From: a virus
Strand: one strand, 5' to 3'
Length of the DNA stretch: 64,000 nucleotides
Virus record (IMG/VR): IMGVR_UViG_3300045988_174111
Coordinates: 1 to 64,000 of that record
Position 1 is the stretch's first letter. The number at the start of each line of letters is the position of its first letter. The notes beneath the pieces were generated by a model. It was given only the letters and a program-made list of their open reading frames with translations, was not told the origin of the DNA and did not search any database. A program made the position numbers and the translations under genes. Shown here one piece after another: positions 1-64,000 of this stretch.

Positions 1-365
1 AATGTCAAATCAAAAAAAACAATTAAAGTCAGAATAGATGAGTAGAAATACAAAAACTAAAATTTGAACACCTAAATAACGTTGTGGAATCAAAAAAGTT
101 TTTTCTCATTTACATTTCTCCTAACAGCATCGGCTGCGACAGCAGCCTCTCAGGGCGAAGTCCATCGAAGATGACGAAGCCTGTAAATTCCGAACGCAGT
201 GAGGTGTGTTTTCGACGTGAAAATGACTTCTTAAAATTTCCGTTCGGGACTCTAACTTGTATTTCTATTGAAACTTCTATTGTACTAATATATATTGATA
301 CACAAATTTTCGAGTCCGTGAGTCTTCCCTATTTTATGGGGATTCTTCTCCCACAAATTTTGTTT

Positions 366-557
366 TATAAAAAGGGGTTTGAGCGCAATAAAAACAGGGG
401 TCTAAGGGGTTATAAAAAGGGGTTTGAGCGCAATAAAAAGGGGTTTGAGCGCGTCGACAAATTTATAAACAGGCTTTTAAGCGCAGTTAATTTACAGTCT
501 TAATTCGAAGCCAAGCCTGTTTTTAAAGGGGTTGATATGACTTTACCCTGTTTATAA
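366..557. repeat. Iteron cluster, putative origin of replication upstream of the rep-like gene
   Basis: The 29-nt TATAAAAAGGGGTTTGAGCGCAATAAAAA is exact at 366-394 and 411-439. A third exact 18-nt core AAAAAGGGGTTTGAGCGC lies at 435-452. Degenerate copies at ~391-411, 467-484 and 524-536. Inverted TTATAAACAGG at 463-473 / 547-557. Confidence 0.75.
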
Positions 558-567
558 TTTTTCCCGT

Positions 568-575
568 TATATTTG
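568..575 (+). promoter_or_regulatory. Bacteroidota-type -7 box TATATTTG upstream of rep-like gene
   Basis: Exact TAnnTTTG match 25 nt upstream of the ATG at 600. No clean -33 TTTG. Confidence 0.4.
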
Positions 576-599
576 TGTGGAAATTAAACATTATACGAT

Positions 600-1412
600 A
601 TGAAAAGAAATAAAGGAATCATTCAATCGAACTTGGCGACCTTTGGCGTTTATAAGTTCACATCTTGGCAAATGAACTGTTTGGTTCATCTTGTCGAACA
701 GTTGCAACCTGCTATGTCCCGTGATGTTGACTGGCTGAACGCTGACTTGAAAGTTTTTCAAGAAACTCTTCCCCTGGATGAGAACGGTAATCTTCTCATT
801 CCTATACAAATGAATGAGATTGATAAACACCACCATGGCTCTATCGTTCTCAACGAAATAAAGAAGATGTTCAAACAAACGATTAAATACAACTTTACCA
901 ACGAACAGGGTAAATTGGTTCGGAGGGAGTGTTATCTTATCTCTACGATGGATATTGACGAGGATGACAACATCGTGTTGGGAATGCCTGTTACAAGTTT
1001 ACGTTGGCTTCTATATTATGGTAAGGGAATAGGAGGCACAATCTACGACAAGAAGTCTGTCGTCTCAATGAATGGCGTCTATGCCAAGCGTATTTTCATG
1101 ATGTTGAGCCGTTGGAAGGACAAACGTATCTTCTCAATGAAGATTTCCGAACTTATGGATGAACTCCAAACTCCGGAATATAGCGTTCAAGATTTTGAAC
1201 GGTTCGTTTTAAAGACCGCTTTTCGGGAAATGATTAACAACCTCAACTCGGTTCTACAGTTTAAATACTCCCTTTCCTATACAGGCACGAAAGTCGGAAA
1301 AGGAAAGCGAGGATTCGATACTGTCACGTTTAAAGTGTATGATAAACTTTCTGAGGCTCAAATGGAAGAATTCCTAACAGACTCATGGAGTAACAGAATA
1401 AATGCTATCTAA
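600..1412 (+). CDS. Rep_3/RepB-like iteron-binding replication initiator (putative)
   Basis: N-terminus IIQSNLATFGVYKFTSWQMNCLVHLVEQL and C-terminal half YAKRIFMMLSRW..ISELMDEL..FERFVLKTAFREMIN resemble plasmid Rep_3 initiators. Sits directly downstream of the iterons. Confidence 0.6.
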   Translation: MKRNKGIIQSNLATFGVYKFTSWQMNCLVHLVEQLQPAMSRDVDWLNADLKVFQETLPLDENGNLLIPIQMNEIDKHHHGSIVLNEIKKMFKQTIKYNFTNEQGKLVRRECYLISTMDIDEDDNIVLGMPVTSLRWLLYYGKGIGGTIYDKKSVVSMNGVYAKRIFMMLSRWKDKRIFSMKISELMDELQTPEYSVQDFERFVLKTAFREMINNLNSVLQFKYSLSYTGTKVGKGKRGFDTVTFKVYDKLSEAQMEEFLTDSWSNRINAI

Positions 1413-1947
1413 TATGGGCAAAGAAGAAACTTTAACCGTACTAAATCTTCAAGCAGAAAATGACCGTTTGACAAAACGAATATTTTTCCTTGAAAGAGAA
1501 AACCGAGAACTTAATAAGGAAATATCAGAATTTTCTGAAAGAGAAAAACAGCTTCTTCAAGAAATTAATTCATTAGAATTTGAACTTGAAGAAGCAAATA
1601 AGGGTAAACTTCCAAAAATTTCTTCACAGCCTTCAAAAACTGTTGAAGATTTTCTCTCCCCTAAAGTTAACACAGGAACTGGTCTTGACAGGTCTGGAAA
1701 AGGTTTAGAAGAGGAATGGGAAGACTTTATGTATGCTTATACAGATGAAATTTTCATTGATTCAGATAAGCCAGATGTCATCCTTTATAAGGATGAATCA
1801 GATAAATGCTACACAACTCCAACAGGTGGAACAAGACTTCCCTTCCCTATTTTAAAAGAAGACCTTGAGAGATATAATATACTGAAAGTTCGACCGCTTA
1901 CAGAGGAGGAATTGACCGAGGTATGTAAAGAATACAATTTGCTATGA
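1402..1947 (+). CDS. Hypothetical protein, N-terminal coiled coil
   Basis: ORF overlaps the rep stop by 11 nt. Heptad-like E/L/N-rich N-terminus (LQAENDRLTKRIFFLERENRELNKEISEFSEREKQLLQEINSLEFELEE). Confidence 0.6.
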   Translation: MLSNMGKEETLTVLNLQAENDRLTKRIFFLERENRELNKEISEFSEREKQLLQEINSLEFELEEANKGKLPKISSQPSKTVEDFLSPKVNTGTGLDRSGKGLEEEWEDFMYAYTDEIFIDSDKPDVILYKDESDKCYTTPTGGTRLPFPILKEDLERYNILKVRPLTEEELTEVCKEYNLL

Positions 1948-2378
1948 ACAAAAAAATTTTAGAAATCTTAGAAAAGGATTTTGAAGAACTGAACAAATCA
2001 GAGCTTCAAATTCTTAGGAATGAAACTAGAAAAATCCAAGGTATTCAGGGGCGAATCGAAAATGATTCATTACTTGATTCTTACCTGAATTTAAAGAGAA
2101 AGCATGTTACGAACCTGGAACAGGTTTTAGTGTCTCCTAAATTATCTGAAGTTGACTTTGGGCCATTTTTAGGCAAACAAACTGTTTTAAATAAAGTTGT
2201 TGTTCCTACATTTGAGTCGGTAAATAAGCCATTTAAGCGAAAATTTTACATTGATGGATATATTTATTTACCTGTATTGACTGTATCGTATTTAGAGGAT
2301 AAAACTGAAGTCATTTGTTTGTCACCCGAAGGGGAGTTTTGTAAAATAAATAATAAGGAACTCAATTTTGAAATATGA
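1944..2378 (+). CDS. Hypothetical protein
   Basis: ATGA start/stop overlap with the upstream ORF. Last gene of the short plus-strand operon. Confidence 0.55.
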   Translation: MNKKILEILEKDFEELNKSELQILRNETRKIQGIQGRIENDSLLDSYLNLKRKHVTNLEQVLVSPKLSEVDFGPFLGKQTVLNKVVVPTFESVNKPFKRKFYIDGYIYLPVLTVSYLEDKTEVICLSPEGEFCKINNKELNFEI

Positions 2379-2380
2379 AA

Positions 2381-2406
2381 AATGGCGGAGTAAATACCCC
2401 GCCATT
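2381..2406. terminator. Hairpin at convergence of plus and minus transcription units
   Basis: AATGGCGG (2381-2388) pairs with CCGCCATT (2399-2406), 10-nt loop. Lies 3 nt after the stop of 1944..2378. Confidence 0.55.
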
Positions 2407-2452
2407 CCCGTCAAACAACAAATCAAAGCATGAAAAACAAAATGTCCAAGGG

Positions 2453-2728
2453 TCACTTCCCTCTGACGACAGTAATATAACGGTCATACATGGCTTCCCA
2501 GTTCTTTTCGATGTATTTGCATTTCTGAGAAAAGGATTTTTCAAGTAGAATTCCAAGATTTTGAAATACTCCACTTTTAATGACAGGGTCTTTCATTTTT
2601 AGAAAAATTCCTTCATCGGTTACGAAACCTATTTCTTCACCCTTGTATAGAAGCTGGGCATAATCAGGAGTTGGCATTCCCGCACCTCCTTTTATCTTTG
2701 TTTTAACTATTTCTATTGGAGCTATCAT
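2453..2728 (-). CDS. Hypothetical protein
   Basis: 91-aa ORF. Its ATG overlaps (ATGA) the stop of the upstream open frame. Confidence 0.6.
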   Translation of the reverse strand: MIAPIEIVKTKIKGGAGMPTPDYAQLLYKGEEIGFVTDEGIFLKMKDPVIKSGVFQNLGILLEKSFSQKCKYIEKNWEAMYDRYITVVRGK

Positions 2729-3013
2729 AGTTTACCCTCCTTTTCTTTAAGTTTTAATCTAAATGGATGCATTTCCCACAGTATTTGAGCGTGTTCTTTT
2801 ACCCAATTAACCGCATATCTGTGGTCTTTCGGGTCTTTTATTCTCAAAAGAACGTTATTAGGAACACAGTATAGAAGTATCTCGGACGCACCGTAAACCG
2901 AAGCAATAGACTCTCCTTTAAAATAAATGGTTGAGGAAACCTGTTCCCCAGAAGCTCTTTGTAGCTTACTGAGCTTATTGTTTTTTCTTAGATGTAAATT
3001 TTATCTTATTCAT
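2725..3013 (-). pseudogene. Hypothetical ~95-aa gene interrupted by a 1-nt insertion in an A6 run (T6 on plus strand, 2981-2986)
   Basis: The ATG at 3013 gives MNKIKFTSKKKQ then a stop. An ATG-less frame stays open for ~85 codons down to a TGA overlapping the next ATG. Removing one A from the run joins the two frames. Confidence 0.6.
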
Positions 3014-3025
3014 AATTTCTTCGAA

Positions 3026-3331
3026 TTAATAGTTAGCTACTTTTTGTCTTGTATTGGCGATGAAATGTTTATTAGAGCCTTTCAACTTTATTTCGCCTAA
3101 ATTTTCCCAATCACCGTTTGACCAGAACTTAGTAATGCATGAGCCTACATATTTGTCAAGATTAGCCTTAATAAGTTTCTTTTCAGGAGCTATTGAGCTA
3201 AAAGTAAAGGTGTCTTTTGTTTCTGATAATTCGACCTCCTTCCATACATATTTACCATTTTCAAGAACTCGTCTTTCGTCAAAAACTGTATAGGTAACTG
3301 ACTCGCTGAAATAAACTGTAACTGTTTTCAT
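3026..3331 (-). CDS. Hypothetical protein
   Basis: 101-aa ORF 27 nt downstream of a consensus promoter. Confidence 0.65.
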   Translation of the reverse strand: MKTVTVYFSESVTYTVFDERRVLENGKYVWKEVELSETKDTFTFSSIAPEKKLIKANLDKYVGSCITKFWSNGDWENLGEIKLKGSNKHFIANTRQKVANY

Positions 3332-3357
3332 AACTTTCTTTCTTTTGATTGACGGTA

Positions 3358-3388
3358 CAAAGGTAGTGCATTGAAATGAATATCCAAA
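3358..3388 (-). promoter_or_regulatory. Bacteroidota sigma-A type promoter (TTTG-N19-TACCTTTG)
   Basis: Minus strand: -33 TTTG at 3385-3388, -7 TACCTTTG at 3358-3365, spacer exactly 19 nt. Confidence 0.7.
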
Positions 3389-3392
3389 GAAA

Positions 3393-3413
3393 AACCCCGA
3401 AAATTTCGGGGTT
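3393..3413 (-). terminator. Intrinsic terminator after 3435..4085
   Basis: AACCCCG/CGGGGTT stem with an A/T loop, followed on the minus strand by a T-run. Confidence 0.65.
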
Positions 3414-3434
3414 ATAAATATTTGATAAAATTTC

Positions 3435-4085
3435 TTAAGAAGAAACAGTGACAGTAATTTGATATTCTATCAATTTCGTTCCATCAGATTTTTTTAAAAT
3501 TAGATGCAAAATATCCCCATTTTTCATATTATTGAATCTTATAACATTATGGAGATAATCCCCATTATATTTGAATTGAGGAGCTTGATAAAAAAAGGCA
3601 TATCCATTATTTTCAGAATCAATATTATGATAATATTGAGTTTCATGAGCTTCAGAATTTCTCCAAAATTCAAGCTGAGGCCCATCTCCAACCACAAATT
3701 CTTTTTTAATTAATAAAATTGGGTTTACCCCCATGTTTATGTCTTTTTCACTGTCAAAATATCTTAGTTCGGCCATCATATTAATCGTTGGAGCTCCATT
3801 TAAAATAGAAAAGGAAGCTTGATTATCGGCTACAGTATTTCTTGAATTTAAGAATACGGCAGCACCGTAAAGAGTATTTTTGAGGTTACCCCAAACATTT
3901 ATACCCAATTCAAATAAAAATGGAACGCCTGTTTCCATTGCTTCTACCGAACGGGTGATTCCACCTCCGGACACGTTTAATGTCGTTTGTTTATCCTGAA
4001 AAGCAGTATTCACTGCTGCTGTCGTTGTTACAGTTCCACCACCAGTTCCTGAATCTGGTGTGGCAGTAATGAAATCTTTTTGCAT
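3435..4085 (-). CDS. Hypothetical protein, Gly/Thr-rich N-terminus
   Basis: 216-aa ORF with its own promoter and terminator. N-terminus PDSGTGGGTVTTTAAVN. No recognisable catalytic motif. Confidence 0.65.
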   Translation of the reverse strand: MQKDFITATPDSGTGGGTVTTTAAVNTAFQDKQTTLNVSGGGITRSVEAMETGVPFLFELGINVWGNLKNTLYGAAVFLNSRNTVADNQASFSILNGAPTINMMAELRYFDSEKDINMGVNPILLIKKEFVVGDGPQLEFWRNSEAHETQYYHNIDSENNGYAFFYQAPQFKYNGDYLHNVIRFNNMKNGDILHLILKKSDGTKLIEYQITVTVSS

Positions 4086-4116
4086 AATTCTTAAAATTTA
4101 ATATTAAACTTTTGAG

Positions 4117-4148
4117 CAAAAATATAAAAAGTGAGCGTTTTTTACAAA
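4117..4148 (-). promoter_or_regulatory. Bacteroidota-type promoter (TTTG-N20-TATTTTTG)
   Basis: -7 TATTTTTG at 4117-4124, -33 TTTG at 4145-4148, 32 nt upstream of the ATG at 4085. Confidence 0.55.
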
Positions 4149-4170
4149 TTAGATAAAACGCTCACTTTTT
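4126..4170 (-). terminator. Long hairpin terminator after 4176..5129
   Basis: AAAAAGTGAGCGTTTT (4126-4141) is the exact reverse complement of AAAACGCTCACTTTTT (4155-4170). GC core of 7 bp. Confidence 0.6.
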
Positions 4171-4175
4171 ATATT

Positions 4176-5129
4176 TTACAAAAGAACAGCCCAATTCTCT
4201 AAGAAGCCTTCGAGTTCGTGAACGGAAACGAGGCTGTAATAATTGATTTTCTTAGAAAGCTTTTCATGGATATAGGAGAGTGATTCAAGTGAGCTTCTAA
4301 ATCCAAAAATTGGCTTAGGAATTAAACATGACGCATCGATTGCCATACCGTTATGTTCGTACGAATAATTTACCAAGAAATATGTAGACCACGAATATTT
4401 CTTCATAATTAGATTATATTCTGGGTCTGGACATTTTGCGTCTGAATACAGGGTTTCCCCACTAAGGGGTGATATTGGTTGATAATGAACGATTGAGATG
4501 TCATAATCGCCAATTACAAATTGTGAACATAAAGATTTGAGATATTCAATTGGTTCCTTTTCAGAGGGAACATGAAATTCCTTCCTGTATAAGAAAGGCC
4601 GAATCTTAGTATCCTTTGGCTTGATTAAACAGGTAACTACACAGAAACCAGTCTTGAGTTCATTCGTGATTTTAGTCTGTGAAATCTGATATCCAGGGAT
4701 AGGGCAATCCGTAAATTCTCTGGTGTCTTCTTCACTGTCGGGGTTATTGATTTCCCCAATTGCACTGTAAATTTTCCCACCACTGACAAGTGCTGGAATC
4801 CAAGCTGTTCTGTTTTCGTTTTCATCGCTTATTCTAGCCCAAATCATTTTTTCCGGTTCAGGTTTTTTATTCTCAGGATATTTGTGAGGGCAATTTCTAC
4901 AGCCCTTGCCACAGGTTTCAGACGTTTCTTCGAAACAGAAATCAGGAAATTTCGAAGATTGAGATACCGCATGTAGAGGATGACCTGTAACCCCCATTAT
5001 GGTGAGGTGTGCTTTGAACAAATCAAACATTTTGTTTGCATCGATACTCATTGAAGCATCAACTTCTTGATAAAAACTTCTCACGACGTCATTTTCGTCA
5101 GAAAAAATAAATTTGTAAGTTACTTTCAT
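4176..5129 (-). CDS. Hypothetical protein with Cys cluster
   Basis: 317-aa ORF containing CFEETSETCGKGCRNCPHK, a possible metal site. Confidence 0.65.
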   Translation of the reverse strand: MKVTYKFIFSDENDVVRSFYQEVDASMSIDANKMFDLFKAHLTIMGVTGHPLHAVSQSSKFPDFCFEETSETCGKGCRNCPHKYPENKKPEPEKMIWARISDENENRTAWIPALVSGGKIYSAIGEINNPDSEEDTREFTDCPIPGYQISQTKITNELKTGFCVVTCLIKPKDTKIRPFLYRKEFHVPSEKEPIEYLKSLCSQFVIGDYDISIVHYQPISPLSGETLYSDAKCPDPEYNLIMKKYSWSTYFLVNYSYEHNGMAIDASCLIPKPIFGFRSSLESLSYIHEKLSKKINYYSLVSVHELEGFLENWAVLL

Positions 5130-5151
5130 AATTTTGTTATTTAAAGATTAA

Positions 5152-5508
5152 TTATTCAACGTCACTTTCGTAAGTTATTTGGTATATTTCCCCATCAATA
5201 TATTTATACGCTAAAGTTTCATTTTCTATCTGAATAATTTGACATTCTACAGAATTAAATGAAATTATTCGGATTGTCTTTTCGAACTTTTCAATATACA
5301 AAGTTGATTTATTATTTCCTGTTCCACTCCAATAAAGGTCAGCAGAATATTTACTTCCCATTTTGAATTGAAAGAAATGAAACCAAGACACAATATTCCA
5401 AAACAAATTAATTTGTCCAGAATCTTTGAAAAAGAAATATTGTTCCTTAAATATGATTCTATACCATAATTTCAGAAACCACGATAAATGGAACTTTTTA
5501 ATTAGCAT
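5152..5508 (-). CDS. Hypothetical protein
   Basis: ORF track gives 5152..5559. The start at Met18 (MLIKKF, ATG 5506-5508) limits the overlap with the upstream gene to 7 nt. Confidence 0.5.
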   Translation of the reverse strand: MLIKKFHLSWFLKLWYRIIFKEQYFFFKDSGQINLFWNIVSWFHFFQFKMGSKYSADLYWSGTGNNKSTLYIEKFEKTIRIISFNSVECQIIQIENETLAYKYIDGEIYQITYESDVE

Positions 5509-6104
5509 GACTTTGCTTTTTGATTTAATTCTGCGCGAATATTTTCTATCGTGTCGCATAAATTACTACTGTTTTTATTATTTTTCTCGTTCAGCTTACA
5601 ATAAACTTCATAAGCTTCCGGAAATTCATTTTTGAGTTTCTTTGGAGTGAAAGTTGTATTCTCCATGAGGCACGATAATCTACCCTTTATAGAAGCCTTT
5701 TCTGTTTCTAACTTTAGAAATTCTTCAATTTTAGAAACAGTATCTGCGTTTGAAATTGAAGCTACCCACTTAGAAACTTCATCGCTCCCTCCTTTATAAA
5801 ATTTCGTAGGGAAGGGAATTTTTCTTGAAAATTTCAAATAACACGAAATAGAAGAAATGACCTTCCCGTTTGGGAAAAATTGTTTTGGAAAATAATAAGA
5901 AGACAAGTACAGCGAATCCCCTGAATAGAAATAGTCGGGGTGGGCTTCAAAAGTCTTCAGGACATCTTCAGAAGTTTCGTCAAGTAATTGTTTTTCAACA
6001 AGTGAACTCAATTCGCTGACTACTTTTTCAATCTTTTTGCCGAATTGAACTTTTATAAGTTCATTCACAATTTCCTTTTTCTTTGTAATAGTTATTACTG
6101 CCAT
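5502..6104 (-). CDS. Hypothetical protein
   Basis: 200-aa ORF in the tandem minus-strand array. Confidence 0.6.
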   Translation of the reverse strand: MAVITITKKKEIVNELIKVQFGKKIEKVVSELSSLVEKQLLDETSEDVLKTFEAHPDYFYSGDSLYLSSYYFPKQFFPNGKVISSISCYLKFSRKIPFPTKFYKGGSDEVSKWVASISNADTVSKIEEFLKLETEKASIKGRLSCLMENTTFTPKKLKNEFPEAYEVYCKLNEKNNKNSSNLCDTIENIRAELNQKAKSC

Positions 6105-6119
6105 AATTTTTATTTTAGA

Positions 6120-6857
6120 TTATTTACTGTTTACACCATACCCAAATAAAGCAAAATCACATTTACAGGGGTCTAATGGGAAGACCTCCCGACATTTAGT
6201 TGTAAGGCTGAGAACTGTATCCATATTATCACCTTTGTCCGTTATGAGACCCAATTGACGGCCAATGTTGGAAACATGAGTATCAAGTGGAATTAGAAGC
6301 TGGGAGGTTGGAACGAAACTCCATATTCCTAAATCAACTGGGCTGTTTTTTCTTACCATCCAACGTAAAAACATATTTAGACGTTTACAGGCGGATTTTG
6401 AATCCTGGGGAATACCTTTCACTCCAGGGAACAATTTTATTAAAGCATCGAGATAATCTGTTCCTCCTACTGTTCGAATATAATTCTTTGACAGGGCTTC
6501 TTCCATATCTTCATTTTCATCATAAATTGTTTTAAGAGCCTTACATAGTTCGGCGAAGTCCTTCCATTTAAAGAAACGGTACATGGTTTCTTCAGAATCA
6601 ATGTATTTTCGCCAAATCATATTCTTGATATACATGTAAGGCGTATAAAACTCCATTTCAGAAAATAATTTTTCACATGTTGAAAGAATTGCCTTTCTGT
6701 TACCGTATGCAAGCCAAGCTGAAATGAACCCAACTATTTCTTGGGAACATTTGTATGAAAAGCGTCTTGGAAATTGAACAGGGTCGTCATTCACGAATTC
6801 TGACTTTTCATACTGTTCAGCAAGCTTTACTAATTGATTTTTCAATTTAATATCCAT
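6120..6857 (-). CDS. TIGR02757 / DUF2400 family protein
   Basis: Family-typical motifs: ISAWLAYGNRK, KRLNMFLRWMVRK, PLDTHV, CDFALFGYGV. Confidence 0.75.
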   Translation of the reverse strand: MDIKLKNQLVKLAEQYEKSEFVNDDPVQFPRRFSYKCSQEIVGFISAWLAYGNRKAILSTCEKLFSEMEFYTPYMYIKNMIWRKYIDSEETMYRFFKWKDFAELCKALKTIYDENEDMEEALSKNYIRTVGGTDYLDALIKLFPGVKGIPQDSKSACKRLNMFLRWMVRKNSPVDLGIWSFVPTSQLLIPLDTHVSNIGRQLGLITDKGDNMDTVLSLTTKCREVFPLDPCKCDFALFGYGVNSK

Positions 6858-6862
6858 CTGAT

Positions 6863-7303
6863 TTATTTTAAAATTTCCTTGATTCTTTCTTTTTTAATTA
6901 AACGTTTCATCAACTCTCCATCGGCAGAAAAAAGCGAAGATATTCGAAGAAGTTCTTCGTAAGTGGATACAGGCTTGTCTGTGTAAAGTTTTGTTTCCGT
7001 TATCCATTGAGGCTTCATAATCCAAACATCTCCTGTTCCTTCCTTTTCTACAATAGTGAGAACGGAATCATTCTTGATTTTATTGAAATTTTTAAATTGA
7101 GCAAGACGAAATGTGAATTTTATCCCATTACTGCCTATCAAGTAATTGCTTCGGGGATTTTCAATTTTTGAAATATTAATCAATTTTCCTTTAAACCAAC
7201 GATTGACAAAATCGATATGTAGGAAAATATTCAAGATTTGTGGCTTGTAAATGATACAAGCTGTTCCGTCTTCCCAAGGAAGTTGTGGTTTTTCCGTTTT
7301 CAT
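6863..7303 (-). CDS. Hypothetical protein
   Basis: Track ORF starts at 7354, but that extension covers the promoter -7 box. Start taken at MKTEKPQ (ATG 7301-7303). Confidence 0.6.
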   Translation of the reverse strand: MKTEKPQLPWEDGTACIIYKPQILNIFLHIDFVNRWFKGKLINISKIENPRSNYLIGSNGIKFTFRLAQFKNFNKIKNDSVLTIVEKEGTGDVWIMKPQWITETKLYTDKPVSTYEELLRISSLFSADGELMKRLIKKERIKEILK

Positions 7304-7324
7304 ACTAATTGATTTTTGATTGAG

Positions 7325-7355
7325 CAAATATACTGTGAAGTAAGCGAAATGCAAA
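7325..7355 (-). promoter_or_regulatory. Bacteroidota-type promoter (TTTG-N19-TATATTTG)
   Basis: -7 box at 7325-7332, -33 at 7352-7355. Confidence 0.7.
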
Positions 7356-7393
7356 GAAAAATTCTTTAAATTTCACGGAATAAAATAATAAAA

Positions 7394-7421
7394 GGGTGGC
7401 CTCTTTGTATAAAGGCCACCC
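7394..7421 (-). terminator. Intrinsic terminator after the HU gene
   Basis: GGGTGGCC/GGCCACCC stem, followed on the minus strand by a T-rich tract. Confidence 0.7.
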
Positions 7422-7449
7422 CAAAGAAAATTAGCATTCACCCTGTAAA

Positions 7450-7749
7450 TTATTTCTTTTTACCCTTTTTAGGAGCCGGAGCAGAAACTTCCTTAATCGT
7501 CTTCGAGGCTTTGAAGGCCAGCGTACGAGATTCCGGAACATTCATAGGTTTCTGAGTTAACGGGTTGATTCCGGTTTTTGCCGGATTGATTTTCTGCTTG
7601 AATTTACCGAACGGCAGGCTGATTTCATCACCTTCTTCAATACAAGTCTTAACAATGACCGGACTCAAAGCGTCAATAACTTTTTCGGTATCACGCTGGC
7701 TCATACCAGCTTCTTTAGCAACTGCGGCTACAAATTCTGATTTTCTCAT
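7450..7749 (-). CDS. hup: HU/IHF-family DNA-binding protein
   Basis: MRKSEFVAAVAKEAGMSQRDTEKVIDAL...FGKFKQKINPAKTGINPLTQKPMNVPESRTLAFKASK shows the typical HU fold signature including the beta-arm. Confidence 0.9.
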   Translation of the reverse strand: MRKSEFVAAVAKEAGMSQRDTEKVIDALSPVIVKTCIEEGDEISLPFGKFKQKINPAKTGINPLTQKPMNVPESRTLAFKASKTIKEVSAPAPKKGKKK

Positions 7750-7828
7750 GTTAGAAATTTTTAATTAAATGAAATTTATAATATGTATTAATAACGTCTT
7801 TTTCGTAGATAGGTTTAATTTCTTTCCC

Positions 7829-8371
7829 TTAAATTAAGGGAGTATTCCGTTTGTTAACAAAAACAGAAGACAATTTATCACTATTTGCTCCGCAAATTTC
7901 AAGAAAGCGAAATGCAAGATTTACGAGAAAAGCTCTGTCTTTATTTCGTTGATAGGCAGCTTTTTTCTTAATGACGGACATCACTTTTGCAATTTTTAAC
8001 CCGTTATTGAGAGTTAAATAATCATGGCTAAACTCTGATACAGCCCATACATTTACCAAAACGTTTCCCCATTTGAAAACGTATGGTTTATGTTTCCACG
8101 TAACTTTGTCCATTCTATATTCCGCACCATGAAGATAAGCTTCAACAGTGTTCTCTTTGTAGAAAGAATTCTTTTGTGAATCTGATAACATTCTAAAAAT
8201 TTCTTCCTGTTCTGGCGTACATTTTGCCTCTATATCAATGTCATGAGGCTCGTCGTTTTCCATCCCTAGTTCACTTAATGCTAAGGAACCTACGATTAAG
8301 AATTCAATTGAGTTTTTATCAAAGATTTTTTCTCGTAAATCCTTGATAGTTTGTTTAATGGATTCGTTCAT
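7829..8371 (-). CDS. Minimal nucleotidyltransferase-fold protein (putative)
   Basis: FLIVGSLALSELG...HDIDIE matches the G[SG]-x(9-13)-DxD NTase core. Confidence 0.45.
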   Translation of the reverse strand: MNESIKQTIKDLREKIFDKNSIEFLIVGSLALSELGMENDEPHDIDIEAKCTPEQEEIFRMLSDSQKNSFYKENTVEAYLHGAEYRMDKVTWKHKPYVFKWGNVLVNVWAVSEFSHDYLTLNNGLKIAKVMSVIKKKAAYQRNKDRAFLVNLAFRFLEICGANSDKLSSVFVNKRNTPLI

Positions 8372-8375
8372 ACAA

Positions 8376-8891
8376 TTAAAGTTTATTTGATTTAATAATG
8401 CGTTTTAATCTCTCGCTATACCCTCTCTTTTCGGCATATACTTTGTCTAAATAACGAAAATATTCTTCTTTCGACAAGTGTCTTGCAAATGTACTTTGCC
8501 AAATTGCATAATCAGCAATACATTCTTTCCAGGAATTAAAACGGGCATGGCCCATCATTGTTCCGACAGCTAAAGTGGGGCGACTTCCGGGGACTTTCAT
8601 CCCCAGACAGTTATGCCCTTCCTTAAAAAGTTTTGAAGTAAATCTTCCTGATTCTTCTATACATTGAGCCATCACTATATCAGGATGGTCAATTCGAAGT
8701 TGAAAGATGTAGTCATACACTTCATCAAAGATTTCTCCGTTGATGTCTTCCTGAATTTCGGCTTTTGGCTCTTCTGCCAAGACAGGTTCAGAAGAATCAC
8801 ATGATTTCATCAAAATTATTGCCAAAACAATTACCCCAATTATCAAAGATATTCTCAGGGAAACGTAATTTAGTTGAAAAGATTTTTTCAT
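8376..8891 (-). CDS. GH73 glucosaminidase-type peptidoglycan hydrolase (putative endolysin) with N-terminal hydrophobic anchor
   Basis: AQCIEESGRFTSKLFKEGHNCLGMK resembles the glucosaminidase motif AQxxxESGxG..NNxFGIK. N-terminus LIIGVIVLAIILMKSC is a signal-anchor or lipoprotein-like segment. Confidence 0.65.
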   Translation of the reverse strand: MKKSFQLNYVSLRISLIIGVIVLAIILMKSCDSSEPVLAEEPKAEIQEDINGEIFDEVYDYIFQLRIDHPDIVMAQCIEESGRFTSKLFKEGHNCLGMKVPGSRPTLAVGTMMGHARFNSWKECIADYAIWQSTFARHLSKEEYFRYLDKVYAEKRGYSERLKRIIKSNKL

Positions 8892-8892
8892 A

Positions 8893-9114
8893 TTAAAAGT
8901 CTATGATTGGTTTATTCTTGTATTTCTTAGGCAAATTCTTTGAAAATGTTTTACTTATCCATCGAAAATTGCAATTGAAACAAAAGCCTTGCGACTCAAG
9001 AAACGCTTTCAAACGGTCTTCAATCACGGCATCACACGTGTCAGACTCTTTAAGAACTGTCCTATAATTATTTGCAAATTCCTTGCTACATATAAAAACT
9101 ACTTTTTCTTCCAT
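8893..9114 (-). CDS. Hypothetical protein
   Basis: 73-aa ORF, tightly packed in the array. Confidence 0.5.
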   Translation of the reverse strand: MEEKVVFICSKEFANNYRTVLKESDTCDAVIEDRLKAFLESQGFCFNCNFRWISKTFSKNLPKKYKNKPIIDF

Positions 9115-9117
9115 GTT

Positions 9118-9609
9118 CTAATTATTAAGTTCATTTATCAATTCAGTTGGCTCAAAAATTGAAGGATATTCTTCCATTTGTTTGCTAACAGAAGAAGTGA
9201 AATCCAAATGATATGTTTCGTCAATGACACAGAATTGCTGAACTACTTCGCTCCAGCGAAGAACATTCTTAGGAATCCAAGTAGCTCCCAGTTCTTTGTT
9301 TATTACCCTCCAGGCCTTATCAGTGCAATGTGTCACAGCTGCAACCCTCAAGCCCCCGTCATAGAAAAACCGAACCAGTGCACTTTTGAATATATATCTA
9401 CGAATGTATGGTTTTTCGCTTACGACTGTTTCGTTTATTTCTTCCTCTTTTAGCCCTTCTAAGGAATTTTCAGTATATAGGTCTGATAAGTGTCCGCGAA
9501 GGGATACGTTCCCTCCCTCAAGAAACTCTATTGAGTCGTAGATTACTTGTTTGACAGTGCCGTCACTGAACGTAACGGTCACTGGCTTATTATTCTGATT
9601 GATTTCCAT
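9118..9609 (-). CDS. Hypothetical protein
   Basis: 163-aa ORF, tightly packed in the array. Confidence 0.6.
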   Translation of the reverse strand: MEINQNNKPVTVTFSDGTVKQVIYDSIEFLEGGNVSLRGHLSDLYTENSLEGLKEEEINETVVSEKPYIRRYIFKSALVRFFYDGGLRVAAVTHCTDKAWRVINKELGATWIPKNVLRWSEVVQQFCVIDETYHLDFTSSVSKQMEEYPSIFEPTELINELNN

Positions 9610-9616
9610 ATCGGGA

Positions 9617-9931
9617 TTATTTTGAAATGTACATACTATTCAGCGGAGACTCTATCATACGATACAGTACGAGCGTCCCTGTTTCAACGCATTTAATTAC
9701 AATATCCCACGCGAAACGGGGTGAACCATCGGCTGGCGATATGTTTGTAATTATTTCGTAATGATTTTCGCTCCCTACAAACCATTCACCTCTTTCAGTG
9801 AGGTCAATGATTGTTTGCATTTGCTGAAATGCCTTTCTTGTAGAAGTGATTGAAAACGCCACGTCAGCGATACCCCATGCTCCATTTATTTGTTGAGCGG
9901 TGATGATGTTGTAAACTGATTTCTGTCCCAT
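9617..9931 (-). CDS. Hypothetical protein
   Basis: Track ORF starts at 9985 but would include the promoter -7 box at 9961-9968. Start taken at MGQKS (ATG 9929-9931). Confidence 0.55.
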   Translation of the reverse strand: MGQKSVYNIITAQQINGAWGIADVAFSITSTRKAFQQMQTIIDLTERGEWFVGSENHYEIITNISPADGSPRFAWDIVIKCVETGTLVLYRMIESPLNSMYISK

Positions 9932-9960
9932 AACCAAATGATTTAAATTGTTTGACGGAA

Positions 9961-9991
9961 CAAATATAGTGGCATTATTTGACATTCCAAA
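9961..9991 (-). promoter_or_regulatory. Bacteroidota-type promoter (TTTG-N19-TATATTTG)
   Basis: -7 at 9961-9968, -33 at 9988-9991. The flank TTTGACGGAACAAATATAGTGG is identical to that of the promoter at 20010. Confidence 0.7.
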
Positions 9992-10030
9992 GAGTTTCCC
10001 GATAAATTCGTCAAAATTTTTCCAAACAGG

Positions 10031-10201
10031 CTACTGCGGTCGGCTTATACGGGTGATTTTATGCTTACGACGCTCGTACCGTTCATTCTCGACAAACGGC
10101 TTTCCTTCGAGTTGAGCCTCAACCTTTGCTTTCCAATAATCCCTTTCAGCCGTGATACGGTTGGTCAACCGTATCATCAGCATAACTCTGTTCACTTTCA
10201 T
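10031..10201 (-). CDS. Small hypothetical protein (56 aa), below the ORF-track cutoff
   Basis: ATGA overlap with the stop of 10198..10632. Translation MKVNRVMLMIRLTNRITAERDYWKAKVEAQLEGKPFVENERYERRKHKITRISRPQ. Confidence 0.4.
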   Translation of the reverse strand: MKVNRVMLMIRLTNRITAERDYWKAKVEAQLEGKPFVENERYERRKHKITRISRPQ

Positions 10202-10632
10202 AGGACTTCAATGATTTGTTCGATGTGAAACTTTCTGACCTTTCCCTCTTCCAAATCCTTCCCGGATAGGTGCTGACCTCGTCTTTCGTCTATCTTTATC
10301 ACACGATAGGCTCTCTTAGGAAGTACCATCCGTCCGACAACGTGTTTGTCAGGCATACCAAACTCTTCGAAGCGTACCTTAACAGTATCCCCGACCTTTA
10401 CCCTGTCACGCATTTCCTCGAAACTCTTGAAGTCGAACACAGGGGTTCTGGCTCCTGAATGGTTTAGGAACTTCGTCAACTCGTCACGGAGGTTTCTCAC
10501 CTCTCCCATGGACATCACCTGAAAGAACGATGCCGTCGTTCCGTCGGTGATTCCTACTTTCACGGTTCGCCCATACTTGTCAGGCTCTTCCGTCTGAATG
10601 ATTGGTTTCAATGTCTTCATTTTTATCTTCAT
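10198..10632 (-). CDS. Hypothetical protein
   Basis: 144-aa ORF in the GC-richer block. Confidence 0.6.
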   Translation of the reverse strand: MKIKMKTLKPIIQTEEPDKYGRTVKVGITDGTTASFFQVMSMGEVRNLRDELTKFLNHSGARTPVFDFKSFEEMRDRVKVGDTVKVRFEEFGMPDKHVVGRMVLPKRAYRVIKIDERRGQHLSGKDLEEGKVRKFHIEQIIEVL

Positions 10633-10819
10633 TTATAAACTGTTTCATAAACGGACAATCATCTCCACAGGGGTAAACCATACCATCACCTCCGGGGTCT
10701 TGCCACGTAGGTAAGGCACGCAAGTCGGCTGTGCAACACGTTTGACCATCTCCGAGGAGAGTAGTATTGAAATGCTCACAAGTTCTTCTGTGTGCTTCTA
10801 TTTCTTCTTTTGTCTTCAT
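10580..10819 (-). CDS. Hypothetical Cys-rich protein
   Basis: 79-aa ORF. The 53-nt overlap with the next gene is unusual for this genome. Confidence 0.45.
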   Translation of the reverse strand: MKTKEEIEAHRRTCEHFNTTLLGDGQTCCTADLRALPTWQDPGGDGMVYPCGDDCPFMKQFINEDKNEDIETNHSDGRA

Positions 10820-10958
10820 TGTAACATTCTTTTGAGCAGTAGTGTTTATTCCCTGATACTATCCAATCGTAACGTCGTATCTCGGCATTAGAGCCTCCTC
10901 GGGTGTGAATAACCGCACCACAGACATCACACGTATATTCGTACCATTTCGTCTTCAT
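10776..10958 (-). CDS. Small zinc-ribbon protein (putative)
   Basis: CDVCG...HYCSKEC gives a CxxC...CxxxC arrangement. Confidence 0.45.
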   Translation of the reverse strand: MKTKWYEYTCDVCGAVIHTRGGSNAEIRRYDWIVSGNKHYCSKECYNEDKRRNRSTQKNL

Positions 10959-10959
10959 C

Positions 10960-11169
10960 CTACCTTAGATTTTCTTCTGAAGTTTCAGCCGTGTAATAGC
11001 ATCCCTGCGGGAGTTTTCCATGCTCTCTGATATAGTTGTCTCGATGCTTTATGCAAAGGTCGCTACGACAAGCGCAGACCGACCCCTCGAAGCAACACGG
11101 GTAACAAGATGGGTTCTTCTGACCCAAGTGTATTTCGTACCCATCCTCTGTGGTGATTAGTTTGCTCAT
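10960..11169 (-). CDS. Small Cys-rich protein
   Basis: 69 aa with 8 Cys (CYPCCFEGSVCACRSDLC). Confidence 0.5.
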   Translation of the reverse strand: MSKLITTEDGYEIHLGQKNPSCYPCCFEGSVCACRSDLCIKHRDNYIREHGKLPQGCYYTAETSEENLR

Positions 11170-11184
11170 GATATATTGGATTAA

Positions 11185-11262
11185 TTATTCACGATGTCTA
11201 TATTCGAAATAACGTAGTGCTCCCAGTATCAGAAGCACTACGAATGTCAGGATTTCCTTCAT
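11185..11262 (-). CDS. Possible 25-aa hydrophobic micropeptide
   Basis: MKEILTFVVLLILGALRYFEYRHRE fills the gap between two genes. Speculative. Confidence 0.25.
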   Translation of the reverse strand: MKEILTFVVLLILGALRYFEYRHRE

Positions 11263-11271
11263 GACTGAGCC

Positions 11272-11940
11272 TTATTTAGTTCCCAGAGCCTTGTTAGCAC
11301 GCTCGATTTTACGCTTGAGGGAAGCGATACGGTGGCGGATAGCCTTGGCGTCTTCCTTTGACAGTTTAGCGAACTCCTCAGCATTAGCAACCAAAGCCTC
11401 TTTCTCAGCAAGTTCCTCAGAGTATTTAGTCAGACGAGTTTCAGCGTCACCGACACGGGGAGTAGACTTCTTTTCGCTCTCTACAGAGGCTTTCTTTTCA
11501 GCTTTCTGAGCCTTGTCAGTCTTTTCTTTATTTTCGGCTTTAGAAGCCCTTTTGAGCTCTTCTTCAGTTTTTACTGGCTGAGCTGGCTTGATGTACTTTT
11601 CAACATTTTTCTGTATTTCAGCCTGACGAGCACGCTCTTCACGTTCAGCCTTTTCTTCTTCACGATGGCGAGCTTCAATTTCAGCATCTTTTAGACCCAT
11701 GTAAATTGTGTAGAAGCGACCATAAGCATCAAAAAGTTCTTTCTTAGAATTTGCTTCGGTGTATTCGATAGGAGAGAACTTACTGTTCATTGCCTTGATA
11801 GCAGCACAGATGTCATTAATAGCAGCGACCATGTTAGGTTTGCTGATGTACTTGATAGCTTTCTTTTCATTAAGCATATCTTCATTTACTTTGAAAGAAG
11901 TTACATTCTCAGAAGCGGTGTTAATTACATTTGTTTTCAT
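11272..11940 (-). CDS. Hypothetical K/E/A-rich coiled-coil protein
   Basis: 222-aa ORF with a long charged helical C-terminal half. Has its own promoter. Confidence 0.65.
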   Translation of the reverse strand: MKTNVINTASENVTSFKVNEDMLNEKKAIKYISKPNMVAAINDICAAIKAMNSKFSPIEYTEANSKKELFDAYGRFYTIYMGLKDAEIEARHREEEKAEREERARQAEIQKNVEKYIKPAQPVKTEEELKRASKAENKEKTDKAQKAEKKASVESEKKSTPRVGDAETRLTKYSEELAEKEALVANAEEFAKLSKEDAKAIRHRIASLKRKIERANKALGTK

Positions 11941-11986
11941 GACTAAATTGTTTTAAAGATTTGACTTATTATTGATTTTGATGTTG

Positions 11987-12017
11987 CAAATGTAGTGGTT
12001 TCAATTGAATCAGCAAA
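11987..12017 (-). promoter_or_regulatory. Bacteroidota-type promoter (TTTG-N19-TACATTTG)
   Basis: -7 at 11987-11994, -33 at 12014-12017. Confidence 0.7.
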
Positions 12018-12046
12018 GAGTTTATCCGGAAATTCTTCAAATATTT

Positions 12047-12370
12047 TCAAGATTTTTCTGAAATCGTCTCTACACTCCACTTGAACCGCTCCGGATAAAA
12101 CTCGGCATTGTAACGAACCTCACGAAACGGATGCTTGTCAGCCAGTATCTTCAGGGTCTCTTCGAGGAACTTCTTGGGGATACCTATATGAGTATCATCG
12201 ATAGGAGTAACCACACGTTTCGGGAGCCACCTGTTAAAGAAGAATTCCTTCCCCTCACCGCATACAGGGTGTCCGGGGTTCTCAACTATCCAGAACGTCA
12301 CACGATACTGAACAGCCTTTTCGGTCTCACCGATTTTCTCAACTGTTAGTGTTCTCATCTCTGATTCCAT
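12047..12370 (-). CDS. Hypothetical protein
   Basis: 107-aa ORF. Confidence 0.55.
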   Translation of the reverse strand: MESEMRTLTVEKIGETEKAVQYRVTFWIVENPGHPVCGEGKEFFFNRWLPKRVVTPIDDTHIGIPKKFLEETLKILADKHPFREVRYNAEFYPERFKWSVETISEKS

Positions 12371-12593
12371 TTAAGAATACATATCCAACCTTGCTTGGCT
12401 TGTAAGCCATTTGAGCGTGTGGGCGTTCACCTATCCATCCACCGATAGTGGTAAGGACTTGCCAATCAGAACTCCACACGCTTCCGTCATTCATTTCTTT
12501 GAGTTTATTGTATATCTTAATACAGTCCTCAGCATTCTCTCTGTGCTCCTCTACCTGTAATTGCTCCTGGAGCCTGTCGTATATCTTTCCCAT
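12339..12593 (-). CDS. Hypothetical protein
   Basis: 84-aa ORF. Confidence 0.5.
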   Translation of the reverse strand: MGKIYDRLQEQLQVEEHRENAEDCIKIYNKLKEMNDGSVWSSDWQVLTTIGGWIGERPHAQMAYKPSKVGYVFLNGIRDENTNS

Positions 12594-12614
12594 ATTTCTT
12601 ATTGATTTGCACTG

Positions 12615-12812
12615 TTATCCCCATATCACATAGTTCAGGAAACGAACCACACCGTCCCACCACTCAAAGAATATCTTCATTCCCCACAGGAATAGGAAGA
12701 CGAACACGGCTATCCAAAACCGCTGCCACCATACCCTGTACTTCTTTACTAACTTCTTTCTTCCGAAGCGTCCCCAGAAGAACTCAAATACTGTCCAAAT
12801 TATTCTTTCCAT
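12615..12812 (-). CDS. Small membrane protein (putative)
   Basis: W/F-rich, with one clear hydrophobic helix (FWIAVFVFLFLWGMKIFF). Confidence 0.45.
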   Translation of the reverse strand: MERIIWTVFEFFWGRFGRKKLVKKYRVWWQRFWIAVFVFLFLWGMKIFFEWWDGVVRFLNYVIWG

Positions 12813-12817
12813 GATGA

Positions 12818-13105
12818 TTATAGTGTTATATTATTTTCAACGGCTGCAACAGCCAATATCCATGATTGCTTGTCACTGATGAACGCAACTTTCTTTCCGT
12901 AGGGGTTCATCGTCTTGTCGACTGTTTCGGCTATCTTAGCAGCGAAGCCGTCTGTCGCCTGTACTTTACTGATGAACTGCCCGAGAGCATTGAAAGCGAT
13001 GTCGAAATAGGAGTTGTTATTCCAGCGGTCAGTTCCCGCCATATCCTTGATTTCATTCGCTAACTTCTGAGCCTGTTTATACTGTTCTGAACCTTTCTGT
13101 AACAT
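12818..13105 (-). CDS. Hypothetical protein
   Basis: Track start 13141 overlaps the promoter -7 box. Start taken at MLQKGSEQ (ATG 13103-13105). Confidence 0.55.
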   Translation of the reverse strand: MLQKGSEQYKQAQKLANEIKDMAGTDRWNNNSYFDIAFNALGQFISKVQATDGFAAKIAETVDKTMNPYGKKVAFISDKQSWILAVAAVENNITL

Positions 13106-13138
13106 AGTTTGTTTCCTCCTTTGATTTAATTGACTGAG

Positions 13139-13169
13139 CAAATGTACTGGGTTCTATCGACATATCAAA
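13139..13169 (-). promoter_or_regulatory. Bacteroidota-type promoter (TTTG-N19-TACATTTG)
   Basis: -7 at 13139-13146, -33 at 13166-13169. Confidence 0.7.
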
Positions 13170-13172
13170 GAA

Positions 13173-13194
13173 ATCCCGGAAGAAATTCCGGGAT
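13173..13194 (-). terminator. Hairpin terminator ATCCCGGA-N6-TCCGGGAT
   Basis: 8-bp stem. The same stem sequence recurs at 15258-15279. Confidence 0.6.
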
Positions 13195-13205
13195 ATCCTC
13201 AAGAT

Positions 13206-13997
13206 TTATTTCTTTAACTGTTTGAGATGAGCTATGTAACGAGCATGAAGACATTGTATGTTATAGCCACCAGCCAAGATACAACTCGTTTTAAAGAGAT
13301 AACGACTTCCGGCTGTAATTACTACCCACTCGCCTACATAGTTGCCCTGCTGACCGTGAAAAGAGATAAGGTCGAACGATTGTATCTCATCCTTTATAGG
13401 AGCGAGTTTCTTTTCCACCTGACCCATGAGTTTAGCTGTGGCAGCAGCGATGATGAACTTTACCTCTGACTCACGCTTTGCTTCGAACTCCTCACGTGTC
13501 TTGCAGTAGAAGAACAGGTTCAGGATTCCTGACTTCTGAAGTTCCTCGTTCTTTTTGATTGACGGGTGGTTACGATAGGAGGTCGGTTTGGTTCTGTCCC
13601 ATACTATCTCATCCTCATGAGTGTACCCGCACAGGCTGTAATACTGACGACGAAGAGCCGTGTTCTCAACTGTCTGTATTGACTTCGGGTATCTTTCCTC
13701 ATTTTCTTCGAGACGTTTACGAGCGTCGGCTTTCTTTGCCTCATCAGGTAGTTCGCCCATACAGTTAGGAGTCGTGCCTTCAGCTATCATCGTGTAAAGA
13801 CGCTTGATACTTTCGTAGTCCTTAACTCTCAACTCATGATTGTGAATGTACCACTCTGATGACTTGTACAGGCTCAGAGCCTCTTGGTATGTATTCCAAC
13901 CCTGTTCCCAGAACTTTTCGATAGAGGCTCTTAACTCGTCGAGTGTTACTTGAGCCGTTGCTAATACTTCTTTCTGAATGTCTTGTACTGTTTTCAT
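13206..13997 (-). CDS. Hypothetical protein
   Basis: 263-aa ORF with its own promoter and terminator. Confidence 0.65.
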   Translation of the reverse strand: MKTVQDIQKEVLATAQVTLDELRASIEKFWEQGWNTYQEALSLYKSSEWYIHNHELRVKDYESIKRLYTMIAEGTTPNCMGELPDEAKKADARKRLEENEERYPKSIQTVENTALRRQYYSLCGYTHEDEIVWDRTKPTSYRNHPSIKKNEELQKSGILNLFFYCKTREEFEAKRESEVKFIIAAATAKLMGQVEKKLAPIKDEIQSFDLISFHGQQGNYVGEWVVITAGSRYLFKTSCILAGGYNIQCLHARYIAHLKQLKK

Positions 13998-14027
13998 GAC
14001 TTTTTGATGTTATTGATTTGACTGATA

Positions 14028-14057
14028 CAAATATAGTCATTCCGAATGACTCAGCAA
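14028..14057 (-). promoter_or_regulatory. Bacteroidota-type promoter, degenerate -33 (ATTG-N18-TATATTTG)
   Basis: -7 TATATTTG at 14028-14035, 31 nt upstream of the ATG at 13997. Confidence 0.5.
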
Positions 14058-14170
14058 TGAACCATCCGGAATTTTCTTGAAGATTTCTTCGATTGACCGA
14101 TTTTTAGTCGGTATAACCCATCCTGAAACCGTTTCCGCACCTTTCTTTAGGAACCTGTTCCATTTTCCCC
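14037..14170 (-). other. Out-of-frame (-1) continuation of the J-domain gene
   Basis: After ..IKAAG the -1 frame reads GKWNRFLKKGAETVSGWVIPTKNRSIEEIFKKIPDGSLLSHSE. This recreates a [LI]K..GG.WN...W.IP module also seen at the SNF2 N-terminus (VKKFAGAGWNPQNKEWYIP). The shift lies in GGGGAAAA (plus strand TTTTCCCC, 14163-14170). Confidence 0.55.
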
Positions 14171-14950
14171 TGCAGCCTTAATTGAGTCCTTTATGGGCTT
14201 TGTATCACCAAACACTGCATAGCTCTTTTCGCTGTATTGAATTATTTCGATGTCAGCTTCCTTGACAGGTTCAGATACAGTCGTTGACGGGGTAGAGGGT
14301 TCAGACTTAATTCGAGCCGTCTTGTGGATTTCCTGCCAGCCCTCTTCTCCGGCTACTTCTTCGAAGAGATAGAAGTTAACGTCGAAATAATCTGTCATTG
14401 CATCGCTGTCGTCGTAGTTATAGCTCATACAGTATTCGACAACGTCCTTCATTACAACTTCCGCCTCAGGAACGATTCTATTGTCAGTGTCATGATATCT
14501 GTATGAAGTTTGAACCCCGTACTTTCTTGAGCATTCATCTGTCTTTGAGATTCCAGCCGAAATCGGGCCACCCTTTAACTCAATACGAATCTCCGCACAC
14601 ATGGAAGCGAAGTGACAGCGAACTGAAAACTTCCATTGATTCCACTGTTCCTTACAGTATTCGCGAACGAGTCGGGCGATGTCCTTAGTATCCAGCTTTC
14701 CGTCGTATCTTGAACCTTCCCAACCGTATTGAGTGTAGAAGCGACGGCGAGATTCTGCCCCTGTCTTGTCAGCCGGACGCATTTCCTCAGGAAGTCTGTT
14801 CACCCATATCTTATACAGTTCATCGTACTCAGTGTTGATTTCTTTCATCACCTGTTCTGAGCCGCCTCTGTCGGGGTGATTGGCAATTGCTAAAGTTCTA
14901 TACTGGCTTTTCAAAGAAGCAAATGAATCAATGTTATTGAAGTATTTCAT
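14147..14950 (-). CDS. J-domain (DnaJ-like) protein, as encoded; C-terminus probably truncated by a frameshift
   Basis: J-domain signature LKSQYRTLAIANHPDRGGSEQVMKEINTEYDELYKIW with HPD. Start taken at MKYFNN (ATG 14948-14950), because the track extension to 15127 overlaps the upstream gene. Confidence 0.8.
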   Translation of the reverse strand: MKYFNNIDSFASLKSQYRTLAIANHPDRGGSEQVMKEINTEYDELYKIWVNRLPEEMRPADKTGAESRRRFYTQYGWEGSRYDGKLDTKDIARLVREYCKEQWNQWKFSVRCHFASMCAEIRIELKGGPISAGISKTDECSRKYGVQTSYRYHDTDNRIVPEAEVVMKDVVEYCMSYNYDDSDAMTDYFDVNFYLFEEVAGEEGWQEIHKTARIKSEPSTPSTTVSEPVKEADIEIIQYSEKSYAVFGDTKPIKDSIKAAGENGTGS

Positions 14951-14960
14951 GGCTATAAAT

Positions 14961-15182
14961 TTAGAAGTTATTGAATGCGCTTTGTTTGATTTCTTGATAA
15001 CAGTATTTTCTGGCTTCGTTGTATTTCTTGTCATCCTCGCTGTCAAGATTGTCATACGCCTGAGAATTATGAGAAAGAACTTTGACTTCGTTACCTTTGT
15101 AACAGGCTTCGATAATATAGTTTCCATACCCTTCGGTTTTCTTCATTACAAATTCAACTTTTCTAAATGAACCTCTTTTCAT
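14961..15182 (-). CDS. Hypothetical protein
   Basis: Track start 15224 lies in the promoter -7 box. Start taken at MKRGSFRK (ATG 15180-15182). Confidence 0.5.
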   Translation of the reverse strand: MKRGSFRKVEFVMKKTEGYGNYIIEACYKGNEVKVLSHNSQAYDNLDSEDDKKYNEARKYCYQEIKQSAFNNF

Positions 15183-15223
15183 GACTGTATAATTTAATTT
15201 GTTTGACTTTTTATTTAACACCA

Positions 15224-15231
15224 CAAAGGTA
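15224..15231 (-). promoter_or_regulatory. -7 box TACCTTTG (no clear -33)
   Basis: Exact TAnnTTTG in the same CACAAAGGTA context as the other promoters. Confidence 0.45.
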
Positions 15232-15257
15232 ATGCGATTATTTGAAATAAAAAAGAA

Positions 15258-15279
15258 ATCCCGGAAATATTTCCGGGAT
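15258..15279 (-). terminator. Hairpin terminator ATCCCGGA-N6-TCCGGGAT
   Basis: Same stem as 13173-13194. Lies 6 nt after the stop of 15285..15977. Confidence 0.6.
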
Positions 15280-15284
15280 ATTCA

Positions 15285-15977
15285 TTATTTTTTGGCCCAT
15301 TTTTCAAAAAGCTGATAATAACTACTACGAATAAACAGCATATCACCGCTTCCGTCTCCCCACCAATCGTGACGCTGAGTAATATATTGGCCAATTCCGT
15401 TGTTGGGGCAAAGCTTGTTATATATAGCATTGAACATTCCTGAAATTTTTTTACCTGAGAAATGCCCAGCCTTCTTAGCATCGTTTGTGCAATAGCCATA
15501 AGAATAATCTTCAACAACCTTACCATCCTCATCAAGAAAGTTCTCTTCAGTATCTCCCCAAAACCCTTCTTTAATTGTGTCTTTTAGAAGTTGTTTCTGT
15601 TCATCAGACAGGTCTTTAAGAATTTCTTCAACAGTAGGAAATTCATTTACCTTGTTTTCAGGCGTGATATTTGTCAGGTTACCATTCTTGTCCAGGAACT
15701 CAACCTTAATCTTTTCAGGCTCGCTTTTCCCCTTTTCCCATAACAGCTCGTCTTCACCACTACCACCGAAGAATGTAACCTTTGTCATCTCTTTACGTCT
15801 TTCCTTCAGTTCTTTAACCATTTCAGCACCCTTTTCATTAATAAATCTTTCATCTATCACCATGTAGTCCTCTTCTTCGTTACCGTTAAAAACTACAAAG
15901 TAATAAGCATTATCACATACCCAATTATGACGGATAGCTTTCTTTAACTCACTAAATATTTGACTCTTTGTTTTCAT
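15285..15977 (-). CDS. Hypothetical protein
   Basis: 230-aa ORF with its own promoter and terminator. Confidence 0.65.
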   Translation of the reverse strand: MKTKSQIFSELKKAIRHNWVCDNAYYFVVFNGNEEEDYMVIDERFINEKGAEMVKELKERRKEMTKVTFFGGSGEDELLWEKGKSEPEKIKVEFLDKNGNLTNITPENKVNEFPTVEEILKDLSDEQKQLLKDTIKEGFWGDTEENFLDEDGKVVEDYSYGYCTNDAKKAGHFSGKKISGMFNAIYNKLCPNNGIGQYITQRHDWWGDGSGDMLFIRSSYYQLFEKWAKK

Positions 15978-16008
15978 GGCTTATATTGTTTTATTGTTTT
16001 TGATAGAA

Positions 16009-16039
16009 CAAAGGTAGTGGATTCTGATGAATCATCAAA
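16009..16039 (-). promoter_or_regulatory. Bacteroidota-type promoter (TTTG-N19-TACCTTTG)
   Basis: -7 at 16009-16016, -33 at 16036-16039. Confidence 0.7.
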
Positions 16040-16982
16040 GAAATTATTCAACTTTCTTCAGATTTTTCTCAAGATTTTCGATTTACTCCTGTTCCATACC
16101 TATCCACAAAGTTAGGAGCTGAAGTTACAATCTGTAAGTTTGAACGTTCAAACAGGTTTCAATTTATTACGAACTTTTTCATATTTCATTTCAATCTGTT
16201 GCTGCTACTCCGGAGCATAGTTTCAAACTATAAGTCAGGAACGTTTCCATGACACGTCATCACCCGTCATCACACACGTAACATCATCACCCCACAGCAA
16301 GTTACACACGAAAACACACCCCATGACACACCTTGTTATTCCTGCACCGAATTTCCCGGAGTAGATGCAACCAAACGTCCGTGTCTTGGTGGAGAGGTTT
16401 TAGTGGCTGTTTTTAGTCGTTTACAGCGTCAGAACCGCCAGTCTCGTGATAACGGATAGTGAGGCATGTGAAATCGTCGCAAATGACAACCCTCGACGTC
16501 CTGGAGCTGAGGTAGGGAGAGTCATCGAGCACACGGGTGACGGGTTGAGTCGCGCAGGATTCCTGGCGCAGGAAGTGTTGCAGTCCGGATTCTAAAATAC
16601 CTCCACACATCATCACCCACTCCAACCCACCATTGTAACCCACACCCCAACCAACCCCCCACACTCCGTATATCACCACCCCTGTACCCATACCCCCTGA
16701 CCACGTACATGTACCTCTACATTATGTATTTCTAACCCATCAGTGATTATCACCCCTACTTTTATTTTTGACAGGTATAAATGAATCACTGAATTCGATA
16801 CATCTCATACCATACTCTATTAGGAGCTAACCATACTGGGGTACAGAATAATACCATGACTTTGGTAGACGTCCCTGTTCGAGACGTCTAGAGGGGTGTA
16901 ACAGGCCATCATCGTGACTCATCACACCCCTCAGCAGATTTACTAAGAAACAAAACCAAAATATCGAACCCCAAATCTAATT
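16040..16982. other. ORF-poor, compositionally aberrant island (candidate structured ncRNA or cis-acting site)
   Basis: No convincing ORF over ~940 nt. Two C/A-rich, nearly G-free plus-strand tracts (16248-16332, 16596-16705) flank a GC-rich core. Five exact CATCAC plus variants. 16-bp perfect palindrome at 16138-16153. Inverted repeat 16205-16213 / 16356-16364. Confidence 0.5.
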
Positions 16983-17192
16983 TTATCGAGTAAAGCTTCC
17001 TATCCCGCCAGTTCCGGACGCTCCTTCGTACTCACGTTTCAACGCTATAAGCGTAGCATCATTATGCCTTAATGTTTCAAGAATTTCTTTAGCATTTTCA
17101 TACTTCTCCTCCTTGAGGGCTTGCTGATACAATTTTCGAAGCTCTATCTGATACATTGACAGCACAGGCAATTGAACCTCAGTCAGCTTCAA
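16983..17192 (-). CDS. Hypothetical protein
   Basis: 69-aa helical ORF. Confidence 0.5.
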   Translation of the reverse strand: MKLTEVQLPVLSMYQIELRKLYQQALKEEKYENAKEILETLRHNDATLIALKREYEGASGTGGIGSFTR

Positions 17193-17194
17193 TG

Positions 17195-17521
17195 CTATGA
17201 TAAAATTTTATTGGCCAAACTGTCCGCTGCCCTTTTCAACGCTACGTAGAGCCATATCATACCTACTATGACGACAAGCGATAAGACGCCAAGCGCAATC
17301 AATAAATAAAACATTCCTTCCATAATAGCTTTATTTTGTTCAACAACCATTAAATTGAATTCTGTCTCTATTTCTGACAGGTACACCGTTGTTCCGTCGA
17401 CATTTACGGCCAACTCATTATTTTCATCCTCATCAGCAAACACTTCAATAATTTCGCCCGTGTTTATGTTACGTACCATGTCCCCAGCCTTAATTTCTTT
17501 TCCGTATAAATCTTTAAACAT
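17195..17521 (-). CDS. Hypothetical protein with C-terminal transmembrane helix
   Basis: GMFYLLIALGVLSLVVIVGMIWLYVAL is a hydrophobic segment. Confidence 0.55.
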   Translation of the reverse strand: MFKDLYGKEIKAGDMVRNINTGEIIEVFADEDENNELAVNVDGTTVYLSEIETEFNLMVVEQNKAIMEGMFYLLIALGVLSLVVIVGMIWLYVALKRAADSLANKILS

Positions 17522-17523
17522 AA

Positions 17524-17715
17524 TCAGCCCTCCTTAGTTATCGCTTTTGCTATTGCCATCAATGCTTCATCTTTTGTGTCAAACGAGTATTTAGGACACA
17601 GAATTTCGGCTCCAATATCCCAATATGGTATAAACAAAAACCAGTGTCTTTGGTCTACCCTGTATCTTCCATAATGTAAATCTGAGCCTCTATCTACAAT
17701 TCTGAATTTCTTCAT
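17524..17715 (-). CDS. Hypothetical protein
   Basis: 63-aa ORF, 2-nt spacing to its neighbour. Confidence 0.5.
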   Translation of the reverse strand: MKKFRIVDRGSDLHYGRYRVDQRHWFLFIPYWDIGAEILCPKYSFDTKDEALMAIAKAITKEG

Positions 17716-17718
17716 ATC

Positions 17719-17925
17719 TCAGTCTTTTACTTTTATGAAAACAACATCTTTTTTATCAAATCTTTTTTCAGCTAAACATTCACCATGAATTGATTTAGAT
17801 TGCTTCAATCCCAGAATACAATAATCCTCAAAATAACAATTTTCGCAACCTTTCATTTCTATACATTTTAGTTTAATCAATCCGCATTGGAATGTTTCCC
17901 CAACTTTAAATTCAGTCTTTGCCAT
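17719..17925 (-). CDS. Small Cys-rich protein
   Basis: 68-aa ORF (CIEMKGCENCYFEDYC). Confidence 0.5.
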   Translation of the reverse strand: MAKTEFKVGETFQCGLIKLKCIEMKGCENCYFEDYCILGLKQSKSIHGECLAEKRFDKKDVVFIKVKD

Positions 17926-17932
17926 TTGGTTG

Positions 17933-18277
17933 CTATTGAATTAAATACACTCGATTTACTTCCTTTCTCTTAATAACAGTCATTGACATTCTGTCCCCTG
18001 TTACACGAACGCCATTCTTAGCAATTTCCTTTACTGTGAAAACGGTTCCATAAACATTGTTCACTGTCTTAAACATGTCGCCAACCTTTAATTCATCAAG
18101 GCTGACTTCTTTATATTGTGAGCCGTCACCCATACACCACACTTGGTGGTTTTCACTATCGATTTTAATACAGTTCTTGCACGCGTGACATGCTGAACTC
18201 GCTATCTTACAGCTTCCATGAATATTGCAATCAGGCTGTAACAGGTTCCCATCGAACCAATAACTCATCTTTAACAT
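17933..18277 (-). CDS. Cys-rich protein immediately downstream of the sigma factor
   Basis: CNIHGSCKIASSACHACKNC...WC is a possible zinc site. C-terminal small beta-barrel-like segment. Confidence 0.55.
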   Translation of the reverse strand: MLKMSYWFDGNLLQPDCNIHGSCKIASSACHACKNCIKIDSENHQVWCMGDGSQYKEVSLDELKVGDMFKTVNNVYGTVFTVKEIAKNGVRVTGDRMSMTVIKRKEVNRVYLIQ

Positions 18278-18292
18278 ATAAAAACCTCCTAT

Positions 18293-18904
18293 TTATTTAA
18301 TATTTATATCCTTATAAGCGTTTAATTCTACCAATTCAAGCAAATCCTTTTTAGCCTTATGTAAGGCGTTTTTCACCTGTTGAATTGTGAGATTCATCTC
18401 GTCAGCAATTTCCTCGTAGCTAAACCCCTCAAAGAACCGCATTTGTATGACCCTTCGATACAGGAAAGGTATCTTTTTCAAGAGCCTCTTTACAAATTCT
18501 ATTCTTTGAGTATATGACAGCTCCTCCTCTGGGGTACGGCTGTCATCCATTATTTGTAACGTTGGGCGGTCGTTTTCAGAGTCATCAAAGCTATCGTCAA
18601 TACTCACGATATTTGTTCTCGATTGTCTTCTACAATAATCTATTGCACAGTTTCTGCCTATTCTTACCAGCCATGCACTGAGTTTATAATCTGGCTGAAA
18701 ATTCTTTAGCCTTTCAAAAGCCTTTTCAAAGGTTTCCATGACAATGTCTGAAGCCTGTTCACTGTCAGTGACGATTTCAGATATCTGAACAGTTAGGATG
18801 ACATTATATTTCTTGAATATCATAGAAAACGCTGATTGGTCGCCACACAATGCTCTTTGAACCAATCCGAAATCCTTTTCTCTGTGAGTAATTTTCTTGT
18901 CCAT
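18293..18904 (-). CDS. Sigma-70 family (ECF-type) RNA polymerase sigma factor
   Basis: Region 2: DIVMETFEKAFERLKNFQPDYKLSAWLVRIGRNCAIDYCRRQ. Region 4: YRRVIQMRFFEGFSYEEIADEMNLTIQQVKNALHKAKKDL. Confidence 0.85.
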   Translation of the reverse strand: MDKKITHREKDFGLVQRALCGDQSAFSMIFKKYNVILTVQISEIVTDSEQASDIVMETFEKAFERLKNFQPDYKLSAWLVRIGRNCAIDYCRRQSRTNIVSIDDSFDDSENDRPTLQIMDDSRTPEEELSYTQRIEFVKRLLKKIPFLYRRVIQMRFFEGFSYEEIADEMNLTIQQVKNALHKAKKDLLELVELNAYKDINIK

Positions 18905-18926
18905 ATTTTAGTATTTTGAATTTTGT

Positions 18927-19525
18927 TTAATCTTCTTCATCATCGCCAATAGTATCGAGCTGCTTATAATAAGTTTTATTCTTACATGCAGCCGCCATAG
19001 AGGAAATGGCCCAAATATCCTTAAGCGAAAGGTCAGATTTTTTACTTTTCTTTGTCAGCTCTTCAAATTCTTCGCATGTTTCTGAAGGATACAGTTTAAA
19101 TTTTTCTACATAAGCATGCTCGAACAGTTTTCTCATTCGTTTACGCTCTTCAAGAAAATTTTTCCTGTGCCAGTCCCACAGTTGACTGAACTCAATATAT
19201 TCAGCATGAGTAAACCAACATTTAATAAGATGCTTAGAACCTCTTTTCCAAAATGTAACTTCATTCATGTAACGTTCCGAAGTTCCATAGATAGACGTAT
19301 ATAGCTGAAGGAATAATTTACGAACTGAAGCCCGAACCTCAAATTCATAACAATGTTTTTCTTCTTCAAAAAGTTTTTCTTCATCTATTCCGTATTTTCA
19401 CATAAAGATTTTAAAAGGTTTTTGGCATTTTCAGCTTCTCCGGCCTCGCCTCTTTCAGAAAGGACTTTCAACTTTTGAAGCTTTAGCATTACGCATTCGG
19501 GAACTGAATTTTGTTTTAATTCCAT
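18927..19525 (-). pseudogene. DUF2786-like gene split by a missing base in an A-run (T4 on plus strand, 19395-19398)
   Basis: The 46-aa N-terminal ORF (19385..19525) ends ..NAKNLLKSLCENTE*. The -1 frame continues KYGIDEEKLFEEEKHCYEF... straight into 18927..19268. The joined sequence EAGEAENAKNLLKSLCEKYGID resembles the DUF2786 consensus. Confidence 0.6.
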
Positions 19526-19554
19526 GATTTACTGATTTAATTGTTTTTACACCG

Positions 19555-19585
19555 CAAATATAATAGGAAAGATTTACACTACAAA
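19555..19585 (-). promoter_or_regulatory. Bacteroidota-type promoter (TTTG-N19-TATATTTG)
   Basis: -7 at 19555-19562, -33 at 19582-19585, 30 nt upstream of the ATG at 19525. Confidence 0.7.
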
Positions 19586-19710
19586 GAAAAAATCAAAGAA
19601 TTTTAAAATAAAATGAGCCGAACTTCTCAGCCCAGCTCATCTTTATAGCAATAACTTTTAATTAAAATGGCAAATTACCTATTTAATAAACGTGGCAAAC
19701 GTTTTTTCGT

Positions 19711-19981
19711 TTAAATCCCACGGAAGAGCTGTCTTTCTACATTAAACCCCCTCTTAAAGGTTTTATTTTGTCTTCCGCAAATACAGTTATAAGTTTCACG
19801 AAACAAAAGTTCTTCGTTTTCATCAAAATTTTCAGGGTCAACTGTAAAAGCATTCCACCAAGCCCAAATATTTGAGCGATACTCAATTCCTATCTCTATT
19901 TTTAATGGCTGGGATTCTATTAATTTCGTATCTTAAACCCTTTTTCTCAGCAGCTTGTTTTAGTTCTTTTAAAGTTTTCAT
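19711..19981 (-). pseudogene. Hypothetical ~89-aa gene interrupted by an extra base in an A5 run (T5 on plus strand, 19888-19892)
   Basis: The ATG at 19981 gives MKTLKELKQAAEKKGLRYEINRIPAIKNRDRN*. The +1 frame continues ..IEIGIEYRSNIWAWWNAFTVDPENFDENEELLFRETYNCICGRQNKTFKRGFNVERQLFRGI* without an ATG. Confidence 0.55.
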
Positions 19982-20009
19982 CTTTCTGTTTGTTTTTTGT
20001 TTGACGGAA

Positions 20010-20040
20010 CAAATATAGTGGAAGTTCAAGAAAAATCAAA
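20010..20040 (-). promoter_or_regulatory. Bacteroidota-type promoter (TTTG-N19-TATATTTG)
   Basis: -7 at 20010-20017, -33 at 20037-20040, 29 nt upstream of the ATG at 19981. Confidence 0.7.
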
Positions 20041-20058
20041 GAATTATTCAAATTTTTC

Positions 20059-20090
20059 TTTGATGAAAATCAAAATTATCGTTATATATC
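20059..20090 (+). promoter_or_regulatory. Weak candidate plus-strand promoter for dps
   Basis: TTTG at 20059-20062, then 20 nt, then TATATATC (a degenerate -7 box). Confidence 0.25.
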
Positions 20091-20118
20091 TGTTCATTAA
20101 TTTCTAATTTTTTAAACA

Positions 20119-20604
20119 ATGATTAAAATTGGATTGAAAGAAGAAGAGTTGAATCAAAGCTCTAAGCTCCTGAATGGTTTACTTGCCGACCATTTTACAT
20201 TAATGTTGAAAGTATGGCAATTTCATTGGAATGTAGTTGGTACGGCCTTTGGCTCCTATCATGAAGCGATGAAAGGCCTGTACGAGTCTGAAATCGAAAG
20301 AGTTGATTCTATTGCGGAAAGAATTCGTTCTCTTGGAAAACGCCCGTTGGGTTCTATGGAAGCTATTTTACAGGCAAATCATATCCAAGAATTTAGAATG
20401 AACGAAGAGGTTCCGGAAGGAATTGACATGTGGGGAATTATCAGTAATGAATGGGCCCGCGTCATACAGTTTATCCGGGACATTCACAGTCAAATTCCGA
20501 AAAATGACCTCGCTACACTTAACTTCTTAGAGGACATGATTGACTCTATGGAAAAGGAGGCTTGGATGATACGCTCGTATAACAGTGTTCCGGGAATTGA
20601 CTAA
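20119..20604 (+). CDS. dps: Dps-family ferritin-like DNA-protection protein
   Basis: LLADHFTLMLKVWQFHWNVVGTAFGSYHEAMKGLYESEIERVDSIAERIRSLG matches the Dps ferroxidase-site pattern (HW.V.G..F...H...D..AER). Confidence 0.85.
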   Translation: MIKIGLKEEELNQSSKLLNGLLADHFTLMLKVWQFHWNVVGTAFGSYHEAMKGLYESEIERVDSIAERIRSLGKRPLGSMEAILQANHIQEFRMNEEVPEGIDMWGIISNEWARVIQFIRDIHSQIPKNDLATLNFLEDMIDSMEKEAWMIRSYNSVPGID

Positions 20605-20623
20605 AGTAAAATTCAAAATTTTA

Positions 20624-20642
20624 GGGAGGCTTGATGCCTCCC
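20624..20642. terminator. Bidirectional hairpin terminator between dps (+) and 20647..20988 (-)
   Basis: GGGAGGC-TTGAT-GCCTCCC followed by TTTTTT on the plus strand and an A/T-rich tract on the minus strand. Confidence 0.75.
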
Positions 20643-20646
20643 TTTT

Positions 20647-20988
20647 TTATTTGTGGTTACTTCGAATTTTTATGTATTTTATCCACGAATAACGCTTTCG
20701 GGTAGAAAGATAATCGCGATTCAAATCATTGTTGTATGCCTCTTCTTCAAAGCTGACATCGTGATAAGCACAGTTCTGCTTTCGATGGAAAAGTCGTATT
20801 AATAGATACTCTATTCCGTACCACAAATAGAACCCTATCCAAAGAGTCTCCTTCATTTGTTCCGTGTGAATAGACTCATGATTAATTACTCTAGGGGTAA
20901 CATAATCACTTTTCGTGAATAAAATCCCGAAAAAATTTAAAGTGGTGTATCTCCCAAAAGGGAACCATTTGTTAAAAATTATCTTCAT
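20647..20988 (-). CDS. Small HExxH-motif protein (putative zincin-like)
   Basis: VINHESIHTEQ contains HExxH, with later EEEAY. Hydrophobic aromatic core. Assignment is tentative. Confidence 0.4.
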   Translation of the reverse strand: MKIIFNKWFPFGRYTTLNFFGILFTKSDYVTPRVINHESIHTEQMKETLWIGFYLWYGIEYLLIRLFHRKQNCAYHDVSFEEEAYNNDLNRDYLSTRKRYSWIKYIKIRSNHK

Positions 20989-22460
20989 TTGTTTTCTCCT
21001 TTCTTTTTAGCTTCACGCCTAGCACGACGTCTTTCGCGTCTCGCTGCGGCTTCTGCTTCTAATTTGTTTACATTTACTTCACCCTCTTCTTTTTGTGCCT
21101 TATGACGAGCAATAGATTCACCTATCGCTCCCTTGATTCTCATTCCTTTCTTTTGTGGATAATGTTTATTAAGATTATAGTCAATTTCGAATTCACCTTT
21201 CGGTTCTTCTGGCTCATCTGACTCAGGTGTCAGAATAACCCCGTTCTCCTTTATCGAATCAACAAAATCATTATCAGGAGTAATTGGGTTGGCCTTATTA
21301 TCTTCCTGGGCTTTAGCTGCCTTAATCGCCTTTAACCTCATCAACATATTTTTACGAATATTTTCAGCAGTAGATTGAGCTTCGGGTTCTTTTTCATCGA
21401 TAATTTCCGCAATAGGTGTAAACTCTTTGACAAAATTATCTGAAGCCCTTTCAATCTGCCCCCAATCGTACTGTTTGATAAGTGCAGAAGGAAGCTGAAC
21501 CTGTTCGCCATCCATCAAGTTACCGTTAAAGCCATTAAACTTACTGTACCAACTAGAAGCCAACTGCCCGATAAGAACCGTTGGATTCAAGCCTACTTTC
21601 GCGGCTGTCAAGCCAATTACTAAGGCATTAATTGACATTTGCTTCATAACGCTCATGATATTTGTCTCTGCGTGAAGCGTTGCATTAATGTCAATGCGGC
21701 CGTCAACGGTCATCTTAATTTCGTTCCCCTTGACTTCTTTTCGAGCCTGTTCGATAATTCGTAGAATAAGGTTACAATAGTCGACATTACTACCCCCAGC
21801 AGCCTTATTCTTAATCTCAATTTCAACAAGCATTTGGTTCAATACCTCCAAACGGCCTGTTTCTGTTGCGATTCGGAAGTCTTTATTTTGAAGAACATAT
21901 TCTGCTCGGCGACGGGTAATGAGGTCTCTATTTTCAAGGTAGAATTTCTTCAATTCGTCTTCTGGAACCTTAATCCTGTATTCTTTAGCCATTACCTTAG
22001 ACACGTCGGAAATGGTGTAGAACTTCCCAAACAGTTCCATTATCGTTCCAGTATAGTCTACAATATTTCGAGGCTTCCTAGAACGTACTCCCATAGCTTT
22101 ATTAAGCTCTAAAACGGCACGTTGATAAGCACGGTCAAGTTGAAGATACTGAAGTCGTTTTGCGTTTACAGAACGCACGTCCGTAATGTCACCACCATAA
22201 GTCTTTACGACAGCCCCTGGATTGACAACTTGTTGGAAATCAATATCAAGTGTGCGCTCGTTTTCAGTTCCTTCATTCAGGATAATTTCGTAATATCTTT
22301 TAGGGGAAAGGTCTCGTTCTTCCTTTGCCCATTCCGCTGCTACGAACAAATCTTTTATCTCGTCGGAAGCTTCTAATATATAATCTGGAGCCGTTCGCAT
22401 TATGCGTTCGACATCCTCTTCAGTAATTACACGTTTTGGGACAGGTTTTTTCTTTTCCAC
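20985..22460 (-). CDS. Hypothetical protein with basic/acidic C-terminal tail
   Basis: 491-aa ORF. C-terminus EAEAAARRERRRARREAKKKGENK. Confidence 0.65.
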   Translation of the reverse strand: MEKKKPVPKRVITEEDVERIMRTAPDYILEASDEIKDLFVAAEWAKEERDLSPKRYYEIILNEGTENERTLDIDFQQVVNPGAVVKTYGGDITDVRSVNAKRLQYLQLDRAYQRAVLELNKAMGVRSRKPRNIVDYTGTIMELFGKFYTISDVSKVMAKEYRIKVPEDELKKFYLENRDLITRRRAEYVLQNKDFRIATETGRLEVLNQMLVEIEIKNKAAGGSNVDYCNLILRIIEQARKEVKGNEIKMTVDGRIDINATLHAETNIMSVMKQMSINALVIGLTAAKVGLNPTVLIGQLASSWYSKFNGFNGNLMDGEQVQLPSALIKQYDWGQIERASDNFVKEFTPIAEIIDEKEPEAQSTAENIRKNMLMRLKAIKAAKAQEDNKANPITPDNDFVDSIKENGVILTPESDEPEEPKGEFEIDYNLNKHYPQKKGMRIKGAIGESIARHKAQKEEGEVNVNKLEAEAAARRERRRARREAKKKGENK

Positions 22461-22478
22461 TTTTCTTTAAATAAAGAA

Positions 22479-22506
22479 GTGGCTGTCAACGACAGCCGAC
22501 AGCCAC
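22479..22506 (-). terminator. Hairpin terminator after 22522..22998
   Basis: GTGGCTGTC (22479-22487) pairs with GACAGCCAC (22498-22506). Confidence 0.6.
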
Positions 22507-22521
22507 TTTTGTTGAACATGA

Positions 22522-22998
22522 TTATTTCTTCTTAGAGGTCTGAGCCTTTGAAGTATCTGGTTTTGACTTCTGTTCAATCAGAACTACCCCCGTAAATTTA
22601 GTCTTATTCGCGGAAACAGTTTCAAATTCAGAAGCTTCCTCACCGCCTACCTCATTACCAACCTCAATCGCGGCCTCGGGGCTTTCAGCACGAACCAAAA
22701 TGAAGAAAGGAGTTTTGATAGTCTTTCCTTTGTCATTTGTATCCAAAAGTTCAATCTTAACTTTGTAGAACGGGTCTTCGATGTCGCACTCTTTGCTTTT
22801 TTCAACACGCTGTATCTTCGAAGGCTGAATCTTAGGAATTGAAAAGTCTTCACTTGGGAAAGTCTTTTTCATGAATTCTGTCACACGGGCTTCTGCTTCT
22901 GTATAACTTTCAACTTGGAAAAGCCACAGCTCTTTAACGGTCTTATATGTATTCTTAGGAGTAACCGTCAATCTTTTTGTTCTTACTTCAAAAAACAT
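22522..22998 (-). CDS. DUF4494-like protein (Bacteroidota-associated family)
   Basis: FFEVRTKRL...TVKELWLFQVESYTEAEARVTEFM and YKVKIELLD...FFILVRAESPEAAIE parallel the two-repeat DUF4494 pattern recalled from memory. Confidence 0.5.
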   Translation of the reverse strand: MFFEVRTKRLTVTPKNTYKTVKELWLFQVESYTEAEARVTEFMKKTFPSEDFSIPKIQPSKIQRVEKSKECDIEDPFYKVKIELLDTNDKGKTIKTPFFILVRAESPEAAIEVGNEVGGEEASEFETVSANKTKFTGVVLIEQKSKPDTSKAQTSKKK

Positions 22999-23013
22999 AA
23001 TTCAAAAATTTAA

Positions 23014-23235
23014 TTATAAATCGTCTTCTTCATTTTTATTTTTGGCAAATAAGGTAATATCTTGAATATCAACATACCACCATTCAGTTCGCGTTGCACA
23101 CTTAAATCTAGTAGGATACTCGGCTCTTCGTGGGTATGTGTCAAGAACTACGCATAAGGTATTTTCTTTGAACTGGTGGCCACTGTTATTATGGCGGATG
23201 CGTACAATGTCCCCTCTTCTGATTTGTTTTTGCAT
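23014..23235 (-). CDS. Hypothetical small protein
   Basis: 73-aa ORF between DUF4494-like and GroEL-like genes. Confidence 0.5.
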   Translation of the reverse strand: MQKQIRRGDIVRIRHNNSGHQFKENTLCVVLDTYPRRAEYPTRFKCATRTEWWYVDIQDITLFAKNKNEEDDL

Positions 23236-23240
23236 GGTAT

Positions 23241-24851
23241 TTATTTTTTAGTTTGTTCATCACTCGCAGACATAGCACATGAAGTGTTTAAGAATTGAAT
23301 TGCAACAGAAACTGAATTTTCGAGAGCAACCCTTGATACTTTTGCAGGGTCAATGATTCCGGCCTCCAACATATCTTCTACTACCCCACTTTCGAAATTA
23401 AAGCCAAAGCCAAATTGAAGTTTTTCAAGGTCGACTTCAAGCCTTGTTGCGTTGACACAGGCATTTTCGCAAAGCTGTCTGAACGGTGCCAATAGAGCCT
23501 CAACAACGATATTCCAGCCATTAATAAAATCATTGCTTTTACCCTCATTTTCTTTGCACTCTCGTAAAACTTTAGCTGCTCGGAATTGAATAGTTCCACC
23601 TCCTGGAACGTACCCTTCCTCAAGAGCTGCTCTCGTAGCTGCAACAGCATCATCAACACGGTCTTTTCGCTCCTTCATTTCTACTTCGCTGTCCGCTCCT
23701 ACATATATAACTGCAGCACCACCAGTCAGCTTCGAAATTCTTTCGCGATATTTTTCAACATCATACGGATTCGAATTCTCCTCAATTAAATGTTTAATTG
23801 ACTCAACCCTCACATTTATATCCGCATCGGTTCCAACGCCACCTACGAGAATCGTACGATTTGTTGAAACCACTGAACGTTCGCATTCGCCAAGCCAATC
23901 AGTTCCAAGATGTTCGACAGACCGCCCATATTCATCACCAACAACTTTTGCGCCTACTTTAACGGCCAAGTCTTCTATCATGTCTTTTTGAATCTGACCG
24001 TATCCCGGAGCCTTAACGAAACATGCTTTCAGGCCATTCTGCTGTTGAACGTTTGTAACTAAGAATTTGATAACGTCATTTGACGCATTAGGAGCCACAA
24101 TCAAAATGCTCCGTTTCGCCGAATAAACTGTTTGAATAATCGGGAAAATTTCTTGGGGGTAATTGATATTTTGGCCAAAAATAAGAATGTATGGCTTATC
24201 AAGAACAGATTCCATTCGTTCGGGGTCTGTTACAAAGTAGGGATTCACAAGCCCCTTTTCCCACTGAAACCCTGTGGTAACTTCTACGGTCGTTTCGTTT
24301 CCCTTGCTACTTTCTTCAACAGTAATGACACCGTCATTTCCAACCTTCCCAATAGCTTCCGAGATAATACAACCAATCTCGTCGTCCCCGTTTGCGCTTA
24401 TTGTGGCAATTTGGCGTATTCTTTCAAATTCGTTCTTATCAATTTCCGTTGAAACAGAACGAATAAAGTCGGCAGCATAATCTTTTGCGGCCTCAATACC
24501 TTCCTTAAAGAGCTGTGGATTCTTAACATTTGGAAGAACCCCCATTCCTTCCTTAATTAGAGCACGAGTCAAAATCGTTGCAGTCGTTGTACCATCACCA
24601 GCCTCATCACAAGTTTTAGCAGCAACAGTTTTGACAAGGGTTGCCCCCATACGTTTCATCGAATTGTCTGTGTCATAAGCACGAGCAACAGTTACACCGT
24701 CTTTCGTGATATGAGGTATCCCAAATCCACGGTCAATAATAACTGAATGACCCTTTGGCCCAAGCGTAGAAGCCACTGCGTCTGTCAATTCATCAATGCC
24801 TTGGAATAAAGCCATCTGAGCTTTTTCCTTGAAAAAAATTTGTACGTTCAT
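23241..24851 (-). CDS. groEL: GroEL-like (Cpn60) chaperonin
   Basis: LGPKGHSVIIDRGFG, AGDGTTTATILTRALIKEG, PGGGT. Start taken at MNVQIFFKEKAQ (ATG 24849-24851), because the track extension overlaps the terminator hairpin. Confidence 0.9.
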   Translation of the reverse strand: MNVQIFFKEKAQMALFQGIDELTDAVASTLGPKGHSVIIDRGFGIPHITKDGVTVARAYDTDNSMKRMGATLVKTVAAKTCDEAGDGTTTATILTRALIKEGMGVLPNVKNPQLFKEGIEAAKDYAADFIRSVSTEIDKNEFERIRQIATISANGDDEIGCIISEAIGKVGNDGVITVEESSKGNETTVEVTTGFQWEKGLVNPYFVTDPERMESVLDKPYILIFGQNINYPQEIFPIIQTVYSAKRSILIVAPNASNDVIKFLVTNVQQQNGLKACFVKAPGYGQIQKDMIEDLAVKVGAKVVGDEYGRSVEHLGTDWLGECERSVVSTNRTILVGGVGTDADINVRVESIKHLIEENSNPYDVEKYRERISKLTGGAAVIYVGADSEVEMKERKDRVDDAVAATRAALEEGYVPGGGTIQFRAAKVLRECKENEGKSNDFINGWNIVVEALLAPFRQLCENACVNATRLEVDLEKLQFGFGFNFESGVVEDMLEAGIIDPAKVSRVALENSVSVAIQFLNTSCAMSASDEQTKK

Positions 24852-24885
24852 CTTGTTTTCGTTTTTTAAATTGTTTTTATTAAAA

Positions 24886-24920
24886 CGCCCGAAAACCATA
24901 TCTGTTCTAATTTTCGGGCG
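24886..24920 (-). terminator. Hairpin terminator after the RNR gene
   Basis: CGCCCGAAAA (24886-24895) pairs with TTTTCGGGCG (24911-24920). A T-run follows on the minus strand. Confidence 0.6.
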
Positions 24921-24931
24921 AATTTTTATAA

Positions 24932-27900
24932 TTAATTTCCATTCGGATTTTTAGGAGACCACGTGCAACTTCCTCCTGCACAGGCCGTAGCAATTTCACT
25001 TCCAGCCTCCTTCAGTTTAGGCTCTTCCCATACGATATTGTCGTAGGATACGGGTTTCATTCGGCATATTGCCTGCCACTTGTGGAACGCATTCACATGC
25101 TTCAGACAGTATGAAGTCTTTTGCTTGTCCCCGTTCATATATTTATCCGCAAATGAATTGAATCGACGTATCCAGTCTTTTCTTGTCTCGGCACGTCTTT
25201 TCAGAAAATCAATTACACAATTGACATCGGAGAAGCAAACCCCGTCAATATCTACCAAGAAATGCCCGTCTTTAATGTTTTCAACAACGAATTCGGCTAT
25301 CTGCTTGTCAGATATATCTAAGAGCTGTGGAGCTAAACCCATAGCCGCGTTGCAAGCTTCCCACACATCTTTAAATACATCGTTTGCATCCACTATCAAA
25401 CCGCTCGAAAGAATAGCTCCAGCACCATACCGTTGAGCAAGCTCAGTTTCATCCAAAACCTCTGTGTATGGAGCCTGTGGATAATCTAAGTCGCCAAAAG
25501 AAGACAGCAAGCTGATTCCCCCAAACTGGCTTCGATGATTCCAAAGGAACTCTCTTACATCGTCCCATTCATCTGGCTTTACCGTGCAAGTATTTGACAC
25601 ATTCATTCTCAGAGTAGGGTTTTCCTTTGTAGAGGGGTGGTCAGGATTTGTTCCATATTCTATCCAGTTCTGTTTTGTCAACAAAACATAATTCAAGAAT
25701 TCAATTGCAGAAAGGTCTTTTCTTAATAAAGCCCCCTTCGGAAGTGTAACAGGGAAAGCAATTACTTTTTCTCGGTCTGGTGCCCATGCGCTTTTTTCTA
25801 CCATGTCAGGATTTACTTTTTCCCATTCCTGAATGGCCTGTTCAGTGTCAGCGGCTTGAATGTGGCGAATATAATGACGAGAGTGGCCTGGAGTTATCCC
25901 GGACAAAGTTCCTAAAAGTTGAGAACTGTTTCCTGAGGGCTTGACAACCGTACATCGAGCAGCCTCATTGATACCTATCATTCTGGCAACCTTCTTATTC
26001 GTTTCTACGACAATTTTTGCGCCACGTTTTTGAACATCGGGATTGAATAAGATATCAGGATTCTCGCAAAGCCCCGTGATTCCAACCCCTATCAAAGCGT
26101 CTCTTTCGGCTATCATCTTAGACCACTTTTCAAGAACTTTAAAATCTGTGTAGCCAGCCTGCAAGGTACAGATAACAGAAGCAGCTTCGCACACATCGTA
26201 GAAGTCTTGCTCGCTCTGAACTTTTCCCCCGTTGATTTCCGCTAAATTACAGAATCCCCATCCTGAATGCGTAACTCCATCTTCGTCTTTAATTTGAGGG
26301 AACATTCCCACCTCGCCACAATTATGAACTAAAACTCCAGTACAATTTTCATAATTTTCATCACCTTTTGTAATGATATAAAAATTATGATTATCTTCCA
26401 CAGTTAAATCATAAACAGGCTCTACACCACAAGCGACAACAGATTCAACCCTAACAGAAATTTCTATTGATTCCTTCTCAGGCTTGATATATTCCCTTTC
26501 GTCAACTTCTTCAATATAAGGTTGTCCAGAAAGAACTAAATTTCTTAAGTTTTCAATCTTTCCACCAAACCTATTCTTGGACAAATTTTTAGGAAAACGA
26601 CTGTCTAATTTATTGCAATTTGCACAAGAAATATATCCACCGTTCTCATGAACTTTCTTGGCAATTTCATATAACTCTTTATTTGTTAACCCCTTGTATC
26701 TTCCGTTCTTTTCAAGAGTTGTAGAAATTGACATATTATGAGAATATGCTTTCACATCTTTTCTTCTAAACATCGGGTTATTTTCACCTAATCTTTCAGA
26801 AGCTGATTTTTCTTGATGTTCCCCCCTTTCAAGCAAATGTAAGTTTTCAATAAAATCTCCTTTGCCATTTTCAATGTGGTCAATATCAAAAGGAACATCC
26901 CCATTAAAATATTCCCAAATCATTCGGTATTGACGCGCATACCCATTACTTCGAGAACAAATTGTCCGATATTTTTCTTTTATCGTAAAGAAAGGTTGAA
27001 GTTCTTTCCCAACACACTTACATGCTTCCAAATAAGTTCCATCTTTCAAAGCAAGTTTATGATTTGGGGTGCACTTAAATTTCGTTCCGTCCGAAAGTGT
27101 TACTTCAACAACTTCCTTATCACCTGTTTTAAATGCTATTGCCTTTTTAATTTCAGGTTTCCATCTTTTCGAATTGCGTCCAGCTTTGTCAACCCACTTT
27201 CCAGAATACACGGGAAATTCTTTTACATTTTCCGCCAATTCTTTTATAGAAACGGCATTCCTTCCATCAGCAACCGCCACAAGAGTTTCCCCCGTAAAAC
27301 AAGGATTATATACAAAGTCTGTCTTATCAATGAACACGAATCCAGGCTCCCCATACAATTTCGTGAATTCAAATATTGAATCAAATGTTTCCTTTGGGGT
27401 ATCCGGAAGAATAGCAGCGGAATTATTACTTCGGCAAAGTTCTGGCATCGTTGAAATCCAATTTCCTGTTTTACAGGAAGCCATTTCAGCATCATCAGCA
27501 TCAAAAATACTTATCATTGCTGAACGTCGAACTCCCCCTGTCACAACGCTATTTGCACAGACACAAATCAGATAATGCAATTCAAATGGACGTAATTTAC
27601 GGCCTTTAATTTTTGTTAGAATACTGTGAAGCTTTTCTATCGCCAATTTCAAAGGTTCCGGTCCAGGAGCCTTGAATCCCCCACGAATATACGCGCCTTT
27701 GGGGCGAATTTCTGAATAGTCAAATTCAATGTCGGCACCACCATAATAATACGCTGTCATCAGCTTCCCAACGGCCTTTGCCCAGCCTTCAATCGTATCA
27801 GGAATCACAAATTTTTCTGGCTGTTGAACATTGCTGAAGCCTTTAGGAATCGGGAGTTTGTCGGTGTGAACCCTCTGAACACTGTACCCAGTACCAGCCC

Positions 27901-28252
27901 CACAAAGAAGGAGATACATAATTTCCTCGAATACCTGAACTCTATCTATGTAAGTTGATGAACAATTATAGAATCTCGCATGCTTTTCTAACATTAATTC
28001 ACCACCGTACTGAAGTGCGCGTTGGGCTCCCAAAATTCGCTTGTCCAGATAGAAATTATATGCTTTTGTAAACAATGCTGAAAATTCAGGCTCATCCTCA
28101 GGTTTTATTTGCCCAGCATACCTTTTGAAGTGCATATCCATAACTCTGGCAACGGCATCCTCCCACTTCTCTTTCTCCCCATTGTGAGTTTGTGAATACT
28201 TACTCAAAAAGATATATTCACCAACAACTTTTCGACTGTCTTTTTCAATCAT
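24932..28252 (-). CDS. nrdJ: Ribonucleotide reductase catalytic subunit, probably class II (NrdJ-like), intein-containing
   Basis: After intein removal the extein carries the thiyl-radical loop YNP-CGEVGMF (NPCGE). Also GGVRRSA and a C-terminal Cys pair ACAGGSC. No ATP-cone and no NrdB nearby. Confidence 0.8.
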   Translation of the reverse strand: MIEKDSRKVVGEYIFLSKYSQTHNGEKEKWEDAVARVMDMHFKRYAGQIKPEDEPEFSALFTKAYNFYLDKRILGAQRALQYGGELMLEKHARFYNCSSTYIDRVQVFEEIMYLLLCGAGTGYSVQRVHTDKLPIPKGFSNVQQPEKFVIPDTIEGWAKAVGKLMTAYYYGGADIEFDYSEIRPKGAYIRGGFKAPGPEPLKLAIEKLHSILTKIKGRKLRPFELHYLICVCANSVVTGGVRRSAMISIFDADDAEMASCKTGNWISTMPELCRSNNSAAILPDTPKETFDSIFEFTKLYGEPGFVFIDKTDFVYNPCFTGETLVAVADGRNAVSIKELAENVKEFPVYSGKWVDKAGRNSKRWKPEIKKAIAFKTGDKEVVEVTLSDGTKFKCTPNHKLALKDGTYLEACKCVGKELQPFFTIKEKYRTICSRSNGYARQYRMIWEYFNGDVPFDIDHIENGKGDFIENLHLLERGEHQEKSASERLGENNPMFRRKDVKAYSHNMSISTTLEKNGRYKGLTNKELYEIAKKVHENGGYISCANCNKLDSRFPKNLSKNRFGGKIENLRNLVLSGQPYIEEVDEREYIKPEKESIEISVRVESVVACGVEPVYDLTVEDNHNFYIITKGDENYENCTGVLVHNCGEVGMFPQIKDEDGVTHSGWGFCNLAEINGGKVQSEQDFYDVCEAASVICTLQAGYTDFKVLEKWSKMIAERDALIGVGITGLCENPDILFNPDVQKRGAKIVVETNKKVARMIGINEAARCTVVKPSGNSSQLLGTLSGITPGHSRHYIRHIQAADTEQAIQEWEKVNPDMVEKSAWAPDREKVIAFPVTLPKGALLRKDLSAIEFLNYVLLTKQNWIEYGTNPDHPSTKENPTLRMNVSNTCTVKPDEWDDVREFLWNHRSQFGGISLLSSFGDLDYPQAPYTEVLDETELAQRYGAGAILSSGLIVDANDVFKDVWEACNAAMGLAPQLLDISDKQIAEFVVENIKDGHFLVDIDGVCFSDVNCVIDFLKRRAETRKDWIRRFNSFADKYMNGDKQKTSYCLKHVNAFHKWQAICRMKPVSYDNIVWEEPKLKEAGSEIATACAGGSCTWSPKNPNGN
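26321..27301 (-). mobile_element. Intein (327 aa) with HNH endonuclease domain, in the RNR NPCGE active-site loop
   Basis: Begins CFTGETLVAVADG, has block B TPNH, ends VLVHN followed by +1 Cys. HNH motif DIDHIENGKGDFIENLHLLERGEH. Confidence 0.9.
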
Positions 28253-28275
28253 TTCAATAATTTTTAAACGTTATC

Positions 28276-28662
28276 TTAATCTTCTTTCTTTTGCACAGAA
28301 ATTATACAACACGGCATAGAACCTGTCAATGATAATGCCAATGTCGCCGGATTCCCCAGTGCTGAATCTTTTGTACGACACTCTTTCACAATTTCCTCAA
28401 ACACGTTCTTTTCTACTTCCAAATATAAAGGCTGGGGTCTATACACTCCGCCTTCGGGATTCTTTTCAGAAATTTGAATTCGAACTTTTTCGGCCTGGAA
28501 ATGCGTTTCAAGAATTTCCTTTGTAGGAAGAATTCCTTCAAAAGCTTTAATCTTCTTACATGATAGCAGACAAATTTTTGTAATTTGTTTGCCCCTTTCG
28601 TAAACCTGATGAGGAACCATCAAGTACAAATTGATTGGAGTTTGTTTCTTTAAATTTTCCAT
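28276..28662 (-). CDS. Hypothetical protein
   Basis: Start taken at MENLKKQ (ATG 28660-28662). The track extension overlaps the helicase gene. Confidence 0.55.
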   Translation of the reverse strand: MENLKKQTPINLYLMVPHQVYERGKQITKICLLSCKKIKAFEGILPTKEILETHFQAEKVRIQISEKNPEGGVYRPQPLYLEVEKNVFEEIVKECRTKDSALGNPATLALSLTGSMPCCIISVQKKED

Positions 28663-28673
28663 AATTTGTGAAA

Positions 28674-31178
28674 TTAACAATATATTAAACTTTTTCTTGC
28701 CCGAGTAATTGCAACAAATTGTAAACATTTTTCAGCATACATTGCCAAATCAGTTTTTGCAAATTTACTCGGAAGAAGTTCAGGTTTCAAAAAGAATATT
28801 CGGTCAGCTTCCAACCCTTTACTCTTATGGATAGTCGACAGAGTGATACCCCTGTCAGCATTCTCTACAAATATATCGTAAATCCGCGAGCGAACGGTTT
28901 CCAAATCGCCAAAATATTCATAAAGGCTTAATAATACATTCACTTTTTCATCAAGTTTATCGTACGCCTCACACTTTAGTGGATTCTTAACCCCTTTGTT
29001 TGCAAGCTTAGTTTGCATGTTAACAAGAACTTGCTCAAGCCCCCATACATCATCGACACTGTCTATAAGAGATACCAATTCATCTCCGAATTCCTTCCCT
29101 AAAATTGTACATTTCTTTCCTTGGCGAATTAATCGAATGAAAGCTTCTACTAGAGGGGCATTGTTTCGACACAGGATAAAATCTCCTTCCTTTGCATCCC
29201 TATAATCTCCTATTTCGACTGAACCTTTAATTGCGTCAGGCGCAGCAACTATACCATCAGGAAAAACTTTACAGGCCTCTTCGACAATATCCTTCGCACA
29301 TCGATACGTCATCGACAAAGGAAGAGTAACCGTGTTTGGTGCGTTCTTAATCGCATTAAGAGTATCAAGGTTTGACCCCTGAAAACCATAAATCGCCTGT
29401 TTTTCGTCTCCAACTCCCACAAGTCGTCCTCTTGGAGTCTTCAGCATTTTTATTAATTGATATTGCAATGGAGATAAATCTTGAATTTCATCAACCATTA
29501 CGACATTATACTGTTTGAAATCCTCTTTATGAACGTATTGAGTCGAATAATATAGCATATCGGTGAAGTCCATAGGAAGTTTCCCTCCCCCACCTTTTAG
29601 GAAGTAATTATCGGCAATCCTTTTGTTAAGCATACGGAGCTCTATTGCTCTCTCAGCGAGCTCTTCGTCAGCGTCCTCACCGTACCTCTCCGCCAATGAC
29701 ATTATCGCCTCTATATCGTCTGGTACGAGGTTAAATCTCATGAGGTCGTAGAGCCTACATACTTTCATTATCATTCCCGGAATACGCTTAGGATGAACGC
29801 CCTTGAATTTCATTTTTTCCTTTGCCAAATTAAAGTTTTTTGAATCCGACAAAGAAAAATTCAGATTAAATGCTTTGCGCAGACTTGACAAAGCACAGGA
29901 ATGAAGCGTCGAAGCCTTTACAGTTTTAGGAAGACGCTGTCCTAGTTCTTCAGCAATTGACTTATTGAAAGCCAAAAAGATTGAGCTTTTTATAGGAGGA
30001 GTAATTTCTGCAAGTTTACACAAAGTAAACGTTTTCCCAGAATTATGAGTAATAGTAAAATCCCCTAATAGATATCTATTATCTCCATCAACAGTAAAAC
30101 CAAACCACGCCCCCTTTCCAATAGATTTTAAAGAAAATCCAGTGTGAAGCACATCTTTTATCTGTTTTCTCTTACTTGCCTTTTTTCGTGAAAGAACGTT
30201 AGGAATAATCTCTGTATGGCCCGAAATCCCTATTCTAAGATAATATGCTTCAAAATTTCTTGATTTAATTGTTGAACGTTTCCATTTATAAGACGGATAT
30301 AACCCTAATGAACGAACTAAGTAAATAATTCCCTTTCCTAAGGATTCCCACTTTGTTGAAATCGAAAAACAACAACCATCACTCTTCTTATATCCATCAC
30401 TGTCAAGAAGCCCAGCAAGAAGTCTTAGCCTGTTTTCTTTTGAATTAATCAAATAATTCTGAGGAATAAAAACATTTCCAGATTTATCAACACATTTTTT
30501 AAATTCTTCTCTAAAAATGTTTTTAGAACCACTCCCTACGAATCTTACTTGAACGCAATTTTCACTATCATCTTTTATTTTACATTCAATTCCTTCCGGA
30601 AGAGGATAAGATAAAAGATAATCAATAATATCTGAATCTTGCTTACATATACTAAAATGTGGGCTTCCTTTATGCTTTGTCCCTTCCGCAAGCCATAGTC
30701 CTAACAAATAGGGGTCAACTGGAAGTTCCTTTTCCTCAAATTCAACACCTGTTCTAACGAGTTTTAAATGCCCAATTTTCCCATTACTTTTTTGAAATTT
30801 TAAAATTTCTTTAATATGCTTGTCGACTATATCAGAAGTCTTTGCCGAATTATACAACCTCATTGAACGAGTAATATATTGGTCGTGAACAGTAAAAATA
30901 TGTTCATCATTACATACCCATTTTTCACCCTTTTTCGGAGAAACTTCATACAAATTAGAAATTCCGCTATCAATTTTCAAAACATTTCTTGGGCAAGAAT
31001 CTGGACCCATCAATACATCCCCAACACGAATTTCTTGGGACAATTTTGTTGAGCCATCAAACATTAAAACTTCAACATCTTTTCCAAGACATCCCGCAGT
31101 CGCACTCACGAAAATGTTTCTGTTTGTTTTCTGATATTCTTCAATTATTGCCTGTTTGTATTCGTCTAATTTTGCCAT
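28674..31178 (-). CDS. uvrD: UvrD/PcrA/Rep-family SF1 DNA helicase, intein-containing
   Basis: The extein restores Walker A VSATAG-SGKTFTL. Also VMVDEIQD, GDEKQAIYGFQGS and TIHKSKGLE motifs. Confidence 0.85.
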   Translation of the reverse strand: MAKLDEYKQAIIEEYQKTNRNIFVSATAGCLGKDVEVLMFDGSTKLSQEIRVGDVLMGPDSCPRNVLKIDSGISNLYEVSPKKGEKWVCNDEHIFTVHDQYITRSMRLYNSAKTSDIVDKHIKEILKFQKSNGKIGHLKLVRTGVEFEEKELPVDPYLLGLWLAEGTKHKGSPHFSICKQDSDIIDYLLSYPLPEGIECKIKDDSENCVQVRFVGSGSKNIFREEFKKCVDKSGNVFIPQNYLINSKENRLRLLAGLLDSDGYKKSDGCCFSISTKWESLGKGIIYLVRSLGLYPSYKWKRSTIKSRNFEAYYLRIGISGHTEIIPNVLSRKKASKRKQIKDVLHTGFSLKSIGKGAWFGFTVDGDNRYLLGDFTITHNSGKTFTLCKLAEITPPIKSSIFLAFNKSIAEELGQRLPKTVKASTLHSCALSSLRKAFNLNFSLSDSKNFNLAKEKMKFKGVHPKRIPGMIMKVCRLYDLMRFNLVPDDIEAIMSLAERYGEDADEELAERAIELRMLNKRIADNYFLKGGGGKLPMDFTDMLYYSTQYVHKEDFKQYNVVMVDEIQDLSPLQYQLIKMLKTPRGRLVGVGDEKQAIYGFQGSNLDTLNAIKNAPNTVTLPLSMTYRCAKDIVEEACKVFPDGIVAAPDAIKGSVEIGDYRDAKEGDFILCRNNAPLVEAFIRLIRQGKKCTILGKEFGDELVSLIDSVDDVWGLEQVLVNMQTKLANKGVKNPLKCEAYDKLDEKVNVLLSLYEYFGDLETVRSRIYDIFVENADRGITLSTIHKSKGLEADRIFFLKPELLPSKFAKTDLAMYAEKCLQFVAITRARKSLIYC
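30042..31091 (-). mobile_element. Intein (350 aa) with LAGLIDADG endonuclease, in the helicase Walker A motif
   Basis: Begins CLGKDVEVLMFDG and ends FTITHN followed by +1 Ser. LAGLIDADG blocks LLGLWLAEGT and LLAGLLDSDGY. Confidence 0.9.
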
Positions 31179-31181
31179 ATA

Positions 31182-31892
31182 TCAAATTTTTTCAATTTCA
31201 AAATCAACACTGAGCTGTCCGTTACGATACGCATCTAATAGAGCCGTTTGACTTAGAACATCAAGCAATTCTTTTTCATTTGCATAAAGACATTCTCCTA
31301 AAATCAAAATATCTCCCATTTCGTTCATTTCTTCATATTTATCTGTCTTCTCGATGAAAACAGCATCTGAACTTTCGTGATAAAACCAGCTAAACCCCTT
31401 CAGAGGGCTGTCCTGCTCAAAATTGTCCTGAGTCTTATAATTTGCCAGCTCATCCGCGCAAGCGTTTCCGAACTTAACAAAATTTTCCAAATCCTTTTCG
31501 TGGCCTCGTGTCCAGGATATCCCAAACAACATTTTTCGACGAATTTCAATCTCCCTGACAATTTCCTTCCATAATTCTGAATTTTTAACGCCTAAAAACC
31601 CATTCATTCTCCACTTAGACAGGAAACCGTCCTTAAAAGCATTGACTACAAATTGACTGTCCGAAATGATATGAACCTTTGTCCACACATTGGGGTCAAT
31701 CATTTGTATTGCAGCAAGAACAGCCTTCATTTCCATTCTTGCGACAGTAGTGTTCCAAAACCCCCGTCTTAGATGAACCTCCTTTTCACCTGTCACACAA
31801 TACACGCCAAATCCTCCACGCTTTAATGCGTCCTTGACGTTACAGCTTCCATCGGTGAATATTGTTATATCAATTCGTTTTTCTAAATTCAT
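31182..31892 (-). CDS. rnhA: RNase HI with C-terminal extension
   Basis: IFTDGSC, ARMEMKA, ISDSQFV, WTRGH, NACADELA (the DEDD catalytic set). Confidence 0.85.
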   Translation of the reverse strand: MNLEKRIDITIFTDGSCNVKDALKRGGFGVYCVTGEKEVHLRRGFWNTTVARMEMKAVLAAIQMIDPNVWTKVHIISDSQFVVNAFKDGFLSKWRMNGFLGVKNSELWKEIVREIEIRRKMLFGISWTRGHEKDLENFVKFGNACADELANYKTQDNFEQDSPLKGFSWFYHESSDAVFIEKTDKYEEMNEMGDILILGECLYANEKELLDVLSQTALLDAYRNGQLSVDFEIEKI

Positions 31893-31894
31893 AC

Positions 31895-32068
31895 TCAGTC
31901 AATTTTTCTTATTTTAAGACTATGAACAGTCAGCCAGCCTTGACTCACAAGAATATCCATAACTTCCTCTTCGGTAGCAGCAGTTACGACTGACACCACC
32001 TTTTTCACTTGCCCTTTACGTTCCTTAGTTCCAAAGAATTTTACTTTAAATTGAATTTTTTCTTCCAT
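31895..32068 (-). CDS. Small hypothetical protein (57 aa), below the ORF-track cutoff
   Basis: MEEKIQFKVKFFGTKERKGQVKKVVSVVTAATEEEVMDILVSQGWLTVHSLKIRKID. The stop lies 2 nt before the RNase H ATG. Confidence 0.45.
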   Translation of the reverse strand: MEEKIQFKVKFFGTKERKGQVKKVVSVVTAATEEEVMDILVSQGWLTVHSLKIRKID

Positions 32069-32123
32069 GATATACTGATTTTATTAAGTCAATAACTTAA
32101 CGATTTTTCGATATTTTTCGAAG

Positions 32124-34853
32124 CTATTTCTTTAAATGTTTTTGTAAAAATTTTCTTGCCAACAGCTCGTTTTCATTCAGCCCTTTATTCACGACCCCCG
32201 TAATAAGGCTTTTATCTTTAACGGTTTCCCTCATTTCTACATCTATTGTGTCGGGTGATAATAGGTAGGTGATATTTATACTATTCTTTTGCCCCATTCG
32301 TTCAAGACGACTGTTCGTTTGTTCCAAGTCCGTTGATTTGTCAGGCAACTCAATATAGAAGAGATTACTACAATTCTCCTGAAGACCGTCCGTACCTGTA
32401 CCAGCCGACTGAATGTTAGCGAAGAGCAAGCGATGTTTCTTCTCAGAAAACTCATTCACGATTTGTTGCTTCTTCTCTGATGAAACTCCACCCTGTATTA
32501 CAGGTGCTTTAAAGAACTTCGCCAGCTCCTGAAGCGGTTCACGGTGTACACCAAAGACCACCAACTGTTCGTCTTCATTCGCCTCTAACCAATCCTTGAT
32601 GTATGATTGTATGAACGGCAACTTCCCTTTCACCGACAGAGATTTCAGCGTATTAATCATCACAAGGTGTGGCGCGTTGACAGCATTGTTTGCTTTCTCA
32701 ATATCGATTTTTTCAAGATATGCTAATAAATCCGACTCGGCTCGCCTGTATTCTTTTAGATTCGTTATAGGGACATCAACTGTTTGCTCAACCAATGGTG
32801 GTAGCTCCTCAAGAACATCTCTTTTATTCCGTCGTATATAGCCACCCATCCGTAACAATTCATGAAGCTCCTCAAGGTTACTGAATCCGCTGTCGTCAAA
32901 TCCATAAACAGTTTGTTTTCCGTTGCAATATCTGAACTTGAATTCCAACGTATCACCAAAAATATCATCGAATCTTCTAATTATCTTGAAAGGCTGTATC
33001 AAGTCGGCTGGCTTATTCTGTGTCAGTGTACCTGTCAACCCCCACACATGCTGAATTCTCTTGGTTATCTTTTTAGCCATCTTTGTTCTCAAAGCCTTTT
33101 CAGACTTTAAGAAGTGTATTTCATCCAACGCACAAGACCCCCAATATTTCTTGAGTAGCTCCTTGAATTTTGCTGTGGGTTTTTCCATGTTACGTTCCCC
33201 GAGCACATCATAATTGATAACCACAACATCATTATTCCACACAGTTGGGTCAAACTTTCGCTTTCTTTCAATAACGCCTACTTTTCGGTCAGGCATCCAT
33301 TTTGCCCATTCCTTTTTCCAGTTATATTTCACAGATGCTGGGGTAACTATAAGAGCTGGAAACGCTGCCAATAATTCAATAAGAATAATTGTCTGGGCAG
33401 TATTATGAGTCACACAAAAATCATCACACAAATAAAGACCATCTTCATTCGACACCCTAATACACTGCATTTCTGCAAATCCCACAGGCTTAATTTCTAT
33501 AATTTTTCTCGTTGGAATATATTTTCGGGAAAAATTCAATCTATCGATTTTACGTTTCAGTTTAAATGGAATTATTTCTGGGGGGGGCATTATACTCAAC
33601 CTCCAAGAACGTTTGCATTCAATTATTTTCCCGTTCCTTTTGTATTTTCCAATCCGAACCCTTTCCCTACAAATTCCACCAAAACTTAAAACAAGCTGCT
33701 TGACATCTTCTTTTAATTGTTCTGAAGTCGAACTATAATTAATATGGCCACCCTTAGACACATAACCATCTGTATCCATTAACCCTCTAAGAATTTCAAG
33801 CCTTATTTCAGGAGTATTATACAAATAATCTTTTGGAATAAATTTATCATGAGAATGCGTTCCTAGCAGCCCATATTGCTTTAGCAGAAATTTCATAATG
33901 CTTCTTGAATTTTTGTTTTCAAGAACATTATCAATGTTTCCAATATGATAAGTAATATCATCGCTTGGCCTTTTATATATCATAGTTCCTTTTGGGAGAA
34001 TTAAATACTCAATAATTTCGTCGTCAATAGTTGTAAGCCCAACCCCATCAGAAATCCCCCCATCTCCTAATAAGCACCCTAATAAATAAGGGGAAATCGA
34101 AACATTTCTTTTAGAGTATTGGATTATACTTGTCATTGGAATTCGCCACCGATAAGATTTCTGACAAGAAGATAGATAAATATTTTCATTCATAATTTCC
34201 TTTAAAGAAAGTGTTTTAAAACCCTTTCCTCTTTTTACCCAATTATCCGTGGATACGTTCCATAAATGTTCTTCGCAACATCGAGTAAATGTTCCGTCTG
34301 AAAACTTAATTTGATACATCAATTTCCTACCTTGGGGGAATACTCCAATAACCTTTTGACTCTTTCCAGAAGGGCTTAAAATTTCATCACCGACCTTAAT
34401 ATCCCCCATGAATATAAACCCATCAGGCGTCAATATCTTTGTATCAAGAGGTTGCGCTTTTCCTAGCCCACAATCATCCCCATTGATACAGTTTCCATGA
34501 TTAATCATATAGGCAACCCCCTCGCACTGATAGGGACGAGGAATTCGCTTCATTCCTATCTCCTTACAGGCTTGCTCAACTTCATCGGCTGTTATCACCT
34601 CTTCGGGTTCCTCATAATCAATCACACGACGAGAGGGAACGTAGTTCATTCCCTCTTTGAATCCGTTCTCCTCAAGCCACTTCTTCAACGGATTCACCGT
34701 GACAAGGGAAAACGGTATGTACCACTCTTTATTTTGAGGATTCCAGCCTGCCCCAGCGAACTTCTTTACCGAAGTCACCAACGCAGGGTCGTAGGAAAAG
34801 CCAATGTACCACCAATCATGGTCTCTATACCAATATCTCATTTTCAAATTCAT
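32124..34853 (-). CDS. SNF2-family (SF2) helicase/translocase, intein-containing
   Basis: RPYQCEGV. The extein restores motif I DDCGLGK-TAQTI. Also DEIHFLK (DExH) and a helicase C-terminal domain (QSAGTGTDGLQ). Confidence 0.85.
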   Translation of the reverse strand: MNLKMRYWYRDHDWWYIGFSYDPALVTSVKKFAGAGWNPQNKEWYIPFSLVTVNPLKKWLEENGFKEGMNYVPSRRVIDYEEPEEVITADEVEQACKEIGMKRIPRPYQCEGVAYMINHGNCINGDDCGLGKAQPLDTKILTPDGFIFMGDIKVGDEILSPSGKSQKVIGVFPQGRKLMYQIKFSDGTFTRCCEEHLWNVSTDNWVKRGKGFKTLSLKEIMNENIYLSSCQKSYRWRIPMTSIIQYSKRNVSISPYLLGCLLGDGGISDGVGLTTIDDEIIEYLILPKGTMIYKRPSDDITYHIGNIDNVLENKNSRSIMKFLLKQYGLLGTHSHDKFIPKDYLYNTPEIRLEILRGLMDTDGYVSKGGHINYSSTSEQLKEDVKQLVLSFGGICRERVRIGKYKRNGKIIECKRSWRLSIMPPPEIIPFKLKRKIDRLNFSRKYIPTRKIIEIKPVGFAEMQCIRVSNEDGLYLCDDFCVTHNTAQTIILIELLAAFPALIVTPASVKYNWKKEWAKWMPDRKVGVIERKRKFDPTVWNNDVVVINYDVLGERNMEKPTAKFKELLKKYWGSCALDEIHFLKSEKALRTKMAKKITKRIQHVWGLTGTLTQNKPADLIQPFKIIRRFDDIFGDTLEFKFRYCNGKQTVYGFDDSGFSNLEELHELLRMGGYIRRNKRDVLEELPPLVEQTVDVPITNLKEYRRAESDLLAYLEKIDIEKANNAVNAPHLVMINTLKSLSVKGKLPFIQSYIKDWLEANEDEQLVVFGVHREPLQELAKFFKAPVIQGGVSSEKKQQIVNEFSEKKHRLLFANIQSAGTGTDGLQENCSNLFYIELPDKSTDLEQTNSRLERMGQKNSINITYLLSPDTIDVEMRETVKDKSLITGVVNKGLNENELLARKFLQKHLKK
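33402..34457 (-). mobile_element. Class 3-type intein (352 aa) with LAGLIDADG endonuclease, in SNF2 motif I
   Basis: Begins with Ala (AQPLDTKILTPDG) instead of Cys/Ser. Block B EEHLW (Trp), block F MQCIRV (Cys at the usual Asp position), and it ends VTHN followed by +1 Thr. LAGLIDADG blocks LLGCLLGDGG and ILRGLMDTDGY. Confidence 0.8.
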
Positions 34854-36765
34854 CTTTGGTAATTATTTTTATCCCCTTTTCCTTAGCTTTTTTCATCTTA
34901 GAGGAAGTGCTGTTGATATCTTTTACAATGAGTAAATTGCATTCTTTAGTGACACCGCTCAACACTTCATGCCCGTTCTCAATAAATTTATTTTCTAGTT
35001 CTTTGTCACGAAATCCTGTCATGCAAACAAATAACTTGTTTTTCGCAGAAGTTTTCTTTTCGGGGGTTTTCACGTAGGAAATCTTCGCTTCAAAATCATT
35101 GTGAAATTTTGCCAAACCGTCAATGAACGCTTTTGCAGTAACTTCACCCACCCCATATATCTGAACTAATTTCTTAACAGTAAGATTCTCAGCTGCCGAT
35201 TCATATAAATTCCTCTTGATTTTATCTTCCGTTTGTGAATCTAAATTATCAAGAATTAATTGACAAGTTTTTTCAGCAAGCTTTCCTTCAAAAACATTGT
35301 ACGCAGTCATGAGCCTTGCCAATGGAAGCCCTTCAGTGACAACTCTTTGAATTTCATTGTACACTTTAGAACCTTTCACATTTCCAAGATAATGCTGATA
35401 ATTTTCTTCCCAAGTTCTCACGTAATTAAAAACGCAAGACCACCCTGCATCGTACAGAGTTCTAATAGTCGGCTCTTCAAACCCCTCACAGCCAACTGTC
35501 TTGAAGAAATATACAAGATTGGAAATCTGTCTTTCCTTACAAATCAAATTCGGGCAAAACAAATTAACATGATTTTCATCCCATTTCATTGGGACCCCAC
35601 AAGACGGACAGAAAATCATATCATCCATCATTTGTTCGTATTCACCTTCATCGTAGCTAATTGTATCTAAATGCTTAGGAATGACATCTCCGGAACGGGT
35701 TATCTCTATCAATGCCCCTTTACAGATGTGATTATCTACTAAGTATGCCGCATTGTACGCTGTTGCTCTTGATACTGTTGCACCGTCCATTTCAACTGGC
35801 TCTATTAAAATAACAGGATTCAACGCCCCTGTCTTCCCTATGCCATATTCTATCCCCAAAACCTTGGTCTGGTACGTATCAACCCACTCCGGCCTCTTAT
35901 ACGCTATTGAATAGGCTGGGTTTCCGTTAGGAAGCCTTCCAAGACGATTTCTAACATCAAATTCATTTACTTCAATAACAATTCCATCAATCTTGTATTC
36001 ACCATTCAATTCTGGATATACCTCTTCATTGAACAGGGTTTCAATTTCTTCATTACTCAATTCCAACAATTCTGTAATAGGGAATAAAAAGTAATTTGCT
36101 TTATTTCCGCAAAGAGTGTCTAATTGAGTGTCCTTATTAAGCTTATCTTCAACACTCGTTCCGTACTGAACGAAATCAACCTTATTAATATAAATATTCT
36201 TATGTCCTTCCGGAGAATTGAATATCCCAGCAACCATGTTGCGAGCATTTTTATATGAAAAATCTTTCACGGATTCTTTAAGTTCCTGAAAGTTTTTCTT
36301 AGACATAATGGCTTCGCCCCATACGTATTCAAATCCAACAGAAAATTTTGGTTCCATTTTTTTAAAGTGAATGTCACTTCTTTGCCCTTCGTACCCGTCG
36401 CCACGTGTCCACACTTTACTGCCTTTGCTTACGAGCAAACTTATTCCGTCAAATTTAGGGGTAACGATAATTTCTTTGCAACCGCTTACTGCCATTTTTT
36501 CAAGCCATTTACGCAAATCTTTGACGACCTTAACTTTTTCCAAACTGAACATGGGCATAGGAAGCTTCTCCATTCTATCAGTGGCTTCTTCAACCACGCC
36601 CTTCTTAAAGAATTCATCATCGGGACTAAGCTTCCGCAGACTTTCTTCCATACTGTCATACTCTGAATCTGACACCTGAGGATTCCCCTCACGATAAGCC
36701 TTATTCAGTTCTTTCAGTTTTCTTCTGAGTTCATTGATTTTTTTAAGATTTGTTGCTTTTTTCAT
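34825..36765 (-). CDS. ligA: NAD-dependent DNA ligase
   Basis: Adenylation motif TPKFDGISL (KxDG). Zn finger CPSCG...CPNLIC. HhH region. C-terminal BRCT (LFVCMTGFRD...LLIVKD). Confidence 0.9.
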   Translation of the reverse strand: MKKATNLKKINELRRKLKELNKAYREGNPQVSDSEYDSMEESLRKLSPDDEFFKKGVVEEATDRMEKLPMPMFSLEKVKVVKDLRKWLEKMAVSGCKEIIVTPKFDGISLLVSKGSKVWTRGDGYEGQRSDIHFKKMEPKFSVGFEYVWGEAIMSKKNFQELKESVKDFSYKNARNMVAGIFNSPEGHKNIYINKVDFVQYGTSVEDKLNKDTQLDTLCGNKANYFLFPITELLELSNEEIETLFNEEVYPELNGEYKIDGIVIEVNEFDVRNRLGRLPNGNPAYSIAYKRPEWVDTYQTKVLGIEYGIGKTGALNPVILIEPVEMDGATVSRATAYNAAYLVDNHICKGALIEITRSGDVIPKHLDTISYDEGEYEQMMDDMIFCPSCGVPMKWDENHVNLFCPNLICKERQISNLVYFFKTVGCEGFEEPTIRTLYDAGWSCVFNYVRTWEENYQHYLGNVKGSKVYNEIQRVVTEGLPLARLMTAYNVFEGKLAEKTCQLILDNLDSQTEDKIKRNLYESAAENLTVKKLVQIYGVGEVTAKAFIDGLAKFHNDFEAKISYVKTPEKKTSAKNKLFVCMTGFRDKELENKFIENGHEVLSGVTKECNLLIVKDINSTSSKMKKAKEKGIKIITKDEFENEILV

Positions 36766-36776
36766 GATAAATTATT

Positions 36777-37019
36777 TTAGTTTTGTTCTTTCTTGCAATT
36801 AGTAATTACTGTCACAATTTTTCTACCAGTTTTAAATGTATGGACACTGTATAACAGGTTTTCTTCTTCTTCGTCCCATACCCAATACATAGATGATTGA
36901 TTGTTGTACTTCATCAAGTTTTTGCCTTGAGTTCTAGCCATACGAGCAGCCTCTCTTGCTGAAGTTGTTTCTACTGTATAAGTATCACCACCATTGAATT
37001 GAATATTGAACCGTTTCAT
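36777..37019 (-). CDS. Hypothetical protein
   Basis: 80-aa ORF 24 nt downstream of a consensus promoter. Confidence 0.55.
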   Translation of the reverse strand: MKRFNIQFNGGDTYTVETTSAREAARMARTQGKNLMKYNNQSSMYWVWDEEEENLLYSVHTFKTGRKIVTVITNCKKEQN

Positions 37020-37042
37020 AACCCTTGATTTTTATTACACCA

Positions 37043-37073
37043 CAAAAATAGTGGAATCTAATGATATTCCAAA
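37043..37073 (-). promoter_or_regulatory. Bacteroidota-type promoter (TTTG-N19-TATTTTTG)
   Basis: -7 at 37043-37050, -33 at 37070-37073. Confidence 0.7.
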
Positions 37074-37091
37074 GAGTTTCCCTGAAATTCT

Positions 37092-37322
37092 TCAATATTT
37101 TTCAAATTCTTCCGCGGTAAGGGTTAAACAGCCCACCCACGCATTGGTTTCACTTGCTGTATATGCTTCCATGCGTTCTATAATTTTACCACCTTTAGAC
37201 TTCACCCGTAACTTTGGATACTTCGTGAAGTCATAAGCAACTTCCTCAACTTCATCTACAAGAAATAGAGGCTGGTCTGTTTGTAATGCTTTATAAACTT
37301 CTTCCCTTGATAATCTTTTCAT
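37092..37322 (-). CDS. Hypothetical protein, third gene of the SAH/SAS operon
   Basis: 76-aa ORF with ATGA overlap with the upstream gene. Confidence 0.55.
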   Translation of the reverse strand: MKRLSREEVYKALQTDQPLFLVDEVEEVAYDFTKYPKLRVKSKGGKIIERMEAYTASETNAWVGCLTLTAEEFEKY

Positions 37323-38017
37323 AACTTAATATTTCTTATTTCCTTGTAATACTTTTCACTTTCCTCGATAAGAACTATTGCCTCACCACTTGTTTTTGGC
37401 AACACACGTATTCTTTCGTAAATTTCATGTCCGCGTCCAGGAGCTACTCCTGACCTCCTACATTTTTCAAACAGTTCTTCTCCCAACAAAGTTTTCGAAA
37501 TTTCGGGTTTTTCCTTTCCAAAAATCATTTGAGGGGTGTTCACCTGTATTTCACCAATAAGGCCATTGCTGAACTCTATATTCAAAATATGACCCGAATA
37601 TCCCGCAAAATTTTCAGGCGTTTGAACCTTATGTCTGACAACCTTGAATTCACCCTTTAACTCAAAAAGAATTTCATCCAATTTAGAAGCCTCTACGATA
37701 AAAGTGTTTCGAATTAAATCCTTTAGCTTTGAAACAGAAGTTCCTTCCAATGCAACCTTTCGTTGAACACTGTCAACCGATTTAAGATTAACAGGTGTTA
37801 CCCGTATTCCAAACCTATTTGCAAAATCATAGGAATTTTTCTGAAAATTGGTTATATTCGGAATCACTTTTGACTTGAAATAATTCTTAATCTCAGTAAC
37901 TTCATCAACTTTTTGAACCCCGTATCTTTGCCCAACACGGTGTTTACGACGGTTTTCAGGCGTGTCTTTATACACGCCTGAACGAGACTTCAAAATTTGT
38001 AATTCAATTAAGTTCAT
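37319..38017 (-). CDS. RelA/SpoT-family nucleotide pyrophosphokinase-like protein (small alarmone synthetase-like; possible toxSAS)
   Basis: Synthetase-domain motifs by eye: NLKSVDSVQRK (RxKxxxSxxxK-like), KDLIRNTFIV, AGYSGHILNIEF (GYxxxH), GEIQVNTPQM (EIQIRT-like), HEIYER. Confidence 0.55.
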   Translation of the reverse strand: MNLIELQILKSRSGVYKDTPENRRKHRVGQRYGVQKVDEVTEIKNYFKSKVIPNITNFQKNSYDFANRFGIRVTPVNLKSVDSVQRKVALEGTSVSKLKDLIRNTFIVEASKLDEILFELKGEFKVVRHKVQTPENFAGYSGHILNIEFSNGLIGEIQVNTPQMIFGKEKPEISKTLLGEELFEKCRRSGVAPGRGHEIYERIRVLPKTSGEAIVLIEESEKYYKEIRNIKL

Positions 38018-38426
38018 AGTTTAAAATTGAAAGCGCATTAGAGTATTTCTCAAGATTATACACTTTTCCTCTATTTGGGTCAGTATTGTCAGCAATATCA
38101 TACTTCTTAACATTAATTGCCAAACAGTTTTTACTATCCCTAATTTTTCTAACATAATCAAAATAAGGAACGCTTTTATCATGATTTAATAACTCCAATG
38201 CTTGAATGATACATTCATTATTTGTCACTTCCCGTTTTATATCCTCAACAGTATAATGAGTATCCTCAAGAACATCATGTAGCAACGCAACCACCTTTTC
38301 ATCATCTGTTGATGCTCTGTAAGACACTCTAACAGGGTGGAGGAAATACTGTACACCGCTCTTGTCAACTTGCCCCTCATGGGCTTTTTGAGCGAACTGT
38401 AATGCTTTATAAACTTCTTTTTTCAT
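38004..38426 (-). CDS. HD-domain small alarmone hydrolase (SpoT/Mesh1-like)
   Basis: ALQFAQKAHEGQVDKSGVQYFLHPVRV...VVALLHDVLEDT is the classic HD_4 (p)ppGpp-hydrolase signature. Confidence 0.75.
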   Translation of the reverse strand: MKKEVYKALQFAQKAHEGQVDKSGVQYFLHPVRVSYRASTDDEKVVALLHDVLEDTHYTVEDIKREVTNNECIIQALELLNHDKSVPYFDYVRKIRDSKNCLAINVKKYDIADNTDPNRGKVYNLEKYSNALSILNYELN

Positions 38427-38448
38427 ACACTTGTTTTATTTGACGCTA

Positions 38449-38479
38449 CAAATGTAGTCAAAGAAATTAGAAGAACAAA
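38449..38479 (-). promoter_or_regulatory. Bacteroidota-type promoter (TTTG-N19-TACATTTG)
   Basis: -7 at 38449-38456, -33 at 38476-38479, 23 nt upstream of the SAH ATG. Confidence 0.7.
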
Positions 38480-38489
38480 GAAATTTCAT

Positions 38490-38516
38490 GAATATTCGGC
38501 GGGATTCCGAATATTC
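38490..38516 (-). terminator. Hairpin terminator after 38528..39142
   Basis: GAATATTCGG (38490-38499) pairs with CCGAATATTC (38507-38516). Confidence 0.6.
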
Positions 38517-38527
38517 CTTTAAAATTT

Positions 38528-39142
38528 TTACTCTTCCATCATGTTATGGTATAGGTCAAGGCGAATTTTCGCATAAGCTGCTTCGACATTTGTAAATGCC
38601 CTTTGATTGTTTGCACCCTGTTCATTGTATATTTCGGATTCAATAACTTTTGCAACCTGCTCAACCCATTTTGGATTTGTATAAGAAGACAATTTTTTGC
38701 CATGGTAGGAAAAACAGTCGAATTTTGAATTTCGGTCTTCATGAAGATTTGTTAAAAGCTGCCGGATTTTCTTTGCTGTGGCTTCTTTGTCCGAAATATG
38801 ATTCTCTTCCCGAACCTTCTTAATTATCCGGCAAACCCTTTCAATTGCAAGGTCGAAAGCCATATTAGTAACAGTTTTAATTCGTAGCTGCGTTTCCGGA
38901 ACTAGGCTCTCGGATATAGCACTAAGCTGGATATTTTGATTCCTCGTTTCTGTCAGTAGTTCCTTGAAAGTTTCTCGCTGGGAATTCATGGTGTCGTTTA
39001 TCACCTTCATGAACCAACGAAAAAACGTTACCCACATCAATGCGGACAAAACTAAGAAAAATCCGGCTGTAATAGCCAACATACCAAAGTCTCCAATACT
39101 CTTACCAGTTTCCAGAGCTGGATTGATTACATCTGTATTCAT
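38528..39142 (-). CDS. Membrane-anchored hypothetical protein
   Basis: N-terminal transmembrane helix FGMLAITAGFFLVLSALMWVTFF. Confidence 0.6.
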   Translation of the reverse strand: MNTDVINPALETGKSIGDFGMLAITAGFFLVLSALMWVTFFRWFMKVINDTMNSQRETFKELLTETRNQNIQLSAISESLVPETQLRIKTVTNMAFDLAIERVCRIIKKVREENHISDKEATAKKIRQLLTNLHEDRNSKFDCFSYHGKKLSSYTNPKWVEQVAKVIESEIYNEQGANNQRAFTNVEAAYAKIRLDLYHNMMEE

Positions 39143-39174
39143 CTTTATAAAATTGTTAAAAGTTTATTATTATA

Positions 39175-39182
39175 CAAAGATA
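39175..39182 (-). promoter_or_regulatory. -7 box TATCTTTG (no clear -33)
   Basis: Exact TAnnTTTG 33 nt upstream of the ATG at 39142. Confidence 0.4.
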
Positions 39183-39201
39183 ATAAATAAAATTGAAACT
39201 T

Positions 39202-39534
39202 TTAACCTTTATTCAAATCAACTTTTGTTATCCAGATATAATTATCCGTTCCAAACTTGAAATTTTCCTTATGAACAGACTGAGTTCTTTCTAAGAGCCT
39301 CTGTTCCGTCATTCCGGCTGCAAAATTGTGACCTACATTTGAAACCAAAAATGTAATTTCCTGAGCGTCCTGAACTTCATTGTAGCGGCATTCTCGAGTT
39401 TTTAGCCTCACTGATGGAGCCAAATAAGCTTTGAATTCCCCCATAACTTCAAGAATCAAAATATTACAGTTACAATTCATCACAAGCCCCCGACATGCGT
39501 CAAGGAATTCTTTTTTAGAAAGATTATTTTCCAT
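39202..39534 (-). CDS. Hypothetical protein
   Basis: 110-aa ORF. Confidence 0.55.
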   Translation of the reverse strand: MENNLSKKEFLDACRGLVMNCNCNILILEVMGEFKAYLAPSVRLKTRECRYNEVQDAQEITFLVSNVGHNFAAGMTEQRLLERTQSVHKENFKFGTDNYIWITKVDLNKG

Positions 39535-39871
39535 ACCCTATTAATTTTTCAATTGCATTTCTTTTTCTTTGTTCTTTTTCGTCCGCAGAACCCCGTTTCA
39601 TATCCTTGTCAAAACGTTTTCTAAGAATTTCTTTTTTCTTATCATCCGGAAGTCCTTTAAATGTACTGACAGAAAATTCTGGAATCAAATTCTCAACTTC
39701 GACAAATTCCATAAGCCTTCCACATACAGGGCACACCCTTTCACTTTCATGAACCATTGTAGGAACAACCTTTTTCAATTTCTTGTCGTACTTCATTGTA
39801 AATTTCCCTGGAGGAATTTCTCTTCCCCTACTGGGGCAATCCGCCCCAGTACATTTCAACATATATATCAT
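39524..39871 (-). CDS. Zinc-ribbon protein (putative)
   Basis: CTGADC...CPVCG gives two CxxC-type pairs. Confidence 0.5.
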   Translation of the reverse strand: MIYMLKCTGADCPSRGREIPPGKFTMKYDKKLKKVVPTMVHESERVCPVCGRLMEFVEVENLIPEFSVSTFKGLPDDKKKEILRKRFDKDMKRGSADEKEQRKRNAIEKLIGYGK

Positions 39872-40365
39872 AGATAATGCCTCCTTCCATATTCAGCGAT
39901 TAATAAACTGTCAGTCAAGTTGTCATCGGCTTTCGTGCAGTTCTCCGTCCGACGTAAATCCTGTCGGGGGAACAACCGCTTCGCTGCAAGCACTGACATC
40001 ACTTTCTTGTCGGGGTTCGGCTTGATGCCCTCGTACATTTCTTTTTGCCACTTCTTAGGAGTCACCAGAACAATTCTCAAACCACACATGATGAACCCCA
40101 TGCGGAGCGCATAACATACTCCCCCGAAAGTGAACGTAGCACCCGCAGCGGAACGTGGTAGAGCGTGAACATCCTCTATCACGACAACCGTGTTATTGAT
40201 GTCACACTCCTCCGATATCTGAATAATCAATTCTGACAGTTCATGCAGGTCAAGTTCCTTCCCTACCTTTGGCATCGGATAGTGCTTGATACCTGTACTT
40301 TTCATCACCGTGATGAACCCCTGTTTTCCTGGGTCTACTCCGATAACTGTTTGCTTCTTTTCCAT
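39868..40365 (-). CDS. ruvC: RuvC-like Holliday-junction resolvase
   Basis: VIGVDPGKQG, VVVIEDV, DNLTDSLLIAEY. These are the RNase H-fold acidic residues in the phage RuvC pattern. Confidence 0.75.
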   Translation of the reverse strand: MEKKQTVIGVDPGKQGFITVMKSTGIKHYPMPKVGKELDLHELSELIIQISEECDINNTVVVIEDVHALPRSAAGATFTFGGVCYALRMGFIMCGLRIVLVTPKKWQKEMYEGIKPNPDKKVMSVLAAKRLFPRQDLRRTENCTKADDNLTDSLLIAEYGRRHYL

Positions 40366-40366
40366 A

Positions 40367-42367
40367 CTATTCTATATAACTGTAACCGTTTTCCTTCACA
40401 ACGGTGAGAGTGGTTACACCAGCACGAATATTCATGACGTGGCTGATTACATACACAGGATGATGAACATCGCTCATTGACTCAAGTAGAAGAGCCAAGC
40501 CCAACGGGTCTGTCCCCTCAAGAACCTCATCAATCATTAGGAAGTGAAGTCCTCCCCATTGGTTCGTTCCGTTAATCATTTCCTGAAATGCTTGTATCAA
40601 AGCCATTTCAATTCTTGCTCTCTCACCTCCGCTAAACGACCAGAATGATTTATATTCGCCCTCGCCATTGATGACCGATACAGTTATCTCCTCTTTGATT
40701 TTCCCTTTCGCATTACGTTTGAACCCGTCTATTGATAGGCGAAGTTCTGAACGCTGCTTCTGTAAGGACATATTCGCGAAGTTCTGAATTATCCGTAACT
40801 GCTCACAGGCGAGGCTCATCTTGAACTCCTTGAAACGCAATCCCCACTGTACCATGTCTGATACCTGTTTCTCGCACTCTCCGTATTCCTTGTTTGCCTT
40901 TTCGAGTTTCTTTTTCGTCAGGGCAACAAGACCTTCCAGTTCGGCTTCCTTGGTTTCCATTTCAGCCTGTTCAGCCTTTTCAAGATGTTCAACCAACTGT
41001 TCGCTCTCACTGTTACAACGTGATTGAATCCCTTCTTGATGCTTGATATCTTCTTGGTAGGAGGATATCATTTGGTTGCTTCGGGTTATCTCCCCACGGA
41101 TTTTTGTTATCTCCGCTTGAACCTCACGAATGGCTCTAACTGTACCCTGTTCCTGAACACGTATCTTCATGAACTTGTCGTCGTACTTCTTCACTCGTTC
41201 CTCGAATGAGTTAAGTTCTTCCAACGCTGTTTTCGCAAGGTTTTCCTGGGTCTCGGCTTCCTTCTTCTGGCTTTCAATTTTCTTCCGAGTAGTAGGAACA
41301 TCAACCGTTTCATCTGATGTCACGAACTCCGTTCCACACTTCGGACACTTTACAGTTCCTTTCAAGATAGCCGTGAGGCGGTTGGCTTCGGCAGTGTACT
41401 GTGAGGACAGTTCCTGTGCTGCTTTACGCTTCTTCCTCGCTGCCTCTACCTTTGTATCGGTCGAAGAACGTTCTTTCGTTAGAGAGTCATATTGAGCCTT
41501 ATAGTCAATCGCTTCTAATCCCTCTAACTTCTTAGAGGCTTCAGCGACTTTCTTCTGGTTGTCCTTGATACTCTGTTCAGCCAACTTGATAGCCGTCCGG
41601 GAATTCTCAATCTTCTTTTCCGCTCCGTCGTACTCCTGTATGACAGCGTCAATTCGTTCGTTTATACGCTCTATAAGCGATTGTCGTTCCTCCTCAAGAT
41701 TACGTTCTCGCTCCTCAGCCAACTGTGTCTCATAGACGCCCAATTCACCCTCTATCTTCTGAACCTTTCCCAAGGCAACAGCCTTCTTCTCTTCCAACGG
41801 CTTAATCTTCTCTTTGATTACGCTGTCAGAGTCGTCTAACTGTTCAGCCTTAATGAAGCGGTTTATCAACGACAGTTTGTCGGAGTTGGATGACGAAACG
41901 AATGACTTGAAATTCTCCTTGTTAAGGATATAAAAACTCTTCAGGTCTTCCGAGGATATACCTATCCAGTTCAAGATGTAAGCGTTTCCGTCATTGACGG
42001 TTGCTACCTGTACCGAACCCTCTTCCTCATTAATCATGAGTTCCAATGACGCTGAACCTTTCTGTCTCAGGGTTCTATGTATATTCAGCGTTTCTTTCCG
42101 TATCGGGCAGTAGATGTCAAGCCAGATGTCCGCCTCTTCTTCACCCCACAGGATTAAGTCCCTGTCAAGTGTTTGTTTCTTGAGCGAGTTAGCAAGGATT
42201 GCATACGCAATCCCTGCTTCCATCGTACTCTTCCCTGCTCCGTTCGTTTCCTTTGACTCTATCTCCGTCAGGTTCTTTCCCTTGATTAAGACAGGCTCAT
42301 TCACGAACTTATGTTTCAGTTCCTTGAATGACAGGAAATTCTTCAAACGCAAATAGGTGAGTTCCAT
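40367..42367 (-). CDS. sbcC: SbcC/Rad50-like SMC ATPase
   Basis: Walker A NGAGKST. Long coiled coil with CPKCG zinc hook. Signature FSGGERARIEMAL. Walker B LMIDEV. Confidence 0.85.
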   Translation of the reverse strand: MELTYLRLKNFLSFKELKHKFVNEPVLIKGKNLTEIESKETNGAGKSTMEAGIAYAILANSLKKQTLDRDLILWGEEEADIWLDIYCPIRKETLNIHRTLRQKGSASLELMINEEEGSVQVATVNDGNAYILNWIGISSEDLKSFYILNKENFKSFVSSSNSDKLSLINRFIKAEQLDDSDSVIKEKIKPLEEKKAVALGKVQKIEGELGVYETQLAEERERNLEEERQSLIERINERIDAVIQEYDGAEKKIENSRTAIKLAEQSIKDNQKKVAEASKKLEGLEAIDYKAQYDSLTKERSSTDTKVEAARKKRKAAQELSSQYTAEANRLTAILKGTVKCPKCGTEFVTSDETVDVPTTRKKIESQKKEAETQENLAKTALEELNSFEERVKKYDDKFMKIRVQEQGTVRAIREVQAEITKIRGEITRSNQMISSYQEDIKHQEGIQSRCNSESEQLVEHLEKAEQAEMETKEAELEGLVALTKKKLEKANKEYGECEKQVSDMVQWGLRFKEFKMSLACEQLRIIQNFANMSLQKQRSELRLSIDGFKRNAKGKIKEEITVSVINGEGEYKSFWSFSGGERARIEMALIQAFQEMINGTNQWGGLHFLMIDEVLEGTDPLGLALLLESMSDVHHPVYVISHVMNIRAGVTTLTVVKENGYSYIE

Positions 42368-42368
42368 A

Positions 42369-43331
42369 CTAAATTGTTTTCATGATTTGTTCTTCGATTT
42401 CTTCCGCAAGGTCAATGTCGCTTGAGATTATCTCACGAGCCTTTTCTTGACCCTGTGCCAGCGTCTTTCCTTTGTATTTAAAGAACGAGCCAGCCTTTTC
42501 AATGATTCCCCGTTCAACTCCTACGAGTAACAGTTCCGAAGCCTTATCAATTCCCTCACCGAAGCGAATGTCGAACTCGGCTTTCCTGAACGGAGGCGCA
42601 ACCTTATTCTTCTCAACTTTCACCTTGATGTGGTTAGCGGTTTCTTCGCCACGGTCTCCAACTGTACCCGACTTCGCAATGTCCAACACCTGCGAAGAGT
42701 AGAAGCCAAGAGCCTTTCCTCCTGGAGTAGTCTTCGGTGAACCGTACACCACGCCAATCTTGTCACGATACTGATTGATGAAGATTACCAACTGTTGGTT
42801 CAGTTTAATGTCACCAATCAATCCGGGAAGCCACGTAGCCATAAGCCGAGCCAGCACGCCCATCTTAGCATCACCCACATCGGCTTCCAAATAACATTTA
42901 GGGAACATTGCCGCCACCGAGTCCATCACGATTGCTCCGATTGCTTTCGACTTAACAGCCTCTCTCATGATTTCGAAACATTCTTCCGCAACTCCTGGTT
43001 GGCACAGAATAAACATCTCCGGAGATATGTTCACCCCCAGTGCTTCTACATAATCCATGTCAATTGCGTTCTCACGGTCTATGTAGAGAACCGCTTTGCC
43101 CGTCTGTTCCTGTATGTTCTTACAGGCTGTCAGAGCCAACGTAGTCTTTCCTGAAGACTCGTAGCCACGCAATTCAATGATACGACCCATCGCATAACCG
43201 CCACCAAGTGCCAAGTCGAGCGACAGGCTTCCTGACGATACGAACTCTACTCCTTGAGTATTGTTTCCCGCCACAACTTCTTTGCCGAACTTCTTTTGTA
43301 GGGAGTTCACCAAATCTTCTACTCCTGCCAT
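42369..43331 (-). CDS. recA: RecA recombinase
   Basis: SGSLSLDLALGGGYAMGRIIELRGYESSGKTTLAL, VMDSVAAM, NQYRDKIGVVYGSPKTTPGGKALGFY. Confidence 0.9.
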   Translation of the reverse strand: MAGVEDLVNSLQKKFGKEVVAGNNTQGVEFVSSGSLSLDLALGGGYAMGRIIELRGYESSGKTTLALTACKNIQEQTGKAVLYIDRENAIDMDYVEALGVNISPEMFILCQPGVAEECFEIMREAVKSKAIGAIVMDSVAAMFPKCYLEADVGDAKMGVLARLMATWLPGLIGDIKLNQQLVIFINQYRDKIGVVYGSPKTTPGGKALGFYSSQVLDIAKSGTVGDRGEETANHIKVKVEKNKVAPPFRKAEFDIRFGEGIDKASELLLVGVERGIIEKAGSFFKYKGKTLAQGQEKAREIISSDIDLAEEIEEQIMKTI

Positions 43332-44353
43332 TGCATTACTTCTTTTAATAGTTTATATCCTTCATCATATTCGTAGCCTTTTTCATCGCAAAATGCTTTG
43401 AACTTTTCGGCTATATCTGTTCCGGACAGTTCCTGAACCACTTCGGCTTCCTCAGCCTCCGTGACTTCAACGTCCGTGTACTTTGCTTTCACCGAGATAC
43501 CGTGTTCGGTGAAGACTTTTTTGTTGACAGCCTTAACAGCCTGTTGGTCTCCCACAAGCGTTATCCGAACGTTGATGCCATCTGTGTTCGTTTTAGCGAG
43601 TTTTAATATCTCTTCCTTTGAGGTCTTAAGGACATCAACTTTTATTTCCTTATACGGAACGAATTGAGCCTTTACGAACTCGAAGGACGTATCGCTGTAC
43701 AATACCGTAAATCCCTTCTCCTCATCTTCCCCGAAGTTATTCTGACGGGTACTCGGTAGGTGAAACACGTTGGCTCCTGGTTGCTGAGCGTCATGATAGT
43801 GTCCCAGCATGACCTTTCCGTACTTCGAGAACAGTTTCAACGGAATCTTGTTATTCACGACCTTCCCATCATTATTGATAGAACCCTGTACGGCTGTATG
43901 GCTGAACAGGATTGATATCTTACTCTTCGGAGTAGGTAGTTCAGCGAACTTCTCCAACCATACGTCTTGTGCGTAGAATGGTAAGAAGTGGCATTCAACC
44001 CCTTTCAGGTCTATACACGTAGGAACTTCAAAAAGATTGAAGCCTGGATGATATTTATATGATGTCAAAAAACTTTCGTCAGACTCATAATCAGTTTTAT
44101 CGTGATTCCCAGGAATACAAATCAAAGTAATTTCATTTTCATTGTACAATTCTATCATTTCCGTCAAACACGAAAGAAGTTCCTGTCTTTGACTTAATCT
44201 CGAATCAAATATATCCCCCAGCCATATCACAATGTCAACGCCTTTTTCTTTTGCCAAAGCTATTTCCTGCTCGGCAATATTCATAAGCTCAACTGCATTT
44301 GATTCTTGTAAATGCTTATCCGTACTTATTATTGCGATAGGTTCTTTTCCCAT
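43319..44353 (-). CDS. sbcD: SbcD/Mre11-like nuclease
   Basis: Calcineurin-like motifs STDKH, LGDIFD, GNHD, GHYH. Start taken at MGKEPIAII (ATG 44351-44353), because the track extension covers the upstream terminator hairpin. Confidence 0.8.
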   Translation of the reverse strand: MGKEPIAIISTDKHLQESNAVELMNIAEQEIALAKEKGVDIVIWLGDIFDSRLSQRQELLSCLTEMIELYNENEITLICIPGNHDKTDYESDESFLTSYKYHPGFNLFEVPTCIDLKGVECHFLPFYAQDVWLEKFAELPTPKSKISILFSHTAVQGSINNDGKVVNNKIPLKLFSKYGKVMLGHYHDAQQPGANVFHLPSTRQNNFGEDEEKGFTVLYSDTSFEFVKAQFVPYKEIKVDVLKTSKEEILKLAKTNTDGINVRITLVGDQQAVKAVNKKVFTEHGISVKAKYTDVEVTEAEEAEVVQELSGTDIAEKFKAFCDEKGYEYDEGYKLLKEVMQWQE

Positions 44354-44372
44354 AATCGACTTTTTAATTGAA

Positions 44373-44396
44373 AGCCCAGACACACGTGTCTGGGCT
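44373..44396 (-). terminator. Hairpin terminator after 44409..45821
   Basis: AGCCCAGACAC/GTGTCTGGGCT is a near-perfect 24-nt palindrome. Confidence 0.6.
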
Positions 44397-44408
44397 CATA
44401 TTCAATTA

Positions 44409-45821
44409 TTAATTTGCTTTTTTCTTGTTTCGCATTTCGCGAATACGTTCAATTGCACTTTTGCCTGAAGAGCTTCCCGCATCACTAGGGGGATTTACAC
44501 CCGCAGGAGCTTCTGGTTCAGGCTCTGGCTCTGGGTCTGGGTCATCATCCGTTGTTCCTTCGGCCTCTTCGTCGACACCATCCCATCCAGGAACGTGTTC
44601 AATATCATAGCCAAGGTCTTCATGTTTTAAAGCCAACTGGTAAGCTTCTTCAAGCTCTTCGCCCTCAAGTTCCAAAGCTTCATAGCCATCTCCATACTGA
44701 CGAATAAATTCTTCATTGACCACTTTCAATTTGTCTTCCGGAGTAGGTTCAGCAGCCTTTTTCTTTGTTACAGCCTTTTTCGCCGGAGTCTTGGCAGCTG
44801 GCATAGGTTTTCTAGCAGCTTGCGGTTCCGGAGCTTTTTCTTCTTCCTTGTTCGGGTCAAAAGGTAAATCATCATCCCCAGACGGTGAATCACCTGCTTT
44901 CTCTTCTACCATACCTTGAAGTTCTTCAACCATGTCGAGGAAATCATCCTGTGCGAAAATCTTGTAGGAGTTTGCATCATCAAAACGCTTCAGACCGTCA
45001 AGGGCGAGGTCAAAATCGCGTTTTGTGTACGAATTAACATACAGTTTTTGAAGACTGGGCAAACCTTCCAATTCTTCAAGAATTTTATCAGGTACAGCAT
45101 TTTTTTCAAAATAGTCATCCCAAGTCTGGCCCATTTTCAATGGCAACGACTTAATAGTTTCAACAGTCTTGTTATTGTCGTCTTTTCCGCGACTCCATTG
45201 AATAGGGAAGCCCGTTGTCGGGTCGGAAAACATATCAATCGCTGCAGTATCGTTTTGGGCACACAAATCAGCAGACTCCTTATTCAAGGCTTCCATCTGT
45301 TTTGGTTTCAGGCTGTCACGCCAAATCTTACCCTCAATCAGCGCATAATATACATATTCCAACTGGGGGCGAATTCCTGGAACCCAAGTTCCGTTTTTCC
45401 CACCCATACGATACCCCGTGATAGGATTCAGGAATCGAGCACGTTCATCTTTGTCCTGGATTTGTTCCGCCTGTTCATATACTCTCTTGATGTACTCTTC
45501 GATGATATCGAACGGATAACCGCCATGAAGCGTCGCAAGGAAAATTTTCTTATTAGCAATTTTCTTCCCAGTTACTTTTCCGTCCTTGTCCTTTTCATCG
45601 ACTTCGCATTTCAGCATAGCTGTCAGCATAGGAACATACGGACTATCTCCTGGCTCATGTGCCGGAAGAACACGCTTAATGGTGATACCGTCTTTCTGTT
45701 TCCAAAACTGAGCATAGTCCCCTTTTTGACCATAATAAGTGTCATACTGTTTAGTTTGCTGAACTGTGTCGCTTACTGTAGAAAGTGGCGCGGCTTTCCA
45801 TTTACTTCTGTCTAATGCCAT
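44409..45821 (-). CDS. Hypothetical protein with P/A/K-rich linker and acidic PE-repeat tail (possible ssDNA-binding role)
   Basis: 470-aa ORF. C-terminus DDDPDPEPEPEPEAPAG plus a basic end. Lies between the recombination genes and the replisome. The SSB idea rests on context only. Confidence 0.6.
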   Translation of the reverse strand: MALDRSKWKAAPLSTVSDTVQQTKQYDTYYGQKGDYAQFWKQKDGITIKRVLPAHEPGDSPYVPMLTAMLKCEVDEKDKDGKVTGKKIANKKIFLATLHGGYPFDIIEEYIKRVYEQAEQIQDKDERARFLNPITGYRMGGKNGTWVPGIRPQLEYVYYALIEGKIWRDSLKPKQMEALNKESADLCAQNDTAAIDMFSDPTTGFPIQWSRGKDDNNKTVETIKSLPLKMGQTWDDYFEKNAVPDKILEELEGLPSLQKLYVNSYTKRDFDLALDGLKRFDDANSYKIFAQDDFLDMVEELQGMVEEKAGDSPSGDDDLPFDPNKEEEKAPEPQAARKPMPAAKTPAKKAVTKKKAAEPTPEDKLKVVNEEFIRQYGDGYEALELEGEELEEAYQLALKHEDLGYDIEHVPGWDGVDEEAEGTTDDDPDPEPEPEPEAPAGVNPPSDAGSSSGKSAIERIREMRNKKKAN

Positions 45822-45845
45822 AAAATTAAAATTTAAAATTATAAA

Positions 45846-46172
45846 TTATTTTGTTGATTTTATTATCCTTGAAACACTTTCAAGGAATTCATTCTCATAA
45901 GTCTTAATAGATTCCATCAATTCAATGATGTCTTCAGCATCCTGACCAGCTATTTTATGAGCAATTAGCTGTAAGGCTCTCGGGAGCGAGCACCCATAAG
46001 CCATATCATCCATCTTTCCATTTGGGTGCCTAGTACTCTCAGATTTTTTAAGTTGATAGACATCATAACTTGACGCATGACTTTCAACGGGTTTTATGTA
46101 AAATTCTTCCGTTACTTTAATATAACCTTTAAATTCTTCCTCTGCACTCAAATAAGCTTGTTTCTTTGACAT
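45846..46172 (-). CDS. Hypothetical protein
   Basis: 108-aa ORF with a consensus promoter. Confidence 0.55.
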   Translation of the reverse strand: MSKKQAYLSAEEEFKGYIKVTEEFYIKPVESHASSYDVYQLKKSESTRHPNGKMDDMAYGCSLPRALQLIAHKIAGQDAEDIIELMESIKTYENEFLESVSRIIKSTK

Positions 46173-46208
46173 AATTTCGATTATTAAATTAGACTTAATT
46201 TTTACGCT

Positions 46209-46239
46209 ACAAAGGTATTGGAAAAATTCGAATTTACAA
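46209..46239 (-). promoter_or_regulatory. Bacteroidota-type promoter (TTTG-N19-TACCTTTG)
   Basis: -7 at 46209-46216, -33 at 46236-46239. Confidence 0.7.
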
Positions 46240-46262
46240 AGAAATCAACCGATTTTTCTTCA

Positions 46263-46793
46263 TTAAAATCCAACTTTCTTTATAAAGAAAGAATTCACAC
46301 TACCTTCGACAAGCTCATTCAGGAATTCAGTAGGAGTGACGGGCTTCAGCAGATTATTCAATTTCTTTGACTTGTCCTGAACCGCCCATTGAAGTGCATC
46401 TAATACACTGAAATTCTTTTGTGCCTCAATGTATTCTATACACAGTTCTTGATATTTCTCATCAAGCAAAAGAGCTTCATCCAAAGCCTTTTCAGAAAGT
46501 TTTATTTCTTCATCTTCAATTGTAAATTTGCCTCCATTTCGGTTCGCTTCTCTTCGCCATTCCTTTTTTGTTTGAGCCTCATACACATCCTTTTCTAATT
46601 TACATTCAGATACTTTCTTTTCGGCCTCGGCTCTAAGTAGCCCTACTTTATTAAGAAGGGCACTAACTGTAACCGCCTCTCCATATAAGTTACTGTAATC
46701 AATTGACGTCAGTCTATCAATGTCAACGCTATCTTCGAACCCATTAGTAACCAAAGTTACAGGGGTCTCGTTAAAATGTACCAATATATCCAT
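46263..46793 (-). CDS. Hypothetical protein
   Basis: 176-aa ORF downstream of dnaE. Confidence 0.6.
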   Translation of the reverse strand: MDILVHFNETPVTLVTNGFEDSVDIDRLTSIDYSNLYGEAVTVSALLNKVGLLRAEAEKKVSECKLEKDVYEAQTKKEWRREANRNGGKFTIEDEEIKLSEKALDEALLLDEKYQELCIEYIEAQKNFSVLDALQWAVQDKSKKLNNLLKPVTPTEFLNELVEGSVNSFFIKKVGF

Positions 46794-46815
46794 TGTTTTA
46801 TTCCTTTATTCGTAA

Positions 46816-49800
46816 TTATAACGTCAAAGTCACTATATTCGTTTCGAAATTCGCTCTTAAAATATTTGAATCCTTACGATTATCGTATGACAAACAACCA
46901 TTTATAATAATTAAGTTCGAGCGGCTTCCCTCTAAAAGAGATGCCAATTGCTCATATTCCTGTTGAAATATAATGACTTCTAAGAATTCGTAATTTGCCT
47001 CTAAAATCAATCTGCACATAGTGTCACCTTTCCGAGTCTTTTTAATTTCCATATCGGAAACATAACCCGACACAACGACATATCCATTGTTAGGGCGGGA
47101 ATCCGTATCATTACAGTCTTCTACATTCGCAAATTCATAGGCATCCGGGAATTCTGACTTGAATCTTTCAAAGATTTGTTGATAGTCAAAGAAGGCCAAT
47201 CCTGAAACTTGTTTTTGTAGCAAAGCCCACCACCAAGAATCATTTGCGTGTAAATCCGCTCCTGACAGTACAGGGTCGTCGTCTTTTACTTCTGCTTTAA
47301 CCCCTACTAAAAAGTCAACAAGCAAATCAATTCGCTTAGAAATATCAGTAATGCCTTCTAATTTGTCAAATGCCCCTGCCAAAATTAAATTTCGAATAAT
47401 TCTATTATTCACAGCAGAACCTTTCCATTTGTGCCTTGTAATAAAATCATTCAAAGACCAATACTGGCCATTTTCTTTGCGTTCCTTAATAATTTGAGTC
47501 GCGGCTTTTTCTGCGACTTGTTTTACCCCAGTAATTGACCAATATAACGCCTTTTCTTCGAAATTAATCACTACGTCAACATCGGAAACATTAATGTCAA
47601 CTGGGCGAACTGTGCAAACGCCTGTCTTATTTATTTCTGCAATGTATCTTGAGTAATCTGTGTCCAAAGCATATTTAAACGCAACTGACCAATACTCAAT
47701 AGGATAGTGAACCTTTATCCATTGTGAAATATAGCCTGTAATCGCATAGGCAGCAGCGTGGCTTCGGTTGAACAGGTACGTCGAAGCCTTATCAATAGCG
47801 TCCCACACCTTTTCAGAGTATTCCTGGGTGACGTTATAGTTGTCCCGATAGTAAGGGATAAACCGTTCTTTATACTGCTGGAGAGCCTCGTATTTCTTCT
47901 TTACCATCGCTTTACGAACATCATCGGCTTCCACCAATGACAGCCCACCCAACTCACGACAAAGTTGCATGATTTGTTCTTGGTAGCAATTATGGACAAT
48001 TATTCCTCCAACTGTGAAACTATGAATATTTTCGACAGAGATATCATAGACCACCCTCTCCTCATCGTGTACAACTTCCTTCACCCTCCCCCACATATAA
48101 TTCGTAGGAGATTTTCTTGAAATTTTCTTTTTAGAAAGCATTCGATACGGTAAACAATAAAACAAATCTTTCCAAGAAACTGTCAATTTATTCAATCGGG
48201 GGAAAATAGAAGAATGAATCTGATAAGACTGTAAAGCAAAATATATGTCCTCAAGAAGAGAATTATTGCACATCTTCAAAGTATCATTTTTCAGGCACCC
48301 ATCGCCCTCTAATACCCCAGCAATCATATCCAAAGAATAATTACTTGGCAACCTTTTTTCATAGCAATTCTTCAGATAAAGTCCATATTTTTTCAAAAGA
48401 CTATTAAATTTGTTTTCTTGATAATTTTTACTAAAAAATCCATTCGATTTTCCTGAAACAGCTTTAACAGTCACTCTGATAGATTTACCAACATTTCCAG
48501 ATTTTTTCACCTGTGAACGTTCTTTTATTGTAACCTCAAAATCAGAATCTAATTCAAGTAACAATTCCCTTAATCTATTTGCAATTTCAAGATTTGAAAC
48601 TGTAAAATATGGAGAAGAATGCGTCGAAGTTCCTTCCGCAATAAAATACCCAATTAACCAATGCTCAAGTTTTTCCCTCTCCGTCAAGGAGTCAATTCTT
48701 ACAGGCTTTTCAAACCAACATTTTAGTTCATCATTTTTAACAAGATTCTGAGCCTCCACCCATCCACGTTTTGTTAAAATTTTATGGTCTGGAGTACAAA
48801 CAAGTTCCCTCCCAAAGTTAGAACGGACTCTAACTGTTTTCTTAACTCCATTATTTTTTAATAACAAAACTTTCTGAAAAGACCCGTCTTCAGTTTTAAC
48901 CATATCCCCAGGAATAATATCCTGGATTTTCTTAATTCCATTAAGAGTCAAAACTTCAGAATTTTCCGCAATACAGAAAACCCCATAAGTGTTATTAAGA
49001 ATCGATTCCGTTCCAACGAAATATTCTATCTCTTTCTTTCCTTCTTTTCTGACCACAAACTCATTGTGGAAGTTGTTCTCCATTGCTCCCGGACGATACA
49101 AAGAAATCGCTGCAATAAGGTCTTCAATATTATCAGGTTTCATTTGCTTACAATACCCTGTCAGCCCAGAACTTCCGAAGTGAAAATTATCTTCATTCCA
49201 CCCATTCTTAAAGTATCGATATACCTCCTTGTCATCCAAAGGAATACTGAAAATATCCAAGTCCACACCTTCGTGTTCCTTAACTAAACGAACCATATCT
49301 TGGAATTTGTCAAACTGTTTCACTCCAAGAACGTCTTCCTTTAGGAAACCTGCAGCATCCATTTCACCGCCTTCCCATTCAGTCACATATTCATCACCGC
49401 TCTTTCGAATAGGAACCCACCTAAACATGTCATTTTCATCCGGGAATACCATCATTGCACAAGCATGTATTGACTGAGCTTTAGGCGCAGGCATAATAAG
49501 CATTACTTCATTGATAAGGTCTGGGTGGCTCTTAACAAAATTCTTCACTTTCGAATTGGCACATGCAATTTTGAATAAATCTTCAGGTTTTCTGTCTTTA
49601 ACATCAAAAGCCTTCATCATCTCATTCGTAGACTGGAAATCTAGCCCATAAACTCTGGCCATATCCTTAATCGCAGCTCTTAGCTGAAGAGCACTATATG
49701 TTCCGACTGAACAAACCTGATTCCACCCGTATCGTTCTTCCATGTATTTCTTGACACGAGGACGGTCTTCCCCAGGATAGTCACAGTCAATATCAGGAAG

Positions 49801-51282
49801 AGATACCTTAACACGACCTGCATTCAAGAAACGTTCAAAAAGTAGATTATACCTCATCGGGTCTAACTTCGTAATTCCAAGAAGATAGGAAACAAGACAG
49901 CCCCCAGCAGAACCACGGCTGATTCCAGTCATTATCCCATTTCTGTGACACCAATTAATAATATCCCACGTAATTAAGAAATAATCAATTGCATCACCCA
50001 ATTTGATAACCCCTACTTCTCGGTCTATTCGCTCCATAATAACCTCTTCACCCCAATCCTCAATGAGGTCTGGGTGACGGTCAAGCCCATCCGATATAAG
50101 AGACCAAAAGAGGTCTTCATTCGTTTCAAATTTCTTGGCTTCTTCTTTTGTCATTTTATAACGCGGTAAATGTCTTTTTTTAACGTCAATGACAAAAGTA
50201 ATAGATTCGGCAATACTTTCAAGAAATTCCAAACCTTCTGTGAACCTTGAATAGACATCCATAAGGCCTTCATCTGTGTCTGGAAACATCTGTGAAAGCT
50301 CTGTAAATAATTGGTCGTTTGATTTGAAATATTGATTATCACTTTCGTATGCCGTTGTCCCTCCAATACTATGTAGGCGAGGCCTTATACAACTGTATTC
50401 TTCATCCAAATACCAAGCATCAACCGACGGAACAGGTAGCAAATTTCTATCCATGAAGAACTTTTTCAAGTTCTTCAAATACCATTCGTCCCTACTGTTA
50501 TCAACATATTCACATGGGTCAAGCTGATAGATAGCAGCATCCAAATTTAAACTTGATAAAACATCATAATCTAAGGTTTTGGGGTCCAGAAACAAAATCA
50601 AATCATCATTATCTCTCGTAATTTGATTAAAATCTTGAAGGCCAATGTATTTTGGATTGTCACAGTTTATGAACTTATTTATCGTCAAAAGGTCTTTCCA
50701 CCCCTTATCATTTCTTGCATACACTTTTACTGTGAATCTAATATCTCTTGGCTGGTCATATACGGTGCATTCCATCCCAATTATACTTTTCAGGCCGTTC
50801 TTTTGACATTCTGCCTGAAACTTCAAAGAACCAGCTAGCGAATTCTTTTCACAAATCCCTAAAGTGTTAACTCCAAGAAATTTAGCTTTTTTACACCAAT
50901 CAGAATACGTCCCGGAACCAGACATCATCTCATATTGGCCATGAACCCCAAGAAATACTTTAGTTTCAAATTCTTGTTTTGCAGCTCCAATATACTTCAA
51001 TCGTGTCAACTTGACATCATTTTCTTGCCCTTTTGACAACATGTAATACACCCCTCCAAATCGGTAAGCATAGAAGTCACAGTTTGTCTCAACTGTTCCA
51101 TCTTCAGCCCCACGATTGGGGTCAGCAGGAATTCCAACAAAATTGAAACTGTCATCAAACATCGCTCCGTCAAAGGCTTCTTTATACAGCTCAAAAGTCT
51201 TGCCGCCAATTTCAACTATATAGTCGGATAATTGTGTATAATCAAGTAAATTTTTTTCAAGGTATTCTTTAAATCTTTTCAT
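46816..51282 (-). CDS. dnaE: DNA polymerase III alpha subunit (DnaE-type), intein-containing
   Basis: PHP domain (LGVHGQYEMMSGSG...), palm PDIDCDYPGEDR, ISRGSAGG. The extein restores TYGVF-CYQEQIMQL (the YQEQxM motif). Confidence 0.9.
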   Translation of the reverse strand: MKRFKEYLEKNLLDYTQLSDYIVEIGGKTFELYKEAFDGAMFDDSFNFVGIPADPNRGAEDGTVETNCDFYAYRFGGVYYMLSKGQENDVKLTRLKYIGAAKQEFETKVFLGVHGQYEMMSGSGTYSDWCKKAKFLGVNTLGICEKNSLAGSLKFQAECQKNGLKSIIGMECTVYDQPRDIRFTVKVYARNDKGWKDLLTINKFINCDNPKYIGLQDFNQITRDNDDLILFLDPKTLDYDVLSSLNLDAAIYQLDPCEYVDNSRDEWYLKNLKKFFMDRNLLPVPSVDAWYLDEEYSCIRPRLHSIGGTTAYESDNQYFKSNDQLFTELSQMFPDTDEGLMDVYSRFTEGLEFLESIAESITFVIDVKKRHLPRYKMTKEEAKKFETNEDLFWSLISDGLDRHPDLIEDWGEEVIMERIDREVGVIKLGDAIDYFLITWDIINWCHRNGIMTGISRGSAGGCLVSYLLGITKLDPMRYNLLFERFLNAGRVKVSLPDIDCDYPGEDRPRVKKYMEERYGWNQVCSVGTYSALQLRAAIKDMARVYGLDFQSTNEMMKAFDVKDRKPEDLFKIACANSKVKNFVKSHPDLINEVMLIMPAPKAQSIHACAMMVFPDENDMFRWVPIRKSGDEYVTEWEGGEMDAAGFLKEDVLGVKQFDKFQDMVRLVKEHEGVDLDIFSIPLDDKEVYRYFKNGWNEDNFHFGSSGLTGYCKQMKPDNIEDLIAAISLYRPGAMENNFHNEFVVRKEGKKEIEYFVGTESILNNTYGVFCIAENSEVLTLNGIKKIQDIIPGDMVKTEDGSFQKVLLLKNNGVKKTVRVRSNFGRELVCTPDHKILTKRGWVEAQNLVKNDELKCWFEKPVRIDSLTEREKLEHWLIGYFIAEGTSTHSSPYFTVSNLEIANRLRELLLELDSDFEVTIKERSQVKKSGNVGKSIRVTVKAVSGKSNGFFSKNYQENKFNSLLKKYGLYLKNCYEKRLPSNYSLDMIAGVLEGDGCLKNDTLKMCNNSLLEDIYFALQSYQIHSSIFPRLNKLTVSWKDLFYCLPYRMLSKKKISRKSPTNYMWGRVKEVVHDEERVVYDISVENIHSFTVGGIIVHNCYQEQIMQLCRELGGLSLVEADDVRKAMVKKKYEALQQYKERFIPYYRDNYNVTQEYSEKVWDAIDKASTYLFNRSHAAAYAITGYISQWIKVHYPIEYWSVAFKYALDTDYSRYIAEINKTGVCTVRPVDINVSDVDVVINFEEKALYWSITGVKQVAEKAATQIIKERKENGQYWSLNDFITRHKWKGSAVNNRIIRNLILAGAFDKLEGITDISKRIDLLVDFLVGVKAEVKDDDPVLSGADLHANDSWWWALLQKQVSGLAFFDYQQIFERFKSEFPDAYEFANVEDCNDTDSRPNNGYVVVSGYVSDMEIKKTRKGDTMCRLILEANYEFLEVIIFQQEYEQLASLLEGSRSNLIIINGCLSYDNRKDSNILRANFETNIVTLTL
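47989..48975 (-). mobile_element. Intein (329 aa) with LAGLIDADG endonuclease, in DnaE next to the YQEQ motif
   Basis: Begins CIAENSEVLTLNG, has block B TPDH, ends GGIIVHN followed by +1 Cys. LAGLIDADG blocks WLIGYFIAEGT and MIAGVLEGDGC. Confidence 0.9.
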
Positions 51283-51916
51283 GTCTTAATTCCTTTTTAA
51301 CAAGCTCAGTTATATTTTCACCATCTTTACATCCAAGTGAAAGAAAAGTTTGAGCAAACTTTTCACTTACATGTGAATTTATTTCGTAGGAATCAGAATG
51401 ATAATCACAAAAAATTATCTCAACTTCTTTCCCGCATGAAGCCGAAAGCCTAAAAATTGCCTGAGCTTCAATAGGAAATCTAAGAGAACCAAAAACAACA
51501 TCACACGCTGCTGATTCCTCGATTGTCATTTTAGACAAACGATTCGTAATATCATTGACAGTCCATCTTGCCCAAATATCTTCTCCAGCTATCTTCTTCA
51601 AATATTCGCCTGTATTTTGCAATATTTCACGGCCGGATACAAACGAAAAATCAGGAACTATTGAATTCCCAGAAGTTGGGAGCATAATGTTTTGTTTCAG
51701 TTCTTTCCATTTTGCATAAACCGTTCCATCTAACTGAATACCTCTGTCACGTCCTGTGAAAGTATTCATAAGCGTTTGACGAATTCCCTCGCTGAAATCC
51801 CCTATAATAATCGAACGATTTTCTGAATCGGCCTTTGCTCTTAAAAATTCTGCACGATAAGACTTCCCGGAGCCAATAACCCCAACAAGCCCATAAATCT
51901 TTCCTTTATGGTTCAT
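51269..51916 (-). CDS. P-loop kinase, dNMP-kinase-like (putative)
   Basis: Walker A GLVGVIGSGKSY at the N-terminus. Small size and nucleotide-metabolism context. Confidence 0.45.
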   Translation of the reverse strand: MNHKGKIYGLVGVIGSGKSYRAEFLRAKADSENRSIIIGDFSEGIRQTLMNTFTGRDRGIQLDGTVYAKWKELKQNIMLPTSGNSIVPDFSFVSGREILQNTGEYLKKIAGEDIWARWTVNDITNRLSKMTIEESAACDVVFGSLRFPIEAQAIFRLSASCGKEVEIIFCDYHSDSYEINSHVSEKFAQTFLSLGCKDGENITELVKKELRHEKI

Positions 51917-52445
51917 ACTGTAACATAAATTTTTGAATACTTGTAAAAAGTTCCCAGTCCTTTGAATACTTTTTCATCAGATTCTCACAGTTTTCAATAC
52001 ACTGTAATAATTTCTTAGACGAGTTCCCAAGGGCACATTCGTTTTTACAGAAAATCCACAAATCTAAATAATCACATGTCTTAAATAGGCGATACTGTAA
52101 ATCAGACATTAAAGACTTAATCTCAGAATCAGAATATGGTGCCAAAACTGTATCTCCATGACAAATCTCATATTCAATGATATCCCACGCGGAAGAAGTA
52201 TTTTCATTAAATTTCTTCACGCACGCATTAAGGTCGCCAGTAACACTTTCGACAAAATCATGAAGCAATACTTTGTCAAATACATTAATGTCGTAGGATA
52301 CGTCTTCTTCGGAAGCAAACCAACGAAATAACATACCTACTACGAGGCCATGCTCCAAGAGATTGTACCCCCTGTGGTGGGGGGTATTTGGCAATCTCTG
52401 GATATCTTTCATTCCTAAAAGGATGTCAATTTTTTTGTAATTCAT
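51906..52445 (-). CDS. HD-domain phosphohydrolase (5'-deoxynucleotidase-like)
   Basis: H...HD...D pattern: LLEHGLVVGML...VLLHDFVESVTGD. Confidence 0.55.
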   Translation of the reverse strand: MNYKKIDILLGMKDIQRLPNTPHHRGYNLLEHGLVVGMLFRWFASEEDVSYDINVFDKVLLHDFVESVTGDLNACVKKFNENTSSAWDIIEYEICHGDTVLAPYSDSEIKSLMSDLQYRLFKTCDYLDLWIFCKNECALGNSSKKLLQCIENCENLMKKYSKDWELFTSIQKFMLQYEP

Positions 52446-52465
52446 GCTATATTTATTTTAGTGAA

Positions 52466-53578
52466 CTATCCAATAAATAATTCATTCAACAACGGGTTTT
52501 TAAACTCGATAGGCTGTTTTGTCCAATAACGATAAATTATTTTACCCCAATCGGAAAATAAACCTTTAAAAAATCCAAGTTCTTCAAGTAAATCTTCCTT
52601 CTTTAAGCCTGCACGACACATCTCTTCAAATTGAGATAATTCCCCTATCCAGTAGTCGAACTCCTCTAATGTTTTAAACGTTGCATCGTATGTAAAGTTT
52701 ATTCCGGAAGAATATAAATTCGGGTCTCTTTTAGCTATTTCTTCGACCATAGGAATAAAATCCTTATAGACGTGAAGATTATCTACCTTATGGTAATATT
52801 TTCCGACAGGCACGCCCACTATTGCCGCAACATATTCCTGCATCAATGTAAAGTTAAATACATTCACTGCGCTAAACCCCCATATCAGGTCATTCGAACG
52901 CATATCAACATAACAGTTCATCTTCCCATCGACAACCATAAAATGAATTGAACGTGTGCAAGGAGTATCCTTTGTTTCCAAGATAGCTGCCTTTTCTGAA
53001 CCGCCTTCTTCATTTTGATAATGAGCATTAAAATTGTCAGAAATAGGGTCGTGAATCGTAATAACCGCTTCACGAGTGTCAATATCCTGTTTGAATTTTT
53101 CAATCACAAAGCGTAATTGGTCAGTAACATTTTGGTATGGAGCTGGCCGTTTCAACTTTGTTTGGCGACCGTTATCGTCTGCTTTTCCGTTCTTATACTG
53201 ACGTGGAAGGAGTTGTCCGGACAATGTTACCATCGACTCAAAATTATCGCCGTAACGACGTATTCGAGGCCCATACCCAGCTCTCATAAATTTACCATCA
53301 TCAGAAAAGTTCAACAAATTCTTTACATAGCTTGCAGGCATTTCCAAACTGTTATCTCCACGAGCAAGCCACAAACTTTCAATCCATCCTAATGTTTTGT
53401 TCCATTTACGTTCCGGAATACGAACGTAACGGTCAGTTGGATTTGAAATTTCAATCAAAACTGCCCCAGGAAATTCTCTACATTGAAAGCCTCTTCTTGT
53501 AACATCAATTCCTCTTTCAACTAGCCCCCGACTTAATAGGATGAGGGCACTACTTAAATTTTCTGCTTGAAAAAACAT
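52466..53578 (-). CDS. Thymidylate synthase (ThyA)-fold enzyme, candidate pyrimidine hydroxymethylase
   Basis: Catalytic Cys context TPCTRSIHFMVVDGKMNCYVDMRSNDLIWGFSAVNVFNF aligns by eye with ThyA PCH..QF.V...LSC.LYQRS.D..LG.PFNIASY. It is ~100 aa longer than canonical ThyA. Confidence 0.7.
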   Translation of the reverse strand: MFFQAENLSSALILLSRGLVERGIDVTRRGFQCREFPGAVLIEISNPTDRYVRIPERKWNKTLGWIESLWLARGDNSLEMPASYVKNLLNFSDDGKFMRAGYGPRIRRYGDNFESMVTLSGQLLPRQYKNGKADDNGRQTKLKRPAPYQNVTDQLRFVIEKFKQDIDTREAVITIHDPISDNFNAHYQNEEGGSEKAAILETKDTPCTRSIHFMVVDGKMNCYVDMRSNDLIWGFSAVNVFNFTLMQEYVAAIVGVPVGKYYHKVDNLHVYKDFIPMVEEIAKRDPNLYSSGINFTYDATFKTLEEFDYWIGELSQFEEMCRAGLKKEDLLEELGFFKGLFSDWGKIIYRYWTKQPIEFKNPLLNELFIG

Positions 53579-53591
53579 ATCTCTAAATTAT

Positions 53592-54635
53592 TTATTCAAC
53601 AATAAATTCTCCTGGCTTAGGAAGAACCGCATTCCATTTAGGAGGAAAGACAAAATTAATCTCCTTGGAGCTTTTTTCATACGTGTGTTTGATTCTTTCA
53701 TTGCGCCCTTTATTGAAGGAAGCACCAAGCCCCTTGGCAAACTTACTTGTCTCACAGAAACAGTTTTGCAAATTTGTTAAAGTCGGAACAGGTTCCCAAG
53801 GTAAGGGATTCCATTTCATACCGCTTTCTTTGCAAAATTTATTCATCAATTCTTCGAAATTTTCGTGAACCCATTTAATTACTCCCACATAATCATAACG
53901 TTTCCCGGACGCTCCTTCAAATGTCCACCCGATTCCTTTTAAAGACCCTGGACCAGTAATGACAAAATCATTTTCCGAAAAATTAAACAAAGGGGAATAA
54001 TTCAAGTCGATGCAATACTGTTGTGCAGTAAAGTCCCCGTATATTTTCATTTTTCGAAATACCCAATACAATTCTTCAAAAGACTTTGCCTCCAGAAAAT
54101 CATACAAATGACCATTCTGAAATATTTCATCTTCGAAGATACGAAAATGCGCCCGATGCTTACTCATCCCCGTGATATGCTTGTATTCGGGGTATTGATA
54201 AAAGAAGCAATTAACGATATACGCATTCCCATAAATTGTATCACCACTTTCAATTACTTCATCTAAGAACTTAGCAATATTTTCTAGCCCTACTTCGTAG
54301 GTAATATCACCAAATTCTTTTTCAAGCAAGTCCCAAGTTTCGTTTTTGTTGAAATGCTTAAAAAGCAATATGCGAAAGAACATATCTTCTGGCTCATACT
54401 GTTTTCCGTTGTAAATTACACGACTCAACAGGTATTGGCTCACACGGTCAAGGCATCTATAAACATTCGTAAACTTGAATCTCCGAAGTATTTCATCGTC
54501 TGTCCATGGTCCAACCTGTCCATTGTACTTCTTCCAGAAGATATTCATTCTTTCGCATATCCAATACAAAAACCAATTAAATGTTTCTAATGGGACTGGA
54601 ATAAACTCATTTTCCTTTCTTTTTCCCATTTTCAA
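53592..54635 (-). CDS. Helical protein, possibly related to 5-hmdU-kinase helical domain or aGPT-pyrophosphorylase families (DNA base hypermodification)
   Basis: Motif PWTDDEILRRFKFTNVYRCLDRVSQYL is recalled from 'DNA base hypermodification' proteins. This rests on context and memory only. Confidence 0.4.
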   Translation of the reverse strand: MKMGKRKENEFIPVPLETFNWFLYWICERMNIFWKKYNGQVGPWTDDEILRRFKFTNVYRCLDRVSQYLLSRVIYNGKQYEPEDMFFRILLFKHFNKNETWDLLEKEFGDITYEVGLENIAKFLDEVIESGDTIYGNAYIVNCFFYQYPEYKHITGMSKHRAHFRIFEDEIFQNGHLYDFLEAKSFEELYWVFRKMKIYGDFTAQQYCIDLNYSPLFNFSENDFVITGPGSLKGIGWTFEGASGKRYDYVGVIKWVHENFEELMNKFCKESGMKWNPLPWEPVPTLTNLQNCFCETSKFAKGLGASFNKGRNERIKHTYEKSSKEINFVFPPKWNAVLPKPGEFIVE

Positions 54636-55353
54636 ATGTTTTAAACGAATTTCTGTCTATATAATCTGATTTTTTACAAAAAGCAATAAATTCATCACAC
54701 AACTCAGAAAGTTCGAAAAATTTTAAAATGTGGACACCTAAATCCCACACTGGAGAATCATAGGGTTGGTCATGTAAAACCACATTCCCTCCGGCATCGT
54801 TCACTTCTTTTCTCTCTCTTTGAGCCTTTTCAAAATCGTGAAGGAAAGTACGGTGCTTTCTCCACATGCAATCCCCCTTTGGAGGCTCGCCAGAGCGATA
54901 TGTTATCCGAGCACAGTATTCATCCCACTGGTCATCACGATAATCGTAGCGAACGTGAAGAATGTTTGAAAAACCTGAACTCTCACACAAACTCAAAGGA
55001 CGCAATCTCCAAGAAACTGTCGTACCTGCCCCATCAATTAGAACTCCATGACCTGCCTTCGAAACTTCTTCTAGGAAGAAGGAAAGCCCCTCAGCCTTGC
55101 AAAGTCTTGAAGTCATGCTATCATACCCCTGCCAACGACGAACTCCCCCGTTCTCGTAAAACTTTCCCACAAAAACCATATTAAAGTCAGGTGAATAAAC
55201 CCCAACTTCCTTTTCCTTTCCGTCAAGAGTTTTGAACTTATACGGGAGAAGTTCCATCCCTAAGGATTCTAAAAATTCCAGGAAGAGGTAAACCCTTGTG
55301 GACTTACCACTTCCAGAAATTCCTTTTACTAAAACTATAGATTCACCGTCCAT
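54607..55353 (-). CDS. P-loop NTPase/kinase-like protein
   Basis: Walker A VLVKGISGSGKSTRV at the N-terminus. Overlaps the downstream helical-protein gene by 29 nt. Confidence 0.5.
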   Translation of the reverse strand: MDGESIVLVKGISGSGKSTRVYLFLEFLESLGMELLPYKFKTLDGKEKEVGVYSPDFNMVFVGKFYENGGVRRWQGYDSMTSRLCKAEGLSFFLEEVSKAGHGVLIDGAGTTVSWRLRPLSLCESSGFSNILHVRYDYRDDQWDEYCARITYRSGEPPKGDCMWRKHRTFLHDFEKAQRERKEVNDAGGNVVLHDQPYDSPVWDLGVHILKFFELSELCDEFIAFCKKSDYIDRNSFKTFENGKKKGK

Positions 55354-55356
55354 TTG

Positions 55357-56040
55357 TTATTTCTTTTTCGGCGTTTTCTTTGCAGGCGCAGATTGAGTAT
55401 CCTCAGCCAGTTCCAACGCTGTTGCGCGTTTCTTCACAGGCTTATCATCACCAAACTTAACCATACATTTTTCTTTTCCATCGCCGGACTGATATAAACG
55501 AACAACTTCGCCAACAGTGCTGGAACCTTTCAACGTTACTTTTGAGCCAACTTTCAGTCCTGGAACCTCTGTTGATTCTTCAAGATTCTGTCGTTTTGTT
55601 TCACGCGATTTTTCAGATTTTCCGGCCTTGGCACCCTCTCTCATTGATTTGTCTGACTTAGAAGGGGTCTTTCTTTCTTTCTGACGCTTGTCATATTCTT
55701 TTTCAGCAGCGGCAAGACGGGCTTCTTCTTCTTCGGTAAGCTTTTCTTCGGACTGATAATTCGAATTGCGTTTGTTCTGACGCTTCATAGCTGCTTCTGG
55801 TGAACCATCACCGTCTTCATCTTCAGACTCTTTTTCTTCCTCTTTCTTTACCGGAGCCTTCTTCGGAGCCTTTTTAGGAGCTTCCTTCTTTTCTTCCGCT
55901 TCACCGCCCATTTTTTCCAAAAATTCCTGAGCAATTTTTACTTCCAATTCGGTTGATTCCTCATTGTTAACAATTTCTTCCAACTGTTCTTTCGAAAATT
56001 TTCTGTACTTCATGCGAAGTGCTAATGCATTGTTTGCCAT
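55357..56040 (-). CDS. Highly charged K/E-rich protein with C-terminal small beta-barrel-like segment
   Basis: Low-complexity KKEAPKKAPKKAPVKKEEEKESEDEDGD. C-terminus LKVGSKVTLKGSSTVGEVVRLYQSGDGKEKCMVKF. Confidence 0.6.
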   Translation of the reverse strand: MANNALALRMKYRKFSKEQLEEIVNNEESTELEVKIAQEFLEKMGGEAEEKKEAPKKAPKKAPVKKEEEKESEDEDGDGSPEAAMKRQNKRNSNYQSEEKLTEEEEARLAAAEKEYDKRQKERKTPSKSDKSMREGAKAGKSEKSRETKRQNLEESTEVPGLKVGSKVTLKGSSTVGEVVRLYQSGDGKEKCMVKFGDDKPVKKRATALELAEDTQSAPAKKTPKKK

Positions 56041-56101
56041 AATCGTTTTTCTTTTTTGGTTAAAATTCTATTTTAGAAATAAATTATCACTTATCTCGGT
56101 A

Positions 56102-56109
56102 CAAATATA
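56102..56109 (-). promoter_or_regulatory. -7 box TATATTTG (no clear -33)
   Basis: Exact TAnnTTTG in the GGTACAAATATAAC context, 62 nt upstream of the ATG at 56040. Confidence 0.4.
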
Positions 56110-56156
56110 ACGTAAATAATTCGAATCCTAATGATTTTTCTCAATAAAAATCGAAA

Positions 56157-56606
56157 TTATTTTGTTCCAGTATGGCCAAATCCTCCAGTTCCTCTTTCTG
56201 TATCAGTAAGTTCTTCGACTGAAGAAACTTCGACAACTTCCTCGACTTTTGCATAGGGGGCAAAGACAATTTGGGCAATTCTGTCACCATTCTCAATAGT
56301 TTGTGGTTCTGTCGACAGGTTAATCAACGGAACACCTACTTCCCCACGATAGTCAGCGTCAATGGTTCCAGGAGCATTGATTACGGTCAGACCCTGTTTA
56401 ACAGCGCAACCGCTGCGAGGTCTCACCTGACCCTCGTACCCCTGTTCGATTTCCATATACAAACCAGTAGGGATGATTTTACGCTCCATCGGAGCCAATG
56501 TGATTGAACCCTCGGGAAGATAGGCACGCAAGTCCATACCCGAACTGTCTGGAGTTTTGTACTCCGGCAGAGCATTTGTGCTCTTGTTTACGATTCTTAA
56601 TTTCAT
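56157..56606 (-). CDS. dut: dUTPase (trimeric Dut)
   Basis: SSGMDLRA, RPRSGCAVKQGL, GTIDADYRGEV, GDRIAQIVF, RGTGGFGHTG (the five Dut motifs). Confidence 0.92.
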   Translation of the reverse strand: MKLRIVNKSTNALPEYKTPDSSGMDLRAYLPEGSITLAPMERKIIPTGLYMEIEQGYEGQVRPRSGCAVKQGLTVINAPGTIDADYRGEVGVPLINLSTEPQTIENGDRIAQIVFAPYAKVEEVVEVSSVEELTDTERGTGGFGHTGTK

Positions 56607-56629
56607 ACTTTAAATGATTAAAATGAATG

Positions 56630-57121
56630 TTACAACCAATCAAAATTGTTTATAATTGTGATGTCATTATATTTAACGAGAAAATCACCTTTCGAGCCTC
56701 GAATTTTGACTTCCTCCTTAGCAGGATTGTTGCTTACGACCTCCATTATCGTCCCTTTGTACAGGACTTTGGTGTCCCTGTAAAGGATATACCAACGGTC
56801 ATAATTTCCCTGAACTCTTCTCTGTTCTTCGTCTTTGTACTGAAACGCTGGAAGACCTTTCTTTCCCCAGAAATTCTTTTCGACGAACTCCGCCACATTA
56901 TATCCAGGAGTGAATATGCTGTCGACGTTGAATTTCACACTCAACTCAATAATCTTCAACCGCTTCTTCTTAGCAATATCCGCTGCGACTGACGCATACG
57001 TTCCATTACGGTATATAGAGGAACGTAATTTGTGAGTCAGATACTCTAATTGAAGCCGTGTCAAAAACTGTCTGTGGCGCAGTCCTTTGTCCTCACAGGT
57101 TTCTTCTCTTACTTTGTCCAT
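56630..57121 (-). CDS. Hypothetical protein
   Basis: 163-aa ORF between primase and dUTPase. Confidence 0.6.
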   Translation of the reverse strand: MDKVREETCEDKGLRHRQFLTRLQLEYLTHKLRSSIYRNGTYASVAADIAKKKRLKIIELSVKFNVDSIFTPGYNVAEFVEKNFWGKKGLPAFQYKDEEQRRVQGNYDRWYILYRDTKVLYKGTIMEVVSNNPAKEEVKIRGSKGDFLVKYNDITIINNFDWL

Positions 57122-57127
57122 AATTGC

Positions 57128-58180
57128 TCAAATTTTTATTTCCACTTTATTATAAAAGAAGCTAATTGGGTCGACCGCACCCCTCAAAACTTCTTCGAGA
57201 TATTCCAAATCAATGTTTCCAGGGTCTATTCCTGGCTTCCTAATCGCTGTCACGTACACACGGTCAAACAGTTCCTTCATCTTTAATGCCGACTCTTTGC
57301 TCTCGTTTATAGTTCCAAAATCGTACAGAAGTATGACGTTCTTGATACCTTTCTTGAGCATCATGTTAATCTGTCCTTGACCGATATTATTCCCGAACGT
57401 GAAGCAACACTTAATGTCGTCAAGATGTTGAAGTCCTAAGAGGTTGTCGATATTCACTTTGTCAAAGATGCCCTCAACGATTATGACCGTTTCAGTCTTC
57501 CCCTCTATCAACTCATCGCAACCCCCTAACAGGTCTTGAAAGTTGTTCTCGGAGTTCCTGTAACGTAACACCAAGTCAGCCTCGTGACGCTTGTATGCCT
57601 CAAGATTTTCTTTGTGCCATTCCTTTGAATACCTACTTCTAGCCCACCATGCTACGCACACGCCATCGACTTTCATCTTAAAAATAATGAAATTCTTTAA
57701 TTTTGGCTCTAAGGGGGTATCAGTGTAGGAAGGCTCAAATTCCTCATAATGTTCTTTTTTAAATCCGCGACTGTCCAAATAGGGGTCGTCAACCAACGGC
57801 TTAATTCTTAATGGGAGAACAACAGGCTTTAATTCCTGCTTTGCTTCAGATTCATCAGAATCCATCCATTTTGAATGTTCAACCTGAAGCTCGCCAATTT
57901 TGGGGCAGTCCTCTAATTCATTTAATTTAACTGAATAAGAACGTTTCGTAAGGTCGAGCCTTCCGAGTTTCTTTAAAAATTCAAAAACAGAAACTTTTCT
58001 TGGGCATTTCCAACAGTGGAACGTCGCCCTTCCGTCTTGATTAAATATCACCCCCCATTTTCCCATTTTACCACAAAAGGGGCATGGCATATCCTTATTC
58101 GTCAGCCACCCTTGAGCTCCAAAAGGGGATAAATTAAATTCTGAAATTATACGTTCCTTATCGTACCTCATGTCTATCAA
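57128..58180 (-). CDS. dnaG: DNA primase (zinc-finger + TOPRIM)
   Basis: Zn ribbon CPFCG...CWKCPRK. TOPRIM VIIVEGIFDKV and ILLYDFG. Confidence 0.75.
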   Translation of the reverse strand: MIDMRYDKERIISEFNLSPFGAQGWLTNKDMPCPFCGKMGKWGVIFNQDGRATFHCWKCPRKVSVFEFLKKLGRLDLTKRSYSVKLNELEDCPKIGELQVEHSKWMDSDESEAKQELKPVVLPLRIKPLVDDPYLDSRGFKKEHYEEFEPSYTDTPLEPKLKNFIIFKMKVDGVCVAWWARSRYSKEWHKENLEAYKRHEADLVLRYRNSENNFQDLLGGCDELIEGKTETVIIVEGIFDKVNIDNLLGLQHLDDIKCCFTFGNNIGQGQINMMLKKGIKNVILLYDFGTINESKESALKMKELFDRVYVTAIRKPGIDPGNIDLEYLEEVLRGAVDPISFFYNKVEIKI

Positions 58181-59782
58181 TTATGAAATTGCCCTTTTTT
58201 GTAAATACTCCTTCAGGGACTGTCTTTCGCTGCGCTTATTTAACGTCTCTTTTGGCTGTCTAACGGAAGAATCACTTTCCCCTGATACTTTTGTACCAAA
58301 CACTCCTGGGGATATCTCAACTCGTTCCTTTTTCTCGCCAACAGCCGAATCACCATTTCCTTTTCTAGAACGCCTGCTTTCCAATTTATCGAGTGCAGAC
58401 ATATCTAAGACTTGCTCAACAGTTGTTGAACGGGGTATGTCGTAGAAAAATCCATTCTCATAATTTGTAGGGATTCTAATTATAATTCCATTATTTCGGT
58501 AATTACGCAATTTATCACAATAAATACGGGCGATATTTTCCTTCCCTTCTTCTATTGTAATATTCCCAGTAAATACAAAGGAAAAAGGCTTAATAAGTGT
58601 TCTATCGCCTTCTGTATTTTGACGAGTAATTACGCGAGTAGGGTCATTCCACACTTCAAGCGGTACGTCCCCAGTCTGTGTTGCAGTTATAACTGCACAA
58701 TCGTATTTCTTTGCGATATCCTTTAATCTCTGAGCGCATTTTTGCAACCGATACTTAATAAAATTCGGGTCAAAATCAATCTTCTTATTTTCACCAGTCA
58801 ATAACAAATCGATTGAATCGACAGTAATTAAATCCGGATAATATCCATACTCTTTTTTATAATCTTCTATAGCCTGAACCAAATCCGCCACAGTCATGTC
58901 CATCATTTCTTCAGACGCATATACATCAATATCACTGTTAACCGTTGCGGCTCTCTTTATTAATGCCGAAATCCTTTGGCGTGTCTCATCTGTGACTTCG
59001 CCTTTCATTATTTTCGAATAAGTGGTATTCGCCAACATTTGGTCAAATTTGACAACCGCTTCATCTAGACCACCCTCCAACTGAAAATGTAAACAGTGAT
59101 TATGCGCAATTGATGTGTTGTACCATGCAAAATACTTCAGAGCTGTTGATTTACCTACTCCGGAACGCATAATTAACAAAACGGTATCCTGACGTGGGAT
59201 TCCCCCATCAGTAAGTTCGTCGATTGTTGTTATACCTGTTGGCATTTTTGCTCTACGAATCTCATCTTCAGCCTTTAATTGTGCGCTTCCAATATTACGA
59301 TAAAAATCTCGATATACGCGAACAAACTTCCCCCGAAACTTGTCCAAGGAAAAAGAATTTATTTCAGACATTCGCTTTTCCAATAAAAGCATAGCTTCCT
59401 CTGGACGCCCTTCATTATACATGTCAGAAATTTCATGCTGAGTTGCAACAAATGTTTGTCTACGAATGAAAGTCTCTAACTGTCGAACCATTGGTTCAAA
59501 ATCAGGAATCTTCAACGCTTTAACTTCAGAAATCTTTTTAGAAACATCTTCATTATTTGGGAAGGTCATTTCAACCATTCCAAATGTAGCAAGACTTCCA
59601 GACTTCTTTAAGGTATCCGAAAGAACTTTTAACATCGCTTTACAGCCTCCTAATTCACGGGGGAAATTACTTAAATCGAGATTATCAACAACCAATTCCG
59701 CAAACTGTTTGTTCGAAAACGCCAATCTAAGCATTTCTTCAACAAAACTTGGACTCAATACTGCGTCAACTTTCTTTGCCAT
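58181..59782 (-). CDS. dnaB: DnaB-like replicative helicase
   Basis: Walker A LLIMRSGVGKSTAL. Walker B LITVDSIDLL. RecA-like C-terminal domain. Adjacent to the primase gene. Confidence 0.8.
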   Translation of the reverse strand: MAKKVDAVLSPSFVEEMLRLAFSNKQFAELVVDNLDLSNFPRELGGCKAMLKVLSDTLKKSGSLATFGMVEMTFPNNEDVSKKISEVKALKIPDFEPMVRQLETFIRRQTFVATQHEISDMYNEGRPEEAMLLLEKRMSEINSFSLDKFRGKFVRVYRDFYRNIGSAQLKAEDEIRRAKMPTGITTIDELTDGGIPRQDTVLLIMRSGVGKSTALKYFAWYNTSIAHNHCLHFQLEGGLDEAVVKFDQMLANTTYSKIMKGEVTDETRQRISALIKRAATVNSDIDVYASEEMMDMTVADLVQAIEDYKKEYGYYPDLITVDSIDLLLTGENKKIDFDPNFIKYRLQKCAQRLKDIAKKYDCAVITATQTGDVPLEVWNDPTRVITRQNTEGDRTLIKPFSFVFTGNITIEEGKENIARIYCDKLRNYRNNGIIIRIPTNYENGFFYDIPRSTTVEQVLDMSALDKLESRRSRKGNGDSAVGEKKERVEISPGVFGTKVSGESDSSVRQPKETLNKRSERQSLKEYLQKRAIS

Positions 59783-59784
59783 AA

Positions 59785-61884
59785 TTATACTGCATCAACT
59801 TTAATCATTAAGGTGCTTTCTCTTAATCTATTAATTGCCATAAAAGAAGAGGAAACCGTATCATCATGCCCACTAATACTTTCGAGAGTTCCCTTGTCAC
59901 TTCTAAATGCAATAGAATTAAATTCTCCAAACATTTGGTCTATTTTTTGAGAAGTGTCCGGATGATAAGGGCATTTAATAGCTCCTCTCTCAAATAACGC
60001 TGCAAGTGACGCCCATCCAGTTCTCAAGTCCTTTTTATTTCCCGAAGTAGTAGTGAACGGAGTAATATTTCTAATGCCCATTTGAACGCACATGTCCGCC
60101 AAAATATTTTGAAACCCATTGTTCTCAACGACAATTTCATTTGGCTTAAATGTTTGATTCAGCAAATTTATCTTCTGAATTTGTTCATTATGAGACAGCC
60201 CCTTTTCTCGGAAAATATACAAAAGATAATAATTTCCTTGGATGTCTTTCCCCCAAACCGTGTAACAGGTATAATCGGCACCAACGTTACCAGATACGGC
60301 AAAGTCACAACCAATAACAACTCTTTGAAGCTTAATAGGAAAAGACTCTATATTCTCAACGAGCCTGACATTTTCCATACCGATTGTGCTTCTCTTTAGT
60401 ATCTCCCAAGGGAAAATCGTACTGTCGTCAGATATAGGTACAACCAAATATTCTCGAGAAAATACGAGAGTCCCAAGAGATGCTTTTTCTTCCATAAGTT
60501 TCTTCCATGTAAAACGGTCTGGAGCTAATAGACGCCCGTCCGGGAAAATTGCTGGGTATTCAAAAACTTTGAATTTGGGGTCTTTTTTAAGTTCCGCGTA
60601 TAAGTCCTCTTGCTGATATGGGGTTCCATCTACAATATTGTATCCATACGGCTCAACGATAGGGGTGATTGCTCCTTTAAACAGGTCTCTAAGTTTTTCT
60701 CTTTGTTCCAAGGAATAAATACTACTTTCGTCCGGCAAGTCATCACTCACTGCCGCCCCAACATGAAGCCCTCGAATAAACCCGTCCTTTCCGCGCAAAT
60801 GAAGCTTCGTTCCATTTTCGCATTCTATACTAGTTGCGGCCAAAGAAGCCTTTCCAGTAGGATTCAACTTTGCTGCTAAAGCCTCGTTTACTCGAATTTC
60901 CTCAACAACTTTGTCAATGTGCTGTTTACCCAGCTTCTCCGTGTTGGTGATAATACAGGTTTCCTGACGATTCTTATTATCGGGAATGTCAGGTCTCATA
61001 AACGTTGGTCGTCTATAACTGTACAACCTCCACAATGGAAATGCCATGCAAAACTCATAAGAGTTGTGAACAACGGTTCCGTCTTCCAACTGGAATATAT
61101 GGTCTCCGTCGCACATAAAACCATAATAGGATTCTTCCCCTATGGGTTCAACACGTATATTCCCTCTTTCGAAGACAGGCTTATCGTAGGAAAAAACCCT
61201 ATACCCCTGGAATCTTCTTTGTTTCTTCACAGGATACTTCAAGAATTGCCCCATCTCAATTTCAACATATTTTTTCTTCTTTGTATCCCACAGGCATAAA
61301 ATGTGCGCTCGATTTACAGCATAAGGCATTCCATTTTCCTGTTCGACTCTGAACATCTGTGAACGCCCAATATGACGTGTCAAAACTTTTCTCGGGGTAA
61401 AATCAACGCCCATCACCTCCATTCCTGGATAAATGTCCTCAACATTTTTCACCGAAAAATCTGACATTAAAATTCTTGTCCCCCTCGCAAAACATTTTCC
61501 GTGGGAACGGGCAGCAAGATAAGCACTATTCGGATAGAGCTGTACCATGTTTCCCCACTCAAGATTTCTCCACCCCTGACGGAAGTTCGGAAGCATTGTC
61601 GTCTTGAAATAATTATAGGACTGAATTTTTAAAGTTTCATCCATAGACTCTTCTAATTGGTCTATATAATCAAGACGTTCTGTTTCTAAAGTTGAATTTA
61701 ACGTCAGTACATTATTTGTTTGGATAAAAATTTCTGATAAAAGGGAATCAATATCGCCTGAATATCCGTTAACTAGCTGATTTATTGCAACTGGCGGCAA
61801 AGACTCTATCACATTAAATGCGGTAGAAAAAACTGTATCAAGCTGCTTATATGACAATTTTGAATCTTCATTAAAATGTATCAT
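59785..61884 (-). CDS. terL: Terminase large subunit, mini-intein-containing
   Basis: The extein restores Walker A AARSHGK-SYEF. Nuclease-domain motifs VIGCDFAVSG..ADYT, IVVENNG, GHDDTVSS. Start taken at MIHFNED (ATG 61882-61884), 1 nt after the upstream stop. Confidence 0.8.
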   Translation of the reverse strand: MIHFNEDSKLSYKQLDTVFSTAFNVIESLPPVAINQLVNGYSGDIDSLLSEIFIQTNNVLTLNSTLETERLDYIDQLEESMDETLKIQSYNYFKTTMLPNFRQGWRNLEWGNMVQLYPNSAYLAARSHGKCFARGTRILMSDFSVKNVEDIYPGMEVMGVDFTPRKVLTRHIGRSQMFRVEQENGMPYAVNRAHILCLWDTKKKKYVEIEMGQFLKYPVKKQRRFQGYRVFSYDKPVFERGNIRVEPIGEESYYGFMCDGDHIFQLEDGTVVHNSYEFCMAFPLWRLYSYRRPTFMRPDIPDNKNRQETCIITNTEKLGKQHIDKVVEEIRVNEALAAKLNPTGKASLAATSIECENGTKLHLRGKDGFIRGLHVGAAVSDDLPDESSIYSLEQREKLRDLFKGAITPIVEPYGYNIVDGTPYQQEDLYAELKKDPKFKVFEYPAIFPDGRLLAPDRFTWKKLMEEKASLGTLVFSREYLVVPISDDSTIFPWEILKRSTIGMENVRLVENIESFPIKLQRVVIGCDFAVSGNVGADYTCYTVWGKDIQGNYYLLYIFREKGLSHNEQIQKINLLNQTFKPNEIVVENNGFQNILADMCVQMGIRNITPFTTTSGNKKDLRTGWASLAALFERGAIKCPYHPDTSQKIDQMFGEFNSIAFRSDKGTLESISGHDDTVSSSFMAINRLRESTLMIKVDAV
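61063..61494 (-). mobile_element. Mini-intein (144 aa, no endonuclease domain) in the terminase Walker A motif
   Basis: Begins CFARGTRILMSDF and ends DGTVVHN followed by +1 Ser. The Hint-domain-only length leaves no room for a homing endonuclease. Confidence 0.85.
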
Positions 61885-61885
61885 A

Positions 61886-62560
61886 TCACACCAACTGAAA
61901 TCCTTCTCTGAATCTTGATTCTTTTTTCGTTGACGCCACAGGGGTAGAAACTCCAACCCCTCGGAACTTCTCTATGTATTTTAACATAAGAAGGGCATTC
62001 GCTCTTGTATCATTCAACGCCCTATGAGCGTCAACAAGTTCGACCCCTTCAAGTCGGCAACAGGTTCCAAGCTTATAATTTTCCTGCTCAACTGCCCTAT
62101 ACCATGATAATTTCATAGTGTCCTCTACGAACTTCACATATTCCCATAAAGAATCTCCATAAAATTCAAACAAGCCTTCAAAAAAGGGTATATCAAACAG
62201 TTGAAAATTATGCCCGCATAAAATTGAACCAATTCGCGGATTTTTATATTTAACCAAAAAGGACTTTACTTTTTGGTAAACTTCTTTCGCGTTTTGGCCA
62301 TTTTCCTTCAAATTTGAAACTGAAAGGCCATGAACTTTCTCAGCTTCAGGATTATATTCAAGTCCGTCTTTGTAAGGCTGAATAATTGCATCGTACTCAT
62401 CAACAATTTTCAAGGCATTCAAATCAATCACAACTAATGCAATTTCACATAATGCAACATCGAAAAAAGCCTTCTTTTCTGGCTTTCCTTTAGAAGCCTT
62501 GCTTGGAAGCCCACCTGTTTCGGTATCTGCAACTATCATATAATTAGCAGTCGTTTTCAT
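61886..62560 (-). CDS. DnaQ-like DEDDh 3'-5' exonuclease
   Basis: ExoI VADTETGG, ExoII GHNFQLFDIPFF, ExoIII HRALNDTRA. Confidence 0.85.
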   Translation of the reverse strand: MKTTANYMIVADTETGGLPSKASKGKPEKKAFFDVALCEIALVVIDLNALKIVDEYDAIIQPYKDGLEYNPEAEKVHGLSVSNLKENGQNAKEVYQKVKSFLVKYKNPRIGSILCGHNFQLFDIPFFEGLFEFYGDSLWEYVKFVEDTMKLSWYRAVEQENYKLGTCCRLEGVELVDAHRALNDTRANALLMLKYIEKFRGVGVSTPVASTKKESRFREGFQLV

Positions 62561-62577
62561 ATAAAAATTATTTTATT

Positions 62578-62832
62578 TTAATCAATTAAATCTTTCAAAG
62601 CCTGTAAGTCCTCGTCCCTTTCATCAATATTTGAATAGACTAAGACTAAATTAATAACGGGATTTTTATCCCCTTTCAGCCCTAATGGGAAATCATTTAA
62701 TACGATAGTTGGTTCTCCTTCATCGGTTAAATCACCCCTGAACTGTATAATATAATTTTTCCTAATTATTTGTTTGCTTTTATCGCGAAATTCGAATAAA
62801 AGCTTTCTTTTAGGTTCTTCCATAACTAACAC
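62578..62832 (-). CDS. Hypothetical protein
   Basis: 84-aa ORF. Confidence 0.5.
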   Translation of the reverse strand: MLVMEEPKRKLLFEFRDKSKQIIRKNYIIQFRGDLTDEGEPTIVLNDFPLGLKGDKNPVINLVLVYSNIDERDEDLQALKDLID

Positions 62833-63224
62833 GTTTTTCGTTTTCCAAATTCATATTTTTGGTGACATTCTTCACAAGTCAATTCAATGTTACTCTTCTC
62901 AAGCCTTAACTCCGGATGAGCACCCTTAGACTTAATGTGACTAAAGTAAATTGGTTTAAGCGGTTCTAAGAGACGTTTCCCACAATGCGTACAAATGTGA
63001 GGACGCTCCGCCCATATTTCCTTAAAGAGAGCCAATTCACCCGTTGCGCGTCGCATTTTAGGTTTCTTTGCTTTACTTTTTTCAGCCCGAACTTCAGCCC
63101 TAGACATCCCTTCGTGAAGCCTCCTGTAATTACAGTCATCGCAAAGGCATTTTGTTCGATTTACAATAAACCTATATTTTCCACACTTCTTACATATTTG
63201 ATATCTTTCAATCGTCTTTGTCAT
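62826..63224 (-). CDS. Zinc-finger / HNH-like (NinG-like) nuclease (putative)
   Basis: CKKCG...CDDC, CTHCG, FSHIKSKGAHPELRLEKSNIELTCEECH. Confidence 0.4.
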   Translation of the reverse strand: MTKTIERYQICKKCGKYRFIVNRTKCLCDDCNYRRLHEGMSRAEVRAEKSKAKKPKMRRATGELALFKEIWAERPHICTHCGKRLLEPLKPIYFSHIKSKGAHPELRLEKSNIELTCEECHQKYEFGKRKTC

Positions 63225-63867
63225 AGTTATTTGTACGCATTACTTTCCTTATTGTAACGTTCGACCCACTTAATTGTTTAGCCTCTTCTGGGCTTTTTTC
63301 GGCTAGCAAAATATTTTTTAATAAAGTTTTCCCGTCTTTACACCTCGAAAACAATATTTCGCAATCCTTTTTAAAAGGACATGAAAAACATATTTCATCA
63401 TCAGGATGATAGGAATCCTCTCCGAACTTTGCTATACAAAAATTTGGACCTGAAATTCTTGACATTCGTAGCTTTTCTTTCCTAAAAACTTCTTCTGAAA
63501 TAGGTGTGTAACTTTGGGAAATTACAGGGTTCCTAAACCCATTCTCTTTTGCCCAATCCCTTGAATGCCATTTTGCTTCATCAGAATAATCATTCCAACG
63601 TCTCCAAGCTTCTTTTCCCATAAACCAACTTGGCATTGGTTTTTGCTTATGGCCTTGTTCTGAAAATACATAGAATTGGAAAACCAAAAAATTCCAAATA
63701 AAATCTGCTCCTGCCGTTGACGGTAAACTTTGTAAAAAAGAAACAACCGCAGAACGATGTAACGGTTTATCCATCTTCAAAGTTCTGGGCTGTTTCTTTA
63801 CTTTCATTTGCAGATATTCGTATATTCTTAGAACTATTTTTAAAGTTTCATTGTGTGAATATAGCAT
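63208..63867 (-). CDS. Hypothetical protein
   Basis: 219-aa ORF. The start lies 10 nt after the upstream stop. Confidence 0.55.
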   Translation of the reverse strand: MLYSHNETLKIVLRIYEYLQMKVKKQPRTLKMDKPLHRSAVVSFLQSLPSTAGADFIWNFLVFQFYVFSEQGHKQKPMPSWFMGKEAWRRWNDYSDEAKWHSRDWAKENGFRNPVISQSYTPISEEVFRKEKLRMSRISGPNFCIAKFGEDSYHPDDEICFSCPFKKDCEILFSRCKDGKTLLKNILLAEKSPEEAKQLSGSNVTIRKVMRTNNYDKDD

Positions 63868-63877
63868 ACTTCAAATT

Positions 63878-64000
63878 CTATTCCCAATCAATAATTACGT
63901 TAACAGACTCCTGCATAGGGTGAGTCACAGGTTTATAACGTCTTCCTGTGGGGTCAGCTGGGTCTGGCTCGCAAACTAAATTGTATTGCTCTTTAGCCTT
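63878..64000 (-). CDS. 3' end of a gene truncated by the window edge
   Basis: Open minus-strand frame from the window edge, ..KAKEQYNLVCEPDPADPTGRRYKPVTHPMQESVNVIIDWE*, with TAG at 63878-63880. Confidence 0.5.
   Translation of the reverse strand, partial: KAKEQYNLVCEPDPADPTGRRYKPVTHPMQESVNVIIDWE

Follow-up and report, generated by a model that had tools for sequence, protein, structure and literature searches.

A new, conserved and minimal form of a predicted thymidine-hypermodification cassette beside a phage dnaE gene

Introduction

In all reconstituted pathways of thymine hypermodification in phage DNA, an amino-acid:DNA transferase (AADT, or aGPT-Pplase2) is needed. The locus described here, from a phage with a genome of approximately 104 kb, carries genes of the 5-hmdU DNA kinase and PF18723 families but none for an AADT, and raises the question of how hydroxymethyluracil (hmU), once phosphorylated in the polymer, would be processed further. 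The cassette was seen in a 64,000-nt stretch of this genome, hereafter the window.

The host is probably a member of the gut Bacteroidales. Judged by gene set, the window resembles the 'Gratiaviridae', a proposed family of gut Bacteroides phages (Benler 2021). Common to both are a DnaE polymerase, a primase-like gene, SF1 and SF2 helicases, RecA, an Mre11/SbcD-like phosphoesterase with a long coiled-coil protein, a DPS-like ferritin and a contractile tail, as well as signs of a Bacteroidales host and a DnaE that in the window is nearest to that of Cellulophaga phiST. Genes for hydroxymethyluracil or hypermodification are not mentioned in the description of that family (Benler 2021).

Results

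The cassette consists of seven ORFs, all on the minus strand, which run from 56606 down to 51269 and encode proteins of 149, 227, 248, 347, 370, 179 and 215 aa. The family matches given below are much stronger than chance would produce. The packing of the ORFs is operon-like, with spacings of -14, -11, +20, +13, -29, +3, +116, +23 and +6 nt from DnaE towards a primase-like gene (57128-58180) that had no family match. An earlier note, made from the sequence alone, had placed seven minus-strand genes at just these coordinates, and the motifs it had listed (GISGSGKST, PWTDDEILRRFKFTNVYRCLDRVS, TPCTRS and SAVN) were all found in the translations. It had also remarked that DHFR, PLP, radical-SAM and glycosyltransferase genes were not visible in the window; Pfam scans of nearly all window ORFs of at least about 120 aa likewise found none of these domains.

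The first gene encodes a dUTPase (56157-56606, minus strand; PF00692, E 3e-28; phrog_135, E 4e-60) and heads the cassette in nearly all related loci. The enzyme is predicted to remove dUTP and supply dUMP, and it may have a side activity as a dTTPase. The 370-aa protein (52466-53578, minus strand) has the thymidylate synthase fold (PF00303, E 1.6e-17), and the earlier note had suggested that it might be a hydroxymethylase. This suggestion held, since the protein groups with hydroxymethylases rather than with thymidylate synthases. Its best phage matches are from the Maribacter phages Colly and Molly, SPO1 (gp29), phage G and the M6-like 'dUMP hydroxymethyltransferase', and in PDB the CMP hydroxymethylase MilA ranks first (5e-20, versus 1e-9 for ThyA), whereas all NCBIfam thymidylate-synthase equivalogs scored far under their cut-offs. 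It retains Cys207, Arg227, Ser228 and Asp230, and an Asn lies nine residues past Asp230, as in SPO1 gp29, with which it is 32% identical. The protein is indeed longer than canonical ThyA, as had been noted, but the extra length is shared with SPO1 gp29 (383 aa). We predict from these sequence features that it is a dUMP hydroxymethylase of the SPO1 gp29 type, making 5-hmdUMP.

Downstream of the hydroxymethylase gene, in most related loci as here, is the gene for an HD-domain protein (51906-52445, minus strand; 179 aa). The HD phosphohydrolase assignment of the earlier note was borne out by a match to the YfbR-like 5'-deoxynucleotidases (PF12917, E 2.6e-13; 50.5 bits against a cut-off of 25.9); the score against the NCBIfam 5'-deoxynucleotidase model was under its cut-off. 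The protein is probably a dTMP/dNMP nucleotidase that would deplete the thymidine nucleotide pool. The last gene (51269-51916, minus strand; 215 aa), which follows the HD gene and precedes dnaE in related loci too, encodes a P-loop protein that had been described as dNMP-kinase-like. A match to phrog_139 'deoxynucleoside monophosphate kinase' (E 4e-11) agrees weakly with this description; there was no match in Pfam, NCBIfam or PDB, and it is the weakest call of the cassette. Its putative role is that of a 5-hmdUMP kinase. The cassette end is overlapped by 14 nt by the start of a DnaE-type replicative polymerase with an intein (46816-51282, minus strand; PHP, DNA_pol3_alpha, finger, intein and HHH_6 domains), the nearest relatives of which are the DnaE proteins of Tenacibaculum, Cellulophaga phiST and Chryseobacterium phages. 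Incorporation of 5-hmdUTP would fall to this polymerase.

The remaining genes would act on the polymer. The 248-aa P-loop protein (54607-55353, minus strand) belongs to PF18747, HMUD2 or '5-hmdU DNA kinase 2' (E 6e-21; 75 bits, cut-off 25). Over residues 4-226 it is 24% identical to MAM_011 of phiMAM1 (E 6e-18), a homologue of ViI gp243, which is a demonstrated 5-hmdU DNA kinase in vitro (Lee 2021). Its Walker A residues are invariant among 53 relatives. By homology, the kinase would act on hmU within polymeric DNA, adding a phosphate to the 5-hydroxymethyl group to yield 5-phosphomethyl-dU (5-PmdU). Upstream of it lies the gene for a K/E-rich protein (55357-56040, minus strand; 227 aa) with no family in Pfam, PHROGs or NCBIfam. 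This gene is co-inherited with the kinase: it was present in the HMUD2-bearing loci of the close clade wherever the contig covers that part, and was not found in glycosyltransferase-type or AADT-type loci. In one locus (L015), its slot is taken by a gene for a 392-aa Rho_N-domain protein.

The 347-aa protein (53592-54635, minus strand) is a member of PF18723, HMUDK_hel (E 8e-76; 255 bits, cut-off 25), a family named aG/PT-PPlase1 by Lee 2018. The ORF starts at TTG; gene callers chose an ATG two codons in, which shortens the protein to 345 aa and the overlap with the kinase gene to 23 nt. The earlier note had linked both this protein and the kinase to hypermodification, the former by way of helical families, and HMM searches confirmed both links, with the kinase aligning over its full length to the ViI gp243 homologue. 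The 347-aa protein is of the same family as ViI gp160 (via its homologue in Shigella phage Ag3) and the C-terminal half of SP10 gp186, to residues 314-636 of which it aligns (E 1e-21). PF18723 is present in all four of the model hypermodifying phages SP10, PhiW-14, ViI and M6; Lee 2018 found it absent from SPO1, T4 and lambda.

An AlphaFold2 model of the 347-aa protein is all-alpha (pLDDT 91.8) and matched SP10 gp186 (TM 0.72) and a PF18723-domain protein of PhiW-14 in BFVD. It contains an HhH-like GPGxxxG hairpin and an invariant Cys294-Glu295-x-x-Lys298. Cys294, Glu295, Lys298, the hairpin (G228xG230xxxG234), Arg29, Arg60, Asp63 and Asp210 are all invariant, both among relatives whose identity ranges from 35% to 91% and in remote phage members. 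The model resembles HhH DNA glycosylases weakly, and AADT-domain proteins at the level of the fold (probability 0.97-0.99, TM 0.38-0.51); AADT enzymes have a Cys beside a Glu/Thr metal site. At the profile level, no homology of PF18723 to AADT was detected (hhalign probability 0.2%), the motifs differ (C-E-T-x-K in PF18723 versus E-[ST]-x2-3-C in AADT), and a Foldseek search of the model against PDB missed the solved AADT structures 8Z2M and 8Z2N.

No AADT gene was found in the window or in either 10-kb flank (20 kb in total). The remaining approximately 20 kb of the genome, which separate the tail genes from the major capsid gene, were judged solely via relatives, with 53-86% identity in the proteins by which these were found; in the relatives the region is structural, and no AADT was found there. 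Sensitive searches with two AADT types as queries gave nothing above 10 bits. AADT was likewise missing from approximately 45 loci of the close clade, in which the kinase and PF18723 genes are intact, while in more distant relatives an AADT gene sits between these two. The reduced or novel enzyme set that the earlier note had raised as a possibility is borne out by this distribution. In other relatives glycosyltransferases take the place of the kinase, and one of these is fused to PF18723. Across a single lineage of phages, the genes for PF18723, hydroxymethylase, HD protein, dNMP kinase and DnaE are constant and the gene upstream of PF18723 varies, the variants being HMUD2 with the K/E-rich protein, HMUD2 with AADT, and GT1/TAGT with a RIO/APH-like protein. 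PF18723 also occurs in fusions. Its partner is a kinase in SP10 and in many family representatives, at least 12 of the best 150 having a Walker A motif N-terminal to PF18723, and GT1 in L088 and P0241. The LuckyBarnes and phiRSL1 clusters likewise have TAGT-type glycosyltransferases next to PF18723, and no P-loop hmU kinase lies near the glycosyltransferase-paired PF18723 of sister lineages and unrelated phages.

Discussion

From gene content, family membership, conserved residues and gene order, and from the absence of an AADT, we infer the enzymatic activities and the final base as follows. The block would encode a minimal 5-HMUDK-type pathway for thymidine replacement and hypermodification, with PF18723 catalysing the exit from 5-PmdU, a reading to which we give a probability of roughly 45%. 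Going by family membership, dUTPase would supply dUMP, the ThyA-like enzyme would convert it to 5-hmdUMP, the HD nucleotidase would clear dTMP, the dNMP-kinase-like protein would phosphorylate 5-hmdUMP, and the adjoining DnaE would build DNA containing hmU. After replication, the HMUD2 kinase, as a homologue of ViI gp243, would phosphorylate the hmU in the polymer. The least certain step, also at about 45%, is that the PF18723 protein is the catalyst that consumes the phosphorylated base. Its HhH-like hairpin would flip the base out, and Cys294-Glu295 would act as in the structurally related AADTs, with the thiol attacking C6, phosphate leaving and an exocyclic methylene forming as intermediate. 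The product would be either thymine, if the intermediate captures hydride, or a small adduct, if a cellular nucleophile adds to it. As no AADT was found in the phage, PF18723 would be the sole exit from 5-PmdU. In favour of this step are the occurrence of PF18723 in all four model hypermodifying phages, its invariant residues, its fold-level likeness to AADTs and the AADT-free close clade, in which kinase and PF18723 are kept. Against it stand the activity seen in vitro without PF18723, the negative profile comparison with AADT, the differing motif and the Foldseek result, the pairing of PF18723 with glycosyltransferases, the part of the genome judged through relatives, and several ORFans without assignment.

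Rather less probably, the same precursor pathway and kinase operate, and PF18723 is a non-catalytic partner that recognizes hmU-DNA or presents the base to whatever enzyme decorates its hydroxymethyl group. As the kinase would here be the sole effector, 5-PmdU would stay in the virion, probably at a subset of sites. The swapping of the effector gene upstream of PF18723 within a lineage around a constant core, the fusions to kinase or GT1 and the TAGT neighbours all favour such a partner. The pairing and fusion with glycosyltransferases fits a general role in hmU-DNA recognition at least as well. Catalysis also proceeds in vitro without PF18723, M6 gp55 being omissible and the SP10 gp186 kinase domain active alone, and Pfam labels PF18723 as the helical domain of the kinase. 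However, absolute invariance of a Cys-Glu pair is seen more typically in active sites than in binding modules, the papers examined describe 5-PmdU solely as an intermediate and never as a virion base, and the added negative charge would probably be costly in packaged DNA.

It is improbable that an unrecognised transferase, encoded by an ORFan or in the 20-kb part or supplied by the host, makes a conventional amino-acid- or polyamine-type hypermodified thymine. In its favour, AADT families are mutually very divergent (a ViI-type profile hardly recovers M6 gp51 and does not find the PDB entries), relatives were the sole guide to part of the genome, and mid-size ORFs at 4176-5129, 20985-22460, 44409-45821 and 13206-13997, among others, match no library. 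Against this, the AADT slot between kinase and PF18723 is empty here and in the close clade, the sensitive searches were negative, and the 20-kb region is structural in relatives.

Thymidylate synthase, dUTPase and dNMP kinase are carried by many phages. That the locus merely serves ordinary nucleotide metabolism beside the polymerase, with a divergent thymidylate synthase and nucleotide kinases, would agree with this and with the retained ThyA fold and catalytic Cys, but is very improbable given the equivalog scores, the hydroxymethylases as nearest characterised relatives, the very strong PF18747 and PF18723 matches directly upstream, families known only from hmU hypermodification systems, and the same core in the thymine hypermodifiers M6 and SP10.

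The cassette can be set beside characterised pathways. SPO1 follows the same pre-replicative logic (gp29, dUTPase/dTTPase, dTMP nucleotidase and dNMP kinase), but its final base is hmU and it has neither PF18723 nor the DNA kinase, both of which are present in the window. Bacillus phage SP10, which makes alpha-glutamylthymine, has a 5-hmdU DNA kinase fused to PF18723 (gp186) and the ThyA-like gp188; as in the window, the order is kinase then PF18723, with the hydroxymethylase just downstream. The fold of gp186 is shared, and Lee 2018 (Table 3) detected no transferase of clade 2 in SP10 even though this phage makes glutamyl-thymine. In contrast to SP10, kinase and PF18723 are separate genes in the window, the kinase is HMUD2 (PF18747) rather than HMUD1 (PF18748) and has marginal similarity to the gp186 N-terminus (E 6e-4), no radical-SAM gene such as SP10 gp185 is adjacent, and neither the host phylum nor the phage lineage is related. 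Pseudomonas phage M6, which makes 5-(2-aminoethyl)uridine, has the same order of kinase, PF18723 and hydroxymethylase (gp54, gp55 and gp58; gp55 is in the PF18723 family by hhalign, 99.85%). However, the M6 gp51-gp58 cluster includes the product-defining glycine:DNA transferase (an AADT), PLP decarboxylase and radical-SAM isomerase, none of which occurs in the window. In the 5-NeOmdU pathway of Salmonella phage ViI, kinase 2 (gp243) and gp160 are of the same types as the window proteins, whereas the ViI genes are scattered over the genome and include a second kinase (gp67), the serine:DNA transferase gp247 and a PLP decarboxylase.

In the papers examined, no enzyme is named that turns residual 5-hmdU into thymine in SP10, PhiW-14, ViI and M6; this and the SP10 transferase result both speak for a catalytic PF18723. 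The cassette described here is a new, conserved and minimal form of a known system, and its end product could be thymine, an adduct or 5-PmdU.

Layout of the cassette

The earlier note described seven minus-strand open reading frames next to dnaE, and all seven were present at 51269-56606, with the quoted motifs in their translations. The families that it had suggested were now assigned through profile searches (Pfam and PHROGs). Read from upstream to downstream, the genes encode a dUTPase (56157-56606; PF00692, E 3e-28), a K/E-rich protein of 227 aa (55357-56040) for which these searches matched no family, a 248-aa P-loop protein (54607-55353), a 347-aa helical protein (53592-54635), a 370-aa protein of the thymidylate-synthase fold (52466-53578; PF00303, E 1.6e-17), a YfbR-like HD 5'-deoxynucleotidase (51906-52445; PF12917, E 2.6e-13) and a dNMP-kinase-like protein of 215 aa (51269-51916), a weak call made on a PHROGs match alone (E 4e-11). 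The suggestion that the 347-aa and 248-aa proteins belong to hypermodification-linked families was borne out by matches to PF18723 (HMUDK_hel, E 8e-76) and PF18747 (HMUD2 kinase, E 6e-21), respectively.

The cassette has the tight packing of an operon, with overlaps at three junctions (-14, -11 and -29 nt) and short gaps elsewhere, the single sizeable one being 116 nt, 3' of the dUTPase gene. At the DNA level, searching 50,697 phage records with the cassette returned short dUTPase matches only and no near relative. PDB sequence searches with the 347-aa, 248-aa and 215-aa proteins and with the PF18723 profile gave nothing meaningful, and PHROGs yielded no useful match for the mid-size ORFans.

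The 370-aa protein is a predicted dUMP hydroxymethylase

The closest relatives of the 370-aa protein were Maribacter phage enzymes, SPO1 gp29, which is annotated as a dUMP hydroxymethylase in the SPO1 record, a phage G protein, and M6-like "dUMP hydroxymethyltransferases". The genes for the Maribacter phage homologues adjoin glycosyltransferase and sugar-nucleotide genes. Among PDB entries, the best match was the CMP hydroxymethylase MilA (5e-20), while any thymidylate synthase matched at 1e-9 or weaker. All seven curated thymidylate-synthase equivalog models scored far below their cut-offs, the best scores being 57.7 bits (cut-off 174.6) and 44.8 bits (cut-off 108.4).

The protein retains the catalytic Cys and an Arg-Ser-x-Asp motif. 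Nine residues past the Asp of this motif, the 370-aa protein and SPO1 gp29 share an Asn; the aligned residue is Asp in MilA and Asn in E. coli ThyA. We take the base-selecting position to be Asp179 of T4 gp42 and the aligned Asp of MilA, going by the role given to this residue in the literature on ThyA and dCMP hydroxymethylases. From its nearest relatives, the MilA match, the failure of the equivalog models and the placement of the Asn, we read the 370-aa protein as a dUMP hydroxymethylase, with the predicted activity of supplying 5-hmdUMP. A dCMP or CMP hydroxymethylase of the T4 gp42 or MilA type and a plain thymidylate synthase were both rejected, on the grounds of the Asn, the neighbours and the equivalog cut-offs.

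The 248-aa protein is a predicted 5-hmdU DNA kinase

The 248-aa protein matched PF18747 at 75 bits, against a cut-off of 25, and its residues 4-226 aligned (E 6e-18) with phiMAM1 MAM_011, an annotated homologue of ViI Vi01_196/gp243. ViI gp243 puts one phosphate on 5-hmdU in DNA (Lee 2021). The Walker A residues were invariant among 53 relatives. At the level of sequence, the protein is a predicted 5-hmdU DNA kinase. Its gene lies directly upstream of, and overlaps, the PF18723 gene. The possibility that the two are one gene split by a frameshift was rejected, since relatives keep two genes 9 nt apart, each with its own start.

The K/E-rich protein (55357-56040, minus strand) is co-inherited with HMUD2 and is missing from every locus where a glycosyltransferase has replaced this kinase. 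At one related locus (L015), a Rho_N-domain protein occupies its slot.

The 347-aa protein belongs to PF18723 and differs in sequence from AADTs

The PF18723 match of the 347-aa protein scored 255 bits and covered profile positions 3-273 of 281. Other matches to the profile were the homologue of ViI gp160 in Shigella phage Ag3, SP10 gp186 over its C-terminal half, and proteins from the Montesquieu, LuckyBarnes, phiRSL1 and Nodularia phages. M6 gp55 falls in the family as well (hhalign 99.85%), and a PhiW-14 protein joins it by fold, so that all four model phages have PF18723. The memberships of the ViI gp160 homologue, SP10 gp186, M6 gp55 and the PhiW-14 protein identify PF18723 with aG/PT-PPlase1 of Lee 2018. 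The family comprises 4973 representatives at 50% clustering; among the best 150 of these, at least 12 were fusions of a Walker A domain followed by PF18723, and one was a GT1 fusion.

The AlphaFold2 model of the 347-aa protein was all-alpha (pLDDT 91.8). Foldseek against the PDB gave no significant match, the best being HhH DNA glycosylases at E 0.67 and above, and the amino-acid:DNA transferase (AADT) entries 8Z2M and 8Z2N were not returned. Among viral models (BFVD), PF18723 proteins matched strongly and AADT-domain proteins weakly (probability 0.97-0.99, TM 0.38-0.51, E 0.03-0.9). Cys294, Glu295, Lys298, a GPGxxxG hairpin and several Arg and Asp residues were invariant in 59 members of the lineage and in distant phage members. 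The AADT motif E-[ST]-x2-3-C, in which the catalytic Cys comes after a Glu/Thr metal site, was not found in PF18723; the family carries an invariant C294-E295-(T)-x-K298, where the AADTs examined show ES/ET..C. Homology between PF18723 and AADTs was not detected by BLASTP (E 16) or by hhalign (probability 0.2% with ViI-type AADTs, 0.4% with M6 gp51). A near-paralogue relationship was thus ruled out at the sequence and profile level.

No AADT was found with the cassette

In each reconstituted pathway, the phosphate is exchanged for serine, glycine, putrescine or diaminopropane by a clade-2 aGPT-Pplase (AADT, DADT or PUGT), and this amino-acid or diamine:DNA transferase step defines the product in every case. 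Searches with a profile of 12 AADT sequences and with M6 gp51 covered the window, both flanks and structural regions taken from two relatives, which stand in for ~20 kb of this exact genome; no match exceeded 10 bits. None of the ~45 loci of the close clade has an AADT within 10 kb. The earlier note had seen no PLP, radical-SAM or glycosyltransferase genes, and Pfam scans of the window ORFs agreed; neither these scans nor the precomputed Pfam hits of the flanks included a PLP decarboxylase, radical-SAM isomerase, FAD oxidase, acetyltransferase or glycosyltransferase.

The phage also carries a DUF2400/TIGR02757 protein (6120-6857, minus strand; E 1e-63) whose nearest cellular homologues are from Bacteroidales. 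Its AlphaFold2 model (pLDDT 94.7) has a fold of the HhH-glycosylase superfamily, closest to the queuosine-5'-phosphate glycosylase Qng1/DUF2419, OGG1 and MUTYH. We considered it as the missing transferase and rejected it: it lies 45 kb off, has cellular Bacteroidales homologues, and nothing ties it to the cassette.

Partner enzymes are exchanged among related loci

The cassette proteins were used to search 62 related IMG/VR loci, which formed three sets. Approximately 45 loci, with 53-91% identity in PF18723, carry the same block as the window, in the order dUTPase, K/E-rich protein, HMUD2, PF18723, hydroxymethylase, HD protein, dNMP kinase and DnaE. A distant set (35-45% identity) carries, in this order, HMUD2, sometimes a 363-aa protein, a true AADT, PF18723 and the hydroxymethylase, so that the AADT lies inside the cassette. 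One of its AADTs (L017:8857-10038) matched ViI-type AADTs by hhalign with a probability of 100% (E 1.6e-58). At this locus, which has 40% identity in PF18723, the AADT is flanked by proteins of 363 aa (7785-8876) and 252 aa (11110-11868); neither has a Pfam match, and both are candidate extra tailoring enzymes.

The third set (44-58% identity in PF18723) is nested among the close relatives and lacks both HMUD2 and the K/E-rich protein. It carries instead a GT1 glycosyltransferase, a GT1::PF18723 fusion or a TET-associated glycosyltransferase (PF20691), and two genes upstream there is in every case a RIO/APH-like protein of the kinase fold. The fusions are found at L088:8435-10972, at L096 and in protein P0241 (846 and 829 aa), a separate GT1 at L082-85, and the TET-associated enzyme directly upstream of PF18723 at L087 and L103. 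The clusters around PF18723 in LuckyBarnes and phiRSL1 likewise include TAGT-type glycosyltransferases. Comparison of the three sets indicates that PF18723 and the hydroxymethylase form a constant core, with an exchangeable partner enzyme.

The cassette lies in the replication module of a probable Bacteroidales phage

Two samples yielded independent assemblies of the genome, ~104.3-104.5 kb long, in different circular permutations (Logan ERR1110366_206; ENA ERZ28666543 scaffold_45), and the genome is therefore probably complete. In Pfam scans, the window otherwise consisted of a replication and nucleotide-metabolism module, with genes for class II ribonucleotide reductase, UvrD, SNF2, NAD ligase, RecA, RNase H, an Mre11/SbcD-like phosphoesterase, DnaB, a primase-like protein, large terminase subunit, chaperonin, sigma factor and DPS-like ferritin. 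Between them, the two 10-kb flanks contain portal, protease and capsid genes as well as tail and baseplate genes.

In gene content, the phage resembles the gut Bacteroides family "Gratiaviridae" as proposed by Benler 2021, for which DnaE and DnaG primase in a module with SbcCD, RecA and SF1/SF2 helicases, ferritin-like genes and a contractile tail are described. The primase-like gene of the window matched no family. The "Gratiaviridae" paper makes no mention of genes for hydroxymethylation or hypermodification. The window DnaE is nearest to those of Cellulophaga phage phiST and of Tenacibaculum and Chryseobacterium phages. The clade, seen in human-associated samples, probably infects Bacteroidales, and one 90%-identity cluster of its PF18723 protein holds 3796 sequences.

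Several further features of the genome were observed. Inteins or Hint/homing-endonuclease inserts are present in five essential genes of the window, encoding class II ribonucleotide reductase (24932-28252), a UvrD-like helicase (28674-31178), an SNF2 helicase (32124-34853), DnaE (46816-51282) and the large terminase subunit (59785-61956). An intein-less DnaE allele of 1159 aa in another sample (L009) indicates an intein polymorphism of DnaE within the population. A Rep3-type initiator (600-1412, plus strand) sits at the sole strand switch, and the DPS-like ferritin (20119-20604, plus strand), which agrees with the "Gratiaviridae" description, is on the strand opposite to the cassette. Among the phage's genes are also those for a sigma-70/ECF factor of its own (18293-18904, minus strand) and a GroEL-type chaperonin (23241-24899, minus strand). 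A second, small HD-domain protein (38004-38426, minus strand; HD_4, E 2e-6) is distant from the cassette. A 444-aa protein with a NUDIX domain (L012:1736-3070, minus strand) is encoded just beyond the start of the window, with the portal gene and the capsid-protease gene on either side. Nucleotide pyrophosphohydrolases are not usual at such a location, and this one may be packaged or act late.

The cultured Chryseobacterium phage MA9V-3 (L041, PV245944.1 44489-66022), which has a related DnaE, carries 7-deazaguanine genes (queE, folE) and a thyA2 downstream of DnaE rather than an hmU cassette. It appears from this that, across the broad group, differing DNA-modification modules are accommodated in the replication module downstream of dnaE.

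Proposed pathway and the role of PF18723

The pre-replicative half of the cassette corresponds to the standard logic of hmU phages as summarized by Lee 2021. The dUTPase would yield dUMP, which the hydroxymethylase would convert to 5-hmdUMP, while the HD nucleotidase would deplete dTMP. The dNMP kinase would then form the diphosphate, and the adjacent DnaE would incorporate the nucleotide. On the polymer, the HMUD2 kinase would produce 5-phosphomethyl-dU (5-PmdU). We give this reading, up to and including 5-PmdU formation and drawn purely from homology and context, a probability of roughly three in four.

For the step that follows, we tentatively propose, at somewhat less than even odds, that PF18723 itself catalyses the consumption of 5-PmdU, its Cys-Glu pair acting in the manner of AADTs, with thymine or a small adduct as the product. 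The proposal draws on the invariant Cys and the weak fold relationship to AADTs, on frequent fusion to the kinase and retention with it in AADT-less phages, and on two further observations: a clade-2 enzyme was not detected in SP10, and the pathway papers examined assign no enzyme to the hmU-to-thymine step of the model phages.

The main rival, which we judge rather unlikely, is that PF18723 serves as a recognition or base-presenting partner for any hydroxymethyl-decorating enzyme. Such a role would account for the pairings with glycosyltransferases and for the dispensability of the PF18723 protein in vitro in published reconstitutions, and it would make 5-PmdU the final base here. It is doubtful, in our estimate, that the kinase and PF18723 constitute a self-sufficient two-enzyme module and that virions of this widespread clade carry 5-PmdU as a terminal DNA base; the hypermodification papers examined describe 5-PmdU solely as a biosynthetic intermediate. 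If 5-PmdU were terminal, the K/E-rich protein might help to handle the extra charge. We hold it equally possible that PF18723 turns phosphorylated hmU into thymine at the polymer level. A transferase hidden elsewhere in the genome is improbable, since the AADT searches of the window, the flanks and the relatives' structural regions came back empty. Least of all would we read the block, with its predicted DNA kinase, as ordinary nucleotide metabolism.

By three defining parts, the cassette is in the 5-HMUDK class (Lee 2018, 2021); the AADT and tailoring enzymes of that class were not detected in the searches of the window and flanks. It would work like the cores of SP10 and M6. SP10 gp186 fuses PF18748 to PF18723, of which the successive kinase and PF18723 genes of the window are the unfused form, and M6 gp54, gp55 and gp58 follow the same order of kinase, PF18723 and hydroxymethylase. 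What is new is a conserved minimal cassette of kinase and PF18723, with sister lineages that exchange the effector in a modular manner. Worked-out cases of thymidine hypermodification come from a few phages of Pseudomonadota and Bacillus, and a search of open-access text turned up no paper naming these enzymes that concerns Bacteroidota or gut phages.

Hydroxymethylase, predicted DNA kinase and PF18723 are retained in the clade without the transferase, in a conserved form that has been sampled many times. It therefore offers a natural minimal system for the role of PF18723 and for the fate of the remaining hmU, that is, whether this is turned into thymine or is retained in phosphorylated form, and the sister lineages with a glycosyltransferase in place of the kinase provide a comparative handle on the same role. 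If abundant gut phages do carry a modified thymine, this would affect virome work based on restriction or nanopore sequencing, as well as host-range barriers.
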